From a virus (lineage: Duplodnaviria; Caudoviricetes), in the IMG/VR virus record IMGVR_UViG_2841817361_000001, positions 1-64,000 of that record: 64,000 bases of DNA. One strand, 5' to 3'. The notes beneath the pieces are model-generated. The model made no database searches. It saw nothing but the letters and a program-made list of their open reading frames with translations, and was not told the origin of the DNA. Below are positions 1 through 64,000 of this stretch, one piece after another; within the stretch, counting starts at the first letter, position 1; each line of letters starts with the position of its first letter. Position numbers and translations under genes: made by a program.

Positions 1-563
1 ATGAATTACAAAAATGACAAACAATATAAAGAAGCTCTTAGGTTAGTAAAACAGGGAGTTCTTGATACAAATGGCATTAATACAAACTATGGTGATGATG
101 AACATGTGTTTGAAATTAGTGATGATTTAACAGTTGTATATAAAACTAATGGGAACAAATTTCTTGAAATAACTTCAGAAGAAAGGCAACTTGAATTACA
201 ACCATATGATACAATTATTTCATATACCGATGATAAAATTGAAGAATATATGGCTGATACATCTGATATGGATGAATTTAATTATGAACAATGGAACGAT
301 TGTCAAGATAGTGTTGGCGACTACCCAAATACTTACCACGAATTATAATAAGCATGAGAGCATCAGAAGCAAATAACATGATTCAATTAATATTGAGTCA
401 GTTAAGTGAAAAAGATAAACAACAACTAAAACTTCAAATGTCTGGGGAGACTGTAGAGGAAAATGTTGATAATGATGCTTTCATGCATTTTAGAAATAAA
501 CATTTTACAAAGTCAAAAAGCATTAAGGTAATAATGAAAAAATAACAATATAAATATTACAAA

Positions 564-1388
564 ATGGCAACAATCATTAAACAAAACAACAAAGAACAAC
601 AGTATTTAGATTTCCTTTTGGATCTTAAAAAATCAATTGAAACAAATCAAAGTATTAAACAATCAGATTTAGCTAAAAAACACAAAGTAAATATTCTATC
701 ATTTACTATACTAGCTAATAGTGGACTTATAAGAAATATTGGAACAACTAAAATTCCAAAATACGAATGGATAGCTATTCATCCTAATGTAAATATGGCG
801 TCTAAATTAAGAATTAAAGTTTCTGAATTACAACAAAGCTATTATAATTCGTCTAAAACTAAAGTATTAAAAAAGAAACACACATCCGTTAGAAAAAATA
901 TGGAGCTTGTTAATATAGAAGACTATAATAAGCTATCTGAAAATGATAAAAAAATATTCAAACTATTAATAGACATAAAGAATAAACTAAAAACAAATGG
1001 AAACTTATCATTGTCTGGTATTTGTTCAGAATACCAAGTTAATAGAATAATTGGAACTAAGATAAATTCCCTTGGTTACGTTAAAAATGTTGGTAATCAT
1101 ATTAAAACAAATTACAAGTGGAATACTGGTGATGTAAATATTCAAATGGTATTTGCTTTAAAAGAGGCGGTAAAAAATGCAAATCTAAAACTAAAAAATG
1201 CACCAAAAGTAAATACGGTAGAACCTAATATAATACAAAAAAAGTCAGAAGTTAAATCTGAAACTGAAACTCCTGTTATTGAGAAATTATTTGCGTTTAC
1301 TAAGCAAAACTCAATTCAAAATTACACAATGACTATTCCATTATTCTGGGGATTAATAAAACTAAATGTAAATATCAAAAATAAATAA
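564..1388 (+). CDS. Putative DNA-binding protein with two tandem wHTH-like repeats
   Basis: Internal repeat SGLIRNIGTTKIPKYEW / LGYVKNVGNHIKTNYKW; basic composition. Confidence 0.45.
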   Translation: MATIIKQNNKEQQYLDFLLDLKKSIETNQSIKQSDLAKKHKVNILSFTILANSGLIRNIGTTKIPKYEWIAIHPNVNMASKLRIKVSELQQSYYNSSKTKVLKKKHTSVRKNMELVNIEDYNKLSENDKKIFKLLIDIKNKLKTNGNLSLSGICSEYQVNRIIGTKINSLGYVKNVGNHIKTNYKWNTGDVNIQMVFALKEAVKNANLKLKNAPKVNTVEPNIIQKKSEVKSETETPVIEKLFAFTKQNSIQNYTMTIPLFWGLIKLNVNIKNK

Positions 1389-1389
1389 T

Positions 1390-2211
1390 ATGCAAAAAAA
1401 TCAATTAGAAATAGTAAAAAAATTAGATCAATCTGTAGCCCTAGTAACAGCATCAGAAGCTATTGTTGGATTTGAAAAGGCATATAATGTTGCTATTGCT
1501 ATTGGACAACTTAAAGAACTTCTTACAAATGAATATATGAAGCCAATTATGGCTCTACAAGGCAGTAGGTTAGGATTTAAGACAGATAAAGATAGTAAAG
1601 GAGGGTATCCATTAGAAGTAGTAAAACAATGTTTATTAGATGCAGTTTTAATGGGCTTACAACCATATAACAATGAGTTTAATATTATAGGAGGTTCAAC
1701 GTATCCTACACGTGAAGGGTTTGGGGCTTTACTTAAAAAGATTAAAGGTTTAAAAGAACAAATTACCTATAAAGATGTTGTTATAGCTGCTGATAAACAA
1801 ACAGCGACAATGACTGCTGTTATTAAATGGAGTTTAAATGGACATGAAGAAGTTGTAGAAGTTCCTTTTAATATTAAGTCAAACGAATATGCTTCTGTAG
1901 ATGCTCTTATTGGTAAATGTGAACGCAAAGCCAGAAAATGGCTTTATAACAAAATATCCGGAACAGATCTACAAGATGCTGATGCTGATGATGTAGTCGA
2001 AGTAGAAATTATCAAATCTGAAAAAATTGAAGTTAAGGATGATGATGTACTTATCGCAAGAGTTAAATCCGGTCTGACTAAAATCAATAATGTAGAAGAT
2101 CTAAATAAATTCTATAAGGGCATCCAGGAGCCAACTGATACAATCAATGAGTTATTTAAACAAAAGAAAGAAGAACTAAATGCAGCAAAGACTAGTAAAC
2201 CTAACAAATAA
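1390..2211 (+). CDS. Putative single-strand annealing protein (RecT/Bet-like)
   Basis: 273 aa; AVLMGLQPYNNEFNII motif; acidic linker; lies near a YqaJ-like exonuclease. Confidence 0.5.
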   Translation: MQKNQLEIVKKLDQSVALVTASEAIVGFEKAYNVAIAIGQLKELLTNEYMKPIMALQGSRLGFKTDKDSKGGYPLEVVKQCLLDAVLMGLQPYNNEFNIIGGSTYPTREGFGALLKKIKGLKEQITYKDVVIAADKQTATMTAVIKWSLNGHEEVVEVPFNIKSNEYASVDALIGKCERKARKWLYNKISGTDLQDADADDVVEVEIIKSEKIEVKDDDVLIARVKSGLTKINNVEDLNKFYKGIQEPTDTINELFKQKKEELNAAKTSKPNK

Positions 2212-2367
2212 TGTTGAAAGCTTATGTTCTTTCTATAACAAACAAATGAAAGGAATAAGTATTAAAAACTTGGATAAGAAAACAGAAGCCTTATCACTAT
2301 TAGAAATAGAATGTAATAAATCTAATACTAGCTTCGCTTATATAAAAACCGTATTAAAATTAAATTA

Positions 2368-2805
2368 ATGACACATATATTTTATTTATTCATATTATTA
2401 TTTCTTGTTTATGAATTATTCTTTTTGATAAATTTAAAAGAATATCTAAATGCAATGTTAGATTTAAAGCGTTATTTAAAGAATGAAGGTCAGTATATTT
2501 CTTATAAAAATTTCCCTGAACATAAAAAATCCACATTTTATAGATGCTTATTTGCTCTTTTTCTAGTATTATTTTTATTTATAGGTTTACTTTCTTCTCA
2601 ATGGTTTTTATTCGCAAGTTATCTATTAGTAGCTTTTATAATTTTCCAACCATTAATTAGTATTACGCGAAAAATCAAACCTCTATATTATAGTTTAGCA
2701 TTTATAGATACTTTAGTTGCAATTATTTTTTCTTTATTAGTTATCCTTAATAAGTATCACTTACATATAGATTTCTATTCATACTTTAAAACCCTTTTCT
2801 TATGA
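2368..2805 (+). CDS. Membrane protein
   Basis: Three to four hydrophobic segments. Confidence 0.6.
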   Translation: MTHIFYLFILLFLVYELFFLINLKEYLNAMLDLKRYLKNEGQYISYKNFPEHKKSTFYRCLFALFLVLFLFIGLLSSQWFLFASYLLVAFIIFQPLISITRKIKPLYYSLAFIDTLVAIIFSLLVILNKYHLHIDFYSYFKTLFL

Positions 2806-3860
2806 TGGCATTCAATCCAGAAACTTTTGAATTTAGATGTCATTACTTAGGCTTCTTCGCTGGAAGTCCACAAGGAGGTACTTCTAAAGATAAGTATGAA
2901 AAAATAGCTGGACAAATAGTTGAAACAAACGAAAAATATTCAAAACTAAAAAACAAGGATTGTGATCGTGGAAAAGGTTACCAAGAAGCTATAGTAGAAT
3001 TAAAAAAGATTTTAACTGAACTTGAACCTTTCAAGGATATTGAAGAACTTTCAGATACTGCTATTTCTAAATGTTGGGATATTATAAATGAAAACGAATA
3101 TGGCATTGTTGAAAACCTGGATAATAAATATGTTCAAAAAGGTCTGTTAACCGAAGATGATGGGATAACAATTATTGGAAACTATCATAATGCCTTTCTT
3201 ACAAAAAATGAAAAGCACTTTAGTAATGGCATAATTAGTGGAACTCCAGATTTAATACATGGAAAAACTAAAACTGGTTTTGTCATTGATAATAAAGCTT
3301 CGTACAATAAACGTTCATATGATAAAACTAAAACATTAAAGAATATTTATGAATGGCAAGTTGCAGTTGGTTATTTATGGTTAACGGGATATAATAAAGC
3401 ACAAGTAATTCATACACTAGTTAATACTCCAGTTGAATTAATTAAAGCCGAAATGAGAGGTATTATATACCGTCATAAACCTTTTGGAATGCCAACAGAT
3501 GAATTTGAAATTACTGAAGAATTTTCAAGAGTAAAAACTCAAATATTTAGAAATCATATTTACTCTGATTCTGGATATATACAAAACTTTGATGGTAGTA
3601 TAGAATATTTAACAGAAGGATATTGGAAACATTTAGTTGCACTAGAAAACCTTGATGAAAATTTTATTTTCAAACCAATACCTGAGAATCAAAGATTAAA
3701 AATATTCCAGGCTGAACGTGATGATTCTAAAATAAAGCATATAGAAAAGCAATTATTAAAAGCTAGAGCATATATGTGCAGAATTATGGAAAATCCGAGA
3801 ACAGATGACATAGTTCATATCAAACGTACTATAAAAGAAATTACTAAAGCAGACGATTAA
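2802..3860 (+). CDS. YqaJ/lambda-exonuclease-like PD-(D/E)XK nuclease
   Basis: KGLLTED ... SGTPDLI ... DNKAS ... YEWQ motifs. Confidence 0.75.
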   Translation: MMAFNPETFEFRCHYLGFFAGSPQGGTSKDKYEKIAGQIVETNEKYSKLKNKDCDRGKGYQEAIVELKKILTELEPFKDIEELSDTAISKCWDIINENEYGIVENLDNKYVQKGLLTEDDGITIIGNYHNAFLTKNEKHFSNGIISGTPDLIHGKTKTGFVIDNKASYNKRSYDKTKTLKNIYEWQVAVGYLWLTGYNKAQVIHTLVNTPVELIKAEMRGIIYRHKPFGMPTDEFEITEEFSRVKTQIFRNHIYSDSGYIQNFDGSIEYLTEGYWKHLVALENLDENFIFKPIPENQRLKIFQAERDDSKIKHIEKQLLKARAYMCRIMENPRTDDIVHIKRTIKEITKADD

Positions 3861-4187
3861 ATTGTACAAAAATCCAAATGGATTACCTATTGACGGTCAT
3901 ATATTTCTGATCGGCAAAGAATACTTCTATGCCATTATTGACCAAGAATGGTACAAATTAGAAGCTACAACATTCCAAAAAGCTTTAAAAGAAGTTCAAT
4001 TAAAAGAAAAACAACTTAAAACAATTACAAAATGAAAACAAACTTAGACAACATTCAGACAGTTATAATTTATAATAAAGCTGGTATGGTAAAACATAGG
4101 TTTACTCCAAGTTCATTAAGTATACAAACTCATAATGATAAAAGTAAAACCTTAGCCATTAAAGAAGTTGATTTTAAAAGTTAGACC

Positions 4188-4997
4188 ATGTACATAGAGA
4201 GCATTACGAAAAACTTTGACCCTTGTGTAGCTTGTAATGTTGGAACTGATGCAGCAATTATTCTAGCTAATATTGAAATATGGCAACACCACGCTAAAAT
4301 AAATGGTCTTAATATTTATGATGGGAAAAATTGGATTTACAACAAAATAGAAAGTTTTCAGAAACAATTCTATTACCTTACTGAAAAACAAATTTCCCTT
4401 TGCTTAAAAAAACTTGAAGATAATGGTTACCTATCTGTAGGTTGTTACAATGAAAATGTTTTTGATAGAACAAAATGGTATACCTCTGAAAGGCTTAACA
4501 AATCAGTTTTTGAACCAGTTAAACTACATATTGTTAAAAAGAATACTGATGATAAAAAACTTATAGAGGTTAATAAGCCAATAGAAAATGAAGATGCTTT
4601 GTATTTCTATATAGCAAAAAGCTATCATGAAACTTTCATATCAAAAAAAGGCCAAACTAGAACACTACTTAATGCAAGTTATAATGATTGGATAAAAACT
4701 GTCCGGTTATTAATAACTACTGACGAAGTCACAGTACCTCAATTAATTGCAATTAAATTATACCTACAAGATGGAGTTAACGGAGTTGCAGGAGTAGATA
4801 CTTTTTGGATTAATACAATTTCATCAATTCACGCATTAAGAAAGAAAAATAAAGATGAAGTATACTATTTCGATATGATTCGTGACCATGTTCAGAAGTG
4901 GTTAAAAATAAAAGCTAATGAAATTCGTGTTTATAAAGCTGAAGAAAAATTAAAAAAACACATCGATAATTTAAATGACAATACAGGAAGCACATAG
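4188..4997 (+). CDS. Phage replication initiator / replisome organizer with N-terminal wHTH
   Basis: AAIILANI..W...DGKNWIYN...LKKLEDNGYL pattern; directly upstream of the primase-helicase. Confidence 0.65.
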   Translation: MYIESITKNFDPCVACNVGTDAAIILANIEIWQHHAKINGLNIYDGKNWIYNKIESFQKQFYYLTEKQISLCLKKLEDNGYLSVGCYNENVFDRTKWYTSERLNKSVFEPVKLHIVKKNTDDKKLIEVNKPIENEDALYFYIAKSYHETFISKKGQTRTLLNASYNDWIKTVRLLITTDEVTVPQLIAIKLYLQDGVNGVAGVDTFWINTISSIHALRKKNKDEVYYFDMIRDHVQKWLKIKANEIRVYKAEEKLKKHIDNLNDNTGST

Positions 4998-6777
4998 CAA
5001 TTTACTTGAAAAAGGAATAAAAACTTTGCCTACTCAGAAAAATAAAGCTCCATTACCGAAGCTTAAATGGCAAGAAGAAGTTCCTAGTTTCATGTTTGAT
5101 TTAGCAGAAGGTATTGGTATTAAATGTGGTAAATCTTCAGGAGGTATAGAATGTTTAGATTTTGATAATCATTTGGACAATGCTAAAGAAATTTTTGAAG
5201 ATTTCATAAATATTGATGGTGTTGGTGAAATGATGATGCAGGATAAATTCTATATTGAATATACCCGTAGTGGTGGATATCATTTAGTTTTTAGATCTGA
5301 ATATTATGAAGGAAATCAGAAATTAGCTTTACAACCTAATGAAAATGAAAAAACAGATCGGTATCCTGATGGTAAGCCTGAATGTGTAATTGAAACAAGA
5401 GGTGAAGGTGGTTATTTCTGTTGTGAACCTACTGAAGGTTATGCTTGGGCTAAAAGTCCTTATACTTATGACATTCCATTACTATCTAAAGAAGAAAGAG
5501 ATTTATTATTTAGAGCTGCAAGATCTTTTAATACTTTTTTCAAAGAAGAAGTTGAAGTTTTCTCTAATACAAATATATCTTCAGAAAAGGCAGGTGATGT
5601 TTATAACGATGATTTAAATTCTATAGAGGAAGCAAAACAAATTCTTAGAACTAATGGTTGGACTATAAACGGAAAATATTGTACTCGACCTGGTAAAAAA
5701 CTTTCTGATGGCTTCTCTGCTACTTTTGGCAAAGTTGCCCATAATGTGTTCTATATTTTCTCTACTAATGCACATCCATTTGAAGATGGGAAAGCATACA
5801 AACCATTTCAAATAAAAGCTTTATTAGATCATAATGGTGATTTTAAATCTTGTGCAAAAGAATTAGCTCAAAGATATGGGTTAGAAAGAAAAACAGATAC
5901 ATTAATTGTTCAATATAAAGATCAAGTTGCGTTTACTAATGTTGAAGAAGGAAATATAGAAAAGAAAACATCACTACTTGATAAACTCTCTTCTTTAAAA
6001 ATCGATACTTCAAAAGAATTAGTAAAGCCTCCAGTTGCTTTAAGTATTATTGAATCTTCCGGAACTCAAACAAAAGAAGTAGTTATTCAAACTAGAGGTG
6101 ATTTTTCAGTTTTAACAGGGCAACAGAAAGCTAGAAAAACATACTTTATTTCTACACTAGTTGGTGCAATGGCATCAAGTGGAAATGTATTTCTTGATAA
6201 ACTAAAAGGATATCTCCCTTTTAACAAACAAGGAGCAGCAGTATTTGATACAGAACAGGGTAACTGGTATGCACAGAAAACAGCAATAAGAATTAAAAAT
6301 GCAATATCAAGTGCTGCAATATTTGATTACTTCTTTCTTAGAGATTCAGATCCATATGAAAGACGTGAATTAATAGAAGCATACTTAGAAGAAAACCATA
6401 GTAAAATAGGCTTCATTGCAATTGATGGAATCGTAGACCTTGTATATGACTTCAATAACCAAGAAGAATGTTCAAAATGTGTACAGTGGATTATGAAGAT
6501 ATCTTCTAAATATGATGTGCATATTACAGTAATTATTCACCAAAATAAATCTGATGGAAAAGCTAGAGGTCACTTAGGTACTATGCTCGCACAAAAAGCA
6601 GAAACAGTAATTGAAATCAACAAACATGGTGAACGAGGTAATACTTCTTCTATTATTTCAGCAAGAGACACTAGAGGTAAAGGCTTTGAAGACTTTTTAA
6701 TAACAATTGATGGTAATGGAAATCCATTCTTTGAAGATGAATACAAACCAAAAAAAACAAAACAGCCAATATTCTAA
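4975..6777 (+). CDS. Prim-Pol primase fused to a RecA/AAA_25-type helicase
   Basis: CLDFD, TRSGGYH and ETRGEGGY (Prim-Pol); GQQKARKT Walker A, FDTEQ, IDGIVD, IIHQNK and RGHLG (helicase). Confidence 0.85.
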   Translation: MTIQEAHSNLLEKGIKTLPTQKNKAPLPKLKWQEEVPSFMFDLAEGIGIKCGKSSGGIECLDFDNHLDNAKEIFEDFINIDGVGEMMMQDKFYIEYTRSGGYHLVFRSEYYEGNQKLALQPNENEKTDRYPDGKPECVIETRGEGGYFCCEPTEGYAWAKSPYTYDIPLLSKEERDLLFRAARSFNTFFKEEVEVFSNTNISSEKAGDVYNDDLNSIEEAKQILRTNGWTINGKYCTRPGKKLSDGFSATFGKVAHNVFYIFSTNAHPFEDGKAYKPFQIKALLDHNGDFKSCAKELAQRYGLERKTDTLIVQYKDQVAFTNVEEGNIEKKTSLLDKLSSLKIDTSKELVKPPVALSIIESSGTQTKEVVIQTRGDFSVLTGQQKARKTYFISTLVGAMASSGNVFLDKLKGYLPFNKQGAAVFDTEQGNWYAQKTAIRIKNAISSAAIFDYFFLRDSDPYERRELIEAYLEENHSKIGFIAIDGIVDLVYDFNNQEECSKCVQWIMKISSKYDVHITVIIHQNKSDGKARGHLGTMLAQKAETVIEINKHGERGNTSSIISARDTRGKGFEDFLITIDGNGNPFFEDEYKPKKTKQPIF

Positions 6778-6893
6778 AGCGATAAACAATATGAAACTAA
6801 TTTATCAAAAAAGCAGGTTAGAAAAAGAATATATAAGAAATGGTACAATAGAAAAATATCTTAAAGTGTTTTCAAATAACTAATAAAATAACA

Positions 6894-7352
6894 ATGACTA
6901 AAAAATACATAAAAGACTTAGGAGATAATGAAGTTATTCATGCACCTACTGAAAAAGAAAGGAAAATTATTTTGTTAAAATTAAAATCATTAGACATAAA
7001 CATCCATGAAAAATATTTAGATAAAATAAATGAATTTGAATCTAATACATGTTTCTGCCCTAAACATAAACTAGTACTGAATAAAGAAATGTTACCACTT
7101 CAAACGAAGATATATACAATTGAAAATCTATTTGATTTTTCTGAGAAAAGTCCACAACCTCACTATGATAATTCAAATGGTAGTTTATATAAGCTAGCAA
7201 CAGAATTAAACTTAAATCACTGGGAATTTGACATATTAAAAAGATTGGTAAGATGTCGTAAAAAAGGACAATTCAAACAAGATTTACAAAAAATTAAAGA
7301 CACAATAGATATTTATATTAATGAATATGATGATGAACGCAACAGATACTAA
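6894..7352 (+). CDS. Hypothetical protein with a DUF3310-like C-terminus
   Basis: PQPHYD...ILKRLVRCRKKG...DLQK motif. Confidence 0.5.
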   Translation: MTKKYIKDLGDNEVIHAPTEKERKIILLKLKSLDINIHEKYLDKINEFESNTCFCPKHKLVLNKEMLPLQTKIYTIENLFDFSEKSPQPHYDNSNGSLYKLATELNLNHWEFDILKRLVRCRKKGQFKQDLQKIKDTIDIYINEYDDERNRY

Positions 7353-8010
7353 AATACCATTCAGCATTAAAAACATAGCTTATGACAAAGTAAAAGCTAA
7401 AACCGCATCTCAATACTTAGGCGTAAATAATGTTCAATTTAAAAAAGATTTTCATCCTAAAACTCCACAACATATTCTTGTTAATATGCAAATTATATCA
7501 TTTTTATCAAGAGATATATTTATGGACATTGATTGGTTTGTAAAGAAAAAATATATACCAGCATTCAATTCAATTAACATCCTAAAAGATATTTCAAAAG
7601 ATGAAGAAAGGTGGGTAAAAGAGGAATATGAAAGACAAGGTAAAAATGAAGATGTTTATAATGATAATTATCTTAAAATAACAGATTACTTTAGAAGTTT
7701 ATCTTCCAGGTTATTATCCGATTTTCAGAAGCAAGCTGATGATGAACTAGAATCAATGTTATATTGTCTTATTGCAATAAGATATATTCACTCAAACCTT
7801 AAATATACAATTACAAGCCCAACTCAGGGCATTCAAACTACTCTACTTAATAAATTAATAGGAATCAGTAATCAGATTCATATTCAGTTTTTACAAAGAC
7901 ACTCAAAAGTTAGTAACTCAACTATTGATCTATCAATTTATGATGAATTATTTGATAAAATGAGAAGAATGGACGCAGAAAAATTAACAGAATTAATACT
8001 ACAAAAATGA
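7321..8010 (+). CDS. Hypothetical phage protein
   Basis: Long ORF in an operon with overlapping starts and stops. Confidence 0.6.
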   Translation: MNMMMNATDTKIPFSIKNIAYDKVKAKTASQYLGVNNVQFKKDFHPKTPQHILVNMQIISFLSRDIFMDIDWFVKKKYIPAFNSINILKDISKDEERWVKEEYERQGKNEDVYNDNYLKITDYFRSLSSRLLSDFQKQADDELESMLYCLIAIRYIHSNLKYTITSPTQGIQTTLLNKLIGISNQIHIQFLQRHSKVSNSTIDLSIYDELFDKMRRMDAEKLTELILQK

Positions 8011-8402
8011 ACGATTTAAGAATGTCGACTAGTCTGTACAGAGAAACTACAGATAATGGATTTAAGAACAATATAAACAAGTTTGTCAACCACTGTTATA
8101 TTCAATCAAAAGAAGCAGGATGGCATGATAAGCAAAGGGAAATAGGAACAATGCTAATGCTTATTGTTTCTGAAATATCTGAAGCTATGGAAGGTGATCG
8201 AAAAGATCTTATGGATGATCATTTACCTCATAGAAAGATGATAGAAGTTGAACTAGCAGATGCAATGATTAGAATTGGAGATTTAGCAGGAAAATTAAAT
8301 CTAGATTTAGGTGGAGCTATTGATGAAAAATTAAAATTCAATAAAAATAGGCCAGATCATAAAATGGAAAATAGAGCTTTAGATGGAGGTAAAAAATACT
8401 AA
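8007..8402 (+). CDS. MazG-like NTP pyrophosphohydrolase
   Basis: LIVSEISEAMEG...EVELADAMIRI...KLKFNKNR. Confidence 0.85.
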   Translation: MNDLRMSTSLYRETTDNGFKNNINKFVNHCYIQSKEAGWHDKQREIGTMLMLIVSEISEAMEGDRKDLMDDHLPHRKMIEVELADAMIRIGDLAGKLNLDLGGAIDEKLKFNKNRPDHKMENRALDGGKKY

Positions 8403-8595
8403 ACTAGAAATACAGGATATAAATATTTCAAAACTACCAGTTGTTGTAAACGCAATTGATAATAAAACAACAATTACTGTTAGTGCAGGTACGAAAATAT
8501 TCTTTACTAATAATGAAGGGGATACAGAAGCATTAATGCCAGTTGTAAATTTTAAATACCAAGAAAATAATAATTACATAACCTCAATATAATTT

Positions 8596-8961
8596 ATGGA
8601 ACTTACAGGAATAATAAAAAAAATCAACCCTACACAAACATTTCAATCAGGATTCACAAAACGTGAACTTATCATTTTGACTACGGAACAATATCCACAA
8701 CCTATTAGTATTGATTTCTTCAAAGAAAAAGGTGAATTACTTGATTCGTTAAACGAGGGTGACCAGGTTAAAGTTGGAATTAATATAAATGGGAGAGAAT
8801 GGCAAGCTCCAGATGGACAAGTCCGTTATTTTAATTCTATTGTAGGATGGCGAATAGAAAAAACTAATGAAAGTAATTATCAGCAAGATACTTTTAAACC
8901 TCCATTACAAGATACAAAAGATGACTTGTTTGGTGATGATTCAGAAGGTCTTCCATTCTAA
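8596..8961 (+). CDS. DUF3127 family OB-fold single-stranded DNA-binding protein
   Basis: FTKRELI...EQYPQ...NGREW...YFNSIVGW and an acidic tail ending GLPF. Confidence 0.85.
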   Translation: MELTGIIKKINPTQTFQSGFTKRELIILTTEQYPQPISIDFFKEKGELLDSLNEGDQVKVGININGREWQAPDGQVRYFNSIVGWRIEKTNESNYQQDTFKPPLQDTKDDLFGDDSEGLPF

Positions 8962-8966
8962 AATTT

Positions 8967-8988
8967 AACCCTCCTAAATTGGAGGGTT
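8967..8988. terminator. Hairpin terminator between convergent genes
   Basis: aaccctcc-taaatt-ggagggtt. Confidence 0.7.
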
Positions 8989-9001
8989 TATTACATATTA
9001 G

Positions 9002-10126
9002 TTAAAAGAAATACTCGTGTATAGCTTTTCTGTTTTCATAATAATTGAAGAATATAAAACCTCTCTGTCCTTTTTGGAAATTCGTCTGAACCCAATTAGA
9101 GCTAGGGCTTAATGCCGGGTAATTGTAATATTTAAACAAATCACTGCTCGCAGAATCAAATAAATATTGATGAGAATCTCCTTTCTCTACAATAATGTCA
9201 TAGCCTTTATTTAATAAATTATTAGCTGTTAGATAGCCTATTATTTTATTAATTTGGTTAGGATCTATTTTTGGTTTAAATCCATGTTTCATGTGTTGAG
9301 AATCCTTACCATGAGTAGTAACAAAGCAATAATTACCAACAATACTGTAATCAAGGAATTTTAGTTGGTTTACCACAGTAACTTTACCAGAATAAGCCTT
9401 GTGCATTAGAACCTCAAAAGCTTTGTTTAAGCAGTACGCAAATGATCCAGAGTGATTATCATTATTAATATTATGAAAGTGAATTTTATGGTAATATGGA
9501 AGTAGTGATTCAGTTAATTTTACTTTAAACTCGAATCCAACATCAAAGGCTTCCTCATTCGTCATATTCTGAGGTAAATGATGACCGCCTCTTGTTGTTT
9601 GTCCATTGAACCCATCTAACATATCACCTAGATCTTTAATGTAAAGTATATTAGATTTTTGATTTTGAATAGTAAATGCAACAATTTGGTCTAATGTTTT
9701 GAAAATATCATCCTTTGTCCATGTATGGTTGTATAAACTTCTACCATTATCTGAAGCATCCATTCCTATATGAATATCGGATATAACTAACTTATCAAAT
9801 TCAGCATCTAAGTTACTTTTTAGTTTTACTTTATCTACTGAAATAGGTTTTATATTCTTAAAAGCTTTTTCAAAATCGAATTCATGAATATTAAAGCTAC
9901 CATCGTCATATAAAGGATTCTTAAAGAACATAGAGGTCTCTTTATTCTTTAGCCAGCCATGCTTTACATCTTTTATTGGGATTCCTAAATCTTGTGATTT
10001 TTGTTTAATTGTCCGGTACTGAATTAGTAATTCTTCCTCGTCTTTCTTTAATCGGTATCTATTACTACCCATGAGAAAAATAAATTTAGGTGTTATGTAC
10101 TGCCAATAAAGTATCAGTGAACGCAA
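9002..10126 (-). CDS. Calcineurin-like metallophosphoesterase/nuclease (true start probably 10072)
   Basis: SDIHIG, LGDMLDG, DNH, THG and GDSH motifs. Confidence 0.8.
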   Translation of the reverse strand: MRSLILYWQYITPKFIFLMGSNRYRLKKDEEELLIQYRTIKQKSQDLGIPIKDVKHGWLKNKETSMFFKNPLYDDGSFNIHEFDFEKAFKNIKPISVDKVKLKSNLDAEFDKLVISDIHIGMDASDNGRSLYNHTWTKDDIFKTLDQIVAFTIQNQKSNILYIKDLGDMLDGFNGQTTRGGHHLPQNMTNEEAFDVGFEFKVKLTESLLPYYHKIHFHNINNDNHSGSFAYCLNKAFEVLMHKAYSGKVTVVNQLKFLDYSIVGNYCFVTTHGKDSQHMKHGFKPKIDPNQINKIIGYLTANNLLNKGYDIIVEKGDSHQYLFDSASSDLFKYYNYPALSPSSNWVQTNFQKGQRGFIFFNYYENRKAIHEYFF

Positions 10127-10201
10127 AACTTTGGTTTGCTAGAAACAAAAATCCCTGTCAAATTAATGACAAGGATTAAACACCTCATTTTGTTTTTATG
10201 G

Positions 10202-10750
10202 TTAATAGATTTTATTATACTTTACTAAGTCATCCATTCTGTTGTTCCATCCTTTAAGGAATACTGTTAATTTAGAGTTTTTATTTACAATATCTTTTAA
10301 ATATTGATATCTTGCTTTATAGAGAGAATCTAAGAACACTTTTGGATCTTGTTTATTCAATGCTTCAATAGTCTTATTTCCAACTACTCCATCTTGAGTT
10401 ACACCTAATAATCTTTGTGGAATTTTAATCCCCCATGATCCCGATCCCCAAACCCAATCGACTAATGTATTAGCAATAGTTTGGTTGTTAATTTGATCAG
10501 CTTTCCATCTATTCCAATATCCTACTTTTAACACATGAAGCACATCTGATTTAGTTAGTTTTTTTAAATCTGAAGCATCTACTTTACCATCACCCGTTTT
10601 ATCATATCCAATAGATTTCCATGTAGCAATTGTTACTCCCATATTTGTTAATCCTCCTGGATCATTAGGATGATTTACTAATCCACCTTCCCACTTTAAT
10701 ATAAAAGGTAATAATAATTCTGCTTTAGCCATTAATTTCGTTTTGACCAC
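10202..10750 (-). CDS. Endolysin, glycoside hydrolase family 108 with a peptidoglycan-binding C-terminus
   Basis: WEGGLVNHPNDPGGLTNMGVT; DGVVGNKT; FLKGWNNR. Confidence 0.92.
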   Translation of the reverse strand: MVKTKLMAKAELLLPFILKWEGGLVNHPNDPGGLTNMGVTIATWKSIGYDKTGDGKVDASDLKKLTKSDVLHVLKVGYWNRWKADQINNQTIANTLVDWVWGSGSWGIKIPQRLLGVTQDGVVGNKTIEALNKQDPKVFLDSLYKARYQYLKDIVNKNSKLTVFLKGWNNRMDDLVKYNKIY

Positions 10751-11274
10751 AAATTACTTAGTGGTTTAGGAAAATAAGTTTTTGCTAAAAGCTTTAATAA
10801 TTCCCATGAAACTATTGTTGTAAACGCAAATATTAAGAAAAACCAAATTGTGTACTTTACGGTTTTAATTGTTCCTTTATTTTTTATTTTCCATTTAGTA
10901 AAGTAATATTTAATGCGTTCCGTTTTCTTTATTATTTTAGTTTCCTTTGAAGATTTACTTACAGTCTTATCAATAGTTTCTTTTGCAGAATTAGTGAAAT
11001 TTAATTTTCCAGATGTTGATCCTTTATAATTAATTCCATTTAAACTTAAGTCAAATAAAGCATTTCCTGATATTGGTTCTAATGTAAAACCATAGCCAGA
11101 CTCTGTTATTTTAAAGTTGTTTAGAATTTCGCTAGTTACTTTTTCTGACGTTTTTTCCGAAATAATTTCCTTATCGTTAGAAACAGTTTCTCCTTTATTA
11201 ATATTTACTTTACTAGTTCTGCTTGCGCAACTAACAAACAAAGAAAGAAATATTGTATATAATATTAACCGCAT
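10732..11274 (-). CDS. Lipoprotein with a C-terminal TM helix; putative unimolecular spanin
   Basis: Lipobox FVSC at residue 16, hydrophobic segment near the C-terminus, adjacent to the endolysin. Confidence 0.55.
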   Translation of the reverse strand: MRLILYTIFLSLFVSCASRTSKVNINKGETVSNDKEIISEKTSEKVTSEILNNFKITESGYGFTLEPISGNALFDLSLNGINYKGSTSGKLNFTNSAKETIDKTVSKSSKETKIIKKTERIKYYFTKWKIKNKGTIKTVKYTIWFFLIFAFTTIVSWELLKLLAKTYFPKPLSNLWSKRN

Positions 11275-11684
11275 CAGTTTAAGTATATTTTATTTTTATT
11301 TTCATCAAACTTATATATCCTAATTCTATAATCTGATTTATTAAATATTCTACCTATCCATTTTCGTGGAATTTCTTCCCAGTAAATTATTTCATTATCT
11401 TTATTTAATGCATTAATAGGATTAACTTTTATTAACTCTACATTTTTATTTTCTTGAATCTTTGGATGTATTTTCTTACCCAGTAACTTTTGTATAGCTT
11501 CTTTAAGAATAGCTGTTTTATTGGACTCTTTAGTAAGCTCATAACTAAGATTCTCATTTATTTTCTTTTCCTGTTGGATTTTTTCAACAGTTTCTTTAAC
11601 GTCTTCTGGTAGCCCTGTAGTATCTATTTGATTAATGTTTGCAAAGGCTAAACATCCTATTAATAATGCAATTAATGTCTTCAT
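11274..11684 (-). CDS. Secreted or membrane protein in the lysis cassette
   Basis: N-terminal signal-like segment. Confidence 0.5.
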   Translation of the reverse strand: MKTLIALLIGCLAFANINQIDTTGLPEDVKETVEKIQQEKKINENLSYELTKESNKTAILKEAIQKLLGKKIHPKIQENKNVELIKVNPINALNKDNEIIYWEEIPRKWIGRIFNKSDYRIRIYKFDENKNKIYLN

Positions 11685-11686
11685 GG

Positions 11687-12097
11687 TTATTGTCTTTGTA
11701 AATTTGCTGTATATTGCTCAAGATCTTTATTAAATTGTTTTTGAATTAGTAATGCTTTTCGCTTTTCATCATTTGTACTGGCAAGACTTTTACTTATGTT
11801 TTCAAATAATTTTCTATATTTTTCAATTTCTTCCGTACAATCTTTATTTTGAGCTTTTTCAAGCTTTTTTGTAAGTTCATTCTTCTCTTTATTTAATTGA
11901 TTAATCTGCCAATTTTTATTGGAAAACATCTCTTTATCTTTAGTATTAGCTTGATATTCTCCCCTCATTCTTTGCCATTCACCATAGTATGCCCCAGAAA
12001 TAATTAAGAAACTTACAAACACGAATTTACCATATGGTTTCATCCAAAAGACTCTAATCCATTCAAGTGAAGATTTTATTATATTTACTACAGGCAT
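11687..12097 (-). CDS. Single-TM coiled-coil protein; holin/antiholin candidate
   Basis: One TM segment, then coiled coil; in the lysis cassette. Confidence 0.45.
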   Translation of the reverse strand: MPVVNIIKSSLEWIRVFWMKPYGKFVFVSFLIISGAYYGEWQRMRGEYQANTKDKEMFSNKNWQINQLNKEKNELTKKLEKAQNKDCTEEIEKYRKLFENISKSLASTNDEKRKALLIQKQFNKDLEQYTANLQRQ

Positions 12098-12309
12098 TAT
12101 ATTTATATTATCTGCTTATTATTCTGGTCTGTTTTTATCTTTCCAAGCAATTTCTCTATATGGTATTAATTCTGGACGTTTATCAATATATTCCCAATCT
12201 GCTTTTATCATAGGATTTAAACCTCTTTTTATTACGTATTGTTCATTTTCTAGTATTGTTAAAATTATATTCTTACTTGATGTTTCTATTGAAATATATT
12301 TAATCATTA

Positions 12310-15210
12310 TTATTGCGTTTTAAAGTTTAACCAAAATGTTTTGTCACTACCTGCTGTACTTGATCTTACGTAAGCTGATGTTGAGTTAGTATAAATAATG
12401 AATGTTAGTTCATTAATTGTAATAACACCACCATACTCTGGAGTAAATGGTAGCGTTATTCCAGAATTAACATTCGCTTCATTGAATGTTAGAGTACCTG
12501 CCAAAGCTATCTGCTTACCAATTGTACTATATGAAGCTTTTGAATAAGTAATAGCTCCATTATTAGGAATTACCCAATCTCCACTTGACTCTTTTAAAAA
12601 CTCTTGCCATATAGGAGATGAAGAGGTACCAGTATTAATTTCAGCAGTATTACTAGTAGTATTATAATATATAAATCCTTTTGGTGCAGCATCTGGTCTA
12701 GTAAATAAACTCCCATGTCTAGGGTTATATATCCATTCAGGGACTCTTATATCAGAATCTACAAGAAATTTCACACTATGTATTACTAATGTTTTTCCTG
12801 ATTGTACAGATTCTGGATACACATAAAGTGTACCTCCGCCTGAGTCATCTTTACCTGTAATAGGTATATATAAATAATTTCTATTAAGATCTGGCGCATT
12901 CTGACTTAACGGGTATACTCTATTAACACCTCTTGTATATGGTGTCCTATCTGTATCTAGGGCATACAATTTAAAACCTGCATCTCTAGTTACTCCACTA
13001 ACTCCAGTGAGTGAATACTCTACTACTATAAAACCTCTGTTATTAATACCATGAAAACTAGCATAATCATCTTGTCTAACAGTAATTTGAAAAGCACAGC
13101 CAAATTTACCATTATCAGTATCTATAGCTACAGTAGATGAATCTCTATCACAATCAAACCATTCTTTAGGTATTGTATACCCTGTACCAGATGGTTGTGT
13201 TGCAACATATGCAGTTATTTCATCTATTGTCATTAAACTATTAAGTGGTACATAGAATAAATTTTGACCTGCTGTTCTTGAAGCTTTTGCTGGAGAGAAA
13301 TATTCTAACACATTTTTATACTGTTTTGAAACTACAGAATCTACATTTACTTGATTTGGATATATATCATACTTATTATCAACTCCTTTATCAACCATAT
13401 ACTTGAATCCATCAATCATTACTGAATTCAATCTAGAAAATTTACCTAGATAATATGCTACATTAGATCTAGGTGGGCTGACATAATTTAAATCCCATGT
13501 TATACCTAATCTAAATCCTCCACATCTAATAGCCTGAAATATCCTTTGATCATTACCTTGTCTAGCATCTATTTGAATTATAACACCATTCCAATCATGT
13601 TCAGAAACATCATAATCTGTAAATATAGAAATATAAGAACCTGTCTTATTTGCAATAGATCCTTTAAAAACACTTTGATTAAACCATCCTCCATCCCTGG
13701 TTATTATTTCAACACCTCTCCAACCTAACATATCTCCAAGATATACCTGAGGATTTATGATTCTACCAGAATTCCATCCTTCATATACTTCAAATCGATA
13801 AGATATATTATATTCGCAATAAGAACTACCTATATCAACCCAAATGTTATTTCCATTCTTTTGATAATATCTTTTATTAGTGAAATCATTATAGTAATCC
13901 AGAGGATTACCAATACTATTACTAGGAATACCATCACCGCTTAAATCTCTTGTATCAGGAATCCAATTATAGTCTTGTGTTCCGCCAACCGTTATTAAAT
14001 CAATATTATTATTAGTAGCCATATCTAAAATTCTATAGCCAGTACCTTTCATATATATACCAATGGTATATTTTGACATTATTAGTGATAAAGTTCCTCT
14101 ACCTGAAATTCTAGCAGCTACAGAAGAAATATTTATAGCTTGCTTAGTGGCATCAGTATGGATATATTGATTTGGTTGTAAAGTTAGAATCGGTTTATTA
14201 ATTATTTGAGGACTACCTAATAAAGATGTTTCAGGATCTTGTGTTACAATAATATTTCCATCTCCATTCATAAAAGCAAATATTACAGTTTTATCACAAA
14301 GCTCTAAATGCATTTTATCCTTTATAAAAACTGTATTATTAATTCTATAACATCCTGCCTGTAATGAAACTTTTCCTTTAGATAACAAAGAAAAATCCAA
14401 TGCTTTATTTATAGCTTCCGAACTATCAATTAATTCATTTACTTTTGATGGAGGTTTCGAAGCTATTGGTGTTATAGCATCATTTTCAATAGGGTTTAAC
14501 ATTTCACTTTTTGCTCCAAACCATTCTGAATATACATTGTCATTAATAAAATATCCATCAAATGATAAATTAGAATAAAATATTTTATTTAAGGGAGCAT
14601 CAATAACTGTTTTATTACCTATAATAATTCCATTAGAAAGTGTACCTCCTATAAATTTTAATGTTACATTGTCAGGTATATTAATTGTTTCTCCATTTAA
14701 ATCATAATCATATCTTATTTCATGAATAGTATTAGGTTTTATCATTGAAGATGTTAATATATTTACACCTTCATTAATATTTTTCCTAAGAATTGAATTA
14801 CCTAAACCACTAAAATTGTTTGGATTATAAGTTCTATCTTTAAGTTTAATTACATTTATACCACTCTCACTTACAGATGTTAAATCTTCATAGTCTGGAT
14901 TATTATTACCTGCACTACCAACAAAGTTCTTTACTTGTTCATTTAATTTATTTAAACCTATAGATTCATCATCTAATCCTCCAGCTTTTACATCTGATAA
15001 CATACCGTCTAGAATATTCCCTTGTCTAGCTGATAATATTCTTTTAGGATCTGTACTTTCTAATGAATCTTCTATTTTTACATTTTCATCAACAATTTGA
15101 AATTCAAGATCTTCATATTTTATATTTTTTACACAACCATCTTGATTCAACATAAGTTGATCTTTAGGTAATAAATTTGAAATTGTATCTGTATCTTTTA
15201 TACTTCCCAT
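12310..15210 (-). CDS. Tail spike / receptor-binding protein with a probable beta-helix domain
   Basis: 966 aa; LSARQG, IRYDYDLNG..I.IP.NVTLKFIGG, EWFGA and DSSEAINKA motifs typical of Bacteroidota phage spikes. Confidence 0.75.
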   Translation of the reverse strand: MGSIKDTDTISNLLPKDQLMLNQDGCVKNIKYEDLEFQIVDENVKIEDSLESTDPKRILSARQGNILDGMLSDVKAGGLDDESIGLNKLNEQVKNFVGSAGNNNPDYEDLTSVSESGINVIKLKDRTYNPNNFSGLGNSILRKNINEGVNILTSSMIKPNTIHEIRYDYDLNGETINIPDNVTLKFIGGTLSNGIIIGNKTVIDAPLNKIFYSNLSFDGYFINDNVYSEWFGAKSEMLNPIENDAITPIASKPPSKVNELIDSSEAINKALDFSLLSKGKVSLQAGCYRINNTVFIKDKMHLELCDKTVIFAFMNGDGNIIVTQDPETSLLGSPQIINKPILTLQPNQYIHTDATKQAINISSVAARISGRGTLSLIMSKYTIGIYMKGTGYRILDMATNNNIDLITVGGTQDYNWIPDTRDLSGDGIPSNSIGNPLDYYNDFTNKRYYQKNGNNIWVDIGSSYCEYNISYRFEVYEGWNSGRIINPQVYLGDMLGWRGVEIITRDGGWFNQSVFKGSIANKTGSYISIFTDYDVSEHDWNGVIIQIDARQGNDQRIFQAIRCGGFRLGITWDLNYVSPPRSNVAYYLGKFSRLNSVMIDGFKYMVDKGVDNKYDIYPNQVNVDSVVSKQYKNVLEYFSPAKASRTAGQNLFYVPLNSLMTIDEITAYVATQPSGTGYTIPKEWFDCDRDSSTVAIDTDNGKFGCAFQITVRQDDYASFHGINNRGFIVVEYSLTGVSGVTRDAGFKLYALDTDRTPYTRGVNRVYPLSQNAPDLNRNYLYIPITGKDDSGGGTLYVYPESVQSGKTLVIHSVKFLVDSDIRVPEWIYNPRHGSLFTRPDAAPKGFIYYNTTSNTAEINTGTSSSPIWQEFLKESSGDWVIPNNGAITYSKASYSTIGKQIALAGTLTFNEANVNSGITLPFTPEYGGVITINELTFIIYTNSTSAYVRSSTAGSDKTFWLNFKTQ

Positions 15211-15222
15211 TTTTTATATCTA

Positions 15223-17100
15223 TTATGATGCTGATTTAAATACCTGCCATGAATTGTTTATAAAATAAATACTATATCTACCTCTTATAGTTAAATTTAT
15301 TGATGTACTTGTAGATGAATCAAATGTTATATTCTTTGTTGAATTTAAAGTAACTGTGTTACCATCTAGTTTTAACAATGTTATCTCCATACTATAAATA
15401 GATTCAGTTAAACTAGGCAGTACTAATGTAGTATTTGCATTACTATGTGTTATTAAGCCTGTATTAGGTTGAATAGTTACAGTTCCTGATGATGTTACAT
15501 TAATGCCTGAATGATATATAGAAGTTACTAGAAGTTTATCTATATATCCTCCATACATTTTAGAATCTAAATCTGTTTTTCCTTCGATATTTTCTCCTGC
15601 AATACCAACAAACTTATCTCTAAATCCGCCTGGATTACCACCAGATTTATTATAATAACCAGAAATAGCTGCATTACCGGTTTGTACACTTCCAATATCG
15701 CCACCTAGATACTTTGTTGCAAAACCAATGTCAAATGCAGAAGAAAGTATACCATTAGTTCCAATTCCAGCAGAAGAAATAATAGTGTTTGATGAAGTTC
15801 TTCCTGTTACATTTATAAATGCACCATTAACATATTCAGTACTTCCAGAATTCAATGACGTCAATCGTATTGCTGGACTTACTAAATCACCTGAATAAAA
15901 TGACAATGAATTATCAGACTCATTTATTTCTAATCTTGTTCCTGAGTCATTTGTTCTAAGGTTTCTAACTCCTAGGTTTTCAATATATGCTGTTTCTGCT
16001 AAAAATAATCCTGTCGCTACAAAATCATAAGTTCTATCTGCAAGTTTCCAATATTGTTCATTAGTTGGCAAAGTGCCAATAGGAATATTACCGGATGTTT
16101 CTTTGCTTACATACCATACTCCACTATACTTTACAGCTTCAACTCTTTTAGAAGTACCAATATATTGTGCAGTACTAGTCCAGTTTCCTCTTGATGCTAA
16201 ATATAAATCTGATACAGGACCAGGATCTCCCTTTTCTCCTTTTATTTTATTAATATTCCATTCTCCCCAATTACCATTTGATAGTTTTCGTATTGCCATC
16301 CATATAGAATCTTCTCGTCCTTCATTATACCAATTTTCAGGATTTAAAGTTGGGCTTCCTGGATTATTAACCACTGATGAAAATTCAAAGTCTATATCGG
16401 GTGTATCAGATGCTAATCTTGGAGTTGTCCAAAATTGTTGCTGTGGAGACTGCCCATTTAGAGTAAATATTCTAGTACTCATATAAATAGGGTTTGTTCC
16501 TGATGGAATTCCATCTGACCATCCTGATGTTGATGGTATTGGAGTATTCCAATTTCCTCCTGTTGGAGTTGATGGTATTATAGTACTTCTTATAAACGCA
16601 ATTGATTTAAATGAAGGATTCCCATTTGTACCATTCATACCATCAATTCCAGCTTTCACTTTAGATAGTACATATGTGCTGTTTAATGGACTATTACCAT
16701 CTTTATTAGCAGTAATATCAACTCTTGCAGCATCTTGATTTAAACTATTTACATCAATATCACCAGTATTTGAATCTATACTTCCTACACAGTTAATAAA
16801 TGAAGCATTATATGTCCATCCATTATCTATATTTGAACCTAAATAAACTGTGGCTTTTGTTGATGGTATTTCTCCAGTTATTTCACCAGTGTTTTTTGCT
16901 GGTAATAATGCAAATTCTTTACTTAACTTTACTGTGTAATTATTAGATTCTTTGCTTTTAACTTTTCTTTTAACACCATTATCATCAGTAATAAAAACTT
17001 CACAAGAATCATTATCAAATGGTACAATGTATTGAGAACTAGGTTTAGTAGCCTCATTCTCATTACGGATTATCTCAACATTTTTAAATTGTTTCATCAA
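15223..17100 (-). CDS. Tail fibre protein
   Basis: Collagen-like GIDGMNGTNG and GEKGDPGP; PTGG, WSDGIP, IWMA and VATGLFLAE motifs. Confidence 0.75.
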   Translation of the reverse strand: MMKQFKNVEIIRNENEATKPSSQYIVPFDNDSCEVFITDDNGVKRKVKSKESNNYTVKLSKEFALLPAKNTGEITGEIPSTKATVYLGSNIDNGWTYNASFINCVGSIDSNTGDIDVNSLNQDAARVDITANKDGNSPLNSTYVLSKVKAGIDGMNGTNGNPSFKSIAFIRSTIIPSTPTGGNWNTPIPSTSGWSDGIPSGTNPIYMSTRIFTLNGQSPQQQFWTTPRLASDTPDIDFEFSSVVNNPGSPTLNPENWYNEGREDSIWMAIRKLSNGNWGEWNINKIKGEKGDPGPVSDLYLASRGNWTSTAQYIGTSKRVEAVKYSGVWYVSKETSGNIPIGTLPTNEQYWKLADRTYDFVATGLFLAETAYIENLGVRNLRTNDSGTRLEINESDNSLSFYSGDLVSPAIRLTSLNSGSTEYVNGAFINVTGRTSSNTIISSAGIGTNGILSSAFDIGFATKYLGGDIGSVQTGNAAISGYYNKSGGNPGGFRDKFVGIAGENIEGKTDLDSKMYGGYIDKLLVTSIYHSGINVTSSGTVTIQPNTGLITHSNANTTLVLPSLTESIYSMEITLLKLDGNTVTLNSTKNITFDSSTSTSINLTIRGRYSIYFINNSWQVFKSAS

Positions 17101-17116
17101 ATTTGTTTATCAGTTT

Positions 17117-17323
17117 TTATTCTGTCACTATATTTTCGGGAGTAAAACTTCCAATGCCTTCAAATGAATTTTCAATTACTTCACCAAGATCAATATCTCC
17201 AAATACAACATCTTTCAATAGATCTATTTTTGTTATTCTTCTTTGACATCCATCTATTAGAATGACAATCTCATCATTCATATCCATTTCAGAAACTTGT
17301 TCAGCAGTTGATACACTTCCCAT
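17117..17323 (-). CDS. Small protein paralogous to the tail spike N-terminus
   Basis: MGSVSTAEQVSEMDMNDEIVILIDGC vs MGSIKDTDTISNLLPKDQLMLNQDGC. Confidence 0.6.
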   Translation of the reverse strand: MGSVSTAEQVSEMDMNDEIVILIDGCQRRITKIDLLKDVVFGDIDLGEVIENSFEGIGSFTPENIVTE

Positions 17324-17352
17324 TTCTAGTATTATTTTACCTAAAAATAATT

Positions 17353-17745
17353 ATGCAGATAAATGAAATAGAGTTTGCTAAGCCCTTACCGTTTTCTGTA
17401 AAGTTCACTTTAGCACTTAAATTAACCAGGCAAAAATTCTATAAGGGGAGAACTTTAGAATCAGTTTTAATGGATTTAATTACTGACAGCAAGCCATCTG
17501 ATGAAGAAATACAGATACTTAATAGAGTTTTCAGATTTGGCCATAGTGGAAACCAAAAACAACAAAATATTAGAAGTTTTTTTGTTGAAGTATTCAATGA
17601 CGAAGATTATTTAGTTGATGTAATTAATAAAAAAGCTACATATAAAGCTTTTATCCCTTCTAAAACAGATAATGATTTAGTATCAAATACTCTTAATTCA
17701 ATATTCAACGAAACATTTAGCAAACTCGGTATTAATGGTGTGTAG
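17353..17745 (+). CDS. Hypothetical protein (ATG at 17353 preferred over 17308)
   Basis: ORF track; the 17353 start avoids overlap with the divergent gene. Confidence 0.55.
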   Translation: MQINEIEFAKPLPFSVKFTLALKLTRQKFYKGRTLESVLMDLITDSKPSDEEIQILNRVFRFGHSGNQKQQNIRSFFVEVFNDEDYLVDVINKKATYKAFIPSKTDNDLVSNTLNSIFNETFSKLGINGV

Positions 17746-17762
17746 GGCTATATTAGTCGTAC

Positions 17763-18332
17763 ATGGCAAAAAGACAATCTTTTACAGAACAAGCTAAAAG
17801 TGAAATGCCCTCTTTTATTAAGAAGGCAATAGATGACTTGTTGGATGTAATGGACAGCAATATTGTTTATCCTAAAAACAAGAATGGACAGGTTTTAGAA
17901 AATAAACTCCTAACTATTGTCAAAGCTAGGGAGGATGTTTACAATGAACTATGTGGATTAATGGATCTAATCAGTATTGATCAATCTTCTGACTCAAAAT
18001 ACAAATCAAAAATTATAAAGGGTTTAAAAACAACTTGGCATGAATTAACAAGAATTACATGTAGGAGTATTGGTGGTGAAAGTTCTGTTGACTTTACTAA
18101 TTATACCCAATATGATGATCCTGAAGAAGATTTAGAATGTTATGGTTCACGTCAGTTAACATCTGATGATAATCTTTCATCAATTGCAAAATCAAAAGGG
18201 CTTTCAGCTAGAGTTGCAACTAAAATAATCGAACGAATAGAATTACTAGAAGATAAGGAATCAGTACAAAGGCAAAAGATTGAAAATAAGAAAATAGGAG
18301 GAATACCAGAACGTTTTGCAAAAGTTAGATAA
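17763..18332 (+). CDS. Putative terminase small subunit
   Basis: Helical 189-aa protein overlapping the large terminase start; call based on position. Confidence 0.45.
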   Translation: MAKRQSFTEQAKSEMPSFIKKAIDDLLDVMDSNIVYPKNKNGQVLENKLLTIVKAREDVYNELCGLMDLISIDQSSDSKYKSKIIKGLKTTWHELTRITCRSIGGESSVDFTNYTQYDDPEEDLECYGSRQLTSDDNLSSIAKSKGLSARVATKIIERIELLEDKESVQRQKIENKKIGGIPERFAKVR

Positions 18333-20553
18333 ATCATATAGAAAAAGTATACATCGCATTGTCCATAACTATATTCCTGATAATGTTATTAAAAAAAGGA
18401 ATAAAGAAAAGTCATGGGATTATGGCTACCATCCTATTGAAGATATGGTTGTCATTTCTAAAGATGGTACTATAGGACAAGTTATTGAAATTAATGATTT
18501 ACTAATTGCATTACCTTCACAATATATCAATATTAGGAATGAACTTGTTAAAGCACAAAACCAAAAATGGGAACGATATGAAGTGCCTACTGATTTAAAA
18601 GATTTTGACACTTTATATAATGAAGATAGTGCATCTTATGAACAAGCATTAGAAGATATTTATAATATCCATGAAGACTTTATTATTAATGATTACAAAA
18701 GAATTAGTGATGGTGATTGGATTTATATAGATGGTGAAGCTGTATACATACCAGGAGGTTATTACTTCTTCTTACAACATTATTTGTTGGTATCAGAAAA
18801 ATATCCAGACTACAGAGAACCTCAAAGAGATTATTTTATATGGTTAGAAGCTTGTTATGCAGACAATAGATGTTTGGGAAGTCTTTTCTTGAAATCAAGA
18901 CGTTTTTCTTTTTCTACTTCTGCTGGTAGTGAATTGTTAAGAGATGCTATTATTACTGTAAATGGATTTTATCCAATTGTATCTAAAAAGGATGATGATG
19001 CAAGTACATTATTTTCTCAGCACATTGTTAGACCTTTAATAAAACTCCCAAAACATTTACAGCCAAAGAGAAGTGGCGAGGCTAATCCTAAGAAGGAATT
19101 ATATTTTGGCACTGTTCAAAGAAAAATGACTGTTAATAATAAAGGGGTTAATAGTGATACTGGTCTTAATACAAAGATTAAACCTTATGCAACTACCGTT
19201 GATGCTTATGATGGTACACAGGTTACAAAATCTATCAATGATGAAATAGGTAAAATGAAAGGTAATCTTGATATTAATGAATATTGGGATCAAGCTCATA
19301 AAATGTGCCATATTATTGGTAGTAGAGTTGTTGGAAAAGCAATATGTGGTTCAACAGCTAACCCACCTAATAAAGGTGGAAAGAACTATGAAATATTCTA
19401 TAACAATTCTAAATTATCAACTAGAGATAAAACTGGAAAAACTTTAACTGGTCTTTATGCAATATTTATTGCTGCTGATTATTCTTTAATGGGATTCTTT
19501 GATGAATATGGTTATGTTATATATCATGACCCAAAGGAACCAATAAAAAATGAATTAGGTGAAATAGTAGCAATTGGATCAAAAACATACTTAGACGCAC
19601 AAGAAAACTCGTGTGGCGATGATATACAAAAACTAAATTCACAAAAACGTAATAACCCACGAGTTGATACTGATGCTTTTCTGGATGAAGATGCTTCTTC
19701 TATGTATGGAACACCAGGGGTTATAGATAGAATTCATGTCATAAGAGACTTTAAAAAAACAGAAGCGTATAAAGAACAATATTTCAACTTTAATTTAGTT
19801 TGGAGAAATGGTATTAAAGATACAGAGGTTGATATTGTTAGATGTGATGAAGGGAGATTTACAGCATGTTGGCTTCCTCCGGTTAGTGAACGCAACAAGT
19901 TTAAATTAGTAAATGGGAGAAAAGAACCAGTCAATAGTCATTATGGTTCGTGGTCTTGTGACCCCTATCAAGTTTCAAAGGTTGTTTTTGGTAAAGGTTC
20001 AAAACAGGCTTTGGGGTTATTAACTAAAGAAGGAAATGAAGGTGTTCCAGACAATACATTAGCTGTTTATTATAACTACCGTCCAGAAAGTGTTGACACT
20101 GCTGAAGAAGATGTGATAAAAGCAATTGTATTTTTCAGTATTCCAATTCTAGTAGAAATAAATAAAGATTCTTTAGTAAAGAAATTATATGACAGAGGAT
20201 ATAGAGGTTATTCACTAGAAAATCCATTAAAGAAAAGAAGCGAGTTATCCGATACTGAAAAAAAATATGGTGGTATTCATGCTGTTGAGAAGAATATAAA
20301 AGAAATGGAAACTTTTCTTGAAACATATTTAGTCAATAATCTTACTATTGATATAGATGAAAAGGATCTTAAAATTGGAATATTAGAGGTTCTTGAAAGC
20401 CTTACAACTTATTCTACTGATACTCGTAAAAAACATGATATAGTTGCCATGCTTCAAATGGCTGTAATAGCTAACTCTAAGCTTAATAAAAAGAAGGAAA
20501 TACCTAAGCAAACTCATTATGAAGACATCTATGGTTATTTTAAAGTAGGTTAA
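18316..20553 (+). CDS. terL: Terminase large subunit
   Basis: KSRRFSFS Walker A variant, INDEIGK Walker B, GSTA coupling motif, SCDPY nuclease motif, C-terminal HD. Confidence 0.9.
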   Translation: MQKLDKSYRKSIHRIVHNYIPDNVIKKRNKEKSWDYGYHPIEDMVVISKDGTIGQVIEINDLLIALPSQYINIRNELVKAQNQKWERYEVPTDLKDFDTLYNEDSASYEQALEDIYNIHEDFIINDYKRISDGDWIYIDGEAVYIPGGYYFFLQHYLLVSEKYPDYREPQRDYFIWLEACYADNRCLGSLFLKSRRFSFSTSAGSELLRDAIITVNGFYPIVSKKDDDASTLFSQHIVRPLIKLPKHLQPKRSGEANPKKELYFGTVQRKMTVNNKGVNSDTGLNTKIKPYATTVDAYDGTQVTKSINDEIGKMKGNLDINEYWDQAHKMCHIIGSRVVGKAICGSTANPPNKGGKNYEIFYNNSKLSTRDKTGKTLTGLYAIFIAADYSLMGFFDEYGYVIYHDPKEPIKNELGEIVAIGSKTYLDAQENSCGDDIQKLNSQKRNNPRVDTDAFLDEDASSMYGTPGVIDRIHVIRDFKKTEAYKEQYFNFNLVWRNGIKDTEVDIVRCDEGRFTACWLPPVSERNKFKLVNGRKEPVNSHYGSWSCDPYQVSKVVFGKGSKQALGLLTKEGNEGVPDNTLAVYYNYRPESVDTAEEDVIKAIVFFSIPILVEINKDSLVKKLYDRGYRGYSLENPLKKRSELSDTEKKYGGIHAVEKNIKEMETFLETYLVNNLTIDIDEKDLKIGILEVLESLTTYSTDTRKKHDIVAMLQMAVIANSKLNKKKEIPKQTHYEDIYGYFKVG

Positions 20554-20558
20554 AAGTC

Positions 20559-22901
20559 ATGAATAATACACAACATTCATTTATAAATAATTTTCCACCA
20601 GAGTTTGTTCCTAATTCTGAGAAAAAAACTATTGAATATGGGAGGAAATATGCTATGGCTATGTGGCAAGAATGGACAGCTACTTATAGTTCCAGAGCTT
20701 TAAATTTTGAAAAGCTACGTAAATATGCTAATGGTAAACAGGATTTAGAAGATTGTAAGAAGAGATTATATTCAATGGAATTTGTAAATCAAGATATGCT
20801 AAATGTTGATTTTGATAAAAGAATTCCTATTCTTCCTAGACAGTTAAGAAAAGCATATAATGGTATTAATATGGACGAGTTTTCGATTAATGTGTTTGCT
20901 CTTGATCCTACAGCCTTAGAAGAAAAACAAAATAGAAAAAAAGAAAAAGAAAAATTATTATATGCTAAAGATTTTATTAATGATCTTACTCAATTAACTG
21001 GACAAGAAATTGTTCCACAAGAAGCTATTCCACAAAGCCAAGAGCAGATAGACCTTGAAGAAGAAACAGCAGAACCATTAAAAATTGAACAATCTGAACA
21101 ATTAGGAATAAAGGCTGTATTAATGGATAACAACTTCAGTAATATCCAAGAACAGTTAAAAAAGGATTTATTGATTGTTGACCTTGGTGTTGTTTCCGTA
21201 TATACAGATAAAAACACAGGTATCAAAATAAATTATGAAAAACCAGAATCATATATTTATGAACCTGGATGTTTAGCTGACTTATCGAAATCAAATTATC
21301 ACGGAGTAAGAAAGAGTATTACGGTTAGAGAATTAAGAAGAATAGCATTAAATAACGGGATTGAATTAGACGATGATACAGTTAACAAAATATGTAAAAC
21401 CGATAAAATTCATGATGATAGGTATGTAGATGTTTTGTTCTTTTCTTTTAAAACTTCACATAATGATATTTTCAAGAAAAAGATAAACCGTAAAACTAGA
21501 AAAGTTTCGTTTATTGAAAGAGAGAATTATGATCCAAAACAACCATCAGATATTTCACAAAAAATAACTCAAAGCTATGATGTTTGGTATGAAGGTGTTG
21601 TTACATTAGATTCTACATATACAGTAATAAAATATAACTTAATTGAAAATTTACCTGAATATAAAGGTGAGATTCTATCTCCATTTATTGGCTGTTCTCC
21701 AAGATTAGGAAATTCAATTGTTGAAGAATGTATTGGTTTTATTGATGAAATACAAGCATTAGATTTTAAACGTCAGCATCTAGAATATGAACTTAGGGGT
21801 AATATTACAGAAATCGATTCAGACACAATTGCAGACATATCGCTTGGTGAACAGCCATTAAAACCAAAAGAAGTATTAGCATTATATTTTACCCGGGGAC
21901 TATCTTTTAGAAAAACTAGAGATAAAGATGGTGAAGATTTAAATTATAGTACAACTGCGATTCGGGAACAGCCATCAGCAATACCATATGCGTTAAGAGA
22001 AACTGTAGATCAGCTAACTCTACAAATAAATTTCTTAAAAGAACAGTTTGGATTTGCTGCAAATGATGAAACAAAACCAGCAGACCAAACATTACTAGAT
22101 GGTGAACCTTATCGTTTATCTGATAATTTATCAATGAAAGATATTGTAGACTCAAACTTTAAATTAAGTCTAGATGTTTGTAGAACTGTAAGTGCAAGAT
22201 TAAATGATATATTTAAATACTCAGATATTAAAAATAAGTATATCAATATGATTGGAAATGATGATATTGATACCATAGAAAAATACAAAAAGAATAGATC
22301 TTCTCATTACTTTGGTTTAGACATGGATTATATACCTACTAGGAAAGAAAGAATGCAGTTAATTACTGATTTGAATTTCTATGTACAACAAGGTATGTTA
22401 GATCCAATAGACGCACAAGAATTACGCTGGACTAAGGATATTAAATTAGCATACAAAATTGCTAGACTACGTATTAATGAAAGACAGAAAAAAGCACAAC
22501 AGTTTGAAATGGATAAACAGTCACAAGCTACTAATGGAAATGTTGAAGCTTCTAGGATTTCTAATGAGGAGAAACGCAAAACTTTACAACTTGAACATGA
22601 TTTAGCACTTGTAAGAGATAGATTGAAATTTGAAGACCAGGCTAAACTTACAGAGATTGATGGTAATTATAAACTAGAAATCGCAAATATTGGAGCCGAA
22701 AACAAAATAAACCTAGATAAATTCAGAAAACAAATTGAAGTAAATTTAACTGAATATAAAAAAGATAGAGATGCTGAATTAAATAAATATAAACAAGATA
22801 CTTCCTTTAAGAATCAAGCTGACTTAATAAAACTAAGACGTGGAGAAATTCAAGATGTAGGAAATAATCAGTTCCAAGAAGTCAACCTAAATAACAATTA
22901 A
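20559..22901 (+). CDS. Portal protein
   Basis: 780 aa directly after terL; LRKYANGKQ motif; long C-terminal coiled-coil barrel as in crAss-like/podovirus portals. Confidence 0.8.
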   Translation: MNNTQHSFINNFPPEFVPNSEKKTIEYGRKYAMAMWQEWTATYSSRALNFEKLRKYANGKQDLEDCKKRLYSMEFVNQDMLNVDFDKRIPILPRQLRKAYNGINMDEFSINVFALDPTALEEKQNRKKEKEKLLYAKDFINDLTQLTGQEIVPQEAIPQSQEQIDLEEETAEPLKIEQSEQLGIKAVLMDNNFSNIQEQLKKDLLIVDLGVVSVYTDKNTGIKINYEKPESYIYEPGCLADLSKSNYHGVRKSITVRELRRIALNNGIELDDDTVNKICKTDKIHDDRYVDVLFFSFKTSHNDIFKKKINRKTRKVSFIERENYDPKQPSDISQKITQSYDVWYEGVVTLDSTYTVIKYNLIENLPEYKGEILSPFIGCSPRLGNSIVEECIGFIDEIQALDFKRQHLEYELRGNITEIDSDTIADISLGEQPLKPKEVLALYFTRGLSFRKTRDKDGEDLNYSTTAIREQPSAIPYALRETVDQLTLQINFLKEQFGFAANDETKPADQTLLDGEPYRLSDNLSMKDIVDSNFKLSLDVCRTVSARLNDIFKYSDIKNKYINMIGNDDIDTIEKYKKNRSSHYFGLDMDYIPTRKERMQLITDLNFYVQQGMLDPIDAQELRWTKDIKLAYKIARLRINERQKKAQQFEMDKQSQATNGNVEASRISNEEKRKTLQLEHDLALVRDRLKFEDQAKLTEIDGNYKLEIANIGAENKINLDKFRKQIEVNLTEYKKDRDAELNKYKQDTSFKNQADLIKLRRGEIQDVGNNQFQEVNLNNN

Positions 22902-22913
22902 TAAAACATTACC

Positions 22914-23030
22914 ATGAAAAAAGTATTAAACCTAAAAGTATTAAGAGATATTCCTAAAAATATTAAAATGGATATACAACAAAATGTTCGAAATAAAGTT
23001 AAAAGTTGTAAAACTTGTAATAAAAGATGA
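22914..23030 (+). CDS. Small basic ORF (38 aa, ends KSCKTCNKR)
   Basis: Read manually between the portal stop and the terminator. Confidence 0.4.
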   Translation: MKKVLNLKVLRDIPKNIKMDIQQNVRNKVKSCKTCNKR

Positions 23031-23071
23031 TAACTAAGATTCAATTTTTATTGAATATTTAGGATTATGGG

Positions 23072-23100
23072 GTGTGGGCAGAAATGTCCGCACTTTTTTT
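23072..23100 (+). terminator. Rho-independent terminator
   Basis: gtgtgggca-gaaa-tgtccgcac followed by a T run. Confidence 0.8.
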
Positions 23101-23147
23101 AAACGTTAAATTCCGTTATAAACTGTTACTGTTATCCGTATTTGTTT

Positions 23148-23155
23148 TACATTTG
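23148..23155 (+). promoter_or_regulatory. Bacteroidota -7 promoter element (TACATTTG)
   Basis: TAnnTTTG about 20 nt upstream of ATG 23175. Confidence 0.6.
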
Positions 23156-23174
23156 TACTATAAAAGTTAACAAA

Positions 23175-23639
23175 ATGTCAACTACCATTTCTAAAAATCT
23201 TCAAAACTATCTTAAAAAGATAGAAAGTCAATCTAGTAAAGTTCCTGTAGATGGGTACTTTCATATTGATCATGTCATAGATGCTTTTAGTAAAGGTGAA
23301 CAATATGGAGTAGAAAAAGCACTAGAGGAATTTAAAGAAAATTTCGTTAGAGCAACTACTCAAATGTTCTTGTATGGTAATGATTTTATAAAAAATTTAA
23401 CTGAAAAAGGATATTCTGTTTCTGACTATTATATAAATCCATTTGATTTTAAATTCATGGTAACTACTCCGGTAGAAAATACTTTTAATGAAGATTTTAT
23501 TTATGCCTTTTACGAAACATCTTGTTTCTATGAAGAAAAATTCAAATCTGAATTTAATATTTCTATGAGAATTCTATTTATTCAAGATGTTGAATTAAAT
23601 GAGTCTGAACTAAAGATTAATGGATTTATAAACTTATAG
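23175..23639 (+). CDS. Unknown protein, partner of HEPN gene (copy A)
   Basis: Paralogous to 35239-35733 (YFHID..V..AF..GE..G; INP..FK). Confidence 0.7.
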   Translation: MSTTISKNLQNYLKKIESQSSKVPVDGYFHIDHVIDAFSKGEQYGVEKALEEFKENFVRATTQMFLYGNDFIKNLTEKGYSVSDYYINPFDFKFMVTTPVENTFNEDFIYAFYETSCFYEEKFKSEFNISMRILFIQDVELNESELKINGFINL

Positions 23640-23640
23640 A

Positions 23641-24018
23641 ATGCCTGATCATAAGGCTCATGCTGAGCATAATGAAAATCTTTCTAACTCTTTATATACT
23701 GATGGTAATTTTCTTGATTGGGCAAATACTATTGCATTTTATTCTGCTTTGCACTTTGTAAGTTGTAAAATATTACCTAATACATATAATGGTATAACTT
23801 GTACTTCTATAGCAGAAGCTGCTTCAGCTCTTAAAATAAAAGGCAAACATGAAGTAACACATGCAATGGTTTCAATTATATTACCTTCAATTAGTACCGA
23901 GTATAAATTCCTTATGGATGCTAGTTTTACTGCAAGATATTACAATTATAATGTAAATCCACATCATGCTAAAATGTGTCAGAAAATGTTGAATAAAATA
24001 AAATCTGCATGTAGTTAG
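23641..24018 (+). CDS. HEPN-like protein (copy A)
   Basis: DWANTIAFYSALH ... H ... ARY pattern typical of small HEPN domains. Confidence 0.65.
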   Translation: MPDHKAHAEHNENLSNSLYTDGNFLDWANTIAFYSALHFVSCKILPNTYNGITCTSIAEAASALKIKGKHEVTHAMVSIILPSISTEYKFLMDASFTARYYNYNVNPHHAKMCQKMLNKIKSACS

Positions 24019-24068
24019 ATAAAAAAATGGCAGCAATTTAATAATAATAACTGCCTTTCGTTTTTTAT

Positions 24069-27000
24069 TTAATTACCTTCTACTTCATTTTTATATTTAA
24101 TGTACTCTGCTTTTACGTTCTTAGTAAGTACTTTCTGAGTTTTTAACTGTAGTTTAAATTTAGTTTGTTGTTCAGGTGTCATGCCTTCTAAGTATGAGTA
24201 TATTAATATAGCTTTATTCTTATTATTATTTGCGCCATATTTAACATCAAACACCATCGGCTCAATTCCCTCCTTATCCATTAATGATTTTATTCTTTTA
24301 GCCATCATCTTTCGCTCTTCTGGATCTTTTGTTTCTTTTGCTATTTCTATTTTAATATTATTTATATTTTTCATTATTAATTCTTTAGAGCCATATTTAT
24401 CATATATATTTTTAGCGGAACTTTTAATCTTAGCTATCTGTATTTCATTTTGTTTCAATTCATCTTCAATTAATGCCTTTTTATTAAGTTGAACATTGAA
24501 ATCTGTAGTTTCATTAATTAATCTTTTTATAGCTTGTTCATATACATTTTTAACCTTTTCCTTAGCACTGACATCTGTTGCAATTGCATCTGCTCCTCCA
24601 TATAATATACCAACTAATGGATTGGTACTTGGAGAAGTAACAAAAGACTCTACAAATGCTTTCATTCTTACAGGGCTACCATCTAGTGTTTTACCAAGTT
24701 TTTTATAAAATTCTTCAACATTCTTCATACTTTCTCCCTCATAAGTTCTTGGTACTTTACCTATATCAAAAGATAAAGGTTGTTCTCTAAAGAAATCATA
24801 TCCAGTGGAATTCTGAAAAATTGCTTTATCTAAAGGAACTGTTGATCTTATTTCTTTTAATGCATTACCATACCCTTGTATACTTGTAGGATTCTTTAAA
24901 ACTGATGTAAAATGTAAAGGATCTACTTTTTCACTAAATGCATGTATAGTATTATCTAATATTTTGTCTGTACCTCTCTTTTTATATCCATTTTTACCCC
25001 TCAAATAATCTTCATATAAACCTTCCATAGCTGTAGTTAATGGGGTTAAAAATTCAGTTTTAGCTACTTTAAGAACTTTCCATTGTTTTGATTCTTTACT
25101 CCATCCTATAGGAATATTCCAGTAATTTTGTTTTTGTGAAGGCGATATTCCATCAAGAAAATCAATATAAGACTTTTCTACAGTTTCTTTATCTTTTTCA
25201 GGCGGTCTAAATGCTGCAATTAATAATTGAGCCAATGATGCCATAAATGCTACACTTCCAGCCCCCGCTTGTAGTAACCTAACGGTTGTTGCAATAGGTC
25301 TTTTATTTATAGTTTGTAATGCCACTCTAGTACCTTGCGTTGCTGCATTAAGATAAGGAATAGCAGCTTCTCCAGCTTTTGTAAATGTACCTCCTTGATT
25401 AAAATCTAATAACCCTCTTGAAGAAGACACGGCTCTATAATACATATTATCCTTTACTTCTTTAGATAGTTCTTCAACTGATTTATAAGTTGTATTATTT
25501 AACTTATTATATTCTTTCAGTTGGTTTTGGAGGGATCTATCAAAAACAGCTACTCTAAACATAGTTTCACTATAATTAGCCATAAATTTTAATCTTGCGA
25601 CACTAAAAATGGTTTCAAGTATACTTTTTATTTTGTGACTTATTTGTTTGCCAATAAAATAAGATATAGTATTTGTTAATGATGTTAAATCTTTAATTTC
25701 ACCTTGTTGATTAAGCCACTCCATTCCACCTCCGTATTGAATATACTTACTCAGGAGATTATCCTTATCTGTATTATTATGTTTGTAAATTTCACCAATA
25801 GCTTTAATAGAGTCTTTAGTCAATTTAGCAGCAGATGTAAGTAAGAATGAATTATACTCTTCTGAGAATAATAATGCATGCCCAAAGTCTCTTGGAGTAT
25901 TTGTAATAAAGAAAAATGGATTGTTTCCTGTTGCAAATGATTTAATTATTTTACTACCAGATACCCAGCCTATTATATTAGCAGTTTTAGAATTTATTAA
26001 TTTATCCATAGTGTCATGCCACATTTTATGAAATTCTTCTTTCATGAATACCTGGTGACGAACACCATTCTCATAATAGTAAGCAATTTTATATCCTTCT
26101 GGTGTTGTAGATTCATATTTAGGCTTACCACTTTCAGTAAATCCTATGATTCTATTTTCTTTAATATTACTTTGTAATTGTTTAAAATATTTAAAGAATT
26201 TCTTATCACCTTCAGGAATATTATCCGGATTAATAGATTCAAATTTTGCCTTAGCATCAGGGTAATACTTTGTGAAGAAGGTTCTATTTACTTCATTCAT
26301 TCCTATAGCTTTATATCGGCTAGTTAATGCTGACTGAATTAACCATTTAGAATCCATTAACATATCAGATGCATCACCTTCTGATAAACCTATAATTTGC
26401 TCTTTAGATAAATTGCCATTTTCATTTCTAAACATGGTTCTATCTGATGACATTAATTCTCCATCTGCATCTAAAATATAACGTAGGAATTTTCTGGGTT
26501 GGTAGTCTACATCTTTTAATTCTTCATATACTTCATTACTTATAAGCCCGCTTTCACGCATGTCAGATAATAGACTTTTAAATGCATCGAAATAAGTATT
26601 AGCCCTTTTAGCTAGCTTTGAGAATGTATCTTCTCCAATTTCAGACTTATATGCATCCAAGGCTTTTTGTGCTGTACTAGCATCTTGATACCCGGGATGA
26701 TCTACAACAGGTAATCCCTTTTCTTCACGATTTTTATCTATTGCAATAAATCTTTTTGCAGATATTATTTTATCTAATAACTCAAGCTCTGAAACATTTA
26801 ATCCTTCATATACTTTTTCATCTACTTTTTTAAACTCTTCTTTAGCTTTTGTTGAGGTTCCAGAATAAGCTATCATCCGGTCAACTACTGGAGATGCTCC
26901 TATATTTTCTAATATTCGTTTTGGAATAAATTGCCTATCAGCAGACTTAGTCATAAAACTTTCAAACTTTTTCTTTCTCCAAGCATTTATTTTTTCATTT

Positions 27001-30000
27001 CTGAGTAATACATTACCATTTTCATCTTTAAACCTTTTCGTTAAAACTTCTTTCGAAGACTTATAAGAATCATCCAGCTTTTTTCTAGCTTCTTCAGGAG
27101 ATATAGTTTTATTAGCTAATCTATTATAAGTTGATTCTGCCATTCGTTGTTCATCAATAGAATTAAAAGAATCTTTAATTTCCTGTAATGATTTACCAGA
27201 GTTAAATTGTTGTTCTACATTTTGGCTTACTTCATTATATTTATCAGTCGTTCTCTCTATTTGAGTTTTATTTCGTTCTTCTGCTTTCGTATTAATTTTA
27301 TTAAATAATTCTGTAAACTTGTTGAAGTTTGAAATTGAATTACGGGTGCTTAGAATTCCAGTTGCAGCTTTTAGTAAACGCGAAACTTCAGTTGGAGTTA
27401 TCTTCCCACTAATCATATTTTGATTAAGGAAAATTACAGTATTATCATATGCTTCTTTAGCTTGTCTTTTTCTTTCTGCGACCTTTTCTCTATATGATTT
27501 ATTAGATTTCCTTAATTCTTCAATTTTATTTTTATAATTCTCATGTATCTTCTCAATTTTATTGAAGGCAATTTCTTTTTCTTTTTTAGAAGTTTGTTCT
27601 TTTGCTTTTTCAACAGAAGTTTTTTTCTTATTAATCTGATCTTCACGATGAAGAATAACTTGCTCTTGCATAAGTTTTGTTATTCCTTCACTGTCAATTA
27701 AAGCTTTCTGTTTATCAGATAAACTTTTATAAAATGCAGACTCTTTAAATTTAGCTAACCCAGCCTCAATACCATTTGTTTCAGTTTCATTTAATACCTC
27801 TTGAATAGTTGATACTGGCATAAGTTTTTTTATCATAAATCTTACACCAGAATATGCTTGAAGATTAATTGAATCATCAGCATCCTTTAATCTATTTATA
27901 TGGTCATCTATAGACTTCTGTAATTGAAACTCTTGTTTTAATTCTGTATTGTTTTTAACACCAAACAATCCTTTGATATAATCTACAATTCTTGTTAATA
28001 AGGATTTTGGCTCAGGATTATTCAAAGTATCTAAATAGCTATCAACTTCTGATTTGAAGTTGTCATTAGCTATGTATTCAGCTATGAATTCATATGTATT
28101 AGAATAACCATATGCATTTGTTTTATTAGGATTCTTTAATGCTTCTTCATAAGCTGAGCGAGCTTCATTTCTAAATGTAAGTTCTTGTTCATTTAATTGT
28201 GATGAATCTATTTTATCTGCCAGGTAATAAGAAGTAAAAACATGTGCTAACTCATGTTGTAAAACTTTAGTTTTAGGAGTATTATTAGAATCATTTACCC
28301 ATTCTTGAAGATAAATTGAGTTTCCATTAGCTTCACCTTCTCCATTCTCAACTAATGATTTTGTAATATTATCTAAAAGTTCTTGTCTAATATATGACTC
28401 TTCATAAGTACCATTATCAATCAATATTTGATAATCTTTCATTAAGTCATTTACATAATTATTTATCTGGCTTTTAGATTTATCAAATAGATTATCATTA
28501 ATGATGTATATTTTAGTTCCAAACTTTCTTGCAAGATTTGCTATATCATCTGAAACTTTATATCCTTTTGCTATTAATTCATCTATACTAGTAGTATTAT
28601 CTCCAAAGAAATTTGATAACTCAACATCATCCTTTATTTTTAGTTTATTGGTATTATCGTTTCTAATTGAGAAATTAGTTCCTGCTGAACTTGAGTAATT
28701 TGATTCTGGAGTTAAAGATTTATTTCCTGAAATATCACCTAAAACTTTATTTGAGAAATTATTTAAAGATATATTTGGATTTAAATTACCAATACCTAAT
28801 ACTTCACCTATCTTATTGAAAAAAGCTTTAAACCATTGAACAAACTCAGCCATTTTACCCCTAGCTTGACGTTCTTGATATTGCCATTCTCCATAGTTAC
28901 CTATATGGGTATTTAATGCTTCATTCCATAATTCATTATCAGATAAGTTATTATAATTACCTTCAGACTTTAATCTATTGAATATTTCTTTTCCGGTTTT
29001 AGTTTGTTTTAATAGTTCAACACCTTTTTTAAATCTACTTGGCATTAGTTGCTCCCATAAGTGGGAAAACTCATGTATTGGAGTATTAGCATTTAGATAT
29101 TCAGGATTAATATAAATAGTACCATCTGGTAACTTTGCTCCATAAATAGTACCATTATTATTTCTCATAAATTTAACTGGAGCATATTGCCCTTCTCCCT
29201 GATCAATCCATGCTAAATCAGATGCGTTAACTTTTTTAGAATAAACCTTACCCTCTCCAGAATATGATTCTGCATTCATTCTTGAAGGAGTTACAAATAT
29301 ACCTTCTTTAATTGGATAACTTGAATATACTGTTACTTCACCAGAATCTAATACATTTTGCATATCTTCAACAGTAAAATCAGGATACATTTCTCCATCC
29401 TGAAAAGCTTCTTTGAAAGCCTCATCTGCTGTTAATATATCATTTGTAGTTCTAATCCATGTATTATAGTCATTTGGTGCAGGGTTTTTCTTATTAATTA
29501 ACTCAAGTTGTTTTTCTTTTCTTGCATTATCATTTATTAAAAATTTAGCATCAAAATTTATATTTAATCCTAAAGATTTGGATTTATTTAAAAACTCATT
29601 CCAATCAGTAGTTATACTTAAATTCTTAAATGCTTTTGAAAATGGTTTTTTAAGTTTTTCAATTAATGAATCAAATGCTTCTTGAGATATAGGAATAAAG
29701 TTTTCTGATGATCTTTGTAATTGAATTGGATTACCTGATTCATCTTTTAAGTTCTGAACTAATGGAGATCCTGTGAAATATGTTTTACCATCATCACCTT
29801 TAATAGTTAATCTACCTTTATTTTCTGATTCAACAACTCCACTTCTAGTATCACCAAATTGATTGAATGATACTCTTTTGCCTACATAATTAGTGGATGC
29901 TGTACTTTCTGTAACCGGAACATCTGTTTTAATTTTAGGTTGTTTAGATAAACTAAAACCTCTCTGTTTCTGGTTTATAAACTTGTCTACTTCACTTTGA

Positions 30001-33000
30001 TCAGAAAAATCAAATTCACTGTCTCCATTTCTATCTTCTATTAAATTTCCATTATTATCAGTTACAGTTACTCTAAAGCCGTTATCACCATCTGGTAATC
30101 TAATTTCTTTAGTTGTAGCTATTACATTTTCTGATAATCTAGTTTGATTTGGATTTAGCTCATTTGATACGGATGTTTCTTGTGAACGCAAATCATTCGG
30201 ATTTACTTCAACTTGGTTAGTACTTCCTGGTAATTCATTGGCTTGTACTGTTTCACTTTTTGAAGTTTGTTGTTCCTGATTGATATCAGGTGCAGATTGA
30301 ACTCTTTCATTAGAGTTAGTACTACTTCTCGTTTGGTCATTAAATATTTTGTTTACTCTAGATAATAAATCATCAAAATTTACTTCTTCGGAAACGTTGG
30401 AAGTTTGGGCATTTTCATTTTGCCTAATGGTTTCAATGGGTGAATTTGTAGATTCGACAGATGTGTTTTCATTGAAAGAAGACTGTTGTTCCGGTTGTTG
30501 TGTATTTTGTCGAATATCGTTTTGTTGGTTACCTTGTTTTTCATTTGTTTCTCTTTGTTTATTAAGTATTAAGTCAATATTGTTTTGAATATTATTTAAA
30601 TATTCTGAATCAATATTAGGCTTGTTAGTATTCAAACCTAACATTGATTTTATATTATTCCATATTTTCTGAAGTAAATTATTACTTTCAGTATTCGAAG
30701 ATTCATTTGAAATAGTACCTACCCATTCTCTAAATTTATTATTAGACATGAATTCAGCAACAAATTCATATTGATTTGATAATCCATATAAACTAGTCCC
30801 TTTAGGATTAACTTTATTACCAGATTTTTTTAATTGATTTAATTTTTTTATTTCTGAATATAAATTATCATGAGCTGCCATTTCTTCTTCAGTATAATTC
30901 TGTGGATTGATACGCATATCTTCCATAGTTAATACTGTTGCAGCATGAACAGTTTCATGGTATAATACATCTTTTCCAAAGAATTTAGCAAGCTTATTAA
31001 TGTCTACTCTTCCAGTATCATAATTTAAAATTTGATCATTATTATCTCTCTCTACTACAGAATAGTTTTGACCTGCAACTAATGCAGACTTCATTACTCT
31101 TGATAATATACTTTCTCCCTTGTCTCCCATTAACCACTTTTCATTAATTCTAAAGTTTTCTGGAAGAGCCTGTATTACTTTTTCTTCAACTCCTGCTTTT
31201 TGAAGTTTTTCAATTAATGATTTATCCTTAATTAAATAAGATGGACTTGAGTTACTTCCTGTTGGTTCTGGTCTTGTAAACGAATCTTGGCTTGATTCAG
31301 TATTTGTTTTTTCTTGTCCTTGTGTTCCTTCTGGTGTTTGTTCTGGTGATGTGGTACTTTCATTATTAGGAGTTTCATTTAATATTTGTTCAACTTGTGA
31401 TTCTAGTGATGAAATTTCAGATTCAATTCTAGGTTTGAATGCAGCATCTGCTTGATTCAAATCAGTACGTTTCGTTTCTAATTGTTGAAGTACCTTAATT
31501 GCATTATCTAAAGAATCAGTAGAATAATTCTGTGAATCTGGAATCTTATTTAAATATTTTTTCCTCGTTAATACCTCATTCTTAACTTCATCCAATGTAT
31601 TTGAATAACTGTCAAAACTAGAATCATTTGACATTACATTTAACATGTTATCTGCCCCATCAAAACGAGATAATTCTGTAAGTAATTGGCTTCTATTATA
31701 ATTAGATAAATTAATTTCATTATTACCTAATTTAATATTTCTAGAACCTGAACCTCCCATTAAAGATGCTATTGCTGAAGGCGCAATTGTACCAATAACT
31801 ACATCTTTATATCCTTCACCATCTGTTAATTTAAAATCTGATCCAGAAATAATATTAGTAACATAATTGGTCATGTCACCAACAACTTGCTGAATTAATT
31901 CTTCTTTAGTTTCTCCAACTACATTATCTCCTATTTTTGAAAACAACGATTTTGCATTAGCTAAAATTCGTTCCCCATTACTAGTACTTAATGAAGAAAG
32001 TAGTTGTTTGTATTCATTATTAAACCCGGAAAGAAATTTACTGTCTGGATTAATTCTTTGAATTAATGATTGTATAAATGAATTTACAGTAGCATATACT
32101 GTTTTGCCTGCTGTGGATGAAATTCCTGAGTCTTCAGCACTTTTGTAACTGTCATTATACATTTGAACAAACCATCCTGATACTGATTTGTTTTCAACTG
32201 AATTAGCACTTTGAGCATATCTTGCAAAATTTCTAGCTTGTTTTGCAATTTCACTTTCTGCACCAAAAGCTTGAGTTGTTTTTGAAGCAAGGCTTATTGC
32301 ATTATTAGTTATTGTATTATTTATTAATCCACCAACTTCATTTGTTATTAAGATATCTCCAGCCATCTTACCTGTTAAGAAAGCCATACCTGAAGGATTA
32401 TATTCTGAATCTTTTCCAGTTTCTTTTAAACCGGATATATTACTAACAGGTTTATAAATTCCATTTTCAATCTGGAATAATTTACCATTTCTTTCTTCAA
32501 AAACTCTACCTGAATTATCACTATATTTTGTAACATTTGTTCTTAATGGTGATATCTCAATATTACCAAGCTTTAAAGGTTCATTTAATTGATCAACTGA
32601 ATCTTTTACATCTTGACTAAAGGGTGTAGTAAGTATTCTTAAAATACCTGAACTAGCATCCATTGCTGATTGACCTAATCCTAATACTACTTGGCCTAAA
32701 ATATTCTGTGTTCTTGCAATACCATCACCACTTAATACTCTTGCTTGGAAATCTTGTGCTTCGGAGTCTTCTTTATTTACTCTTGTAAATATTTTATTTA
32801 CATCAGATGTAATACTATCATTTTGTTGTACATTTTTTATATTATTCTGAATACTATTCTGAACAGTATTTATTTGATTTACATACTGATTTACTAAATT
32901 AAAATCACCAGTTTCTGCTGCTGACTGAACATTATATTTTAGATTAGATATATTATTTTGTTTAGCTTCAATATCTAATAATTCTTTCTGATTAGTCCAG

Positions 33001-34442
33001 TTAGAAAATGCATTCCAAATATTCTTTCTATTTCTCTGTCCATTTGTATTATTTCTAATACTCTGATCTGTTCTAGTGTACAACTGGCCTTCTTCACTAT
33101 CTAAAAATTCCCCAAATAGTTTTTTAAGATCATAGTTCTTTTCAACTTCTAAATAGAATTTATTCTCTGCAACATCATCTGGCATGATTTCATTATCTGA
33201 ACCAAATCTATTACTAAAGTCATCAAAGGCGGTTTGCTTTTGATTATCCATCATCGAAGACAATACACTTTGAGCTTTATCTAAATAAAATTCATCTGGC
33301 TTATTATAACGTCTACTTACCATATCATAAACTTGTTGGTAAGTTGCATTTGGATAAGATCCTAATTCTTGTTGTGTTTCAAGCGTAATTTGAAGTTCTT
33401 TTCTTCCTTCTGGTGTTTGAAGATAATTTGATCTATCTTCTTCTGTTACCAGATATCCGTATTTATCAAATAGTGAATTTGTGTATTTTTCAAGATCAGT
33501 TAATTCCGGTTTATCAGGTGATAACTTTTGTTTAGCAGCTTCATAGTTATTTCCTTCAACATATTTTTCAGATTCTTTAGTGAAATATTCTGCACCATTA
33601 TTAGTTATTTCAAAAGCAGGCAAACCATTTTCTAAAGTAGCTCTAGTACCATCTTTGAGATATGAGGGTTTTATGTATCCTTCCGATTCTAGATCTTTTG
33701 CATATGATTCTGGATCATTAATATTAGCTCCCGTAAAATCCTGATAAGAATAATCTAAAAGTTCTCCAGGTTTATATTGTCTTGGAGATAAATAACTTTT
33801 TGGTAATTGAGTAAAATCTACCTTTGATTCATCAGGCAAATAAATATTTGGAACCGTAACACCACTATTAAAAGTAGTTGTATTATTACTTGGATTATCA
33901 TTTGGGAAACTAATTGTACCTACTTTATTTATAGCATTACCATTTTCATCCAAAAGAAGATTGTCCATATTACCTTTATAGGCTAATGGATTCTGGGTAT
34001 TTATAGGTAAATTAGTTGTAAACGGAGTGCCATTATTTCCAGACGTTAAAGCTAATTCTGAATTTGAATTTACCAAGTTGGAAACTCCATTCTGTTGATC
34101 TAATTGATTCTGATTTAGGTCTAACTGTGAATCTATTGGAGCACTTAATGTTTCTTGTTGTGTATTTTGCCCTATTGAAATAGGATTTATATTTTCTCCG
34201 TTGTTGGATGTTGATAAGCCTTGTGAGCTTAATAATCCTGGATTTGTATCTTCTTTTTTTTTTAATGATCCATCTGAATTAATTACTCCAAACACATAAT
34301 TCATAAAGTCAACATCGCCTAATTGATTTTTAGCATCAATAAATTCATTGTAAGTAACATTATTTCCAGCAGCATTATAAAGGTTGAAAAGTTCTTGTAA
34401 ATCCTTATCCATTGTATTATTAATATAATACCAAGATAACAT
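24069..34442 (-). CDS. Giant polyvalent (probably virion-ejected) protein with three zincin HExxH domains and an LPD38-like C-terminus
   Basis: 3457 aa; HETVH, HEFSH and HELAH; C-terminal NP.FF..N..RD, DFNQGG and IPYLNAATQG motifs. Confidence 0.75.
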   Translation of the reverse strand: MLSWYYINNTMDKDLQELFNLYNAAGNNVTYNEFIDAKNQLGDVDFMNYVFGVINSDGSLKKKEDTNPGLLSSQGLSTSNNGENINPISIGQNTQQETLSAPIDSQLDLNQNQLDQQNGVSNLVNSNSELALTSGNNGTPFTTNLPINTQNPLAYKGNMDNLLLDENGNAINKVGTISFPNDNPSNNTTTFNSGVTVPNIYLPDESKVDFTQLPKSYLSPRQYKPGELLDYSYQDFTGANINDPESYAKDLESEGYIKPSYLKDGTRATLENGLPAFEITNNGAEYFTKESEKYVEGNNYEAAKQKLSPDKPELTDLEKYTNSLFDKYGYLVTEEDRSNYLQTPEGRKELQITLETQQELGSYPNATYQQVYDMVSRRYNKPDEFYLDKAQSVLSSMMDNQKQTAFDDFSNRFGSDNEIMPDDVAENKFYLEVEKNYDLKKLFGEFLDSEEGQLYTRTDQSIRNNTNGQRNRKNIWNAFSNWTNQKELLDIEAKQNNISNLKYNVQSAAETGDFNLVNQYVNQINTVQNSIQNNIKNVQQNDSITSDVNKIFTRVNKEDSEAQDFQARVLSGDGIARTQNILGQVVLGLGQSAMDASSGILRILTTPFSQDVKDSVDQLNEPLKLGNIEISPLRTNVTKYSDNSGRVFEERNGKLFQIENGIYKPVSNISGLKETGKDSEYNPSGMAFLTGKMAGDILITNEVGGLINNTITNNAISLASKTTQAFGAESEIAKQARNFARYAQSANSVENKSVSGWFVQMYNDSYKSAEDSGISSTAGKTVYATVNSFIQSLIQRINPDSKFLSGFNNEYKQLLSSLSTSNGERILANAKSLFSKIGDNVVGETKEELIQQVVGDMTNYVTNIISGSDFKLTDGEGYKDVVIGTIAPSAIASLMGGSGSRNIKLGNNEINLSNYNRSQLLTELSRFDGADNMLNVMSNDSSFDSYSNTLDEVKNEVLTRKKYLNKIPDSQNYSTDSLDNAIKVLQQLETKRTDLNQADAAFKPRIESEISSLESQVEQILNETPNNESTTSPEQTPEGTQGQEKTNTESSQDSFTRPEPTGSNSSPSYLIKDKSLIEKLQKAGVEEKVIQALPENFRINEKWLMGDKGESILSRVMKSALVAGQNYSVVERDNNDQILNYDTGRVDINKLAKFFGKDVLYHETVHAATVLTMEDMRINPQNYTEEEMAAHDNLYSEIKKLNQLKKSGNKVNPKGTSLYGLSNQYEFVAEFMSNNKFREWVGTISNESSNTESNNLLQKIWNNIKSMLGLNTNKPNIDSEYLNNIQNNIDLILNKQRETNEKQGNQQNDIRQNTQQPEQQSSFNENTSVESTNSPIETIRQNENAQTSNVSEEVNFDDLLSRVNKIFNDQTRSSTNSNERVQSAPDINQEQQTSKSETVQANELPGSTNQVEVNPNDLRSQETSVSNELNPNQTRLSENVIATTKEIRLPDGDNGFRVTVTDNNGNLIEDRNGDSEFDFSDQSEVDKFINQKQRGFSLSKQPKIKTDVPVTESTASTNYVGKRVSFNQFGDTRSGVVESENKGRLTIKGDDGKTYFTGSPLVQNLKDESGNPIQLQRSSENFIPISQEAFDSLIEKLKKPFSKAFKNLSITTDWNEFLNKSKSLGLNINFDAKFLINDNARKEKQLELINKKNPAPNDYNTWIRTTNDILTADEAFKEAFQDGEMYPDFTVEDMQNVLDSGEVTVYSSYPIKEGIFVTPSRMNAESYSGEGKVYSKKVNASDLAWIDQGEGQYAPVKFMRNNNGTIYGAKLPDGTIYINPEYLNANTPIHEFSHLWEQLMPSRFKKGVELLKQTKTGKEIFNRLKSEGNYNNLSDNELWNEALNTHIGNYGEWQYQERQARGKMAEFVQWFKAFFNKIGEVLGIGNLNPNISLNNFSNKVLGDISGNKSLTPESNYSSSAGTNFSIRNDNTNKLKIKDDVELSNFFGDNTTSIDELIAKGYKVSDDIANLARKFGTKIYIINDNLFDKSKSQINNYVNDLMKDYQILIDNGTYEESYIRQELLDNITKSLVENGEGEANGNSIYLQEWVNDSNNTPKTKVLQHELAHVFTSYYLADKIDSSQLNEQELTFRNEARSAYEEALKNPNKTNAYGYSNTYEFIAEYIANDNFKSEVDSYLDTLNNPEPKSLLTRIVDYIKGLFGVKNNTELKQEFQLQKSIDDHINRLKDADDSINLQAYSGVRFMIKKLMPVSTIQEVLNETETNGIEAGLAKFKESAFYKSLSDKQKALIDSEGITKLMQEQVILHREDQINKKKTSVEKAKEQTSKKEKEIAFNKIEKIHENYKNKIEELRKSNKSYREKVAERKRQAKEAYDNTVIFLNQNMISGKITPTEVSRLLKAATGILSTRNSISNFNKFTELFNKINTKAEERNKTQIERTTDKYNEVSQNVEQQFNSGKSLQEIKDSFNSIDEQRMAESTYNRLANKTISPEEARKKLDDSYKSSKEVLTKRFKDENGNVLLRNEKINAWRKKKFESFMTKSADRQFIPKRILENIGASPVVDRMIAYSGTSTKAKEEFKKVDEKVYEGLNVSELELLDKIISAKRFIAIDKNREEKGLPVVDHPGYQDASTAQKALDAYKSEIGEDTFSKLAKRANTYFDAFKSLLSDMRESGLISNEVYEELKDVDYQPRKFLRYILDADGELMSSDRTMFRNENGNLSKEQIIGLSEGDASDMLMDSKWLIQSALTSRYKAIGMNEVNRTFFTKYYPDAKAKFESINPDNIPEGDKKFFKYFKQLQSNIKENRIIGFTESGKPKYESTTPEGYKIAYYYENGVRHQVFMKEEFHKMWHDTMDKLINSKTANIIGWVSGSKIIKSFATGNNPFFFITNTPRDFGHALLFSEEYNSFLLTSAAKLTKDSIKAIGEIYKHNNTDKDNLLSKYIQYGGGMEWLNQQGEIKDLTSLTNTISYFIGKQISHKIKSILETIFSVARLKFMANYSETMFRVAVFDRSLQNQLKEYNKLNNTTYKSVEELSKEVKDNMYYRAVSSSRGLLDFNQGGTFTKAGEAAIPYLNAATQGTRVALQTINKRPIATTVRLLQAGAGSVAFMASLAQLLIAAFRPPEKDKETVEKSYIDFLDGISPSQKQNYWNIPIGWSKESKQWKVLKVAKTEFLTPLTTAMEGLYEDYLRGKNGYKKRGTDKILDNTIHAFSEKVDPLHFTSVLKNPTSIQGYGNALKEIRSTVPLDKAIFQNSTGYDFFREQPLSFDIGKVPRTYEGESMKNVEEFYKKLGKTLDGSPVRMKAFVESFVTSPSTNPLVGILYGGADAIATDVSAKEKVKNVYEQAIKRLINETTDFNVQLNKKALIEDELKQNEIQIAKIKSSAKNIYDKYGSKELIMKNINNIKIEIAKETKDPEERKMMAKRIKSLMDKEGIEPMVFDVKYGANNNKNKAILIYSYLEGMTPEQQTKFKLQLKTQKVLTKNVKAEYIKYKNEVEGN

Positions 34443-34521
34443 CCAGATATACTTTTGGTGGTATTGCTACAATAAAAAAGCTCCAATTAAGGAGCTGTTA
34501 TTTATTACTATTTTTATAAGA

Positions 34522-34851
34522 CTAAATATTATTATTTGAGTTCGTTAATATTTTACCCAATTCAATAATATTATTATGCATTGTTAACTTTAATAAATTA
34601 TCATCTTTTATTATAATTTTATTTTTTGTGATATGTTTATCTATATAATTGGATATTTTACCAGTTAATCTTATAAGTTCTTTAAATAATTTATCAAATT
34701 CATCTTTATGATATTTATTCAAGTTTAAATCATTTTCAATAGTTTCAGAAATGACTATAAATTTATGAATAAATATATTTAATTCCTTATTTATTTCTTG
34801 ATATTTAAAACTATCAAACTGATGGTTAGATTCTATAGTATTATTATTCAT
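34522..34851 (-). CDS. Hypothetical protein coupled to HEPN copy B
   Basis: Very AT-rich ORF overlapping the HEPN stop codon. Confidence 0.45.
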   Translation of the reverse strand: MNNNTIESNHQFDSFKYQEINKELNIFIHKFIVISETIENDLNLNKYHKDEFDKLFKELIRLTGKISNYIDKHITKNKIIIKDDNLLKLTMHNNIIELGKILTNSNNNI

Positions 34852-35224
34852 AACAGCATTCTTTTATATTTGATAAATATCTTAGTGCTTGATTAGCCTC
34901 TGCTTCTGTAATATTATAATCTTCATACCTTGAGAATCTTGACTTATCTTCTAACCATTTATATTTACTCAAAATTGATGGAAATTTTTGTCCTACAAGT
35001 CTTCTTCTTGCTGTATGCCTAGAAATTATGCTTTGAGCATTCATATAATCTCTTAATGAATTACAAGTTTTATCAAGAAACGTAATTGGAAAGGCTTTAT
35101 CCTCTATATAATGAATAACTGAATAAAATGATATAGTAATTGACCAATCAAAATATATCCCTTCATCCTTTAATTTATTTGATAAAATTTCATTCCTATC
35201 CCCATGAGGTTTACCACAAGACAT
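34844..35224 (-). CDS. HEPN-like protein (copy B)
   Basis: DWSITISFYSVIH ... SRH ... SRY; paralog of 23641-24018. Confidence 0.65.
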   Translation of the reverse strand: MSCGKPHGDRNEILSNKLKDEGIYFDWSITISFYSVIHYIEDKAFPITFLDKTCNSLRDYMNAQSIISRHTARRRLVGQKFPSILSKYKWLEDKSRFSRYEDYNITEAEANQALRYLSNIKECCYE

Positions 35225-35238
35225 AATAAAGATAAGAA

Positions 35239-35733
35239 TTATTTAATTTCATGTATGAATACATAACCATCAGAATAGATTTTATCAATCTTAATATTAT
35301 CAATGCCAATGAAACCTATTTCAAATAAATTGTCATATAAATCATTAAAATTATTTTCAAGCATAGTTGCTTCTGAATAAGCTATATCCACAAAATCATC
35401 ATTTAATAATAATGAATTATCAACACCTATAATTGACTTAAATTGTATTGGATTAATGAAAAACTTATGAACTTTATAATTCATTTTCATCAATTTATTA
35501 ACCAAGTTTTGGGTAAACAAAAAAGTATTAACACTTTGATTTTTAAACTCTTCTGTGAATGTTTTTATAAACTCTTCTTTTCCATGTTTCTCACCAGCAA
35601 CAAAAGCTTCCGTTACAACATCAATATGGAAGTAATTATCCTTAGGTTTAATATGTTTTAATTCATCATTAACTGTTGATAAAAATAAATCAACTGCTGA
35701 AGAACCGTATCTAACTTCTTTTATACTTGACAT
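35239..35733 (-). CDS. Unknown protein, partner of HEPN gene (copy B)
   Basis: Paralog of 23175-23639. Confidence 0.7.
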   Translation of the reverse strand: MSSIKEVRYGSSAVDLFLSTVNDELKHIKPKDNYFHIDVVTEAFVAGEKHGKEEFIKTFTEEFKNQSVNTFLFTQNLVNKLMKMNYKVHKFFINPIQFKSIIGVDNSLLLNDDFVDIAYSEATMLENNFNDLYDNLFEIGFIGIDNIKIDKIYSDGYVFIHEIK

Positions 35734-35774
35734 GATACTTGGTTGATTTGAATTGTTTTGTTGTTTTTAGGAAA

Positions 35775-35782
35775 CAAAGTTA
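35775..35782 (-). promoter_or_regulatory. Bacteroidota -7 promoter element (TAACTTTG)
   Basis: TAnnTTTG on the minus strand about 40 nt upstream of 35733. Confidence 0.55.
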
Positions 35783-35889
35783 AACAAATTTCGTTCCGAA
35801 ACAATAAACACACCAACATTTTGAGTTTCATTTTGTTTTTATATTTTGAAAATCAAATATAATTCAATACAACGACAAAACTTGACGCA

Positions 35890-37401
35890 TTAAAATATAT
35901 CTGCATCATCCCCTAGATCTTTAGATTTAAATGATATTTTAGTATTCTTATATATTGAATTGTTTTTATTTATACTAGTTGGTTGTTTAATTAATTCTCT
36001 ATCTGAATTTGTTAATGTAGCCTTAACAGAAATTGGATTGTAACCCAGCCCCCTAACATAATTATTAAATTCAGTTTCAGATATCCTACTATAAACAGAT
36101 TTGCCATCATCGGACGGAGCACCTAAATACCAAGCATTTACTTGATTCCCTTTTTTATTAACATATGTCGATAATCCAAATGTATTATTACTAGCTGGCA
36201 TACCTTTTACCTTTGGGAGAGTGGTCGTACTCATATTTTGTCTTCTTGTACCAATTACATTACCATCATTATCTTGTACTTGAACTATACTACTGGTATT
36301 TGATGGCATAATACTAACATTAGCTCCTGAGCTACCATTACCTCCTCCTCTACTACCACCATTTGCTAACCTCATTATTCTTTCTTGAATCTGAAGCCCT
36401 GCGTTTACTAATCTCTGATTATCTATTGCTAATTGTGTATCAGTTTTTGTTCTTTTTACACTTTCTAATTCTTTAGCACCAGATTCCATTATATCTACCC
36501 CAATTTTTATTGCTTTGTCTAAATCTTCTGAATTAGCAATATCACGTTTATAAGTTCTAAAAAATAATTGGTTATAGTTTTTTGGAATTGCATTAATATT
36601 AAAATCTTCTGATGATGAATAACCTATAGATGATTTTAAATAATTTATAGCTCTATCTTTATCAAACGCTATAGTTTCATATGATGTTATTCCATCAGAA
36701 TTTCTTTTTTCTTGAGTAATTATAGATTTTCCAGCTTTATTTAAACTTGTAATTAATCCCTTATCACCATCTAATAAATTGTTTTCTAATCCAGATGTCA
36801 ATAAATTCTTAGCTTCACTAAGTTTCATTATTACAGCTTGATCTCCCATTTTTGAATCTGGTGATCCTGCAAACGCAACTGCTATATCTCCATCCTTATC
36901 TCTAATCAATTGAACATTTGATGTTGCCAAAGATTGCATTAAACCAACTCTATTATCTCCTTCAAAATAATCTCCACTATTAAGCCTTTCAACATTCTTT
37001 CTAAAAGCTTCCTGGTCTTCTTTAGAAGTCATAAATGTTCCTAACATCTTAACATCATTACTAAACTTTTGAGCCTTTTGTAATTCTGCTACTCTTTGTT
37101 CATATGGTATTGAATAATCTAAGGCTCTTGATTTAGCAGTAGAAACCATATCTATCCCTTGTCCAACAAAATCATTATAAGCATTCTGAAATGGTGCAAC
37201 TGTCTGTAAAGGATCTAACTTAATATCCTTATACATATCATATAGGTTCTTGCCTTGCTCTTGTTGCATCTTTAGTTTTGCAGCTTTCTGAGCCTCACCT
37301 CTTTGAATCATATAATTAATAGATTGAGAAACTAAATCCCCAACTTTTAATTCTGTTGGCCTTAAAGGCTGATAAGCAATAAATGTTCCTTGTCCTGCCA
37401 T
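35890..37401 (-). CDS. Putative internal virion (ejection) protein
   Basis: Lies between the tail nozzle/GNAT genes and the giant protein; helical, Gly-rich linker. Confidence 0.5.
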   Translation of the reverse strand: MAGQGTFIAYQPLRPTELKVGDLVSQSINYMIQRGEAQKAAKLKMQQEQGKNLYDMYKDIKLDPLQTVAPFQNAYNDFVGQGIDMVSTAKSRALDYSIPYEQRVAELQKAQKFSNDVKMLGTFMTSKEDQEAFRKNVERLNSGDYFEGDNRVGLMQSLATSNVQLIRDKDGDIAVAFAGSPDSKMGDQAVIMKLSEAKNLLTSGLENNLLDGDKGLITSLNKAGKSIITQEKRNSDGITSYETIAFDKDRAINYLKSSIGYSSSEDFNINAIPKNYNQLFFRTYKRDIANSEDLDKAIKIGVDIMESGAKELESVKRTKTDTQLAIDNQRLVNAGLQIQERIMRLANGGSRGGGNGSSGANVSIMPSNTSSIVQVQDNDGNVIGTRRQNMSTTTLPKVKGMPASNNTFGLSTYVNKKGNQVNAWYLGAPSDDGKSVYSRISETEFNNYVRGLGYNPISVKATLTNSDRELIKQPTSINKNNSIYKNTKISFKSKDLGDDADIF

Positions 37402-37405
37402 TTAT

Positions 37406-38173
37406 TTATAATATCTGTGGAGTATTAAACTTTACTTTTTGCCTTAATGCATTGTAGTCTATAGGCTGCATAGGGTTGAAATAAAATCCATTATTAAATA
37501 TTGGAGAGTTAAACAATGAATTATTATTTAATGAACTTGTCATATTTGACTGTATTTCTGGTGTTATAGCTGGAGTAATGGTAGGCGTTTGTATACCAAT
37601 TTGATGCCCTGATATAGGAGTTAAACTTGGTGATGAATTATTACCAGAGTCACCACTAAACACTCCACTTGCTGCTGCATTAGCAAGTCCTAATCCTGAT
37701 TGAACCATAGTATTAATACCACTAGTTCTTTCCTGTCTTGCATTATTTAGCTCATTACCTAATCCTAATAAATCATCGCGTTCACGCTGTTCTTGCATCT
37801 GTTGAACCATAGCGTTCCCTTGAGCTTTCATATTCTGGTTTTGGATATATTGCTGATCAAGATTGGCTGCTATTTGTTGTTCTGCTGCAACTTGTTGTGC
37901 CATTAAATTTGGTAATCCTCCAACTAATCCTCTACTTCCACCCATTGAAAGAAAATTAGCATTTGTTGCCATTGACCTTGCTAAATCTTCTCGCTGAAGA
38001 TCTGCACCCATTGTTGAAACCTGTAATGTATTAAATTGATTTTGTAATGTTTGTCTTTGGTAATTATCTATTTGTTCCCGGATTCTTTTAGCCTGTCTGC
38101 CCGCTCCAATACTTTGTGCTAATCCGGAACCTATTCCTACTACCCCTCCGACTACGGCTGCTGCTGCTGGCAT
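37406..38173 (-). CDS. Putative internal virion / pilot protein
   Basis: Ala/Gly-rich hydrophobic N-terminus and Gln-rich coiled coil. Confidence 0.6.
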   Translation of the reverse strand: MPAAAAVVGGVVGIGSGLAQSIGAGRQAKRIREQIDNYQRQTLQNQFNTLQVSTMGADLQREDLARSMATNANFLSMGGSRGLVGGLPNLMAQQVAAEQQIAANLDQQYIQNQNMKAQGNAMVQQMQEQRERDDLLGLGNELNNARQERTSGINTMVQSGLGLANAAASGVFSGDSGNNSSPSLTPISGHQIGIQTPTITPAITPEIQSNMTSSLNNNSLFNSPIFNNGFYFNPMQPIDYNALRQKVKFNTPQIL

Positions 38174-38176
38174 ATG

Positions 38177-38581
38177 TTATATGAATTTGGTTATTAGTTC
38201 TGATACTTTATCTGAGGTTTCGGTATATCCTAAATTCTTGAAATCATTTATCAATAACTTATTATCAGTCCATGTAATAACATGGGTAAAACCTAATCCT
38301 CTACTATACGAAGATAAATCAGCAATGAATTTTTCTCTTGTTTGCTTAGGTAACTTATTCTTATAATTTGGATTCCGGGTAATAAAACCTATCATCGCCA
38401 TTTTAGAATTACTACACCATACAAATCCCATATATATTCCTTCTTTTGTAAACGCATGTTGAAGTACTAAGCCAGTATCAGGATACATACCTTCATCTAA
38501 CTTATTTAGTTTCCACTGTTCTAACCAATTATTTACAACCGGAATATCAACAGATTCAATTTCTCTTAGTTCTAATTCCAT
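38177..38581 (-). CDS. GNAT-like protein
   Basis: 134 aa; LREI...; GFTHV...LGY; sits where podoviruses usually carry one, between nozzle and ejection genes. Confidence 0.5.
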   Translation of the reverse strand: MELELREIESVDIPVVNNWLEQWKLNKLDEGMYPDTGLVLQHAFTKEGIYMGFVWCSNSKMAMIGFITRNPNYKNKLPKQTREKFIADLSSYSRGLGFTHVITWTDNKLLINDFKNLGYTETSDKVSELITKFI

Positions 38582-41500
38582 TATAAATATGATTTTTTGA
38601 CTTCAGTAGTTGTTGATGCTATATAAACATATTCATTAGAAGTTTTTGAAAGTTCAACTTCTAACCATTTTCCTCTCATAGGACTTCCATTAGGATTATA
38701 TTCCAAAGTTCTTTGTGGGGTTGTAAACGCAAATTGCCCAATAATAAATCCAGTATTATTTGATACTGTTATAGTATTGCCATTTATATTTGTTATTGCC
38801 GAACTTATATTGCCTTCTATATTTAAATCATCACCAACATTAATCCCATCGGGCATATAATTAAAAGTAACTTCATTACCATTTACATGTGATATTTCTC
38901 CAACTCCTTTTGCGTTATTGATGCCAATTGTATCTCGGTATATTTCAGTGTAATAAAAGCTTTCTTTGTATTTATAATTCGATTCAGGTACAGTGGATTC
39001 AGTAAGATTTGTTTTAAATGAAGTATTCCACGGAACATTAGATTGTAATGAATGTGCTTGATAAATAATATCTGTATTCATTTCAATATTTACATAGTAT
39101 TTTAATTTACCAGTTTTAGTTCCCTGGTTTGCGAATATACTGTAGTCATTACCTTTTTCAGCTTCATATAAAACACCTTTATAAGATTGGAATAACTTAC
39201 CATTTGTTCCATGTAAATAATCGAAATTATAAGTCATAATATGACTAAAACCTTTATAATTCTGATTAAAACTATAAGTTAATTTGTTATCAAAACCTAA
39301 AACATATTCATCATGAGCCTCATCATAAGTACCAATGAATGTTGAGCTTGATTTTAATAAATCTATAGTTTCTTTAAACACTCCACAATTCTGTCCGTTC
39401 ACTTCAACTATTTGATTCCCGGATAATGCTAAAATTCTGGTTTTATTTTTATCTGTAAAATATAAAATATTACTATTAACTGCTATTGATTCAGGATTAT
39501 AAGAAATTCCATAATCATAATCTAATTCAATTATATCTCCAAGTACATCATTTGTTGTAGCCAAACTTTCATTTCCACGTAGATCAAGAATAACAGATTT
39601 ACCAAATAATACTCTAAATATTTTATTCGGATTGAATACAACTAAATCTGAATCAGTAGAAATAATTCTCTGTCCTTCTCCATATTTTATGGGTAAAGTT
39701 TTCCAATTGGCTAATGTTGAATTGAAAACTGGTAAATTATTTATTCCTAATTCATAATTGAAAATTCCTCCATATGAAATATCATTTTTCCGGTGGATTT
39801 CTTTATAACCTCTTAACAATACTGAATTTGGATGAAAACTATTTTCTAGTTTTTTTCCATTGAATTGATCTTTAATTTTATAAGATTCTATTCCATTACC
39901 CCAACAATAACCATTATAAAATTCAATATCAAATGTTGGCATTCCTGCTTCTATTCTATCAGGAATAATATTACCGTCTTCAACTTTATAAGTTTTGTAA
40001 GTTGGATAATATATATTGTTTAATTCTTCTTTATTTTTAGTTCTAAAGCTAATAGGGATAATACCTCTTTGTAGCTTCACTTCAGATCTAACTTTAACTT
40101 CTGCATATTCAGGGGGAACTGCTGTCGAATTTACAGCCCAATTATACATTCTTGGGATCTGTTCTTTTACATAATCCGGAAATAAACTATTTGTAAATAA
40201 TGAGACCTCATTTAATGTATTATTACCATAAACAGTTAAATATGGACTCTTTAAGTTATCTATAAGTAACTCATAAATGCTTGGATATTCTTTCGTTGCA
40301 AATATTTGTTCTGATACATTTATAGAACCATATTCATCACCAGTTCTACCATAATGAAAGTTAATACTAAAACTAAATAGGTCACCTTCTTTAATTACTC
40401 CATAATCACTTTTTAAAAAGTCGGCTCTGTTATTTGTGGAATTATAAATTATACTTCCTATTTGTCCCGAATAAAAGCTAGTAGCATCATATCGTTTAGG
40501 ATTTGTACTTTGTTGCACTGCATCTATTGTCCTCCAACCACTTTCACTTATAATAGGAATGTCTTCTCCATTCTTAGTAATGGTAAAACTATCATCAACT
40601 TCAATAACAGCATATACTCCATCTCTAATAACCCCATCTTTTATACCATATTGTTGAACTTCTGAAACCTTATATTCTTTGTAAACGGAACTGTCTGTAC
40701 GAATAATAACATCATCTTTTCTGATTCTGTTAATATTATCACCTGTAATACTTAGAAAAATTTTATTCCCTACTTTCCGTGCATAAGTAATATAAATGTT
40801 TTCATAGTTTAGCTTTTGAGATAAAACTGCGAACTTTGCTTTCGTTGCCCAACTAGGAGCATCAGAAACCATTTTTACAAATAAACTATTTATGGTATTC
40901 TTATCTTCAAAACCTATTGTAGCTTCAGATACATTTTCGTTTTGTGGAAGTAATATTGAGGTTCTTTCATTGTAATCATTATAGAAAATAACTCCAATTT
41001 TATACTTAAATAACGAAACAACGGTATTGTTTTTAATACTTGATGAATATGGAGTATTTTTAACTCCTACATAAAAATAAACATCAATATCATCACCATT
41101 AATACCTTTTAAATCTCTGTCTTCTTTGTAATTGTAATATACTAATCTGTTTCCAACTAATTCCTGAGATTTAGGAAATCTTGGCATATTTGAATATAAA
41201 TATTTAGTCTCTTCATCAGTCAAAACTTCATAGTTAGAAGAATAACTATAATCAACGAATATTTCTGAATCATCATTAATACTAGCTTTTTTCTTATTAA
41301 CATTGTAAATTCTATAAGCTGTATTACTTAATTGTTCCCTGGCATAAACTTCTACATCAGTAACATTATGACCTCCTGAATTAATGGATAACTGAAGCTT
41401 ATTAAATTTGTTAACCATAGCTTTATTTAGCCTATCTTCATCAACTTCAAAAGCACCATCAGTTTCAAATGAGCAATCAGAATAAAAAGATAATGGTGTA

Positions 41501-42132
41501 TAATCTCCATCTTTGTATTTATATCTGTAAGCAAACGCAACAAATCGGTCTTTATCAACGTCACTTACGGTATTACTATTTTTACTCTTATTTTTTATTA
41601 TAGGAGCATCATATGGAGGTTTCTTGATTAAGGTAATATCATCAATCGTAAAACCATTATAATAATCTTCTAATCGGCTTAAATTTATTACTCTTGGGTA
41701 TTCCCAAACTTCATTACTAAAAATGAGTAAATCGCCAATTTGATTAATGCTTAATAAGAATTTTAAAGGGAAAATTTCAGCTCCTTCTTTCCAACGAATT
41801 AGATCAAATCTTAGAACTTGAGTATCTTCAATAATTAATCTACTGTTACCTGAAATAATATCATATTCAATAATCTTACTCAATCCGGTTTTAGCAGCTA
41901 AGAAATAAAATAATTTATCATTAAAGCCTTTATAAGATCCTATTAAAACCATTTCTTCATTAGAAAAATCACTAATTTTCAAAGATGATTTTATTGACTT
42001 AAAAGCTCCGTTATCTCCTTCGCCTGATAAACGCAAATTCTCGGCTCTTACATAGCCTTTGTTATCAGTAAAAGTAGGATGAATATCACTATCCATCCTA
42101 CCTTGTGTAAAAATATTTTGTATTGTTGGCAT
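38581..42132 (-). CDS. Tail nozzle/stabilization protein (crAss muzzle / P22 gp10-like)
   Basis: IFTQGRMDSD, FAYRYKYKDG..T..S, GNRLVY.NY, YGISYNPES, YFTD and MRGKW motifs. Confidence 0.8.
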   Translation of the reverse strand: MPTIQNIFTQGRMDSDIHPTFTDNKGYVRAENLRLSGEGDNGAFKSIKSSLKISDFSNEEMVLIGSYKGFNDKLFYFLAAKTGLSKIIEYDIISGNSRLIIEDTQVLRFDLIRWKEGAEIFPLKFLLSINQIGDLLIFSNEVWEYPRVINLSRLEDYYNGFTIDDITLIKKPPYDAPIIKNKSKNSNTVSDVDKDRFVAFAYRYKYKDGDYTPLSFYSDCSFETDGAFEVDEDRLNKAMVNKFNKLQLSINSGGHNVTDVEVYAREQLSNTAYRIYNVNKKKASINDDSEIFVDYSYSSNYEVLTDEETKYLYSNMPRFPKSQELVGNRLVYYNYKEDRDLKGINGDDIDVYFYVGVKNTPYSSSIKNNTVVSLFKYKIGVIFYNDYNERTSILLPQNENVSEATIGFEDKNTINSLFVKMVSDAPSWATKAKFAVLSQKLNYENIYITYARKVGNKIFLSITGDNINRIRKDDVIIRTDSSVYKEYKVSEVQQYGIKDGVIRDGVYAVIEVDDSFTITKNGEDIPIISESGWRTIDAVQQSTNPKRYDATSFYSGQIGSIIYNSTNNRADFLKSDYGVIKEGDLFSFSINFHYGRTGDEYGSINVSEQIFATKEYPSIYELLIDNLKSPYLTVYGNNTLNEVSLFTNSLFPDYVKEQIPRMYNWAVNSTAVPPEYAEVKVRSEVKLQRGIIPISFRTKNKEELNNIYYPTYKTYKVEDGNIIPDRIEAGMPTFDIEFYNGYCWGNGIESYKIKDQFNGKKLENSFHPNSVLLRGYKEIHRKNDISYGGIFNYELGINNLPVFNSTLANWKTLPIKYGEGQRIISTDSDLVVFNPNKIFRVLFGKSVILDLRGNESLATTNDVLGDIIELDYDYGISYNPESIAVNSNILYFTDKNKTRILALSGNQIVEVNGQNCGVFKETIDLLKSSSTFIGTYDEAHDEYVLGFDNKLTYSFNQNYKGFSHIMTYNFDYLHGTNGKLFQSYKGVLYEAEKGNDYSIFANQGTKTGKLKYYVNIEMNTDIIYQAHSLQSNVPWNTSFKTNLTESTVPESNYKYKESFYYTEIYRDTIGINNAKGVGEISHVNGNEVTFNYMPDGINVGDDLNIEGNISSAITNINGNTITVSNNTGFIIGQFAFTTPQRTLEYNPNGSPMRGKWLEVELSKTSNEYVYIASTTTEVKKSYL

Positions 42133-42923
42133 TATCGTGATTTCATTAGAAGTATAGAATCAATATCTGCCATTGATAGCCCGTTTTGGCTTTTGCTTAA
42201 AACATTCCTAGCACTTTTGAATTCCTTCTTAAATGCTTGAGAAATATTTAAAGTGTCTTGACCTCCTTCTAGTAATTTATATTTTGTGAAATAAACCAAC
42301 GCGTCTTCATATTCATCCGGAATATTAATAGCACATTCATCAATATCATTGATTTTATTGCTTACATATTCAATTATCACATTTTGCTCTTCAAGATCAG
42401 AACTAAATTCAAAGTATTCATCTCTAATTGAAATCGAACTATTAGAATATTTAACTAAATCATCTAATAAAGATCTTAATGGTTCTGGTACATATTTACC
42501 TTTACCACAACAAACTTCACATGATGTATCATTTACTTTATTATCAACGGAATTACAACTAATACATTCCTGGTATAAATCTGTTCCATCACAATCTGTT
42601 AAAATTGATCCGTCACAATCTATAAGGAAATTGAATATAGTTTCTGGTAATGTTGAATCTTTAGCTAATTCAATAGTTTTACCATCACAATTAATAATAT
42701 AAGCACGTATGAATCTTAGATAATCTTGTGGTTTAAATAATTTACAAGAAGATGGTACTGTACCATTCATCCCTACTATATTCCTACCAAATGTCAGATT
42801 TAATTTCTTAAGTGCTTCTTTAAAGTACTTAGTCATCATGAATCTAGTCTTGACTCTAAATAAGCTATCTGGAGTTTGTGATTCTAATTCAAGTTCGTCA
42901 ATTAAATCTTTCAGTGTAGGCAT
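42132..42923 (-). CDS. Tail ring/adaptor protein with a Cys-rich insert
   Basis: PQDYLRF and IPDEYEDALVY motifs; position next to the nozzle gene. Confidence 0.6.
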   Translation of the reverse strand: MPTLKDLIDELELESQTPDSLFRVKTRFMMTKYFKEALKKLNLTFGRNIVGMNGTVPSSCKLFKPQDYLRFIRAYIINCDGKTIELAKDSTLPETIFNFLIDCDGSILTDCDGTDLYQECISCNSVDNKVNDTSCEVCCGKGKYVPEPLRSLLDDLVKYSNSSISIRDEYFEFSSDLEEQNVIIEYVSNKINDIDECAINIPDEYEDALVYFTKYKLLEGGQDTLNISQAFKKEFKSARNVLSKSQNGLSMADIDSILLMKSR

Positions 42924-42925
42924 AG

Positions 42926-43126
42926 TTATTTTTTCTTTTTATCCATCCAGTTATGATAATCTGCATGTGTTACTTCTCTTTTCCGATCTTCATAACTATT
43001 AATATTTCCATTTTCTTTGTTTGCTTGTTTAAACAATGCTTCTCTTTCTTCTGAAAGTAAATAGTTACCGAATTCTACTAAATCTTTTCTATTAAAATAA
43101 ACTACCATTATTCTTGAATTTTTCAA
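42926..43126 (-). CDS. Small hypothetical phage protein
   Basis: DLVEFGNYLLSEER...VTHAD. Confidence 0.6.
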   Translation of the reverse strand: MKNSRIMVVYFNRKDLVEFGNYLLSEEREALFKQANKENGNINSYEDRKREVTHADYHNWMDKKKK

Positions 43127-43171
43127 TGGTTTGTTCCTACTCTATAAGCTTTTCGGATTCCGCTTTATTTG

Positions 43172-43242
43172 CACGCCTGAAAAGATTCGAACTCTTACTA
43201 AATGGTTTGGAATCATTTGTGCTACCATTACACTACAGACGC
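43172..43242 (-). tRNA. trnW: tRNA-Trp (CCA)
   Basis: GCGTCTG acceptor pairs with CAGGCGT; loop TTCCAAA; GTTCGAATC T-loop; G73 discriminator. Confidence 0.85.
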
Positions 43243-43243
43243 A

Positions 43244-43927
43244 TTATTGATTATTATACATTTCTTCTTGTTTCAATCCATTAGCATAAGCTTCAACTTC
43301 TTGCTCTCTTACATTCAATCCGGACATTGATAATACTTCGGTAAGTAAATGTGTGAACAATGATTCTGGAATATCAATATCCTGGAAATCTGAGGCAGAA
43401 GGATTAAACATTTCAATGCCTTGAACAATATGAAATGTATATTTTGGTGTTTTAGTTTTTCGAATATAATCTAACTCTACATTCGTTTTATTAGAGGATA
43501 TTCTAATCTCATTATTATTTAGTGTGAATACAGGTAAACATTGACTTGGTCGCATTCTTTTAGTCCTACTCAAACTATTGAATGTTTTAAGCTCTACCTT
43601 TTCATACTCATTATCATTATCGAAAACAGACTCAACATATAAAACATCTGGTGGTAATTGTGCCTTACCACCATTGATGTTTATTTCTTTACTGGTTACA
43701 TAGAATTCTATTAATTGTTTTTGTGTAAACGCATCGTTTCCGTAATTGTTAGCCAACTGCATTCGCATTTCTCTGTAACTTGTTTTCTTAAATACAGAGA
43801 ATAATTCTGATATAACTTTTAACTGAGCATTACCAACAATGCTGTTAAACTCCAACACAGTTATTTTACCTCGTTGGTCTTTGTTTAACAAAACATTTAT
43901 TAGAGTATATAACCGATCTATGTACAT
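43244..43927 (-). CDS. Tail tubular/ring protein (head-tail adaptor)
   Basis: LLNKDQRGKIT..EFN....AQ and YIRK...PKY motifs as in crAss-like ring proteins. Confidence 0.7.
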   Translation of the reverse strand: MYIDRLYTLINVLLNKDQRGKITVLEFNSIVGNAQLKVISELFSVFKKTSYREMRMQLANNYGNDAFTQKQLIEFYVTSKEININGGKAQLPPDVLYVESVFDNDNEYEKVELKTFNSLSRTKRMRPSQCLPVFTLNNNEIRISSNKTNVELDYIRKTKTPKYTFHIVQGIEMFNPSASDFQDIDIPESLFTHLLTEVLSMSGLNVREQEVEAYANGLKQEEMYNNQ

Positions 43928-44667
43928 TACTTTTCAGCTTTATCCGTAACTGCTGCTTTTTTAGTAGTTACTTTTTCAATAGTATCTTCACGCATCTGTT
44001 CAGCTAGAACTGTAGCTACTTTTTTACCTTCAGTCGTTTTTAAGAAGTCTACCATTTCTTCAACAGGAGTTTTACCTCTCGGAATTGATGTGATCAACTC
44101 ATTATTAGATTTCCATCTAACTTCTGAACCAGCTACATCTTGAGTAATAATTTCTTTTGCAAACGCAACTGTTACAAAAAGACGTTCCTTATTTTCAGAT
44201 TCATCCAACATCTTGTTGATTTTATCTGGATCTTCTTGTACTTCATTTACAATATTCAATCTTAATACAGGAATACCTTGTTGTAAAGCTGAGAAGCCAA
44301 ATAACTCAATACCTAAAGCTCTAAGATTTACTTCATCAAGCTTAAACACTTTATCAAGTACTTGGCTTGCATTTTCTACTGCTTCAAGATGTGCTACAGC
44401 ATTAGCTTCAGGATCATAAATTTTAATTAAATCACCAAATCTAGGATGGCCTTCAAGCCACTTTTGTTCAACAGGATTACTGAATGACATGATTTGAGAA
44501 TTCACATAAATTCTTTGTCCTTTAGCTTCAGAATCTTGTTTCTTATATTCAAGTTCAGCATCATCCTCTACAAGTCTGATCTTCACTCTATCTTTATTTA
44601 CGTAGACTGGATTTAAATGTGCTTTCCAATATTCACTATCGAAAATGTATGTTTTAGTTTCTGACAT
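43927..44667 (-). CDS. Conserved structural-module protein
   Basis: Between the capsid gene and the ring protein; QKWLEGHP. Confidence 0.5.
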   Translation of the reverse strand: MSETKTYIFDSEYWKAHLNPVYVNKDRVKIRLVEDDAELEYKKQDSEAKGQRIYVNSQIMSFSNPVEQKWLEGHPRFGDLIKIYDPEANAVAHLEAVENASQVLDKVFKLDEVNLRALGIELFGFSALQQGIPVLRLNIVNEVQEDPDKINKMLDESENKERLFVTVAFAKEIITQDVAGSEVRWKSNNELITSIPRGKTPVEEMVDFLKTTEGKKVATVLAEQMREDTIEKVTTKKAAVTDKAEK

Positions 44668-44688
44668 ATTTAGGTTATGTGTTTAAAA

Positions 44689-44714
44689 TCAAGTAGGGAT
44701 TTCTCCCCACTTGA
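44689..44714 (-). terminator. Hairpin after the capsid gene
   Basis: tcaagtaggga-tttc-tccccacttga inverted repeat. Confidence 0.55.
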
Positions 44715-44732
44715 CTATATTTAAAATGATTA

Positions 44733-46103
44733 TTAGTTAATACCTACGATGAATTTTTCTGGGAAGAAGATTACTGGTGCAAACTTGTTCACATATTCAA
44801 TTTTGAACTTGTCACAATTTGCAATTCCATTATCAACTCTTAGGTTTTTATAAACTTTTCTTTCGTTTCCGAACCATGCAACGTTAGCATAACCAACTTC
44901 AAATGATTGACCTCCTACAGTTCTTTTTAATTTACCCATTGGAGTAATTAAGAAGTTGTATTTTTTAGCAAGGTTTAGTGAAGCATGTTTACCTGTAAAT
45001 GCATTCCATTTAGTAAAAATCAACTTAACTCCATTTACATCAATTCCTTTGTATCCTAGATACATAAGATCATTTTGATGATTTACAAACGGGTCCCACT
45101 GATAATTAGTTCTTGGAAGCAAATCCATTAATGCAGTATATTGTTCCGGAGTACAGTGAAGTGCTGCTTCATACACTCCTTCTTTTTCAAGTAAAGCTGC
45201 TATATCAGATAAATCAGAGATTGCACTGATTTTACCCTGGAATTTAGTTGCTCTGTTATCTAAGATTTGGAAGATACCCATAGTTCCTCTTGGTGAACCT
45301 TTTGCTGTTGCCTGAGCTGCTGTAAGTCTTCTTGCAAAAGCAAGTGCATTATCAGTCATATCAGATAGTTCAGTCATCTTTCTATCAAGATTAGTATCTA
45401 ACCAATATTCACCATCTTTGGTTTTATATGGTTCATAAGATCCACCTCCAGTTGCAATGACTTCTTCATCACACCATTCAAGGCAAACACCTGTTTTAAA
45501 GAAAGACTGTTCTCTTGCTGGAGAGTAATCTTTATACCCAATACATGGTGGACATTCACAATGATCTAAATTGTAACCTGTGAAAATAATTTCAAGATCA
45601 GCTGAAGCAATATCCCAGTCAGTATCTGTATCAACTCTATCGGCTGTAATTACTGTACTGTCAGCATTAATTGCTGTAATCTTACCGTAGTTCATTTTAC
45701 CAGTTGCATCAATAGCCGTGAATTCCATTCCTACTTCAACAATGAACTGTAATTTAGTAGGTCTACTAGAATCAAAGTCATACGGATCAGAAGGTATTTT
45801 AGTAGCATCAATAGTAAAATCCTTATCTGTTCTTTTTACTACTCTTCCGGTTATTGATAAAGGAATATTAGTTCCTTCTGATTCATTATATCTGAACTGA
45901 TCACTTGCTACAGTGATTTCATTTCCTTGTGCTAATAAGAAACCTAAGTAGGTATTTTTAGCGATTTCTGGCAACACTACTTCACCAATATATTCTGGTG
46001 CTGTAGCTGCTGCAATTTCCATAGAAGACACTAGAGGTTTTCTTCCTCCTGTACTCTTCTGTAAAAGATACTGTTTATCTACTGTTGGATTTACGATTGG
46101 CAT
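44733..46103 (-). CDS. Major capsid protein
   Basis: 456 aa; downstream of an acidic scaffold-like gene; RGTMGIFQIL motif; followed by a hairpin. Confidence 0.7.
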   Translation of the reverse strand: MPIVNPTVDKQYLLQKSTGGRKPLVSSMEIAAATAPEYIGEVVLPEIAKNTYLGFLLAQGNEITVASDQFRYNESEGTNIPLSITGRVVKRTDKDFTIDATKIPSDPYDFDSSRPTKLQFIVEVGMEFTAIDATGKMNYGKITAINADSTVITADRVDTDTDWDIASADLEIIFTGYNLDHCECPPCIGYKDYSPAREQSFFKTGVCLEWCDEEVIATGGGSYEPYKTKDGEYWLDTNLDRKMTELSDMTDNALAFARRLTAAQATAKGSPRGTMGIFQILDNRATKFQGKISAISDLSDIAALLEKEGVYEAALHCTPEQYTALMDLLPRTNYQWDPFVNHQNDLMYLGYKGIDVNGVKLIFTKWNAFTGKHASLNLAKKYNFLITPMGKLKRTVGGQSFEVGYANVAWFGNERKVYKNLRVDNGIANCDKFKIEYVNKFAPVIFFPEKFIVGIN

Positions 46104-46133
46104 TTCTAATTTGTGTTTTTGGTTTTTAGTTTT

Positions 46134-47222
46134 CTATTTTAGTATCGACTTATGAGCGCCATGTCGTAGACCTTCAAGTTCTTCTCTTGGGTTTGAATTT
46201 TGAGTAGTAACCTCACGATTATTGAATGAAATATTTCTTTCTGATTTATCACGTCGTTCCATTCCTTCAGCAACTCCTTGTTCATAAATGAAATCAAATA
46301 CTTGTTGCTTAAACTGTTGGCTTCTCCATGCTGCAAAGTCTTCATATAATGATTTTGCATTTGTTACTTGAGTATAGTCAGCATTGAAATAGTCTTTAAC
46401 TGTTTCGCTAATATTCTCTACAAATGGTCTTATACTTGACTTAACTTCATCTTCCATCGTGAAGAAAACTGTCTTACCTCCGAAATTCAACGGAATATCA
46501 GACACTTCTTTTTCTACTTTATAAATTTCATTGAGATAGTTTGCACGAACTTCTTGTGCATATGCTTGTTGTTGTTTAACCAAATCATCATTTGATAAAT
46601 TATTATCTGGTTGTGTATTTGATTCAAACGATAATTCTGAATTAACTTTTTCAGTATGAAAAGCTTTTGCTTTAGCTAATAGTTCCTCACGTTTAGCCTG
46701 CTTCTCTAAGTTTCGTTCATTAATCTGATCAATGTCTTTCTGCGAAACTCCTCCAAAGTCATCATCAAAATCTTCATCAGACATTTCAGGGACTTGTTCC
46801 AAAGTCATCCTCTTCATTTCCAATTCGATTCCAGCCTTTTGTTTTCCTTCTTTTTCAGAAAGATATTGGCGAATTAAATCGTCTTCAGGAATTGTATTAA
46901 TGTCTTTTGTAAGTTCGTAAAAGTCGTTAACGTTTTTAGACGGGTTTTTTTTAAGAAAATTATTAATCTTTGCAACTTCTTCAGAAGCAAATACATCTTC
47001 GTTTTTTGACCCGTTTCTGTTATCGACAGTAGCAATATTAACTTGAGAGTCTACTTCTTGTGTAGAATTATTTTGAGGAGCTACCTCATTGTCTACATTT
47101 GAAGGCTCAATATTTTGTTCAACTGTTTGTTCTGTTTGATTATCAACTGAAGTGACTTGCGAATCAACATCTGAATGCTGGTTTGCTTGTTCTTGCAATA
47201 ATGTTTTTAATCGTTCACTCAT
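46134..47222 (-). CDS. Putative scaffolding protein
   Basis: Acidic, low-complexity N-terminus; FIYEQGVAEG; immediately upstream of the capsid gene. Confidence 0.6.
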   Translation of the reverse strand: MSERLKTLLQEQANQHSDVDSQVTSVDNQTEQTVEQNIEPSNVDNEVAPQNNSTQEVDSQVNIATVDNRNGSKNEDVFASEEVAKINNFLKKNPSKNVNDFYELTKDINTIPEDDLIRQYLSEKEGKQKAGIELEMKRMTLEQVPEMSDEDFDDDFGGVSQKDIDQINERNLEKQAKREELLAKAKAFHTEKVNSELSFESNTQPDNNLSNDDLVKQQQAYAQEVRANYLNEIYKVEKEVSDIPLNFGGKTVFFTMEDEVKSSIRPFVENISETVKDYFNADYTQVTNAKSLYEDFAAWRSQQFKQQVFDFIYEQGVAEGMERRDKSERNISFNNREVTTQNSNPREELEGLRHGAHKSILK

Positions 47223-47449
47223 AATTTAGGTTTATGGATTTACCCCAAAATACAAGCACACATTCCCTAAAGTGGATTTGCTAAAATGATTTACATGAGC
47301 CTACATGTTTTTACTTTAAATGTTAATATTTACGTTAAATGCAATTTTTTATTTTGATATTAATTTTATTTTATTTATTTTTTCTAATATGAACTATATA
47401 CTCGTATATCTAAAGATATACTCGTACCTACTGCGTACGTTTCTCTACC

Positions 47450-47509
47450 GCAATATTTCCCCATTTTATTTCGCTCGCTCCGCTCACTCATAAAATAGAA
47501 AAATATTGC
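47450..47509. repeat. Long imperfect hairpin with a CGCTC-repeat loop
   Basis: gcaatattt..attttat / ataaaat..aaatattgc arms around cgctcgctccgctcactc. Confidence 0.7.
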
Positions 47510-47777
47510 TCGTTCGATCAAAAAACAAAAAGCTTATTTAGAATAATTACTATTGATTTTCAAATATTTATGAAAACTGGTAAATAAATATTAATTATGG
47601 AACTTTTTGTGAAAAACGCAAAAACAACATTCAAAGTCCCTATCGACGGAATTTACCATTTTGTAAAATGCAATCCGCTACTTTATAAAAAACAATGAAG
47701 ACGTGACTAAATAACGTTTAATGTAATTTAATTTGCTTTTTGTGTATTTTAAATTTGCTTTTAAAGTAATTACGTTG

Positions 47778-47785
47778 TAAATTTG
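47778..47785 (+). promoter_or_regulatory. Bacteroidota -7 promoter element (TAAATTTG) with upstream TTTG
   Basis: TAnnTTTG upstream of 47806. Confidence 0.6.
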
Positions 47786-47805
47786 TGTATATAAAACGAT
47801 GAAAT

Positions 47806-48261
47806 TTGGCAACACACGAAGAAATAGAAAAAATACTTTATGAACCTGTAAGAGAAATGACTTTTGGTTCTTATTCAGAAATGCGCAAAGCAGGATGGAA
47901 TAAAAAAGAATTAGTCTCTTTCATCAAGAATGTAATGTCAGCATTTGAAGAAGCAGTTTTAGAAGGGCACTCAATTTCTTTTAAAGAATATGCAGTAATT
48001 GAAAGGCGACCAAAATATGCAGGAGGATATAGAATTGGAAACTGGTTTAAGAAAGATACTTACAAACTAGGATTGTATGCAACCAAAGTACAAAAGGTTA
48101 GAAAAGAAATGAGAAAGCTATTTGAACGTGATATGCAAGCCGGAATTCAGCCAGACAATATGCCATTATACATTGCCAAATGGAAAGAAAGAGAAGCTCT
48201 TAGAAAACTAGAAAAAGAAAAATTGGAAAATGATGATTCCAAGAAAGAAGAAGATCTGTAA
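47806..48261 (+). CDS. HU/IHF-like DNA-binding protein (divergent)
   Basis: FIKNVMSAFEEAVLEGHSISFKEYAVIERR resembles the HU helix-strand core. Confidence 0.45.
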   Translation: MATHEEIEKILYEPVREMTFGSYSEMRKAGWNKKELVSFIKNVMSAFEEAVLEGHSISFKEYAVIERRPKYAGGYRIGNWFKKDTYKLGLYATKVQKVRKEMRKLFERDMQAGIQPDNMPLYIAKWKEREALRKLEKEKLENDDSKKEEDL

Positions 48262-48616
48262 AAGTTGTGAAACTGAAAAATATCTTTTTGGAAAAGGATT
48301 ATGTAAACCGTGTTACTTACGTTTAAATAACAAGCCGATAAATAAAATATCCCAAAAACACAAAGAACTATTGAGTGAGTACACGGTTATACGCAAAGAG
48401 TTTTTAGAAAGCTGTAATTATATATGTAAACCTAATCTAGAAAACTGCACAAGAAAAGCAACCGAAGTACATCACATGAAAGGAAAAGTTTCTAAAGAAC
48501 TTTTTTTAAATCCAAAATACTTTCTTCCAACTTGTTCATCATGTCATAAATATATAGAGGAACATCCAGAATTTGCTTATGAAAATGGATTCTCAATTAA
48601 AAGAAACATAAAATAA
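48230..48616 (+). CDS. HNH/NinG-like nuclease
   Basis: CxxC pairs, ATEVHHMKG, CSSCHKYIEEHP. Confidence 0.7.
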   Translation: MMIPRKKKICKSCETEKYLFGKGLCKPCYLRLNNKPINKISQKHKELLSEYTVIRKEFLESCNYICKPNLENCTRKATEVHHMKGKVSKELFLNPKYFLPTCSSCHKYIEEHPEFAYENGFSIKRNIK

Positions 48617-48617
48617 A

Positions 48618-48691
48618 GGTTATTTAACTCAGTTGGTAAGAGTGCTGTTCTCATAAAACAGAAGTCATAGGTTCGAATCCTATAATAGCCA
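48618..48691 (+). tRNA. tRNA with CAT anticodon (Met or Ile2)
   Basis: GGTTATT/AATAGCC acceptor; ctgtt-CTCATAA-aacag anticodon arm; GGTTCGAATCC. Confidence 0.9.
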
Positions 48692-48954
48692 CATAAATTA
48701 ACCACCACACGTATAGTTGTTTAGTTATAAGCCAGTCTTACAAAGTTGTTTTCATAGTTTTTTCATATTTATTATTTGGTTTTTAAAGTGTGGTGGTATT
48801 TTTTAATAATCAATAATCCATTATTATTCTCTTCGTGCAAGAGTGAGTTAATTTAAAAACAATATAGGGTGCTAAATGCTGCACAAGGGTGAACTTACCA
48901 TATGTCACATCCTATTTACCAAGCTGATAATAATGGATTTTAAAATAACACCTT

Positions 48955-49248
48955 ATGAAAAAAGTAGTAGAAATTATTACAGCATATTATCGCCTACTTA
49001 TCTTAAAACTGTTTGGTGGAATAACTGTAGAAGAAAAATTAGAACAACAAAGAAGACTTGATATTTGTGAAGAATGCCTTTTAAGAAGCAAAAATTGGTG
49101 TGATAGCAAAAAGACAATTGTCATGATTGATGAAGAAAAGTCAAAAAATAATATTAGACATCTGAAAAATATAACTGGATGTGGATGTTACTTACCTGCA
49201 AAAGCTTTAGTAGAATCAAAAGAAGAATGTCCGTTAAATAAATGGTAA
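48955..49248 (+). CDS. Cys-rich zinc-binding phage protein
   Basis: RLDICEEC...GCGCYLPAK...CPLNKW. Confidence 0.7.
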   Translation: MKKVVEIITAYYRLLILKLFGGITVEEKLEQQRRLDICEECLLRSKNWCDSKKTIVMIDEEKSKNNIRHLKNITGCGCYLPAKALVESKEECPLNKW

Positions 49249-49905
49249 TATGAACTTTGTAGAAAATGTATATCAATATTTATTCTATGCCCCAGAAGAA
49301 ATAAAATTCAACTGGTATCAAGATGATGTACTTTACTTTAATGGCTTCAAATTCCATGATGATAAAGTTGAATATATGAATATTTACACTTTTGATACAA
49401 AGGACTATTATAACCCTGAGTACTTAGATGTAACCTTTGCGTTCACAAAGTATAAGAAAAAAGTAAACCCATACCACTTAACCCATATCATTAATGATTG
49501 CTTAAAAAAGTATCATAGAGAATCTGAATTTACCGAAAACCACACCCCAATCCTGAAAAACTTCAATGAACAATTCAAACCAAAACGTCATTACCAAATC
49601 AATAAACACAGAGGAAGACACCTCAAGTTTATTACAAGCGACAGGGATTTCATTCACAGATGGTGGAATAATATACTTTGTAGAGCCATTGAAGAAAGAT
49701 TGTATTCTTCGCCCTTTATCGGACATTTTAATGAAAGACCTAATTCTATGTTCTTTCCATTTTCGTAAAGGCGAAACTCAAATAAAGTTTAAGACTAATG
49801 ATTTCGCAACAAGAACATATAAAGATCTTATTGATCATAATATCAACAATGAACAGTTACAAAATAACATTTATAAACCAGGAGAATTTATAGCAGAAAT
49901 TTACC

Positions 49906-50550
49906 ATGAATTCTAACTTCAGTCGTAAGATATGGTGGAAAATACAACGACATAATAACGGAATTGAAAAAAAGAAATTTGAAGTTGTTAATAAAAATGG
50001 TGTTAAGAAATACAATTTTCTTATTGGTGAAAGCGAACAAGTTAAAAACATCATTAATGAAAGACTTAACGAACTTGGATGGACGTTTCCTTACTTTCAA
50101 AGTCAGATGTATAAAAAATATCGGACACTAAAAAAAGATAGTGAAAGGTATTTAAAAGGAGAAATATCAATACCATTATTTGAATTCTTTAATATGATGA
50201 AAGTTTTAAACATAGAAATTTCCCTAAAACCAAAAGATAACTTATTCACTTCATCCTATGAAAGGGGTATAGTTATTATTAACCGGAACTACTTTCCACG
50301 CTTTTATTTATCATTTCCATTAAAAAAAGTAACAGAATTCCATATACACTTTCAAGATAATTTAGAAGATAATATAAAAAACAAATCGCTTGAATATTAC
50401 ACTGTAATGCATGAAGCTATACGCTGGTATTTCACTGGCAAAAAGAATGTATACAAGCCTATGGAACTTAAAAGAGAATTTATGAAACAATATTTCAAGA
50501 ATGATCAAAATATATTATTTGATACAAAAGAAATTGACAGAACAAAATAA
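49906..50550 (+). CDS. Hypothetical protein, possibly with an HTH
   Basis: YLKGEISIPLFEFFNMMKVLNI resembles the end of an XRE domain. Confidence 0.4.
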   Translation: MNSNFSRKIWWKIQRHNNGIEKKKFEVVNKNGVKKYNFLIGESEQVKNIINERLNELGWTFPYFQSQMYKKYRTLKKDSERYLKGEISIPLFEFFNMMKVLNIEISLKPKDNLFTSSYERGIVIINRNYFPRFYLSFPLKKVTEFHIHFQDNLEDNIKNKSLEYYTVMHEAIRWYFTGKKNVYKPMELKREFMKQYFKNDQNILFDTKEIDRTK

Positions 50551-50561
50551 AATATTACAAA

Positions 50562-51017
50562 ATGAAACAACTAAAGATTGAAATTCCAGAAGGATTTAAA
50601 GTAGATGAATTTAATCCAGAATCAGGTATTATTAAATTCAAACCTATACCACAGAACATTAAGGATAGAATTAAAACACTGGATGATGTTTATAACTATC
50701 ATGACATAGATAAAGATGAATTTAATAGAAGTTTCAAATCATGTACAGAAGATGAAATTGCATACAAACACTTGAAATTAATAACATCAGCTCTAAATGA
50801 AGGCTGGGAGCCAGATTGGGGGAATGGACAATGGGATAAGTGGTTCAACTGGTTCAATATGCCATCGAAAAATGGCCGGTTCTCGTTCGACGGCTCCTAT
50901 GGTCGGAGCTCGTGTTCGGCTTGCGCTGCCCGCCTTTGCTTTAAATCAAAAGACCTTGCTGAGTATGCTGCAAAGCAATTTTTAGAGGTATATGAGAAAT
51001 ATATGGTTATTAAGTAA
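50562..51017 (+). CDS. DGR target protein 1 (remote target)
   Basis: Contains VR1; paralog of the 62815 and 63312 genes (ALNEGW.PDW, ARLCFKS). Confidence 0.9.
   Translation: MKQLKIEIPEGFKVDEFNPESGIIKFKPIPQNIKDRIKTLDDVYNYHDIDKDEFNRSFKSCTEDEIAYKHLKLITSALNEGWEPDWGNGQWDKWFNWFNMPSKNGRFSFDGSYGRSSCSACAARLCFKSKDLAEYAAKQFLEVYEKYMVIK
50873..50938 (+). repeat. DGR variable repeat VR1
   Basis: 18 mismatches to TR 63724-63789, all at TR adenines. Confidence 0.95.
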
Positions 51018-51254
51018 AATCTTAGTTTTATGAAGCATGTATTATACATAGTGATTTGTTTAGCAGGAATAATTTCATTAATAAATTTTTTGGAATCAAA
51101 ATCTAATAAAGTAAAAAGTGCAAAACTTCAATGTGAATTAGGAATGAATCTATACAAACTAGAAATAACTAAATATAAAGGAAATTTTAAAAAGTCAGAT
51201 TCAGCATATAATTCAGATATAGATAGAATACTAAATGATATTTATAAAAAATAA

Positions 51255-51656
51255 ATGAATCCAATAGTAACATTTGACTTCGACAAGACTTTATCCAGAA
51301 CAGATGTTCAACAATACGCTAAACAACTTATTAAAAGAAATATAATAGTTTGGGTTGTTACAGCTAGATATGATGAACTCCATAAACATAGATGGATCAT
51401 TAATCCATGCAATGAAGATCTACATAAAGTTATTGAAGAAGTTGGAATACCAAGACATCAAGTTAGGTTCCAATGTATGACACCAAAGTCAGATTACTTA
51501 AAACATACAAAAGTACTTTGGCACTTAGATGATAATGAAGATGAACTATACAGTATTAAAATTAATAGTGATGTAAATCCGATTGATGTTAATTTTTCAA
51601 CTTGGAAAGAAGAGTGCGAAGCTTTATTGGAAAAATATTTAAAACAAATCAAATAA
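51255..51656 (+). CDS. HAD-superfamily hydrolase
   Basis: TFDFDKTL, VVTAR, K, HLDD motifs. Confidence 0.8.
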   Translation: MNPIVTFDFDKTLSRTDVQQYAKQLIKRNIIVWVVTARYDELHKHRWIINPCNEDLHKVIEEVGIPRHQVRFQCMTPKSDYLKHTKVLWHLDDNEDELYSIKINSDVNPIDVNFSTWKEECEALLEKYLKQIK

Positions 51657-51913
51657 TTATGCAAAGACTGCTAACATTTATCTACGGAATATTTTGGCTT
51701 ATCATAGGTTCTATTTTATGTCCGTCAAAAAAAGAATTACTAGAGAATTTTAATGTATATGTAGTTATATATTTAATATTAACCTTGTATTCTTTTATTA
51801 AAGGCTTTAAAAAAATGGATAAAGCAACTGAATGATATTACTACTAGTTGGGTTCACAGTTCTAATGATAACACTAGGATACTTAAAGCACAAATACAGA
51901 AAATACTAATTAA

Positions 51914-52360
51914 ATGTTTGATAAAAGTTCGCATTTTTATACAAACATATACCAATGAAATGGTGATGTTAATGTAAAAGAATACAAGGCTCCAACAGAT
52001 GAAAGTATCAGAATACTTAATGAATTTGAGAAAAAATCTGAGGAGAATATTGTAAATAAAATTAATGTTAAAATATCAACTATTGATACAGTTCATATTG
52101 GATTCTCACATGATCCATGTCTTTATGGAATAAACCATTTTGTCAAGTTTAATTTAAATGGAGAAGAACACAAACTTAAATATAATGTTGAATATGAAGA
52201 ATATGATAACAATAAATGCTTTGGAATTCCATTTAATATAGCTGAACATCTAATTGAATATATGTCAAGAGCAATTGCAAAAGAAGTATTACTTAAAGGA
52301 TATCCTAATGAAGTAATAAAGTCATATGAAAAACATTTAAACAGACAAGGAAATTATTAA
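51914..52360 (+). pseudogene. 148-codon ORF interrupted by one in-frame TGA at 51956-51958
   Basis: Manual translation: MFDKSSHFYTNIYQ*NGDVNVKEYKAPTDESIRILNE...RQGNY*; ends 2 nt before the next ATG. Confidence 0.7.
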
Positions 52361-52362
52361 CC

Positions 52363-52758
52363 ATGAGAATAATTGTAGCAGGATCAAGAGAATTTAACGA
52401 CTACGAATTTCTTAAAAGTAAGTTAGATGAAATTGTAGCAGATGAAAATAATGTAGAGATAGTTTGTGGAATGTCAAAAGGTGCAGATTTATTAGGTAAA
52501 CAATATGGAGAAGAAAGAAACTTTTGCGTTCACGAATATCCTGCTGAATGGAATAACATAGAAGACAAACATCCAGGAGAAATTAAATCTAATAAAAATG
52601 GTAGATACTGGATAAGGGCTGGAATAGTTAGAAATGAAACTATGGCACAGAATGCAGATATGTTAGTAGCATTTAGAGTTAACAAATCTTCTGGAACTTC
52701 CAACTTGATTGAATTAGCTAAAAAGTATAAACTGAAAACAATTGTAATAGATATTTAA
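52363..52758 (+). CDS. SLOG family (DUF2493/YspA-like) protein
   Basis: IIVAGSR, IVCGMSKGAD, AGIVRN..MA and SSGT motifs. Confidence 0.85.
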   Translation: MRIIVAGSREFNDYEFLKSKLDEIVADENNVEIVCGMSKGADLLGKQYGEERNFCVHEYPAEWNNIEDKHPGEIKSNKNGRYWIRAGIVRNETMAQNADMLVAFRVNKSSGTSNLIELAKKYKLKTIVIDI

Positions 52759-52761
52759 TAA

Positions 52762-53205
52762 ATGAAAATATTAGCCTTAGACATTGCTACTACAACAGGA
52801 TATTCATCATCATCAGGAGAATCAGGAACTTTTAATTGCTCTTTCAAAAAAGGAGAATCAGGATCTATAAGATTACTCCGATTCAGAAATAAAGTTACTG
52901 AACTATTAGACTTAATAAAACCAGACATTGTTGCCTATGAAAGATCAGCCGGAAGAAATACCCACTCAATTAAAACACAATCTGAAATGATTGGAGTATT
53001 AACTTTAATGCTGGAAGATAGAAATATTCATTATGCTTCTTACTCCCCTTCTGAGGTTAAGAAATTTTTTACAGGTAAAGGAAATGCCTCCAAAGAATAT
53101 ATGATTAAAACGGCTAAAAAAAAGTATCCTGAAATTGAGATAATAGATGACAATCATTCAGATGCATTGGCAATTTTAGAACTAGCTCAGTCTGATTTGT
53201 TGTAG
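52762..53205 (+). CDS. ruvC: RuvC-like Holliday junction resolvase
   Basis: ILALDIATTTG, AYE, VKKFFTGKGNASK, DNHSDALAI. Confidence 0.85.
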   Translation: MKILALDIATTTGYSSSSGESGTFNCSFKKGESGSIRLLRFRNKVTELLDLIKPDIVAYERSAGRNTHSIKTQSEMIGVLTLMLEDRNIHYASYSPSEVKKFFTGKGNASKEYMIKTAKKKYPEIEIIDDNHSDALAILELAQSDLL

Positions 53206-53616
53206 CGAACCATCAGTTGCGTTCACCAACCATATCTTAGTAACACACAAAAGCCCATGATATGGTAATTGAAAAAGGCATTATTATCCCAGCCTTCCTA
53301 TTAGAAGAAGAGTTTGAACTAGATAATATCAATGAAGAAGAAGATGAATTTGAAGATGATATTGAAAAGCTAGTTAAAAACTCACTAAATGAAAAACCGG
53401 AAGAAAAAATTCCATTCTTTCAATCAGAATTAATAAACATTCTTTTCTACGATATTTCAAATATAACTCCAGCTTCAGATAAATACTATGGTGATAATTG
53501 CAGCATTATTTTATCTGGTGGAAAAGAATACTTCACAAACTTACCAATAGAAAGTATTCAAAATAAAATATATAACCTAAAACGAGAAGAAAACCTTTTA
53601 TATATATCTAATTGAA

Positions 53617-53920
53617 ATGAATAAATTCCTATTACTGCTTATACCTATTCTACTAATAAGTTGCAATGAACAACCTTTTACAGGCTATTGTGTTGGTAAG
53701 AAAAAAAACTGAAGGTCATCTAAGTGATCAAGAGGGAAGAATTATAAAATATGCTGTAATTGTCCCTCATGTACCAATGATTAGAAAGTCAAAACCAACT
53801 TGGGTTAAAACATCTTATCAAGTAGCAATTGCAAACTATGATACACATAAAATAAAGAATGTAGATTCAATTACCTTCTTTAGAATGAAACTTGGTGAAA
53901 AGTATACTTTTAAAAACTAA
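53617..53920 (+). pseudogene. Lipoprotein gene frameshifted at an A8 tract (53701-53708)
   Basis: MNKFLLLLIPILLISC signal stops at TGA right after A8; removing one A fuses it to the 53666-53920 frame. Confidence 0.65.
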
Positions 53921-54157
53921 ACTATGACAGATAAAAAAGCAAAGGAAATTGGGTTCACTCATAAAGGCAGAATGTATGGTGTACCAATTTATTTTTTCAA
54001 TAATGGAGATTATCACATACATTCTAAAAACTTTTTATGGAGTATTTATTTAGATATGCTAATATTCTTAGACATAAAAGTATTCAAAATAAATGACTCA
54101 TTTGAGATTGATTATGTACATAAATTAGATTAATAATTCCCGTTTACAAAATAAGAT

Positions 54158-54628
54158 ATGTCAGACAGATTTAAATACATACAAGATTATGCAGCTAATA
54201 ATCCAAGACTATGTTATAGTGCATTAGAATTTTTACTAGGAGACTATATTGGACAAGGCTGTTCAAGAACCGTTTTCAAGTATGCTTTAGATCCTAAATA
54301 TGTTGTTAAAATAGCAAAATCCGGAAGTTTTGATAATATACTTGAATATGAAATCTGGTGTAACATTAGATATACTGATCATAAAAAATATTTTGCCCCA
54401 TGCTCATGGATTAGTGATGATGGAGTTATAATGCTTCAAAGAAAAACAAAACCTATCTATACACTTCCTGAAACTCTACCTTCATATTTCAGTGATATAA
54501 AACCAGATAACTTTGGAATGATTGGTAAACAAATAGTTGCACATGATTACGCTTTCAGTTTAGACCGATTTATAGCACTAACTAATTTAAATAAAACCAG
54601 AAAAGTAAAATCAATATATTCAAAATGA
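54158..54628 (+). CDS. Minimal protein-kinase-like protein
   Basis: IGQGCSRTVF Gly loop, VVKIA, E, SDIKPDNFG catalytic loop, HDY. Confidence 0.7.
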   Translation: MSDRFKYIQDYAANNPRLCYSALEFLLGDYIGQGCSRTVFKYALDPKYVVKIAKSGSFDNILEYEIWCNIRYTDHKKYFAPCSWISDDGVIMLQRKTKPIYTLPETLPSYFSDIKPDNFGMIGKQIVAHDYAFSLDRFIALTNLNKTRKVKSIYSK

Positions 54629-56692
54629 AACACCTCCTATCAATACCAAAAGAATTCAAACAAATGCATATCGATAAATTCAAACAATACTTGGATGAAG
54701 GTTATGAAATTATCGAAGAAACACAAGTAAATGATTTCAAGTGCTACGTGTTTGAAAAGAAATTTGAATCTGTTGTTGACCAACTAAAAAATGAAATGAT
54801 GTCAAAACGAATTTTATCAAGATTCGTTTACTAATCAAAATTTACAGAAGTATAAGGTTACACCAGCAAATGAAAAAGATTTAAAAGTTAGCCCTTTTAT
54901 ATTTGATGAGATTGGTCAATATCCATATAACCAAACACAACTTACTCCAAGAACTTATACAGATTCAGAATTAGCACTTAGTGTATCAGTTGAAATGTTC
55001 CAGTTAATAAAAGATAGAATAGCAAATGGAAAATAACTTAGAAAACAAATCAATGTTTTTCGCTCAATACTATGGGCAAAATGTAAAAAGAAGTTATTTA
55101 CCTGAGCAAACTTCATTACAGGTAATTGACAGAGAAGTTTTTTGGATAGGACATTTAATAATAAATGGATACTTTAGAACTAAATATGAAGAAGCTTTAA
55201 AAAATCTAACAAACTTTGATGAAGATTACTTCAACGATGAAAACAGAATAAAACTTTATGTATTACTTTCATCATTACAGAACAAAGAAATAATGTCACA
55301 TCTCCAAGACATCTATACCATAAGCCAACAAATACCACCTTCAGAATATCAAGTTATTGAAATGATAAATGAACTACTAGATCAAGGTGTTGAATTTTAG
55401 GCTTAAATAAGATGATTAAATCAATTTAAAAGTGAAATCCATATAAATTGTCACAATAATTATTTTGATTGATTTATAACGCCTTAAAATTATTAGAAGA
55501 TGAAAGTAACAATCATTAGTCTTTTTATATTGAAAATTAACGAATGATAGAGTTGAATGTCCAGTATATTTTGAGAGGGGGAGAAAAAAAATTGAGATAA
55601 AACATGAAAAAAAACAACCCGGCACCTTGTAAATAGGCAAATGATTTTCTGATTTCAAACTCGATTTTATACAGATCATAATACTATTGGATAAGTAATT
55701 CAATTAAACATATTGCCATACAAAAGGATGTCTAAATCATTCTTAACAAAAGGTTGGAATATGTAGGTAGTAATGGGTATATAAAAATATTTTTCTGGTA
55801 AAAATTAGTTGCGTCTTCTTTATGGAGACGGTACACTAAATATAATCGCTAAGGGTATATAAATTATTTAATTAATAATACAGCCTCGGGAAAACAAAGA
55901 CATAGTTAAATATAATTATAGGTTTACATAAATAATTAATACCATATACCGTATAATATTGAATATTCAATATTTAATATTTCAGGAATCAATAATGCGT
56001 TTACTTTAATTTGAAATAGTATTATATATTATTCAATAAACACGCCTATAAAATATCAATAATAACATGGTTACATTACATTTCTTGATAACTGCATGTA
56101 TTTTATCGAACACTCTATTGCATTATTCGCAAAAGCTAACGGAAAAGTATTAGTTCAAAAACTATAATAAATACTATATTTTTAGAATATTTACTAGATT
56201 AAATAGAATGTAAGGTTAAATAAGTGTTATATATATAATATAGTGAATAAACGGCTTAAATTCAGGTTTAAATGATTAATGTAATATAGTAAGATTGAAA
56301 ATAAATATTATTGCTTGTATAGTGGTTAAATAAGCTTATAGTGTTAATTAGTATGTGTTATGATGATTAAGTACTCTAATAATATTATTTATTGACGTTA
56401 TTTGTTATTGTGTTTTAATTATTATACTGGTTTATGCCCTTCGGGCTTTCTTAACTCTTTCTACTTATATATTACTCTTATTCTCTTAGTGTGGTTTCCC
56501 TCTGTTAGTAAACGCAAAAGATTCTAATTTACTATTAATAAAAAATCCCTAACATTTAAGCTGGGGATTTCTTTTGGTATTTACTTACAACTTATTATAT
56601 TTACTTTAGGTTATCCTAATTGTGTCAACGGTGAAATGAAGAAGCACCGAAAATGACACGGTGATGGTTGTCATTATTAAACTTGTAACATC

Positions 56693-56794
56693 ATGGCGGC
56701 AAAACCTAAAAACAAGTTCGTTAAAGTAAATAAACCAACCAAGGATGGTAGAACTTACTTTTTCAGAAGTAAACCTAAAAGCTGTAATAAGTAA
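56693..56794 (+). CDS. Small basic ORF (33 aa)
   Basis: MAAKPKNKFVKVNKPTKDGRTYFFRSKPKSCNK, followed by a hairpin and T-tract. Confidence 0.5.
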   Translation: MAAKPKNKFVKVNKPTKDGRTYFFRSKPKSCNK

Positions 56795-56966
56795 TTAGGC
56801 TGCAACCAGGAGTTAATTCTTCTGGTTGTTTTTGTTATATACAAATATAGTGTATTTAGTATTATAGTTTTGTCTGCTGGTGTTGGCTTTTATTTGTAAA
56901 CGCAAATTCTTCTATTTGGCACATCATTTGAAAAATAATTATATATTTACTACTTAAATCAAAATC

Positions 56967-57377
56967 ATGAAATATTATAAACATTTACTCATTCTTTCAT
57001 TTGTATTTTTTGCGTTTACTACCTTATTTTCTTGCAGTAGTAATAGAGATGATAATAATAATGTAAACAATAGATCTGTTGACATAGTTACATACACTGA
57101 GTTACCAGATAAACCCTATTTACTTTTAGGTAAAGATTTTTCTATTGAAACAAAAGGAAAATGGGAGAAAAAAGGCATTCTTTTAGGCAATAATGTAGAC
57201 CCATTTAACTTACAGGTCCGTTATCCTAATGGTAATTTAAATGCTGATTATGTTATTATATTAGAGATGTACGAAAATGGTAAACAGATTTATAGAATTG
57301 GCGGAAAAGGAAAAATAGATCTAGAATTAAAAGAAGGTAATATTAGTCTTAAGTCTAATTATATTTTACCAAAATAG
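56967..57377 (+). CDS. Lipoprotein (moron-like)
   Basis: Signal peptide with lipobox LFSC followed by SSNRDD. Confidence 0.75.
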   Translation: MKYYKHLLILSFVFFAFTTLFSCSSNRDDNNNVNNRSVDIVTYTELPDKPYLLLGKDFSIETKGKWEKKGILLGNNVDPFNLQVRYPNGNLNADYVIILEMYENGKQIYRIGGKGKIDLELKEGNISLKSNYILPK

Positions 57378-57394
57378 ATTAACACTATTAAACC

Positions 57395-57733
57395 CTATTC
57401 TTTTTCTTCCTTGATATCATCTATCTGATTTTTAATGTTCTCATTTTCATATTCTAAATCATCTATTCTATCAGAATTGTCATCATATTTATAATTAGGT
57501 ATGTTAGGTTGAGTATTATTATCCTCTAAATCTAAAATTTTATTTTCCAACTCTTCAACACGATCATTTAGATCATCCACTTGATCATTTAGTTGAATAG
57601 TATTTTTTATTAGCTTCTTAATAATATCTTCATCTCTAATATGTTTCTTTGGAAATATTAATTTTGTTGATCCATAATAAGCAAATGAAATATAAGCTAT
57701 AAAAACTAATGATATAAAAATACTCTTTTTCAT
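57395..57733 (-). CDS. Membrane-anchored coiled-coil protein
   Basis: N-terminal TM segment, heptad repeats. Confidence 0.6.
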   Translation of the reverse strand: MKKSIFISLVFIAYISFAYYGSTKLIFPKKHIRDEDIIKKLIKNTIQLNDQVDDLNDRVEELENKILDLEDNNTQPNIPNYKYDDNSDRIDDLEYENENIKNQIDDIKEEKE

Positions 57734-57936
57734 CTTCTTGGAGCTCTTCTAGTATAAGGTTGAACATAAGTTCCATTTTTTCTATAATACCCTTTAACAT
57801 GAACTGTTCCAGAACTATATCCACTAGAATACCCAGAACTAGGATAACTTGAATTATAATATACATCATTATTATAGCTGCCACATGAAGCAAAAACAAT
57901 AAATACGATAAAAAGTAAAAGTTTTTTCATAAACAT
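57730..57936 (-). CDS. Small lipoprotein
   Basis: FASC lipobox; VHVKGYYRKNGTYVQPYTR motif. Confidence 0.7.
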   Translation of the reverse strand: MFMKKLLLFIVFIVFASCGSYNNDVYYNSSYPSSGYSSGYSSGTVHVKGYYRKNGTYVQPYTRRAPRR

Positions 57937-58490
57937 TATTTTACATAATCTTTAGCAAGATAATTTAAAAATTCCCTAAACTCTTTAAATGTGCTTTGTT
58001 TTTTAAACATTTCTGTTATCCTTTTTTCAGAATACAAAGTATTATTTACTAAAAAATTCATTAAATCGTCAAAAGCTACAAACTTGTAATTTTCTTTTGT
58101 AATATATATTTTGTTTTCCTCTATATCATCTAATAATAATTTATAATAACGTGAAAGATTTTCTTCATATTCATTCATAGTATTTTCAATTTTTCCACAC
58201 CATATTATACGTTTACTTTCTTCTTCAATCCTTGGAATCATTTCTATATTACTCTCAATAGCTTTAAGTTCAATTTTATTATTATCATTTATGAAATTCT
58301 TCCTATAGATCCACTTATTAGATAAATTAATAGTATTAATAGAATTGACTTTTGCTTCAATTTTTCTAGTTTCCTGCTTAAGGATATTTAATCTTGAATA
58401 TAAAGTTTCCATTTTTTTTGTCCCCTCCAATGTTTGACTATATAATATTGAATTAAACAATAAAAAAACTACCTTAATAAGCTTGATCAT
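57936..58490 (-). CDS. Secreted hypothetical protein
   Basis: Signal peptide ending YSQ. Confidence 0.55.
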   Translation of the reverse strand: MIKLIKVVFLLFNSILYSQTLEGTKKMETLYSRLNILKQETRKIEAKVNSINTINLSNKWIYRKNFINDNNKIELKAIESNIEMIPRIEEESKRIIWCGKIENTMNEYEENLSRYYKLLLDDIEENKIYITKENYKFVAFDDLMNFLVNNTLYSEKRITEMFKKQSTFKEFREFLNYLAKDYVK

Positions 58491-58589
58491 AAAATTTATT
58501 TTAGCTAAAATTAACTTTTAACTCCTTATGTAATTTAAAATTTAACATACTTTAACATTAATATATGTTGTACAAATAAAAAACATACG

Positions 58590-58790
58590 TAAATTTGTCA
58601 TGTTCACATCATCGCTATAGGTATTTATGCTTATAGCACCAAAATTTAAAGTATAAAAATATTAAGCCTCGGAGGTGTCGTATAGTCGTAAGGCTATACA
58701 CTTCAATGCGTAAGCGATGATGTGAACAGCACCCACCCGGGGCGTTTTATGTTTAAATAATTTTAAATTTAAATATTATGTTCACATCAA
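58590..58790 (+). ncRNA. Structured C4-like antisense leader RNA with its own promoter
   Basis: TAAATTTG at 58590; 16-nt box 58601-58616 is the exact complement of 58713-58728; the box core recurs at the start codon (58778-58789). Confidence 0.65.
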
Positions 58791-59434
58791 ATTCAAGCAC
58801 AGACAGTGCGCAATTAAAAGACAATGCAACGAATAACAGTAGTTCATTGCAATTCACAAAAGATCAGTATGATGTTTTTTCTAAGATTCTTTATGATACT
58901 ATATCATTGAAAAGGATTAGTAAACTGATTGCTATTGACCCTATAAACGGGATCGATACTATTTCACTGCTTTTAAATGTTAAAATAGGATCTAAATTAC
59001 ATCAAAAATTTAATGACGCTTTAACTAATCATTACTTTCAGGTAACAGATTATGCCGTTGCAACTATTATTTGCGAGATAGAAAGTTTATTTATAAACGC
59101 AAAATCTCCAAAAATACCACCTACTAAATTTACAAATCCAGTAAAAAGAAAAATTCCCATAATAACTAGGAAGAAAATTAAACCTAAAAAGGAAGCAGTT
59201 AAACCCGTAATAGAAATAAATCACGAATTAATTACAGCTTCCGGTATTGCCGAACTATTAAATATATCTAAAGCTTCAGTTTACAAATATTATAGAGATA
59301 AATTAAAAGTAATTGCTGTAAGTAATGATAGCAGAACTTTATTTTTCAGTAAAAAAGATGTTTTAAAGCTTCATAAGGAAAGAAAAACTAAAAAGCCTAT
59401 AAATATCAGCTTAAATAAAAATTACTACTTCTAA
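58778..59434 (+). CDS. Regulatory protein with a C-terminal excisionase/MerR-type HTH
   Basis: LITASGIAELLNISKASVYKY...FFSKKDV. Confidence 0.65.
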   Translation: MFTSNSSTDSAQLKDNATNNSSSLQFTKDQYDVFSKILYDTISLKRISKLIAIDPINGIDTISLLLNVKIGSKLHQKFNDALTNHYFQVTDYAVATIICEIESLFINAKSPKIPPTKFTNPVKRKIPIITRKKIKPKKEAVKPVIEINHELITASGIAELLNISKASVYKYYRDKLKVIAVSNDSRTLFFSKKDVLKLHKERKTKKPINISLNKNYYF

Positions 59435-59471
59435 CCTATTATTTAAATAAGCTTATTACATAACAACTACT

Positions 59472-59504
59472 AAGAGTTTTCCAAAACGGAGGCTCTTTTT
59501 TTTT
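59472..59504 (+). terminator. Rho-independent terminator
   Basis: aagagtttttcc-like arm / ggaggctctt arm followed by a T run. Confidence 0.7.
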
Positions 59505-59644
59505 GCTTTACAAGTAAATAAAATTACTTTTTACAACAATAAACAAACGTTAAAAGTTAAATTTTGATTATTGATTTTCAATTACTTACATAATTCATAT
59601 ACTTTTTATGTAATTTATATTTGCATTTAATGTAATTAATTGTA

Positions 59645-59652
59645 TACATTTG
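59645..59652 (+). promoter_or_regulatory. Bacteroidota -7 promoter element (TACATTTG) for the early operon
   Basis: TAnnTTTG with an upstream TTTG. Confidence 0.6.
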
Positions 59653-61770
59653 TAACAGATAAGAGAAGACGAAACAAACATTACTTTAAAATTTAAGATT
59701 TGAACCAACCTGAGCAAGTTGTTAAAAGGCTTTCTTTAAGATAACTAAACAATTATAAAATGAAAACAACTACCCTAACAGAAGAACAAAAAGCAGATAT
59801 AGTAACAATTACTTTTTTATCTATTGGAGTAATACTATTAATATCCTTCTTTGCTTTTATCATTCCTAATATAACATTAGATCAACAGGTTGAAGATTAT
59901 AAACGCAATATGCAGCAAAAGGAAATTAAAGAAGCTCATGACTTTCATGAAAAAATGATGCTTGAAGAAAATAAAAAATACATTTCAAATCATTGATTTA
60001 TTAACTCGACTAAGCGAGTATAAAAAGGTTTCAAGCTTAGAGCGTTGATAGGGATAAAAACCTATCAGGTAACAACAACTAAAAAATATTACAAAATGAA
60101 AACTAACAAATACACATACTTAAAAGTAATTCAACAGAATTTAAGTGGTAAATGGAAGGATATAGAAGAAGTGGAAGCGAATAGTATATATATTCCTAAA
60201 TGCGGAGAAAGTATTTTTAAAACGCTTCTTTCTGGTTATAAATTATTGGGAGTAAGCACTAAAACAATTAACAGAAGGGTTATAAACGAAAAAACTTCAT
60301 TAAGACAAAATTTTAAAGACTGTGATGATTTTGCAAACTATGTTTTAGATAGTGTTTTAGATTATGGTGAAATCATTAGTAATGAATTTAATCAATTAAC
60401 TGGATTAAATATAAAAGTTGGTTCAGACATTAATACAATTGAATCATTGCCTTGTCTGGGGATAAATTACATTGAATTAGGTTCTGTAAAATCTATGCTT
60501 TATGATCTGTATTACTTCTTAATCAAAGAAAATAAAATAAACACACTTAACTAAAAATCACAAATAATGAAACCATTTGAATACAAAAATAAATATGGAT
60601 CTTTAAAATTAATACCTGTTAGCGATCTAATGAAAGTAAGCAACATTAAAGGGGTCGATATTGATAAAAAATACAAATTTGATATAAATACAGCTGAAAA
60701 AGTTGCTTTAATAACTGAAAATTATGACACTCAAATGTCATTCGGATTTCCTATTACAAACCAAGCTTATATAATTAAACATGAATCTTCTTCAACTGGT
60801 TATATATGTGAATTATCAGATCTAAATTTTAATAAGGAAGTAAACGCAACGAACGAAATTTTACAAAGAAATAAATATAGTTCCATTCTAATTTAAATAA
60901 AACAAATCATGTTTGAAGAAAAAATAATTGCATGCACAACGTATGTAACAGGTATTGCCTTGCTTTTTAATCCGGCTCCTGAGCTTAAATATATAGGAGG
61001 AATTATTACAGTTACTTTAATGGTTGTAGGTATTCCAGTAGTGTATGAACTAGCTAAAACCTTTGTTAGTAAACGCAAAAGATTAAAAAATGCAAAATAA
61101 TATTTCACTAATAGCATATTACAACGGAGATATTGACAAAATGATACAAATATTAATTCATTTGAAATAAAAAATATGAATATCAATGGAACAAAAGAAA
61201 TTATAATTGATGAAAGTTCAATATTCAAACCAACATCAGGATATGTTAGTGTTAAATTAACCAACTTAGAAGGCTGGCCAGTTGCTACAGTTTATGGAGA
61301 AAATTTTGAAACATTAAAGGCAAACGCAGTTTTATTCTCCAAAGCTCCGGAAATGCTTGAAATTTTAAGTAGAGTATTAGATTGTCAAGCACAGGCTCAT
61401 ACTCTTCCTTCATGGCTAAATGAGGAAATAGAAAACCTAATAAAAGAAGCAACAGAATGAAAATATTTTTACTCCTGTCAATTTTTGCAGTATTAGCAAT
61501 AATATCACTTTTCATAGTTAAGCCTTACAATTTAATAATAAGAATGTTAAATAAATAATATCCCAATGAACACCATTTTAAAAATATTCAGAAAGAAAAT
61601 ACAGGAAGAAATACAACCCTGTGGAGTAATTCAAATCGGAAAATATCCGGAAAATTACAATGATCTAGGCACAAAATTCATGTCTCATCAAAGAAACATT
61701 CGTGCAAGGGCATAGGTAAAAAAATAACAAGTAAAAAAAACAAAGCTCCCCGAAGGAAGCTTATTACAAA

Positions 61771-62808
61771 ATGAAAACAACCATTTATGGAAGTCTTCAA
61801 AACAACTATAACAAAGATATGAATTATTTAGAATTAAAACAAGACACTACCCTTTCTCATAATTCAGAAATGCAATATTTCAATTCATTTTTCCAGGACC
61901 TTTTAAAAGGGTTACAGAGTGGTAAATATATTACAGACAAGGGGACTAAATATTCTCTCACGACAATAAGACATTATAAAAATGCTTATGACTGGTTTGT
62001 TTTTTGGGAAGCTCACATTGGTATTCAATTACAAATGAATGAGGTAATATATAATACTGTTGAAATGTTTAAAACGTTTCTTAGCAATTATCATCTTACA
62101 TTAAATAGTGTATCAGTTATTATCTCTAAAATTAAATCTGTGCTAAACTTTGCTTTTAAGTCGGGCAAGCATTTTTGGAATGGTACAGGAATAAAGATAG
62201 TGAAGGAAAAAAATCCAAAAACGTATTTAACAATTGAAGAATTAAAGCAAATGCGTTCATGTAAATTTTTAACTGCTGCTGAAGAAATGGTTTTAGACAA
62301 TTTTACAATTCAGTTTTATATTGGTCAAAGGTATGAAACAACACAAAGATTCTTAAAGCAACCTTTTGCATTCACAAGACAACATGGAGAATTCTCATAT
62401 ATAGAAATTGAAGCATATAAAACAGGAAATGTATCATATATTCCATTAGGTGAAATTGTAAAGGGTATTATCCAAAAATATAATGGTTTAGTTCCTGTAT
62501 ATTCCAGAACTTACATTAATCGCATAATTAAAGTAGTTGCGTTTAAAGCAGGATTAATTCAATTAATTGCAACTCGTGAAACACGTAATCAAAAAGTTGT
62601 TAGAGAATTTATTCCAAAGTATTCTCTTATATCTACACACACTGCAAGAAGGTCCTTAGTATCAAATCTTAAACAATTAAATTTTTCAAATCAATCAATA
62701 ATGGGAATTACATCTCATGGTACAGAAGTACAATTAAATGACTATAACAGATCACAAGTAGAAAAAATAAAATCAATATTAGGTCACGAATTTTTTAACA
62801 AAATATAA
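61771..62808 (+). CDS. int: Tyrosine recombinase/integrase
   Basis: SAM-like N-terminal domain; GQR, KTG, HTARRS, TSH and Y catalytic residues. Confidence 0.9.
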   Translation: MKTTIYGSLQNNYNKDMNYLELKQDTTLSHNSEMQYFNSFFQDLLKGLQSGKYITDKGTKYSLTTIRHYKNAYDWFVFWEAHIGIQLQMNEVIYNTVEMFKTFLSNYHLTLNSVSVIISKIKSVLNFAFKSGKHFWNGTGIKIVKEKNPKTYLTIEELKQMRSCKFLTAAEEMVLDNFTIQFYIGQRYETTQRFLKQPFAFTRQHGEFSYIEIEAYKTGNVSYIPLGEIVKGIIQKYNGLVPVYSRTYINRIIKVVAFKAGLIQLIATRETRNQKVVREFIPKYSLISTHTARRSLVSNLKQLNFSNQSIMGITSHGTEVQLNDYNRSQVEKIKSILGHEFFNKI

Positions 62809-62814
62809 AATCTC

Positions 62815-63300
62815 ATGAAGAATTTAGAAATCACTCAAGAAGCAGCCGTAAAAGCATACTCTGAAGCTTCAAAAAATGGAAAACTATTACTAGAAAATCT
62901 TTTCGGAAAAAAGGTATTTCTTGTAGATATTAAAGAAAGAATAAAATCTATTGAAGACGCAATTAATGAACTTGGAGAAAATGATGATGAAGTAATTGTA
63001 TTAAGAGCCTTAGAAGTAGCAGGTATTAATAATCATATTTTATATACTCAATGGCTAGTAGTTATTACCAAAGCTCTAAATGAAGGCTGGGAGCCAGATT
63101 GGGGGAATGGACAATGGGATAAGTGGTTCAACTGGTTCAATATGCCATCGAAAAATGGCCGGTTCTCGTTCTTCGGCTCCTATTATCGGAGCTCGTTTTC
63201 GCTTTGCTCTGCCCGCCTTTGCTTTAAATCAAAAGAACTTGCTGAGCACGCTGCTAATCAATTCTTAGAGGTGTATGAGAAATCTTATACTAATCAATAA
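62815..63300 (+). CDS. DGR target protein 2
   Basis: Contains VR2. Confidence 0.92.
   Translation: MKNLEITQEAAVKAYSEASKNGKLLLENLFGKKVFLVDIKERIKSIEDAINELGENDDEVIVLRALEVAGINNHILYTQWLVVITKALNEGWEPDWGNGQWDKWFNWFNMPSKNGRFSFFGSYYRSSFSLCSARLCFKSKELAEHAANQFLEVYEKSYTNQ
63156..63221 (+). repeat. DGR variable repeat VR2
   Basis: 18 mismatches to TR, all at TR adenines. Confidence 0.95.
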
Positions 63301-63311
63301 AACTAATTTAA

Positions 63312-63683
63312 ATGAATGTAACAGATAAAGTAAAAAGTTTTGAAGATGCGTGTCAATTATTAGGACTAAAACCTGATGTTCCAAAAGTATCATTATTACC
63401 AGAAAAATACCAAAAATCTATAGTAGCACATTATAAATTGATAATTATTACTGAAGCATTAAATGAAGGCTGGACAGCTGATTGGAGTAATTGGAATGAA
63501 AGAAAATATTATCCTTGGTTTGAAATGAGTGATTCTTCTGGCCGGTTCTCGTTCGGCAGCTCCGATTATCTGTGCTCGAATTCGGATTGCGCTGCCCGCC
63601 TTTGTTTAAAAACACGGGATTTAGCAAATTACATAGGTGAATCGTTCATTGATTTATATAAAGATTATTTCATAATAGATTAA
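63312..63683 (+). CDS. DGR target protein 3
   Basis: Contains VR3; immediately upstream of TR. Confidence 0.92.
   Translation: MNVTDKVKSFEDACQLLGLKPDVPKVSLLPEKYQKSIVAHYKLIIITEALNEGWTADWSNWNERKYYPWFEMSDSSGRFSFGSSDYLCSNSDCAARLCLKTRDLANYIGESFIDLYKDYFIID
63532..63607 (+). repeat. DGR variable repeat VR3
   Basis: 15 mismatches over 76 nt to TR, all at TR adenines. Confidence 0.95.
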
Positions 63684-63716
63684 ATTCTTAAGGTTGTACA
63701 GTTTCATGTTGCTCTT

Positions 63717-63792
63717 ATTCTTCTAGCCAGTTCTCGTTCAACAACTCCAATAATCAGAACTCGAATTCGAATTGCACTACCCACCTATGTTT
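63717..63792 (+). repeat. DGR template repeat (TR)
   Basis: Non-coding AAC/AAT-rich copy: agc cag ttc tcg ttc aac aac tcc aat aat cag aac tcg aat tcg aat tgc act acc cac cta. Confidence 0.95.
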
Positions 63793-63894
63793 TTAATATA
63801 AAAACTGTAAACCTTACCTCTTGGTAAAAAATAATTCACTTTCATAAAGGCGTTGGTAAGTATTACTGAAAACGACTTTTCTAAAGCAAAGATT

Positions 63895-64000
63895 ATGAAA
63901 AGAATAAACAATTTATTTGAAAAAATAATTTGCATTGACAATGTAAAACAAGCAGATATAAATGCTCAAAAAGGAAAAAGCAAACAATATGGTGTAAAAC
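63895..64000 (+). CDS. DGR reverse transcriptase, N-terminus only (cut off by the window end)
   Basis: MKRINNLFEKIICIDNVKQADINAQKGKSKQYGVK matches the usual DGR RT start (MKR..NL.EKI....N...A...A.KGK); about 100 nt after TR; catalytic motifs are not in the window. Confidence 0.8.
   Translation, partial: MKRINNLFEKIICIDNVKQADINAQKGKSKQYGVK

What the first reader, a model, noticed from the sequence alone, without database searches (positions are those of the whole stretch)
62815..64000. Multi-target DGR that diversifies three small non-tail paralogs
Seen: one TR (63717-63792) aligns without gaps to three VRs (50873-50938, 63156-63221, 63532-63607). They carry 18, 18 and 15 mismatches, every one at a TR adenine; the core has 21 adenines, mostly in AAC/AAT codons. 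An RT-like ORF starts at 63895. The VR peptides are GRFSFDGSYGRSSCSACAARLC, GRFSFFGSYYRSSFSLCSARLC and GRFSFGSSDYLCSNSDCAARLC. Established: adenine-specific TR-to-VR mutagenesis defines DGRs, and the Bordetella BPP-1 model diversifies a tail fibre. Here the targets are 123-161 aa proteins with no signal peptide, located in early or integrase regions, while I found no VR in the tail fibre or spike genes. Inference: the phage hypermutates a family of small intracellular binding proteins, possibly for anti-defence or host takeover rather than host tropism.
Basis: partly seen in the sequence, partly recalled or inferred. Interest (0 to 1): 0.92.

Follow-up and report, generated by a model that had tools for sequence, protein, structure and literature searches.

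The report
Phage retroelement hypermutating three small proteins
A prophage of a Flavobacteria-type bacterium carries a working diversity-generating retroelement that rewrites a short stretch in three small related proteins of unknown function encoded among its early genes, not in a tail fibre, and the same arrangement recurs in many phages of this bacterial phylum.

Summary
One template repeat (TR, 63725-63792) matches three variable repeats (VR1 50874-50941, VR2 63157-63224, VR3 63540-63607). Of 19, 19 and 15 mismatches, 18, 18 and 15 lie at TR adenines. No other copy exists in the 75,214-nt record. The RT ORF is complete beyond the window (320 aa). An Rfam RT-17 RNA lies between TR and RT. 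The element is active in nature: in contigs of four public runs, all 29 distinct differing VR sites are TR-adenine positions, and the TR shows no difference.

The targets belong to a large unnamed family (phrog_11581; 4139 cluster representatives). In 69 of 80 related viral loci a homologous RT follows them. The loci sit among early, recombination or transposition genes. No C-type-lectin or Ig fold was detected, which is inconclusive. In Bacteroides phage Versailles one TR serves both a tail protein and a family member.

Verdict: a genuine DGR of a poorly described lineage. The non-structural role is supported by synteny only. The anti-defence role is untested.

The parts
50562..51017 (+). Target gene 1 (151 aa), a remote target 12.8 kb from the TR and a member of phrog_11581
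   Evidence: ORF list. phrog_11581 E 9.6e-17. No Pfam, NCBIfam or PADLOC family. A RuvC-like resolvase gene lies downstream at 52762-53205.
50874..50941 (+). VR1
   Evidence: 19 mismatches to the TR, 18 at adenines. 46 of 47 non-A positions match. Run X3 shows 8 other letters here, all at TR-adenine positions.
62815..63300 (+). Target gene 2 (161 aa)
   Evidence: phrog_11581 E 3.7e-24. 176 homologs in Elizabethkingia, Chryseobacterium and relatives. P0001 differs at 9 of 9 VR-variable residues and at 0 of the other 152.
63157..63224 (+). VR2
   Evidence: 19 mismatches to the TR, 18 at adenines. 14 distinct variant sites in runs X2, X11 and X14, all at TR-adenine positions.
63312..63683 (+). 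Target gene 3 (123 aa), the minimal form of the family
   Evidence: phrog_11581 E 1e-26. AlphaFold2 model with pLDDT 88.5 and pTM 0.85.
63540..63607 (+). VR3
   Evidence: 15 mismatches to the TR, all at adenines. 7 variant sites in X11 and X14, all at TR-adenine positions.
63725..63792 (+). Template repeat (TR). It is non-coding and lies in the spacer between target 3 and the RT. It holds 7 AAY codons plus CAG and ACT in the target frame.
   Evidence: No difference is listed in the TR in any of the four runs laid. It could encode about 2.7e9 peptides per VR.
63810..63893 (+). Structured RNA motif RT-17 (Rfam RF03020) between TR and RT, the presumed DGR spacer RNA
   Evidence: 42.3 bits against a gathering score of 40.4, E 3.5e-6. 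The same motif lies directly before the RT in 4 of 13 related viral loci searched.
63895..64000 (+). Start of the reverse transcriptase gene. It runs on to record position 64857 (320 aa), beyond the window.
   Evidence: RVT_1 8.5e-20. phrog_1423 9.1e-118. tblastn at E<=1e-20 finds 94 phage records, 5 of them Bordetella phages.

Best explanation
This is an active diversity-generating retroelement of a conserved Bacteroidota-phage lineage. The cassette order is tandem small target genes, then TR, then RT-17 RNA, then RT, then a small basic ORF. A further target copy lies 12.8 kb upstream.

Shown: the TR carries AAY-rich codons. The three VRs differ from it almost only at adenines. Near-identical prophages elsewhere differ from this one in the cassette region only at those positions.

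Inferred from the Bordetella BPP-1 paradigm: the TR and spacer RNA are reverse-transcribed with misincorporation at adenines, and the cDNA replaces each VR. Direction would be set by fixed TR/VR differences at the 3' edge, like IMH against IMH*.

Each event re-draws 9 residues on a predicted beta-strand and loop. That stretch lies next to a Trp-rich strand of a compact acidic soluble domain, and two more helices follow the VR.

Inferred from gene position only: these proteins are non-structural, early-expressed binding proteins. Their variable face would track a variable partner inside the infected or lysogenic cell, such as host defence or a rival phage, rather than acting as the phage's receptor-binding protein.

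My odds: real and active DGR 0.97; non-virion role 0.55; specifically counter-defence 0.25-0.3.
For: Element: TR/VR statistics. Complete RT. RT-17 RNA in the TR-RT spacer, the same position as RT-10 in BPP-1 according to Weinberg 2017 (PMC5737381; passages).

Activity: 29 of 29 distinct variant sites in four runs from four studies fall at TR-adenine positions. X11 shows 18 other letters over 60093-64000, all inside VR2 and VR3. X2 shows 9 over 62702-64000, all inside VR2. No difference is listed in the TR. P0001 differs at 9 of 9 variable residues and 0 of 152 others.

Lineage: 69 of 80 related viral loci have a homologous RT (53-88% identity) just downstream. 67 of 68 loci with an RT and an upstream target have an adenine-biased TR/VR pair. 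The small ORF after the RT is present in 60 related loci. Fixed TR-A/VR differences concentrate in the last 16 nt: 192 fixed against 75 variable there, and 202 against 632 elsewhere, over 62 loci.

Non-structural position: frequent neighbours are MuA/MuB-like transposition proteins, DUF3164, a Sak4-like ATPase, a YqaJ exonuclease, VRR-NUC, Ant/Bro-N and DUF4494. None of the 10 neighbour clusters annotated is structural. In this prophage the targets share a strand with a RuvC-like resolvase and an excisionase-like gene, while four of the six ORFs with a head-and-packaging or virion-structural PHROG hit (terminase, portal, two virion structural proteins) lie at 18-46 kb, the two virion structural proteins on the other strand. 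In Versailles the member lies between NinB/Orf and the replisome organiser. In LoVEphage it lies among a resolvase, methyltransferases and radical-SAM genes.

Protein: no signal peptide or TM segment, pI 5-6.
Against: No expression, localisation or binding data exist.

Gene position is weak evidence. DGR cassettes need only lie near one target, and small adhesins can be encoded away from tail genes.

In phage Versailles one TR feeds both a tail protein's C-terminal VR and a family member's VR. The same TR-encoded peptide therefore works in a receptor-binding context, which fits a shared class of ligand such as surface glycans.

The Trp-rich surroundings of the VR would also suit sugar binding (my reading, not tested).

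The 11 of 80 viral loci and 27 of 80 bacterial loci without an RT in the flank show that the family also exists apart from a nearby RT. Some of those loci are cut by contig ends.

No GC-rich hairpin follows the VRs, unlike BPP-1. No Avd homolog was found.
Confidence: 0.55

Rival explanations
1. The small proteins are virion-associated adhesins or accessory receptor-binding subunits. They could dock through their differing N-terminal segments onto fibres or the capsid. The DGR would then serve host tropism, as in BPP-1, only with a detached and multiplied binding module.
For: In Bacteroides phage Versailles the same TR diversifies a 453-aa annotated tail protein and a 193-aa family member. The nearest annotated RTs (about 55% identity) belong to crAss-like phages, whose adjacent target is an annotated tail protein ending in a similar '...CGSRL' motif. 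The three paralogs share the core but have different N-terminal extensions. Most phage DGR targets are reported as tail proteins (Roux 2021, PMC8144416, section 9 read).
Against: The genes lie in early, recombination or transposition regions on several unrelated phage backbones, never next to structural genes in the 10 neighbour clusters annotated. Among the 150 best profile hits the family occurs as stand-alone or tandem small proteins, not as the C-terminal domain of long fibre-like proteins. A search restricted to longer proteins found none (weak evidence). Similarity to the Versailles tail protein is limited to the 38 TR-derived residues.
Confidence: 0.33
2. The proteins act for the lysogen. 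They would be expressed from the prophage as hypervariable intracellular or released binders that block superinfecting phages or other mobile elements, that is, a defence function and not counter-defence.
For: All three genes are in a prophage, next to a variable island with lipoprotein-like morons. The cassette is followed by a signal-peptide protein with a weak outer-membrane beta-barrel match and by a DNA methyltransferase. Benler 2021 places a non-structural DGR target in a defence-related island.
Against: No PADLOC family matches the targets or the small ORF after the RT. There is no effector domain. There are no expression data from lysogens.
Confidence: 0.1
3. The repeats are ordinary paralog similarity or a dead DGR relic with no present activity.
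For: All runs laid were assembled contigs, so within-population variation was not measured directly.
Against: Adenine specificity has a chance probability of 1e-10 to 1e-12. The RT ORF is intact and conserved. The VRs differ between otherwise identical prophage copies only at TR-adenine sites, while about 3.9 kb of flank is identical.
Confidence: 0.02

Closest known systems
Bordetella phage BPP-1 DGR (mtd-avd-TR-brt)
   Same: An RT-linked TR with adenine-specific differences to a VR inside a protein-coding gene. AAY-rich template. A structured RNA between TR and RT. Fixed TR/VR differences at the 3' edge that resemble IMH against IMH*.
   Different: Three small targets instead of one tail-fibre protein, one of them 12.8 kb away. 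No Avd homolog detected; instead a conserved basic ORF of about 100 aa overlaps the RT stop. No GC-rich hairpin after the VR. The VR is followed by 24-27 coding residues instead of ending the gene. No C-type-lectin match.
Quimbyvirus DGR (Benler et al. 2021, PMC8008677; passages seen)
   Same: A Bacteroidota phage DGR with a target outside the structural module, in an accessory or defence-related neighbourhood. Its function is unknown and is proposed to concern phage-host conflict.
   Different: There both targets are reported as C-type-lectin proteins and one is structural. Here all three targets are one small family with no detected lectin fold, and none is structural.
Bacteroides phage Versailles DGR
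   Same: It holds a member of the same small-protein family (profile E 1.9e-8) with an internal VR matched to the phage's TR. The gene lies in the recombination and replication region.
   Different: Its TR (about 106 nt) also serves the adjacent tail protein. The RT is only 43.7% identical. The family member is 44 kb from the RT and its VR is longer.
crAss-like phage DGRs such as cr55_1 (NC_055869.1)
   Same: The closest annotated RTs (56% identity). Target-TR-RT order with a small ORF after the RT.
   Different: The target is a 572-aa annotated tail protein with its VR at the extreme C-terminus. No family member is present in that genome. The ORF after the RT is not similar to the one here.
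Tentaclins and DUF6273 targets of gut-phage DGRs (Baykov 2023, PMC10743442, abstract seen; preprint 10.1101/2024.10.15.618418, passages)
   Same: Phage DGRs with two targets served by one TR.
   Different: Those targets are C-lectin-like (DUF6273), with or without Ig domains, and are proposed as receptor-binding proteins. The family here has no Pfam match.

Membership tests
Diversity-generating retroelement (DGR) | Reverse transcriptase of the DGR type encoded beside the template repeat | tested here: met
   Complete 320-aa ORF. RVT_1 8.5e-20 and phrog_1423 9.1e-118. tblastn hits at E<=1e-20 include 5 Bordetella phage records and crAss-like DGR RTs. YADD and IGNYLSQ are read in the translation. 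That these motifs are DGR hallmarks is recalled, not from a call.
Diversity-generating retroelement (DGR) | TR/VR pair whose differences are confined to TR adenines, with the VR inside a coding gene | tested here: met
   18 of 19, 18 of 19 and 15 of 15 mismatches lie at adenines. These are the only such copies in the record. P about 1e-10 to 2e-12.
Diversity-generating retroelement (DGR) | Ongoing diversification: VR varies at TR-adenine sites between copies while TR and flanks stay constant | tested here: met
   29 of 29 distinct variant sites lie at TR-adenine positions in contigs of 4 runs from 4 studies. No difference is listed in the TR. P0001 differs at 9 of 9 variable residues and 0 of 152 others. 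Within-sample variation was not measured, because only contigs were laid.
Diversity-generating retroelement (DGR) | Accessory variability determinant (Avd); present in 74% of DGRs according to Wu 2018, so not universal | tested here: inconclusive
   No Avd-like Pfam, NCBIfam or PDB sequence match for any nearby ORF. A conserved basic ORF (median pI 9.0, about 104 aa) overlaps the RT stop in most of 61 loci. Its role is untested.
Diversity-generating retroelement (DGR) | IMH/IMH* asymmetry and a hairpin downstream of the VR (BPP-1 type cis elements) | tested here: inconclusive
   Three TR adenines at the 3' edge (63779, 63783, 63787) carry the same substitution in all three VRs. The same pattern recurs in 62 related loci. 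No significant hairpin lies after the VRs (z-scores +1.4, +0.6 and -0.5).
C-type-lectin-fold DGR variable proteins (Mtd, TvpA, TaqVP type) | C-type-lectin fold around the VR | tested here: inconclusive
C-type-lectin-fold DGR variable proteins (Mtd, TvpA, TaqVP type) | VR at the extreme C-terminus of the protein | tested here: not met
   24 to 27 residues, predicted as two helices, follow the VR in all three targets and across the family.
phrog_11581 (phage protein family of unknown function) | Significant match to the family profile | tested here: met
   E 9.6e-17, 3.7e-24 and 1e-26 for the three targets.
Phage tail fibre / receptor-binding proteins | Encoded in the structural module, or similar to known tail proteins outside the VR | tested here: not met
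   The genes lie in the early and recombination region, and so do the relatives. Similarity to the Versailles tail protein is limited to the TR-derived 38 residues.
Phage tail fibre / receptor-binding proteins | Presence in the virion | not testable with these tools
   Needs virion proteomics.
Phage anti-defence proteins (Acr/Ocr-like class, a functional class without a shared fold) | Binding to and inhibition of a host defence component | not testable with these tools
   Only class-typical traits are seen: small size, acidic pI, early-region position and tandem paralogs. These traits do not define the class.

The most novel reading that the evidence does not exclude
DGRs have a second major scaffold besides the C-type lectin fold. 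It is a compact domain of about 90 residues with mixed helices and strands, an internal VR, and no recognisable lectin or Ig relationship. Thousands of Bacteroidota phages would deploy it as tandem arrays of small cytoplasmic, antibody-like binders encoded in their early regions. These binders would be continuously re-drawn to neutralise variable host defence proteins or rival phages. This would be hypermutation used for counter-defence and not for adsorption.
Probability: 0.22. Interest if true: 0.88.

Novelty: new variant of a known kind. Interest (0 to 1): 0.62.

Why it matters
Surveys of DGR biology state that VRs sit at the C-termini of C-type-lectin domains, and that phage DGRs mainly retarget tail proteins (Roux 2021, sections 8 and 9; Macadangdang 2024 preprint, passages).

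This cassette type is common. I found 473 confirmed viral-contig relatives, 191 in species-representative genomes, and 4139 cluster representatives. Three features depart from that picture:
- The VR is internal.
- No lectin fold could be recognised.
- The genes lie among early genes and are multiplied in tandem.

If the proteins act inside the cell, this would be a widespread case of programmed hypermutation used in intracellular phage-host conflict. It would also offer a small, soluble, naturally evolvable binder scaffold.

Even if the proteins turn out to be adhesins, three things are worth describing: a detached mini-module shared with a tail protein through one TR (phage Versailles), the assignment of the orphan RT-17 RNA motif to a DGR lineage, and the conserved non-Avd ORF after the RT.

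Tried and rejected
I corrected them by 1 nt and by the TR start.
- Fold assignment found nothing above noise. This covers two AlphaFold2 models, Foldseek against the PDB, VIA-align wide and a PDB sequence-profile search. BFVD gave only uncharacterised phage proteins. The ESM Atlas gave only unnamed viral clusters.
- Pfam, NCBIfam and PADLOC gave no family for the targets or for the ORF after the RT.
- A search for fused, longer forms found none at E<=0.001. The tool itself calls this weak evidence.
- No significant hairpin follows the VRs.
- The ORF after the RT shows no similarity to the ORF after the cr55_1 RT and has no PDB sequence match.
- The crAss-like tail protein aligns to the family over only 13 columns at the VR end.
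- Pfam gave nothing for the Versailles tail protein or for two Bacteroides family members. The cr55_1 tail protein gave only a sub-threshold head-fibre hit.
- Expression: no listed holder is on record as RNA. All four runs laid were contigs, so neither transcription nor within-sample VR heterogeneity could be measured. X3 contigs stop on both sides of VR1 and VR2, which is at most a hint of mixed variants.
- Literature searches for a description of this target family found none. The readings were.
The family may be listed there as an unnamed cluster (Roux 2021 protein clusters; Wu 2018 VR classes).
Full report
WHERE THE WINDOW LIES. The window is positions 1-64000 of a 75,214-nt IMG/VR record classed as a provirus. 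I fetched the remainder as L005, where an L005 position equals the record position minus 62800. Homologs of the target proteins are annotated in Elizabethkingia, Chryseobacterium, Soonwooa and Cloacibacterium. The host is therefore a member of the Weeksellaceae (Flavobacteriales).

The element is a tailed phage. PHROG matches are:
- large terminase at 18316-20553;
- portal at 20559-22901;
- virion structural proteins at 38581-42132 and 44733-46103, on the minus strand;
- a primase-polymerase at 4975-6777.

THE OBSERVATION. TR 63725-63792 aligns without gaps to VR1 50874-50941, VR2 63157-63224 and VR3 63540-63607. There are 19, 19 and 15 mismatches, of which 18, 18 and 15 lie at the 21 TR adenines. 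The one exception is T63790 read as C in VR1 and VR2.

An adenine-blind scan of both strands of the full record finds only these four places. They match at 46-47 of 47 non-A positions, against a background maximum of 24. No tail, spike or other gene carries a VR. The chance that the mismatches fall on adenines this way is about 1e-10 to 2e-12.

In the target reading frame the TR holds seven AAY codons plus CAG and ACT. That allows about 2.7e9 peptides per VR without stop codons.

THE REST OF THE CASSETTE.
- The ORF at 63895 continues to record position 64857. It is a complete 320-aa reverse transcriptase (RVT_1 8.5e-20; phrog_1423 9.1e-118; YADD and IGNYLSQ present).
- Its tblastn relatives at E<=1e-20 include Bordetella phages. 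The closest annotated ones, at about 55% identity, are crAss-like phages.
- Between TR and RT lies a match to Rfam RT-17 (window 63810-63893; 42.3 bits against a gathering score of 40.4).
- Weinberg et al. 2017 found RT-10 in the same position in BPP-1. They guessed that other RT motifs belong to DGRs (PMC5737381; passages). RT-17 recurs directly before the RT in 4 of 13 related viral loci searched at gathering threshold, and it was not found in cr55_1.
- A 98-aa ORF (record 64844-65140) overlaps the RT stop codon. Its family is present in 60 related loci, with a median length of 104 aa and a median pI of 9.0. In most loci it starts 13-16 nt before the RT stop.
- This ORF has no Pfam, NCBIfam, PADLOC or PDB sequence match. 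I regard it as a candidate accessory factor.
- No Avd homolog and no hairpin after the VRs were found.
- Three adenines at the 3' edge of the TR carry the same substitution in all three VRs. Related loci show the same pattern: in the last 16 nt there are 192 fixed against 75 variable adenine differences, and elsewhere 202 against 632, over 62 loci. With two VRs per locus, some 'fixed' calls arise by chance. I read this as an asymmetry like IMH against IMH*, which is an inference from the BPP-1 model.

ACTIVITY. Eight close homologs of target 2 (82-94% identical) were compared with it. Between 7 and 9 of the 9 VR-variable residues differ in each. In the closest homolog, all 9 differences lie there and none among the other 152 residues.

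I laid contigs of four public runs from four studies on 50400-64000:
- X11 shows 18 other letters over 60093-64000, all inside VR2 and VR3.
- X2 shows 9 over 62702-64000, all inside VR2.
- X3 shows 8, all inside VR1.
- X14 shows the same VR2 and VR3 variants as X11.

Across the four runs, all 29 distinct variant sites inside the three VRs are TR-adenine positions, and no difference is listed inside the TR. X11 and X14 also show five other letters at 56896-57021, one of them (57021) shared with X3, outside the VRs and in a variable island. These are assembled contigs, so the result shows diversification between copies, not within one population.

THE TARGET FAMILY. The three proteins match phrog_11581, of unknown function, and nothing else. 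A profile search of 1.84 billion cluster representatives finds 4139 at E<=0.001 and 2642 at E<=1e-10. Among the best 150, most are 150-165 aa, and some are 250-350 aa with two matched stretches, that is, tandem fusions.

The family consensus keeps a Trp-rich stretch, then the VR with conserved Ser, Cys and Arg-Leu-Cys scaffold positions, then two helices. The unconserved consensus positions coincide with the TR's adenine-bearing codons.

In viral contigs, 473 stretches encode a relative. Of the best 80 loci:
- 69 have a homologous RT (53-88% identity) immediately downstream on the same strand;
- 67 of the 68 with an RT and an upstream target show a TR in the spacer, with at least 90% non-A identity and at least 5 adenine mismatches. 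The target counts in that call are inflated by overlapping alternative-frame ORFs, so I quote only the per-locus figure.

In one-genome-per-species bacterial contigs, 191 stretches encode a relative. Of the 80 kept, nearly all are Bacteroidota, from Flavobacteriales, Chitinophagales, Sphingobacteriales, Cytophagales and Bacteroidales. An RT lies within 4 kb in 53 of 80, and several of the rest are cut by contig ends.

This is therefore a conserved, widespread cassette type, and multiple tandem small targets are its normal state.

FOLD. With 150 diverse relatives, the 123-aa target gives a confident model (pLDDT 88.5, pTM 0.85). It has short N-terminal helices, a long helix (residues 31-51), a beta-hairpin (65-71 and 80-87), and two C-terminal helices (102-120). 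The VR (residues 77-98) covers the second strand and the following loop, where confidence is lower. The 161-aa model is similar but weaker in the VR.

One lectin-type feature does fail a direct test: the VR is not at the C-terminus. Roux et al. 2021 expect that uncharacterised VR domains will prove to be new lectin variants (section 8 read), and I cannot exclude that.

CONTEXT AND FUNCTION. I clustered ORFs from the 80 viral loci and annotated 10 of the most frequent neighbour clusters. They are:
- a MuA-like transposase;
- a MuB-like transposition ATPase;
- DUF3164;
- a Sak4-like ATPase;
- a YqaJ exonuclease;
- VRR-NUC;
- an Ant/Bro-N anti-repressor;
- DUF4494;
- two clusters of unknown function.

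None is structural. In this prophage, targets 2 and 3 follow a tyrosine recombinase gene (61771-62808). Target 1 lies upstream of a RuvC-like resolvase gene (52762-53205). All are on the plus strand, opposite to the two ORFs with a virion-structural PHROG hit.

Family members in named phages sit in similar places:
- between NinB/Orf and the replisome organiser in Bacteroides phage Versailles;
- among a resolvase, methyltransferases and radical-SAM genes in LoVEphage;
- near primase-polymerase genes in Dulem virus 41.

This is consistent with early, non-structural expression, but it is evidence from position only.

A COUNTER-WEIGHT. In phage Versailles the TR between an annotated 453-aa tail protein and the RT matches two VRs over about 106 nt. 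One is the tail protein's C-terminal VR, with 11 mismatches, all at adenines. The other is an internal VR of the 193-aa family member 44 kb away, with 14 mismatches at adenines. Both VRs also share further differences at the 3' edge, one of them at a non-adenine.

The two proteins are alike only in the 38 TR-derived residues (71% identical). One TR-encoded peptide therefore works both in a presumed receptor-binding protein and in this small scaffold. That keeps a lectin-like or virion-linked role alive. The record annotates the small ORF as 'tail protein'. I suspect this reflects the shared VR.

WHAT IS KNOWN.
- Multi-target and non-adjacent targets within a prophage are documented by Wu 2018 (PMC5758913; passages).
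- A non-structural phage target in a defence-related island is documented for Quimbyvirus by Benler 2021 (passages).
- Two-target gut-phage DGRs with lectin-like DUF6273 proteins are documented by Baykov 2023 (abstract) and by preprint 10.1101/2024.10.15.618418 (passages).
- The Bacteroides survey of Macadangdang et al. states that VRs are uniformly C-terminal and lectin-like, and that 98.1% of variable proteins fall in five domain groups (passages).
- I found no text describing this small family, its internal VR, the ORF after the RT, or RT-17 as a DGR part (searches).

VERDICT. It belongs to a widespread but essentially undescribed Bacteroidota-phage lineage whose dedicated targets are small, soluble, tandemly multiplied proteins encoded in early regions.

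I put the non-virion reading at about 0.55, the adhesin reading at about 0.33, a lysogen-defence role at about 0.1, and an artefact or relic at about 0.02.

Noticed in passing
L005 2044-2340 (record 64844-65140, just beyond the window): A 98-aa basic ORF overlaps the RT stop codon. Its family follows the RT in 60 related viral loci (median pI 9.0, about 104 aa) and has no match in Pfam, NCBIfam, PADLOC or PDB sequences. It is a candidate non-Avd accessory factor of this DGR lineage.
   Followed up: partly
window 63810-63893: [quoted passage not shown] It does the same in 4 of 13 related loci, which suggests it is the spacer RNA of this DGR lineage.
   Followed up: partly
L170 3123-3230, L170 about 2920-3040 and L168 about 5370-5480 (Bacteroides phage Versailles, ON453897.1): One TR serves both the adjacent tail protein's C-terminal VR and an internal VR of a small family member 44 kb away in the replication region. 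The record annotates the small ORF as 'tail protein', probably because of the shared VR.
   Followed up: yes
L005 5603-6141 and 9840-10381 (record about 68403-68941 and 72640-73181): Two 100%-identical direct repeat blocks (244 + 300 nt, adjacent), spaced 4.24 kb apart, duplicate the start of a 134/135-aa ORF. They lie near a cI-like repressor gene and the terminal integrase gene. This could be a duplication, a recombination scar or an assembly artefact.
   Followed up: no
window 55164-55171 and 59756-60093: Related prophage copies differ here. The X11 contig carries about 4.2 kb of extra sequence between 55164 and 55171. X11 and X14 lack 336 nt (59756-60093). The region between holds small ORFs with lipoprotein or signal-peptide-like N-termini (56967-58490), so it looks like a variable moron island.
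   Followed up: no
window 24069-34442 (minus strand): A 3457-aa ORF inside the structural region has no PHROG match at E<=1e-5.
   Followed up: no
window 61771-62808, and L005 11185-12414 (minus strand): There are two tyrosine recombinase genes. One (345 aa; SAM-like N-domain hit, phrog_1) lies directly upstream of targets 2 and 3, preceded by an excisionase-like gene at 58778-59434. A 409-aa ORF that reads like an integrase lies at the record's right end. I read that one from the ORF list only and did not scan it. Which one integrates the phage was not worked out.
   Followed up: no
L005 2357-2869 and 2944-4458: Directly after the DGR cassette come a signal-peptide protein with a weak outer-membrane beta-barrel match (E 0.008) and a 504-aa DNA methyltransferase with a DUF4942 domain. 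They are accessory, moron-like cargo next to the hypervariable genes.
   Followed up: no
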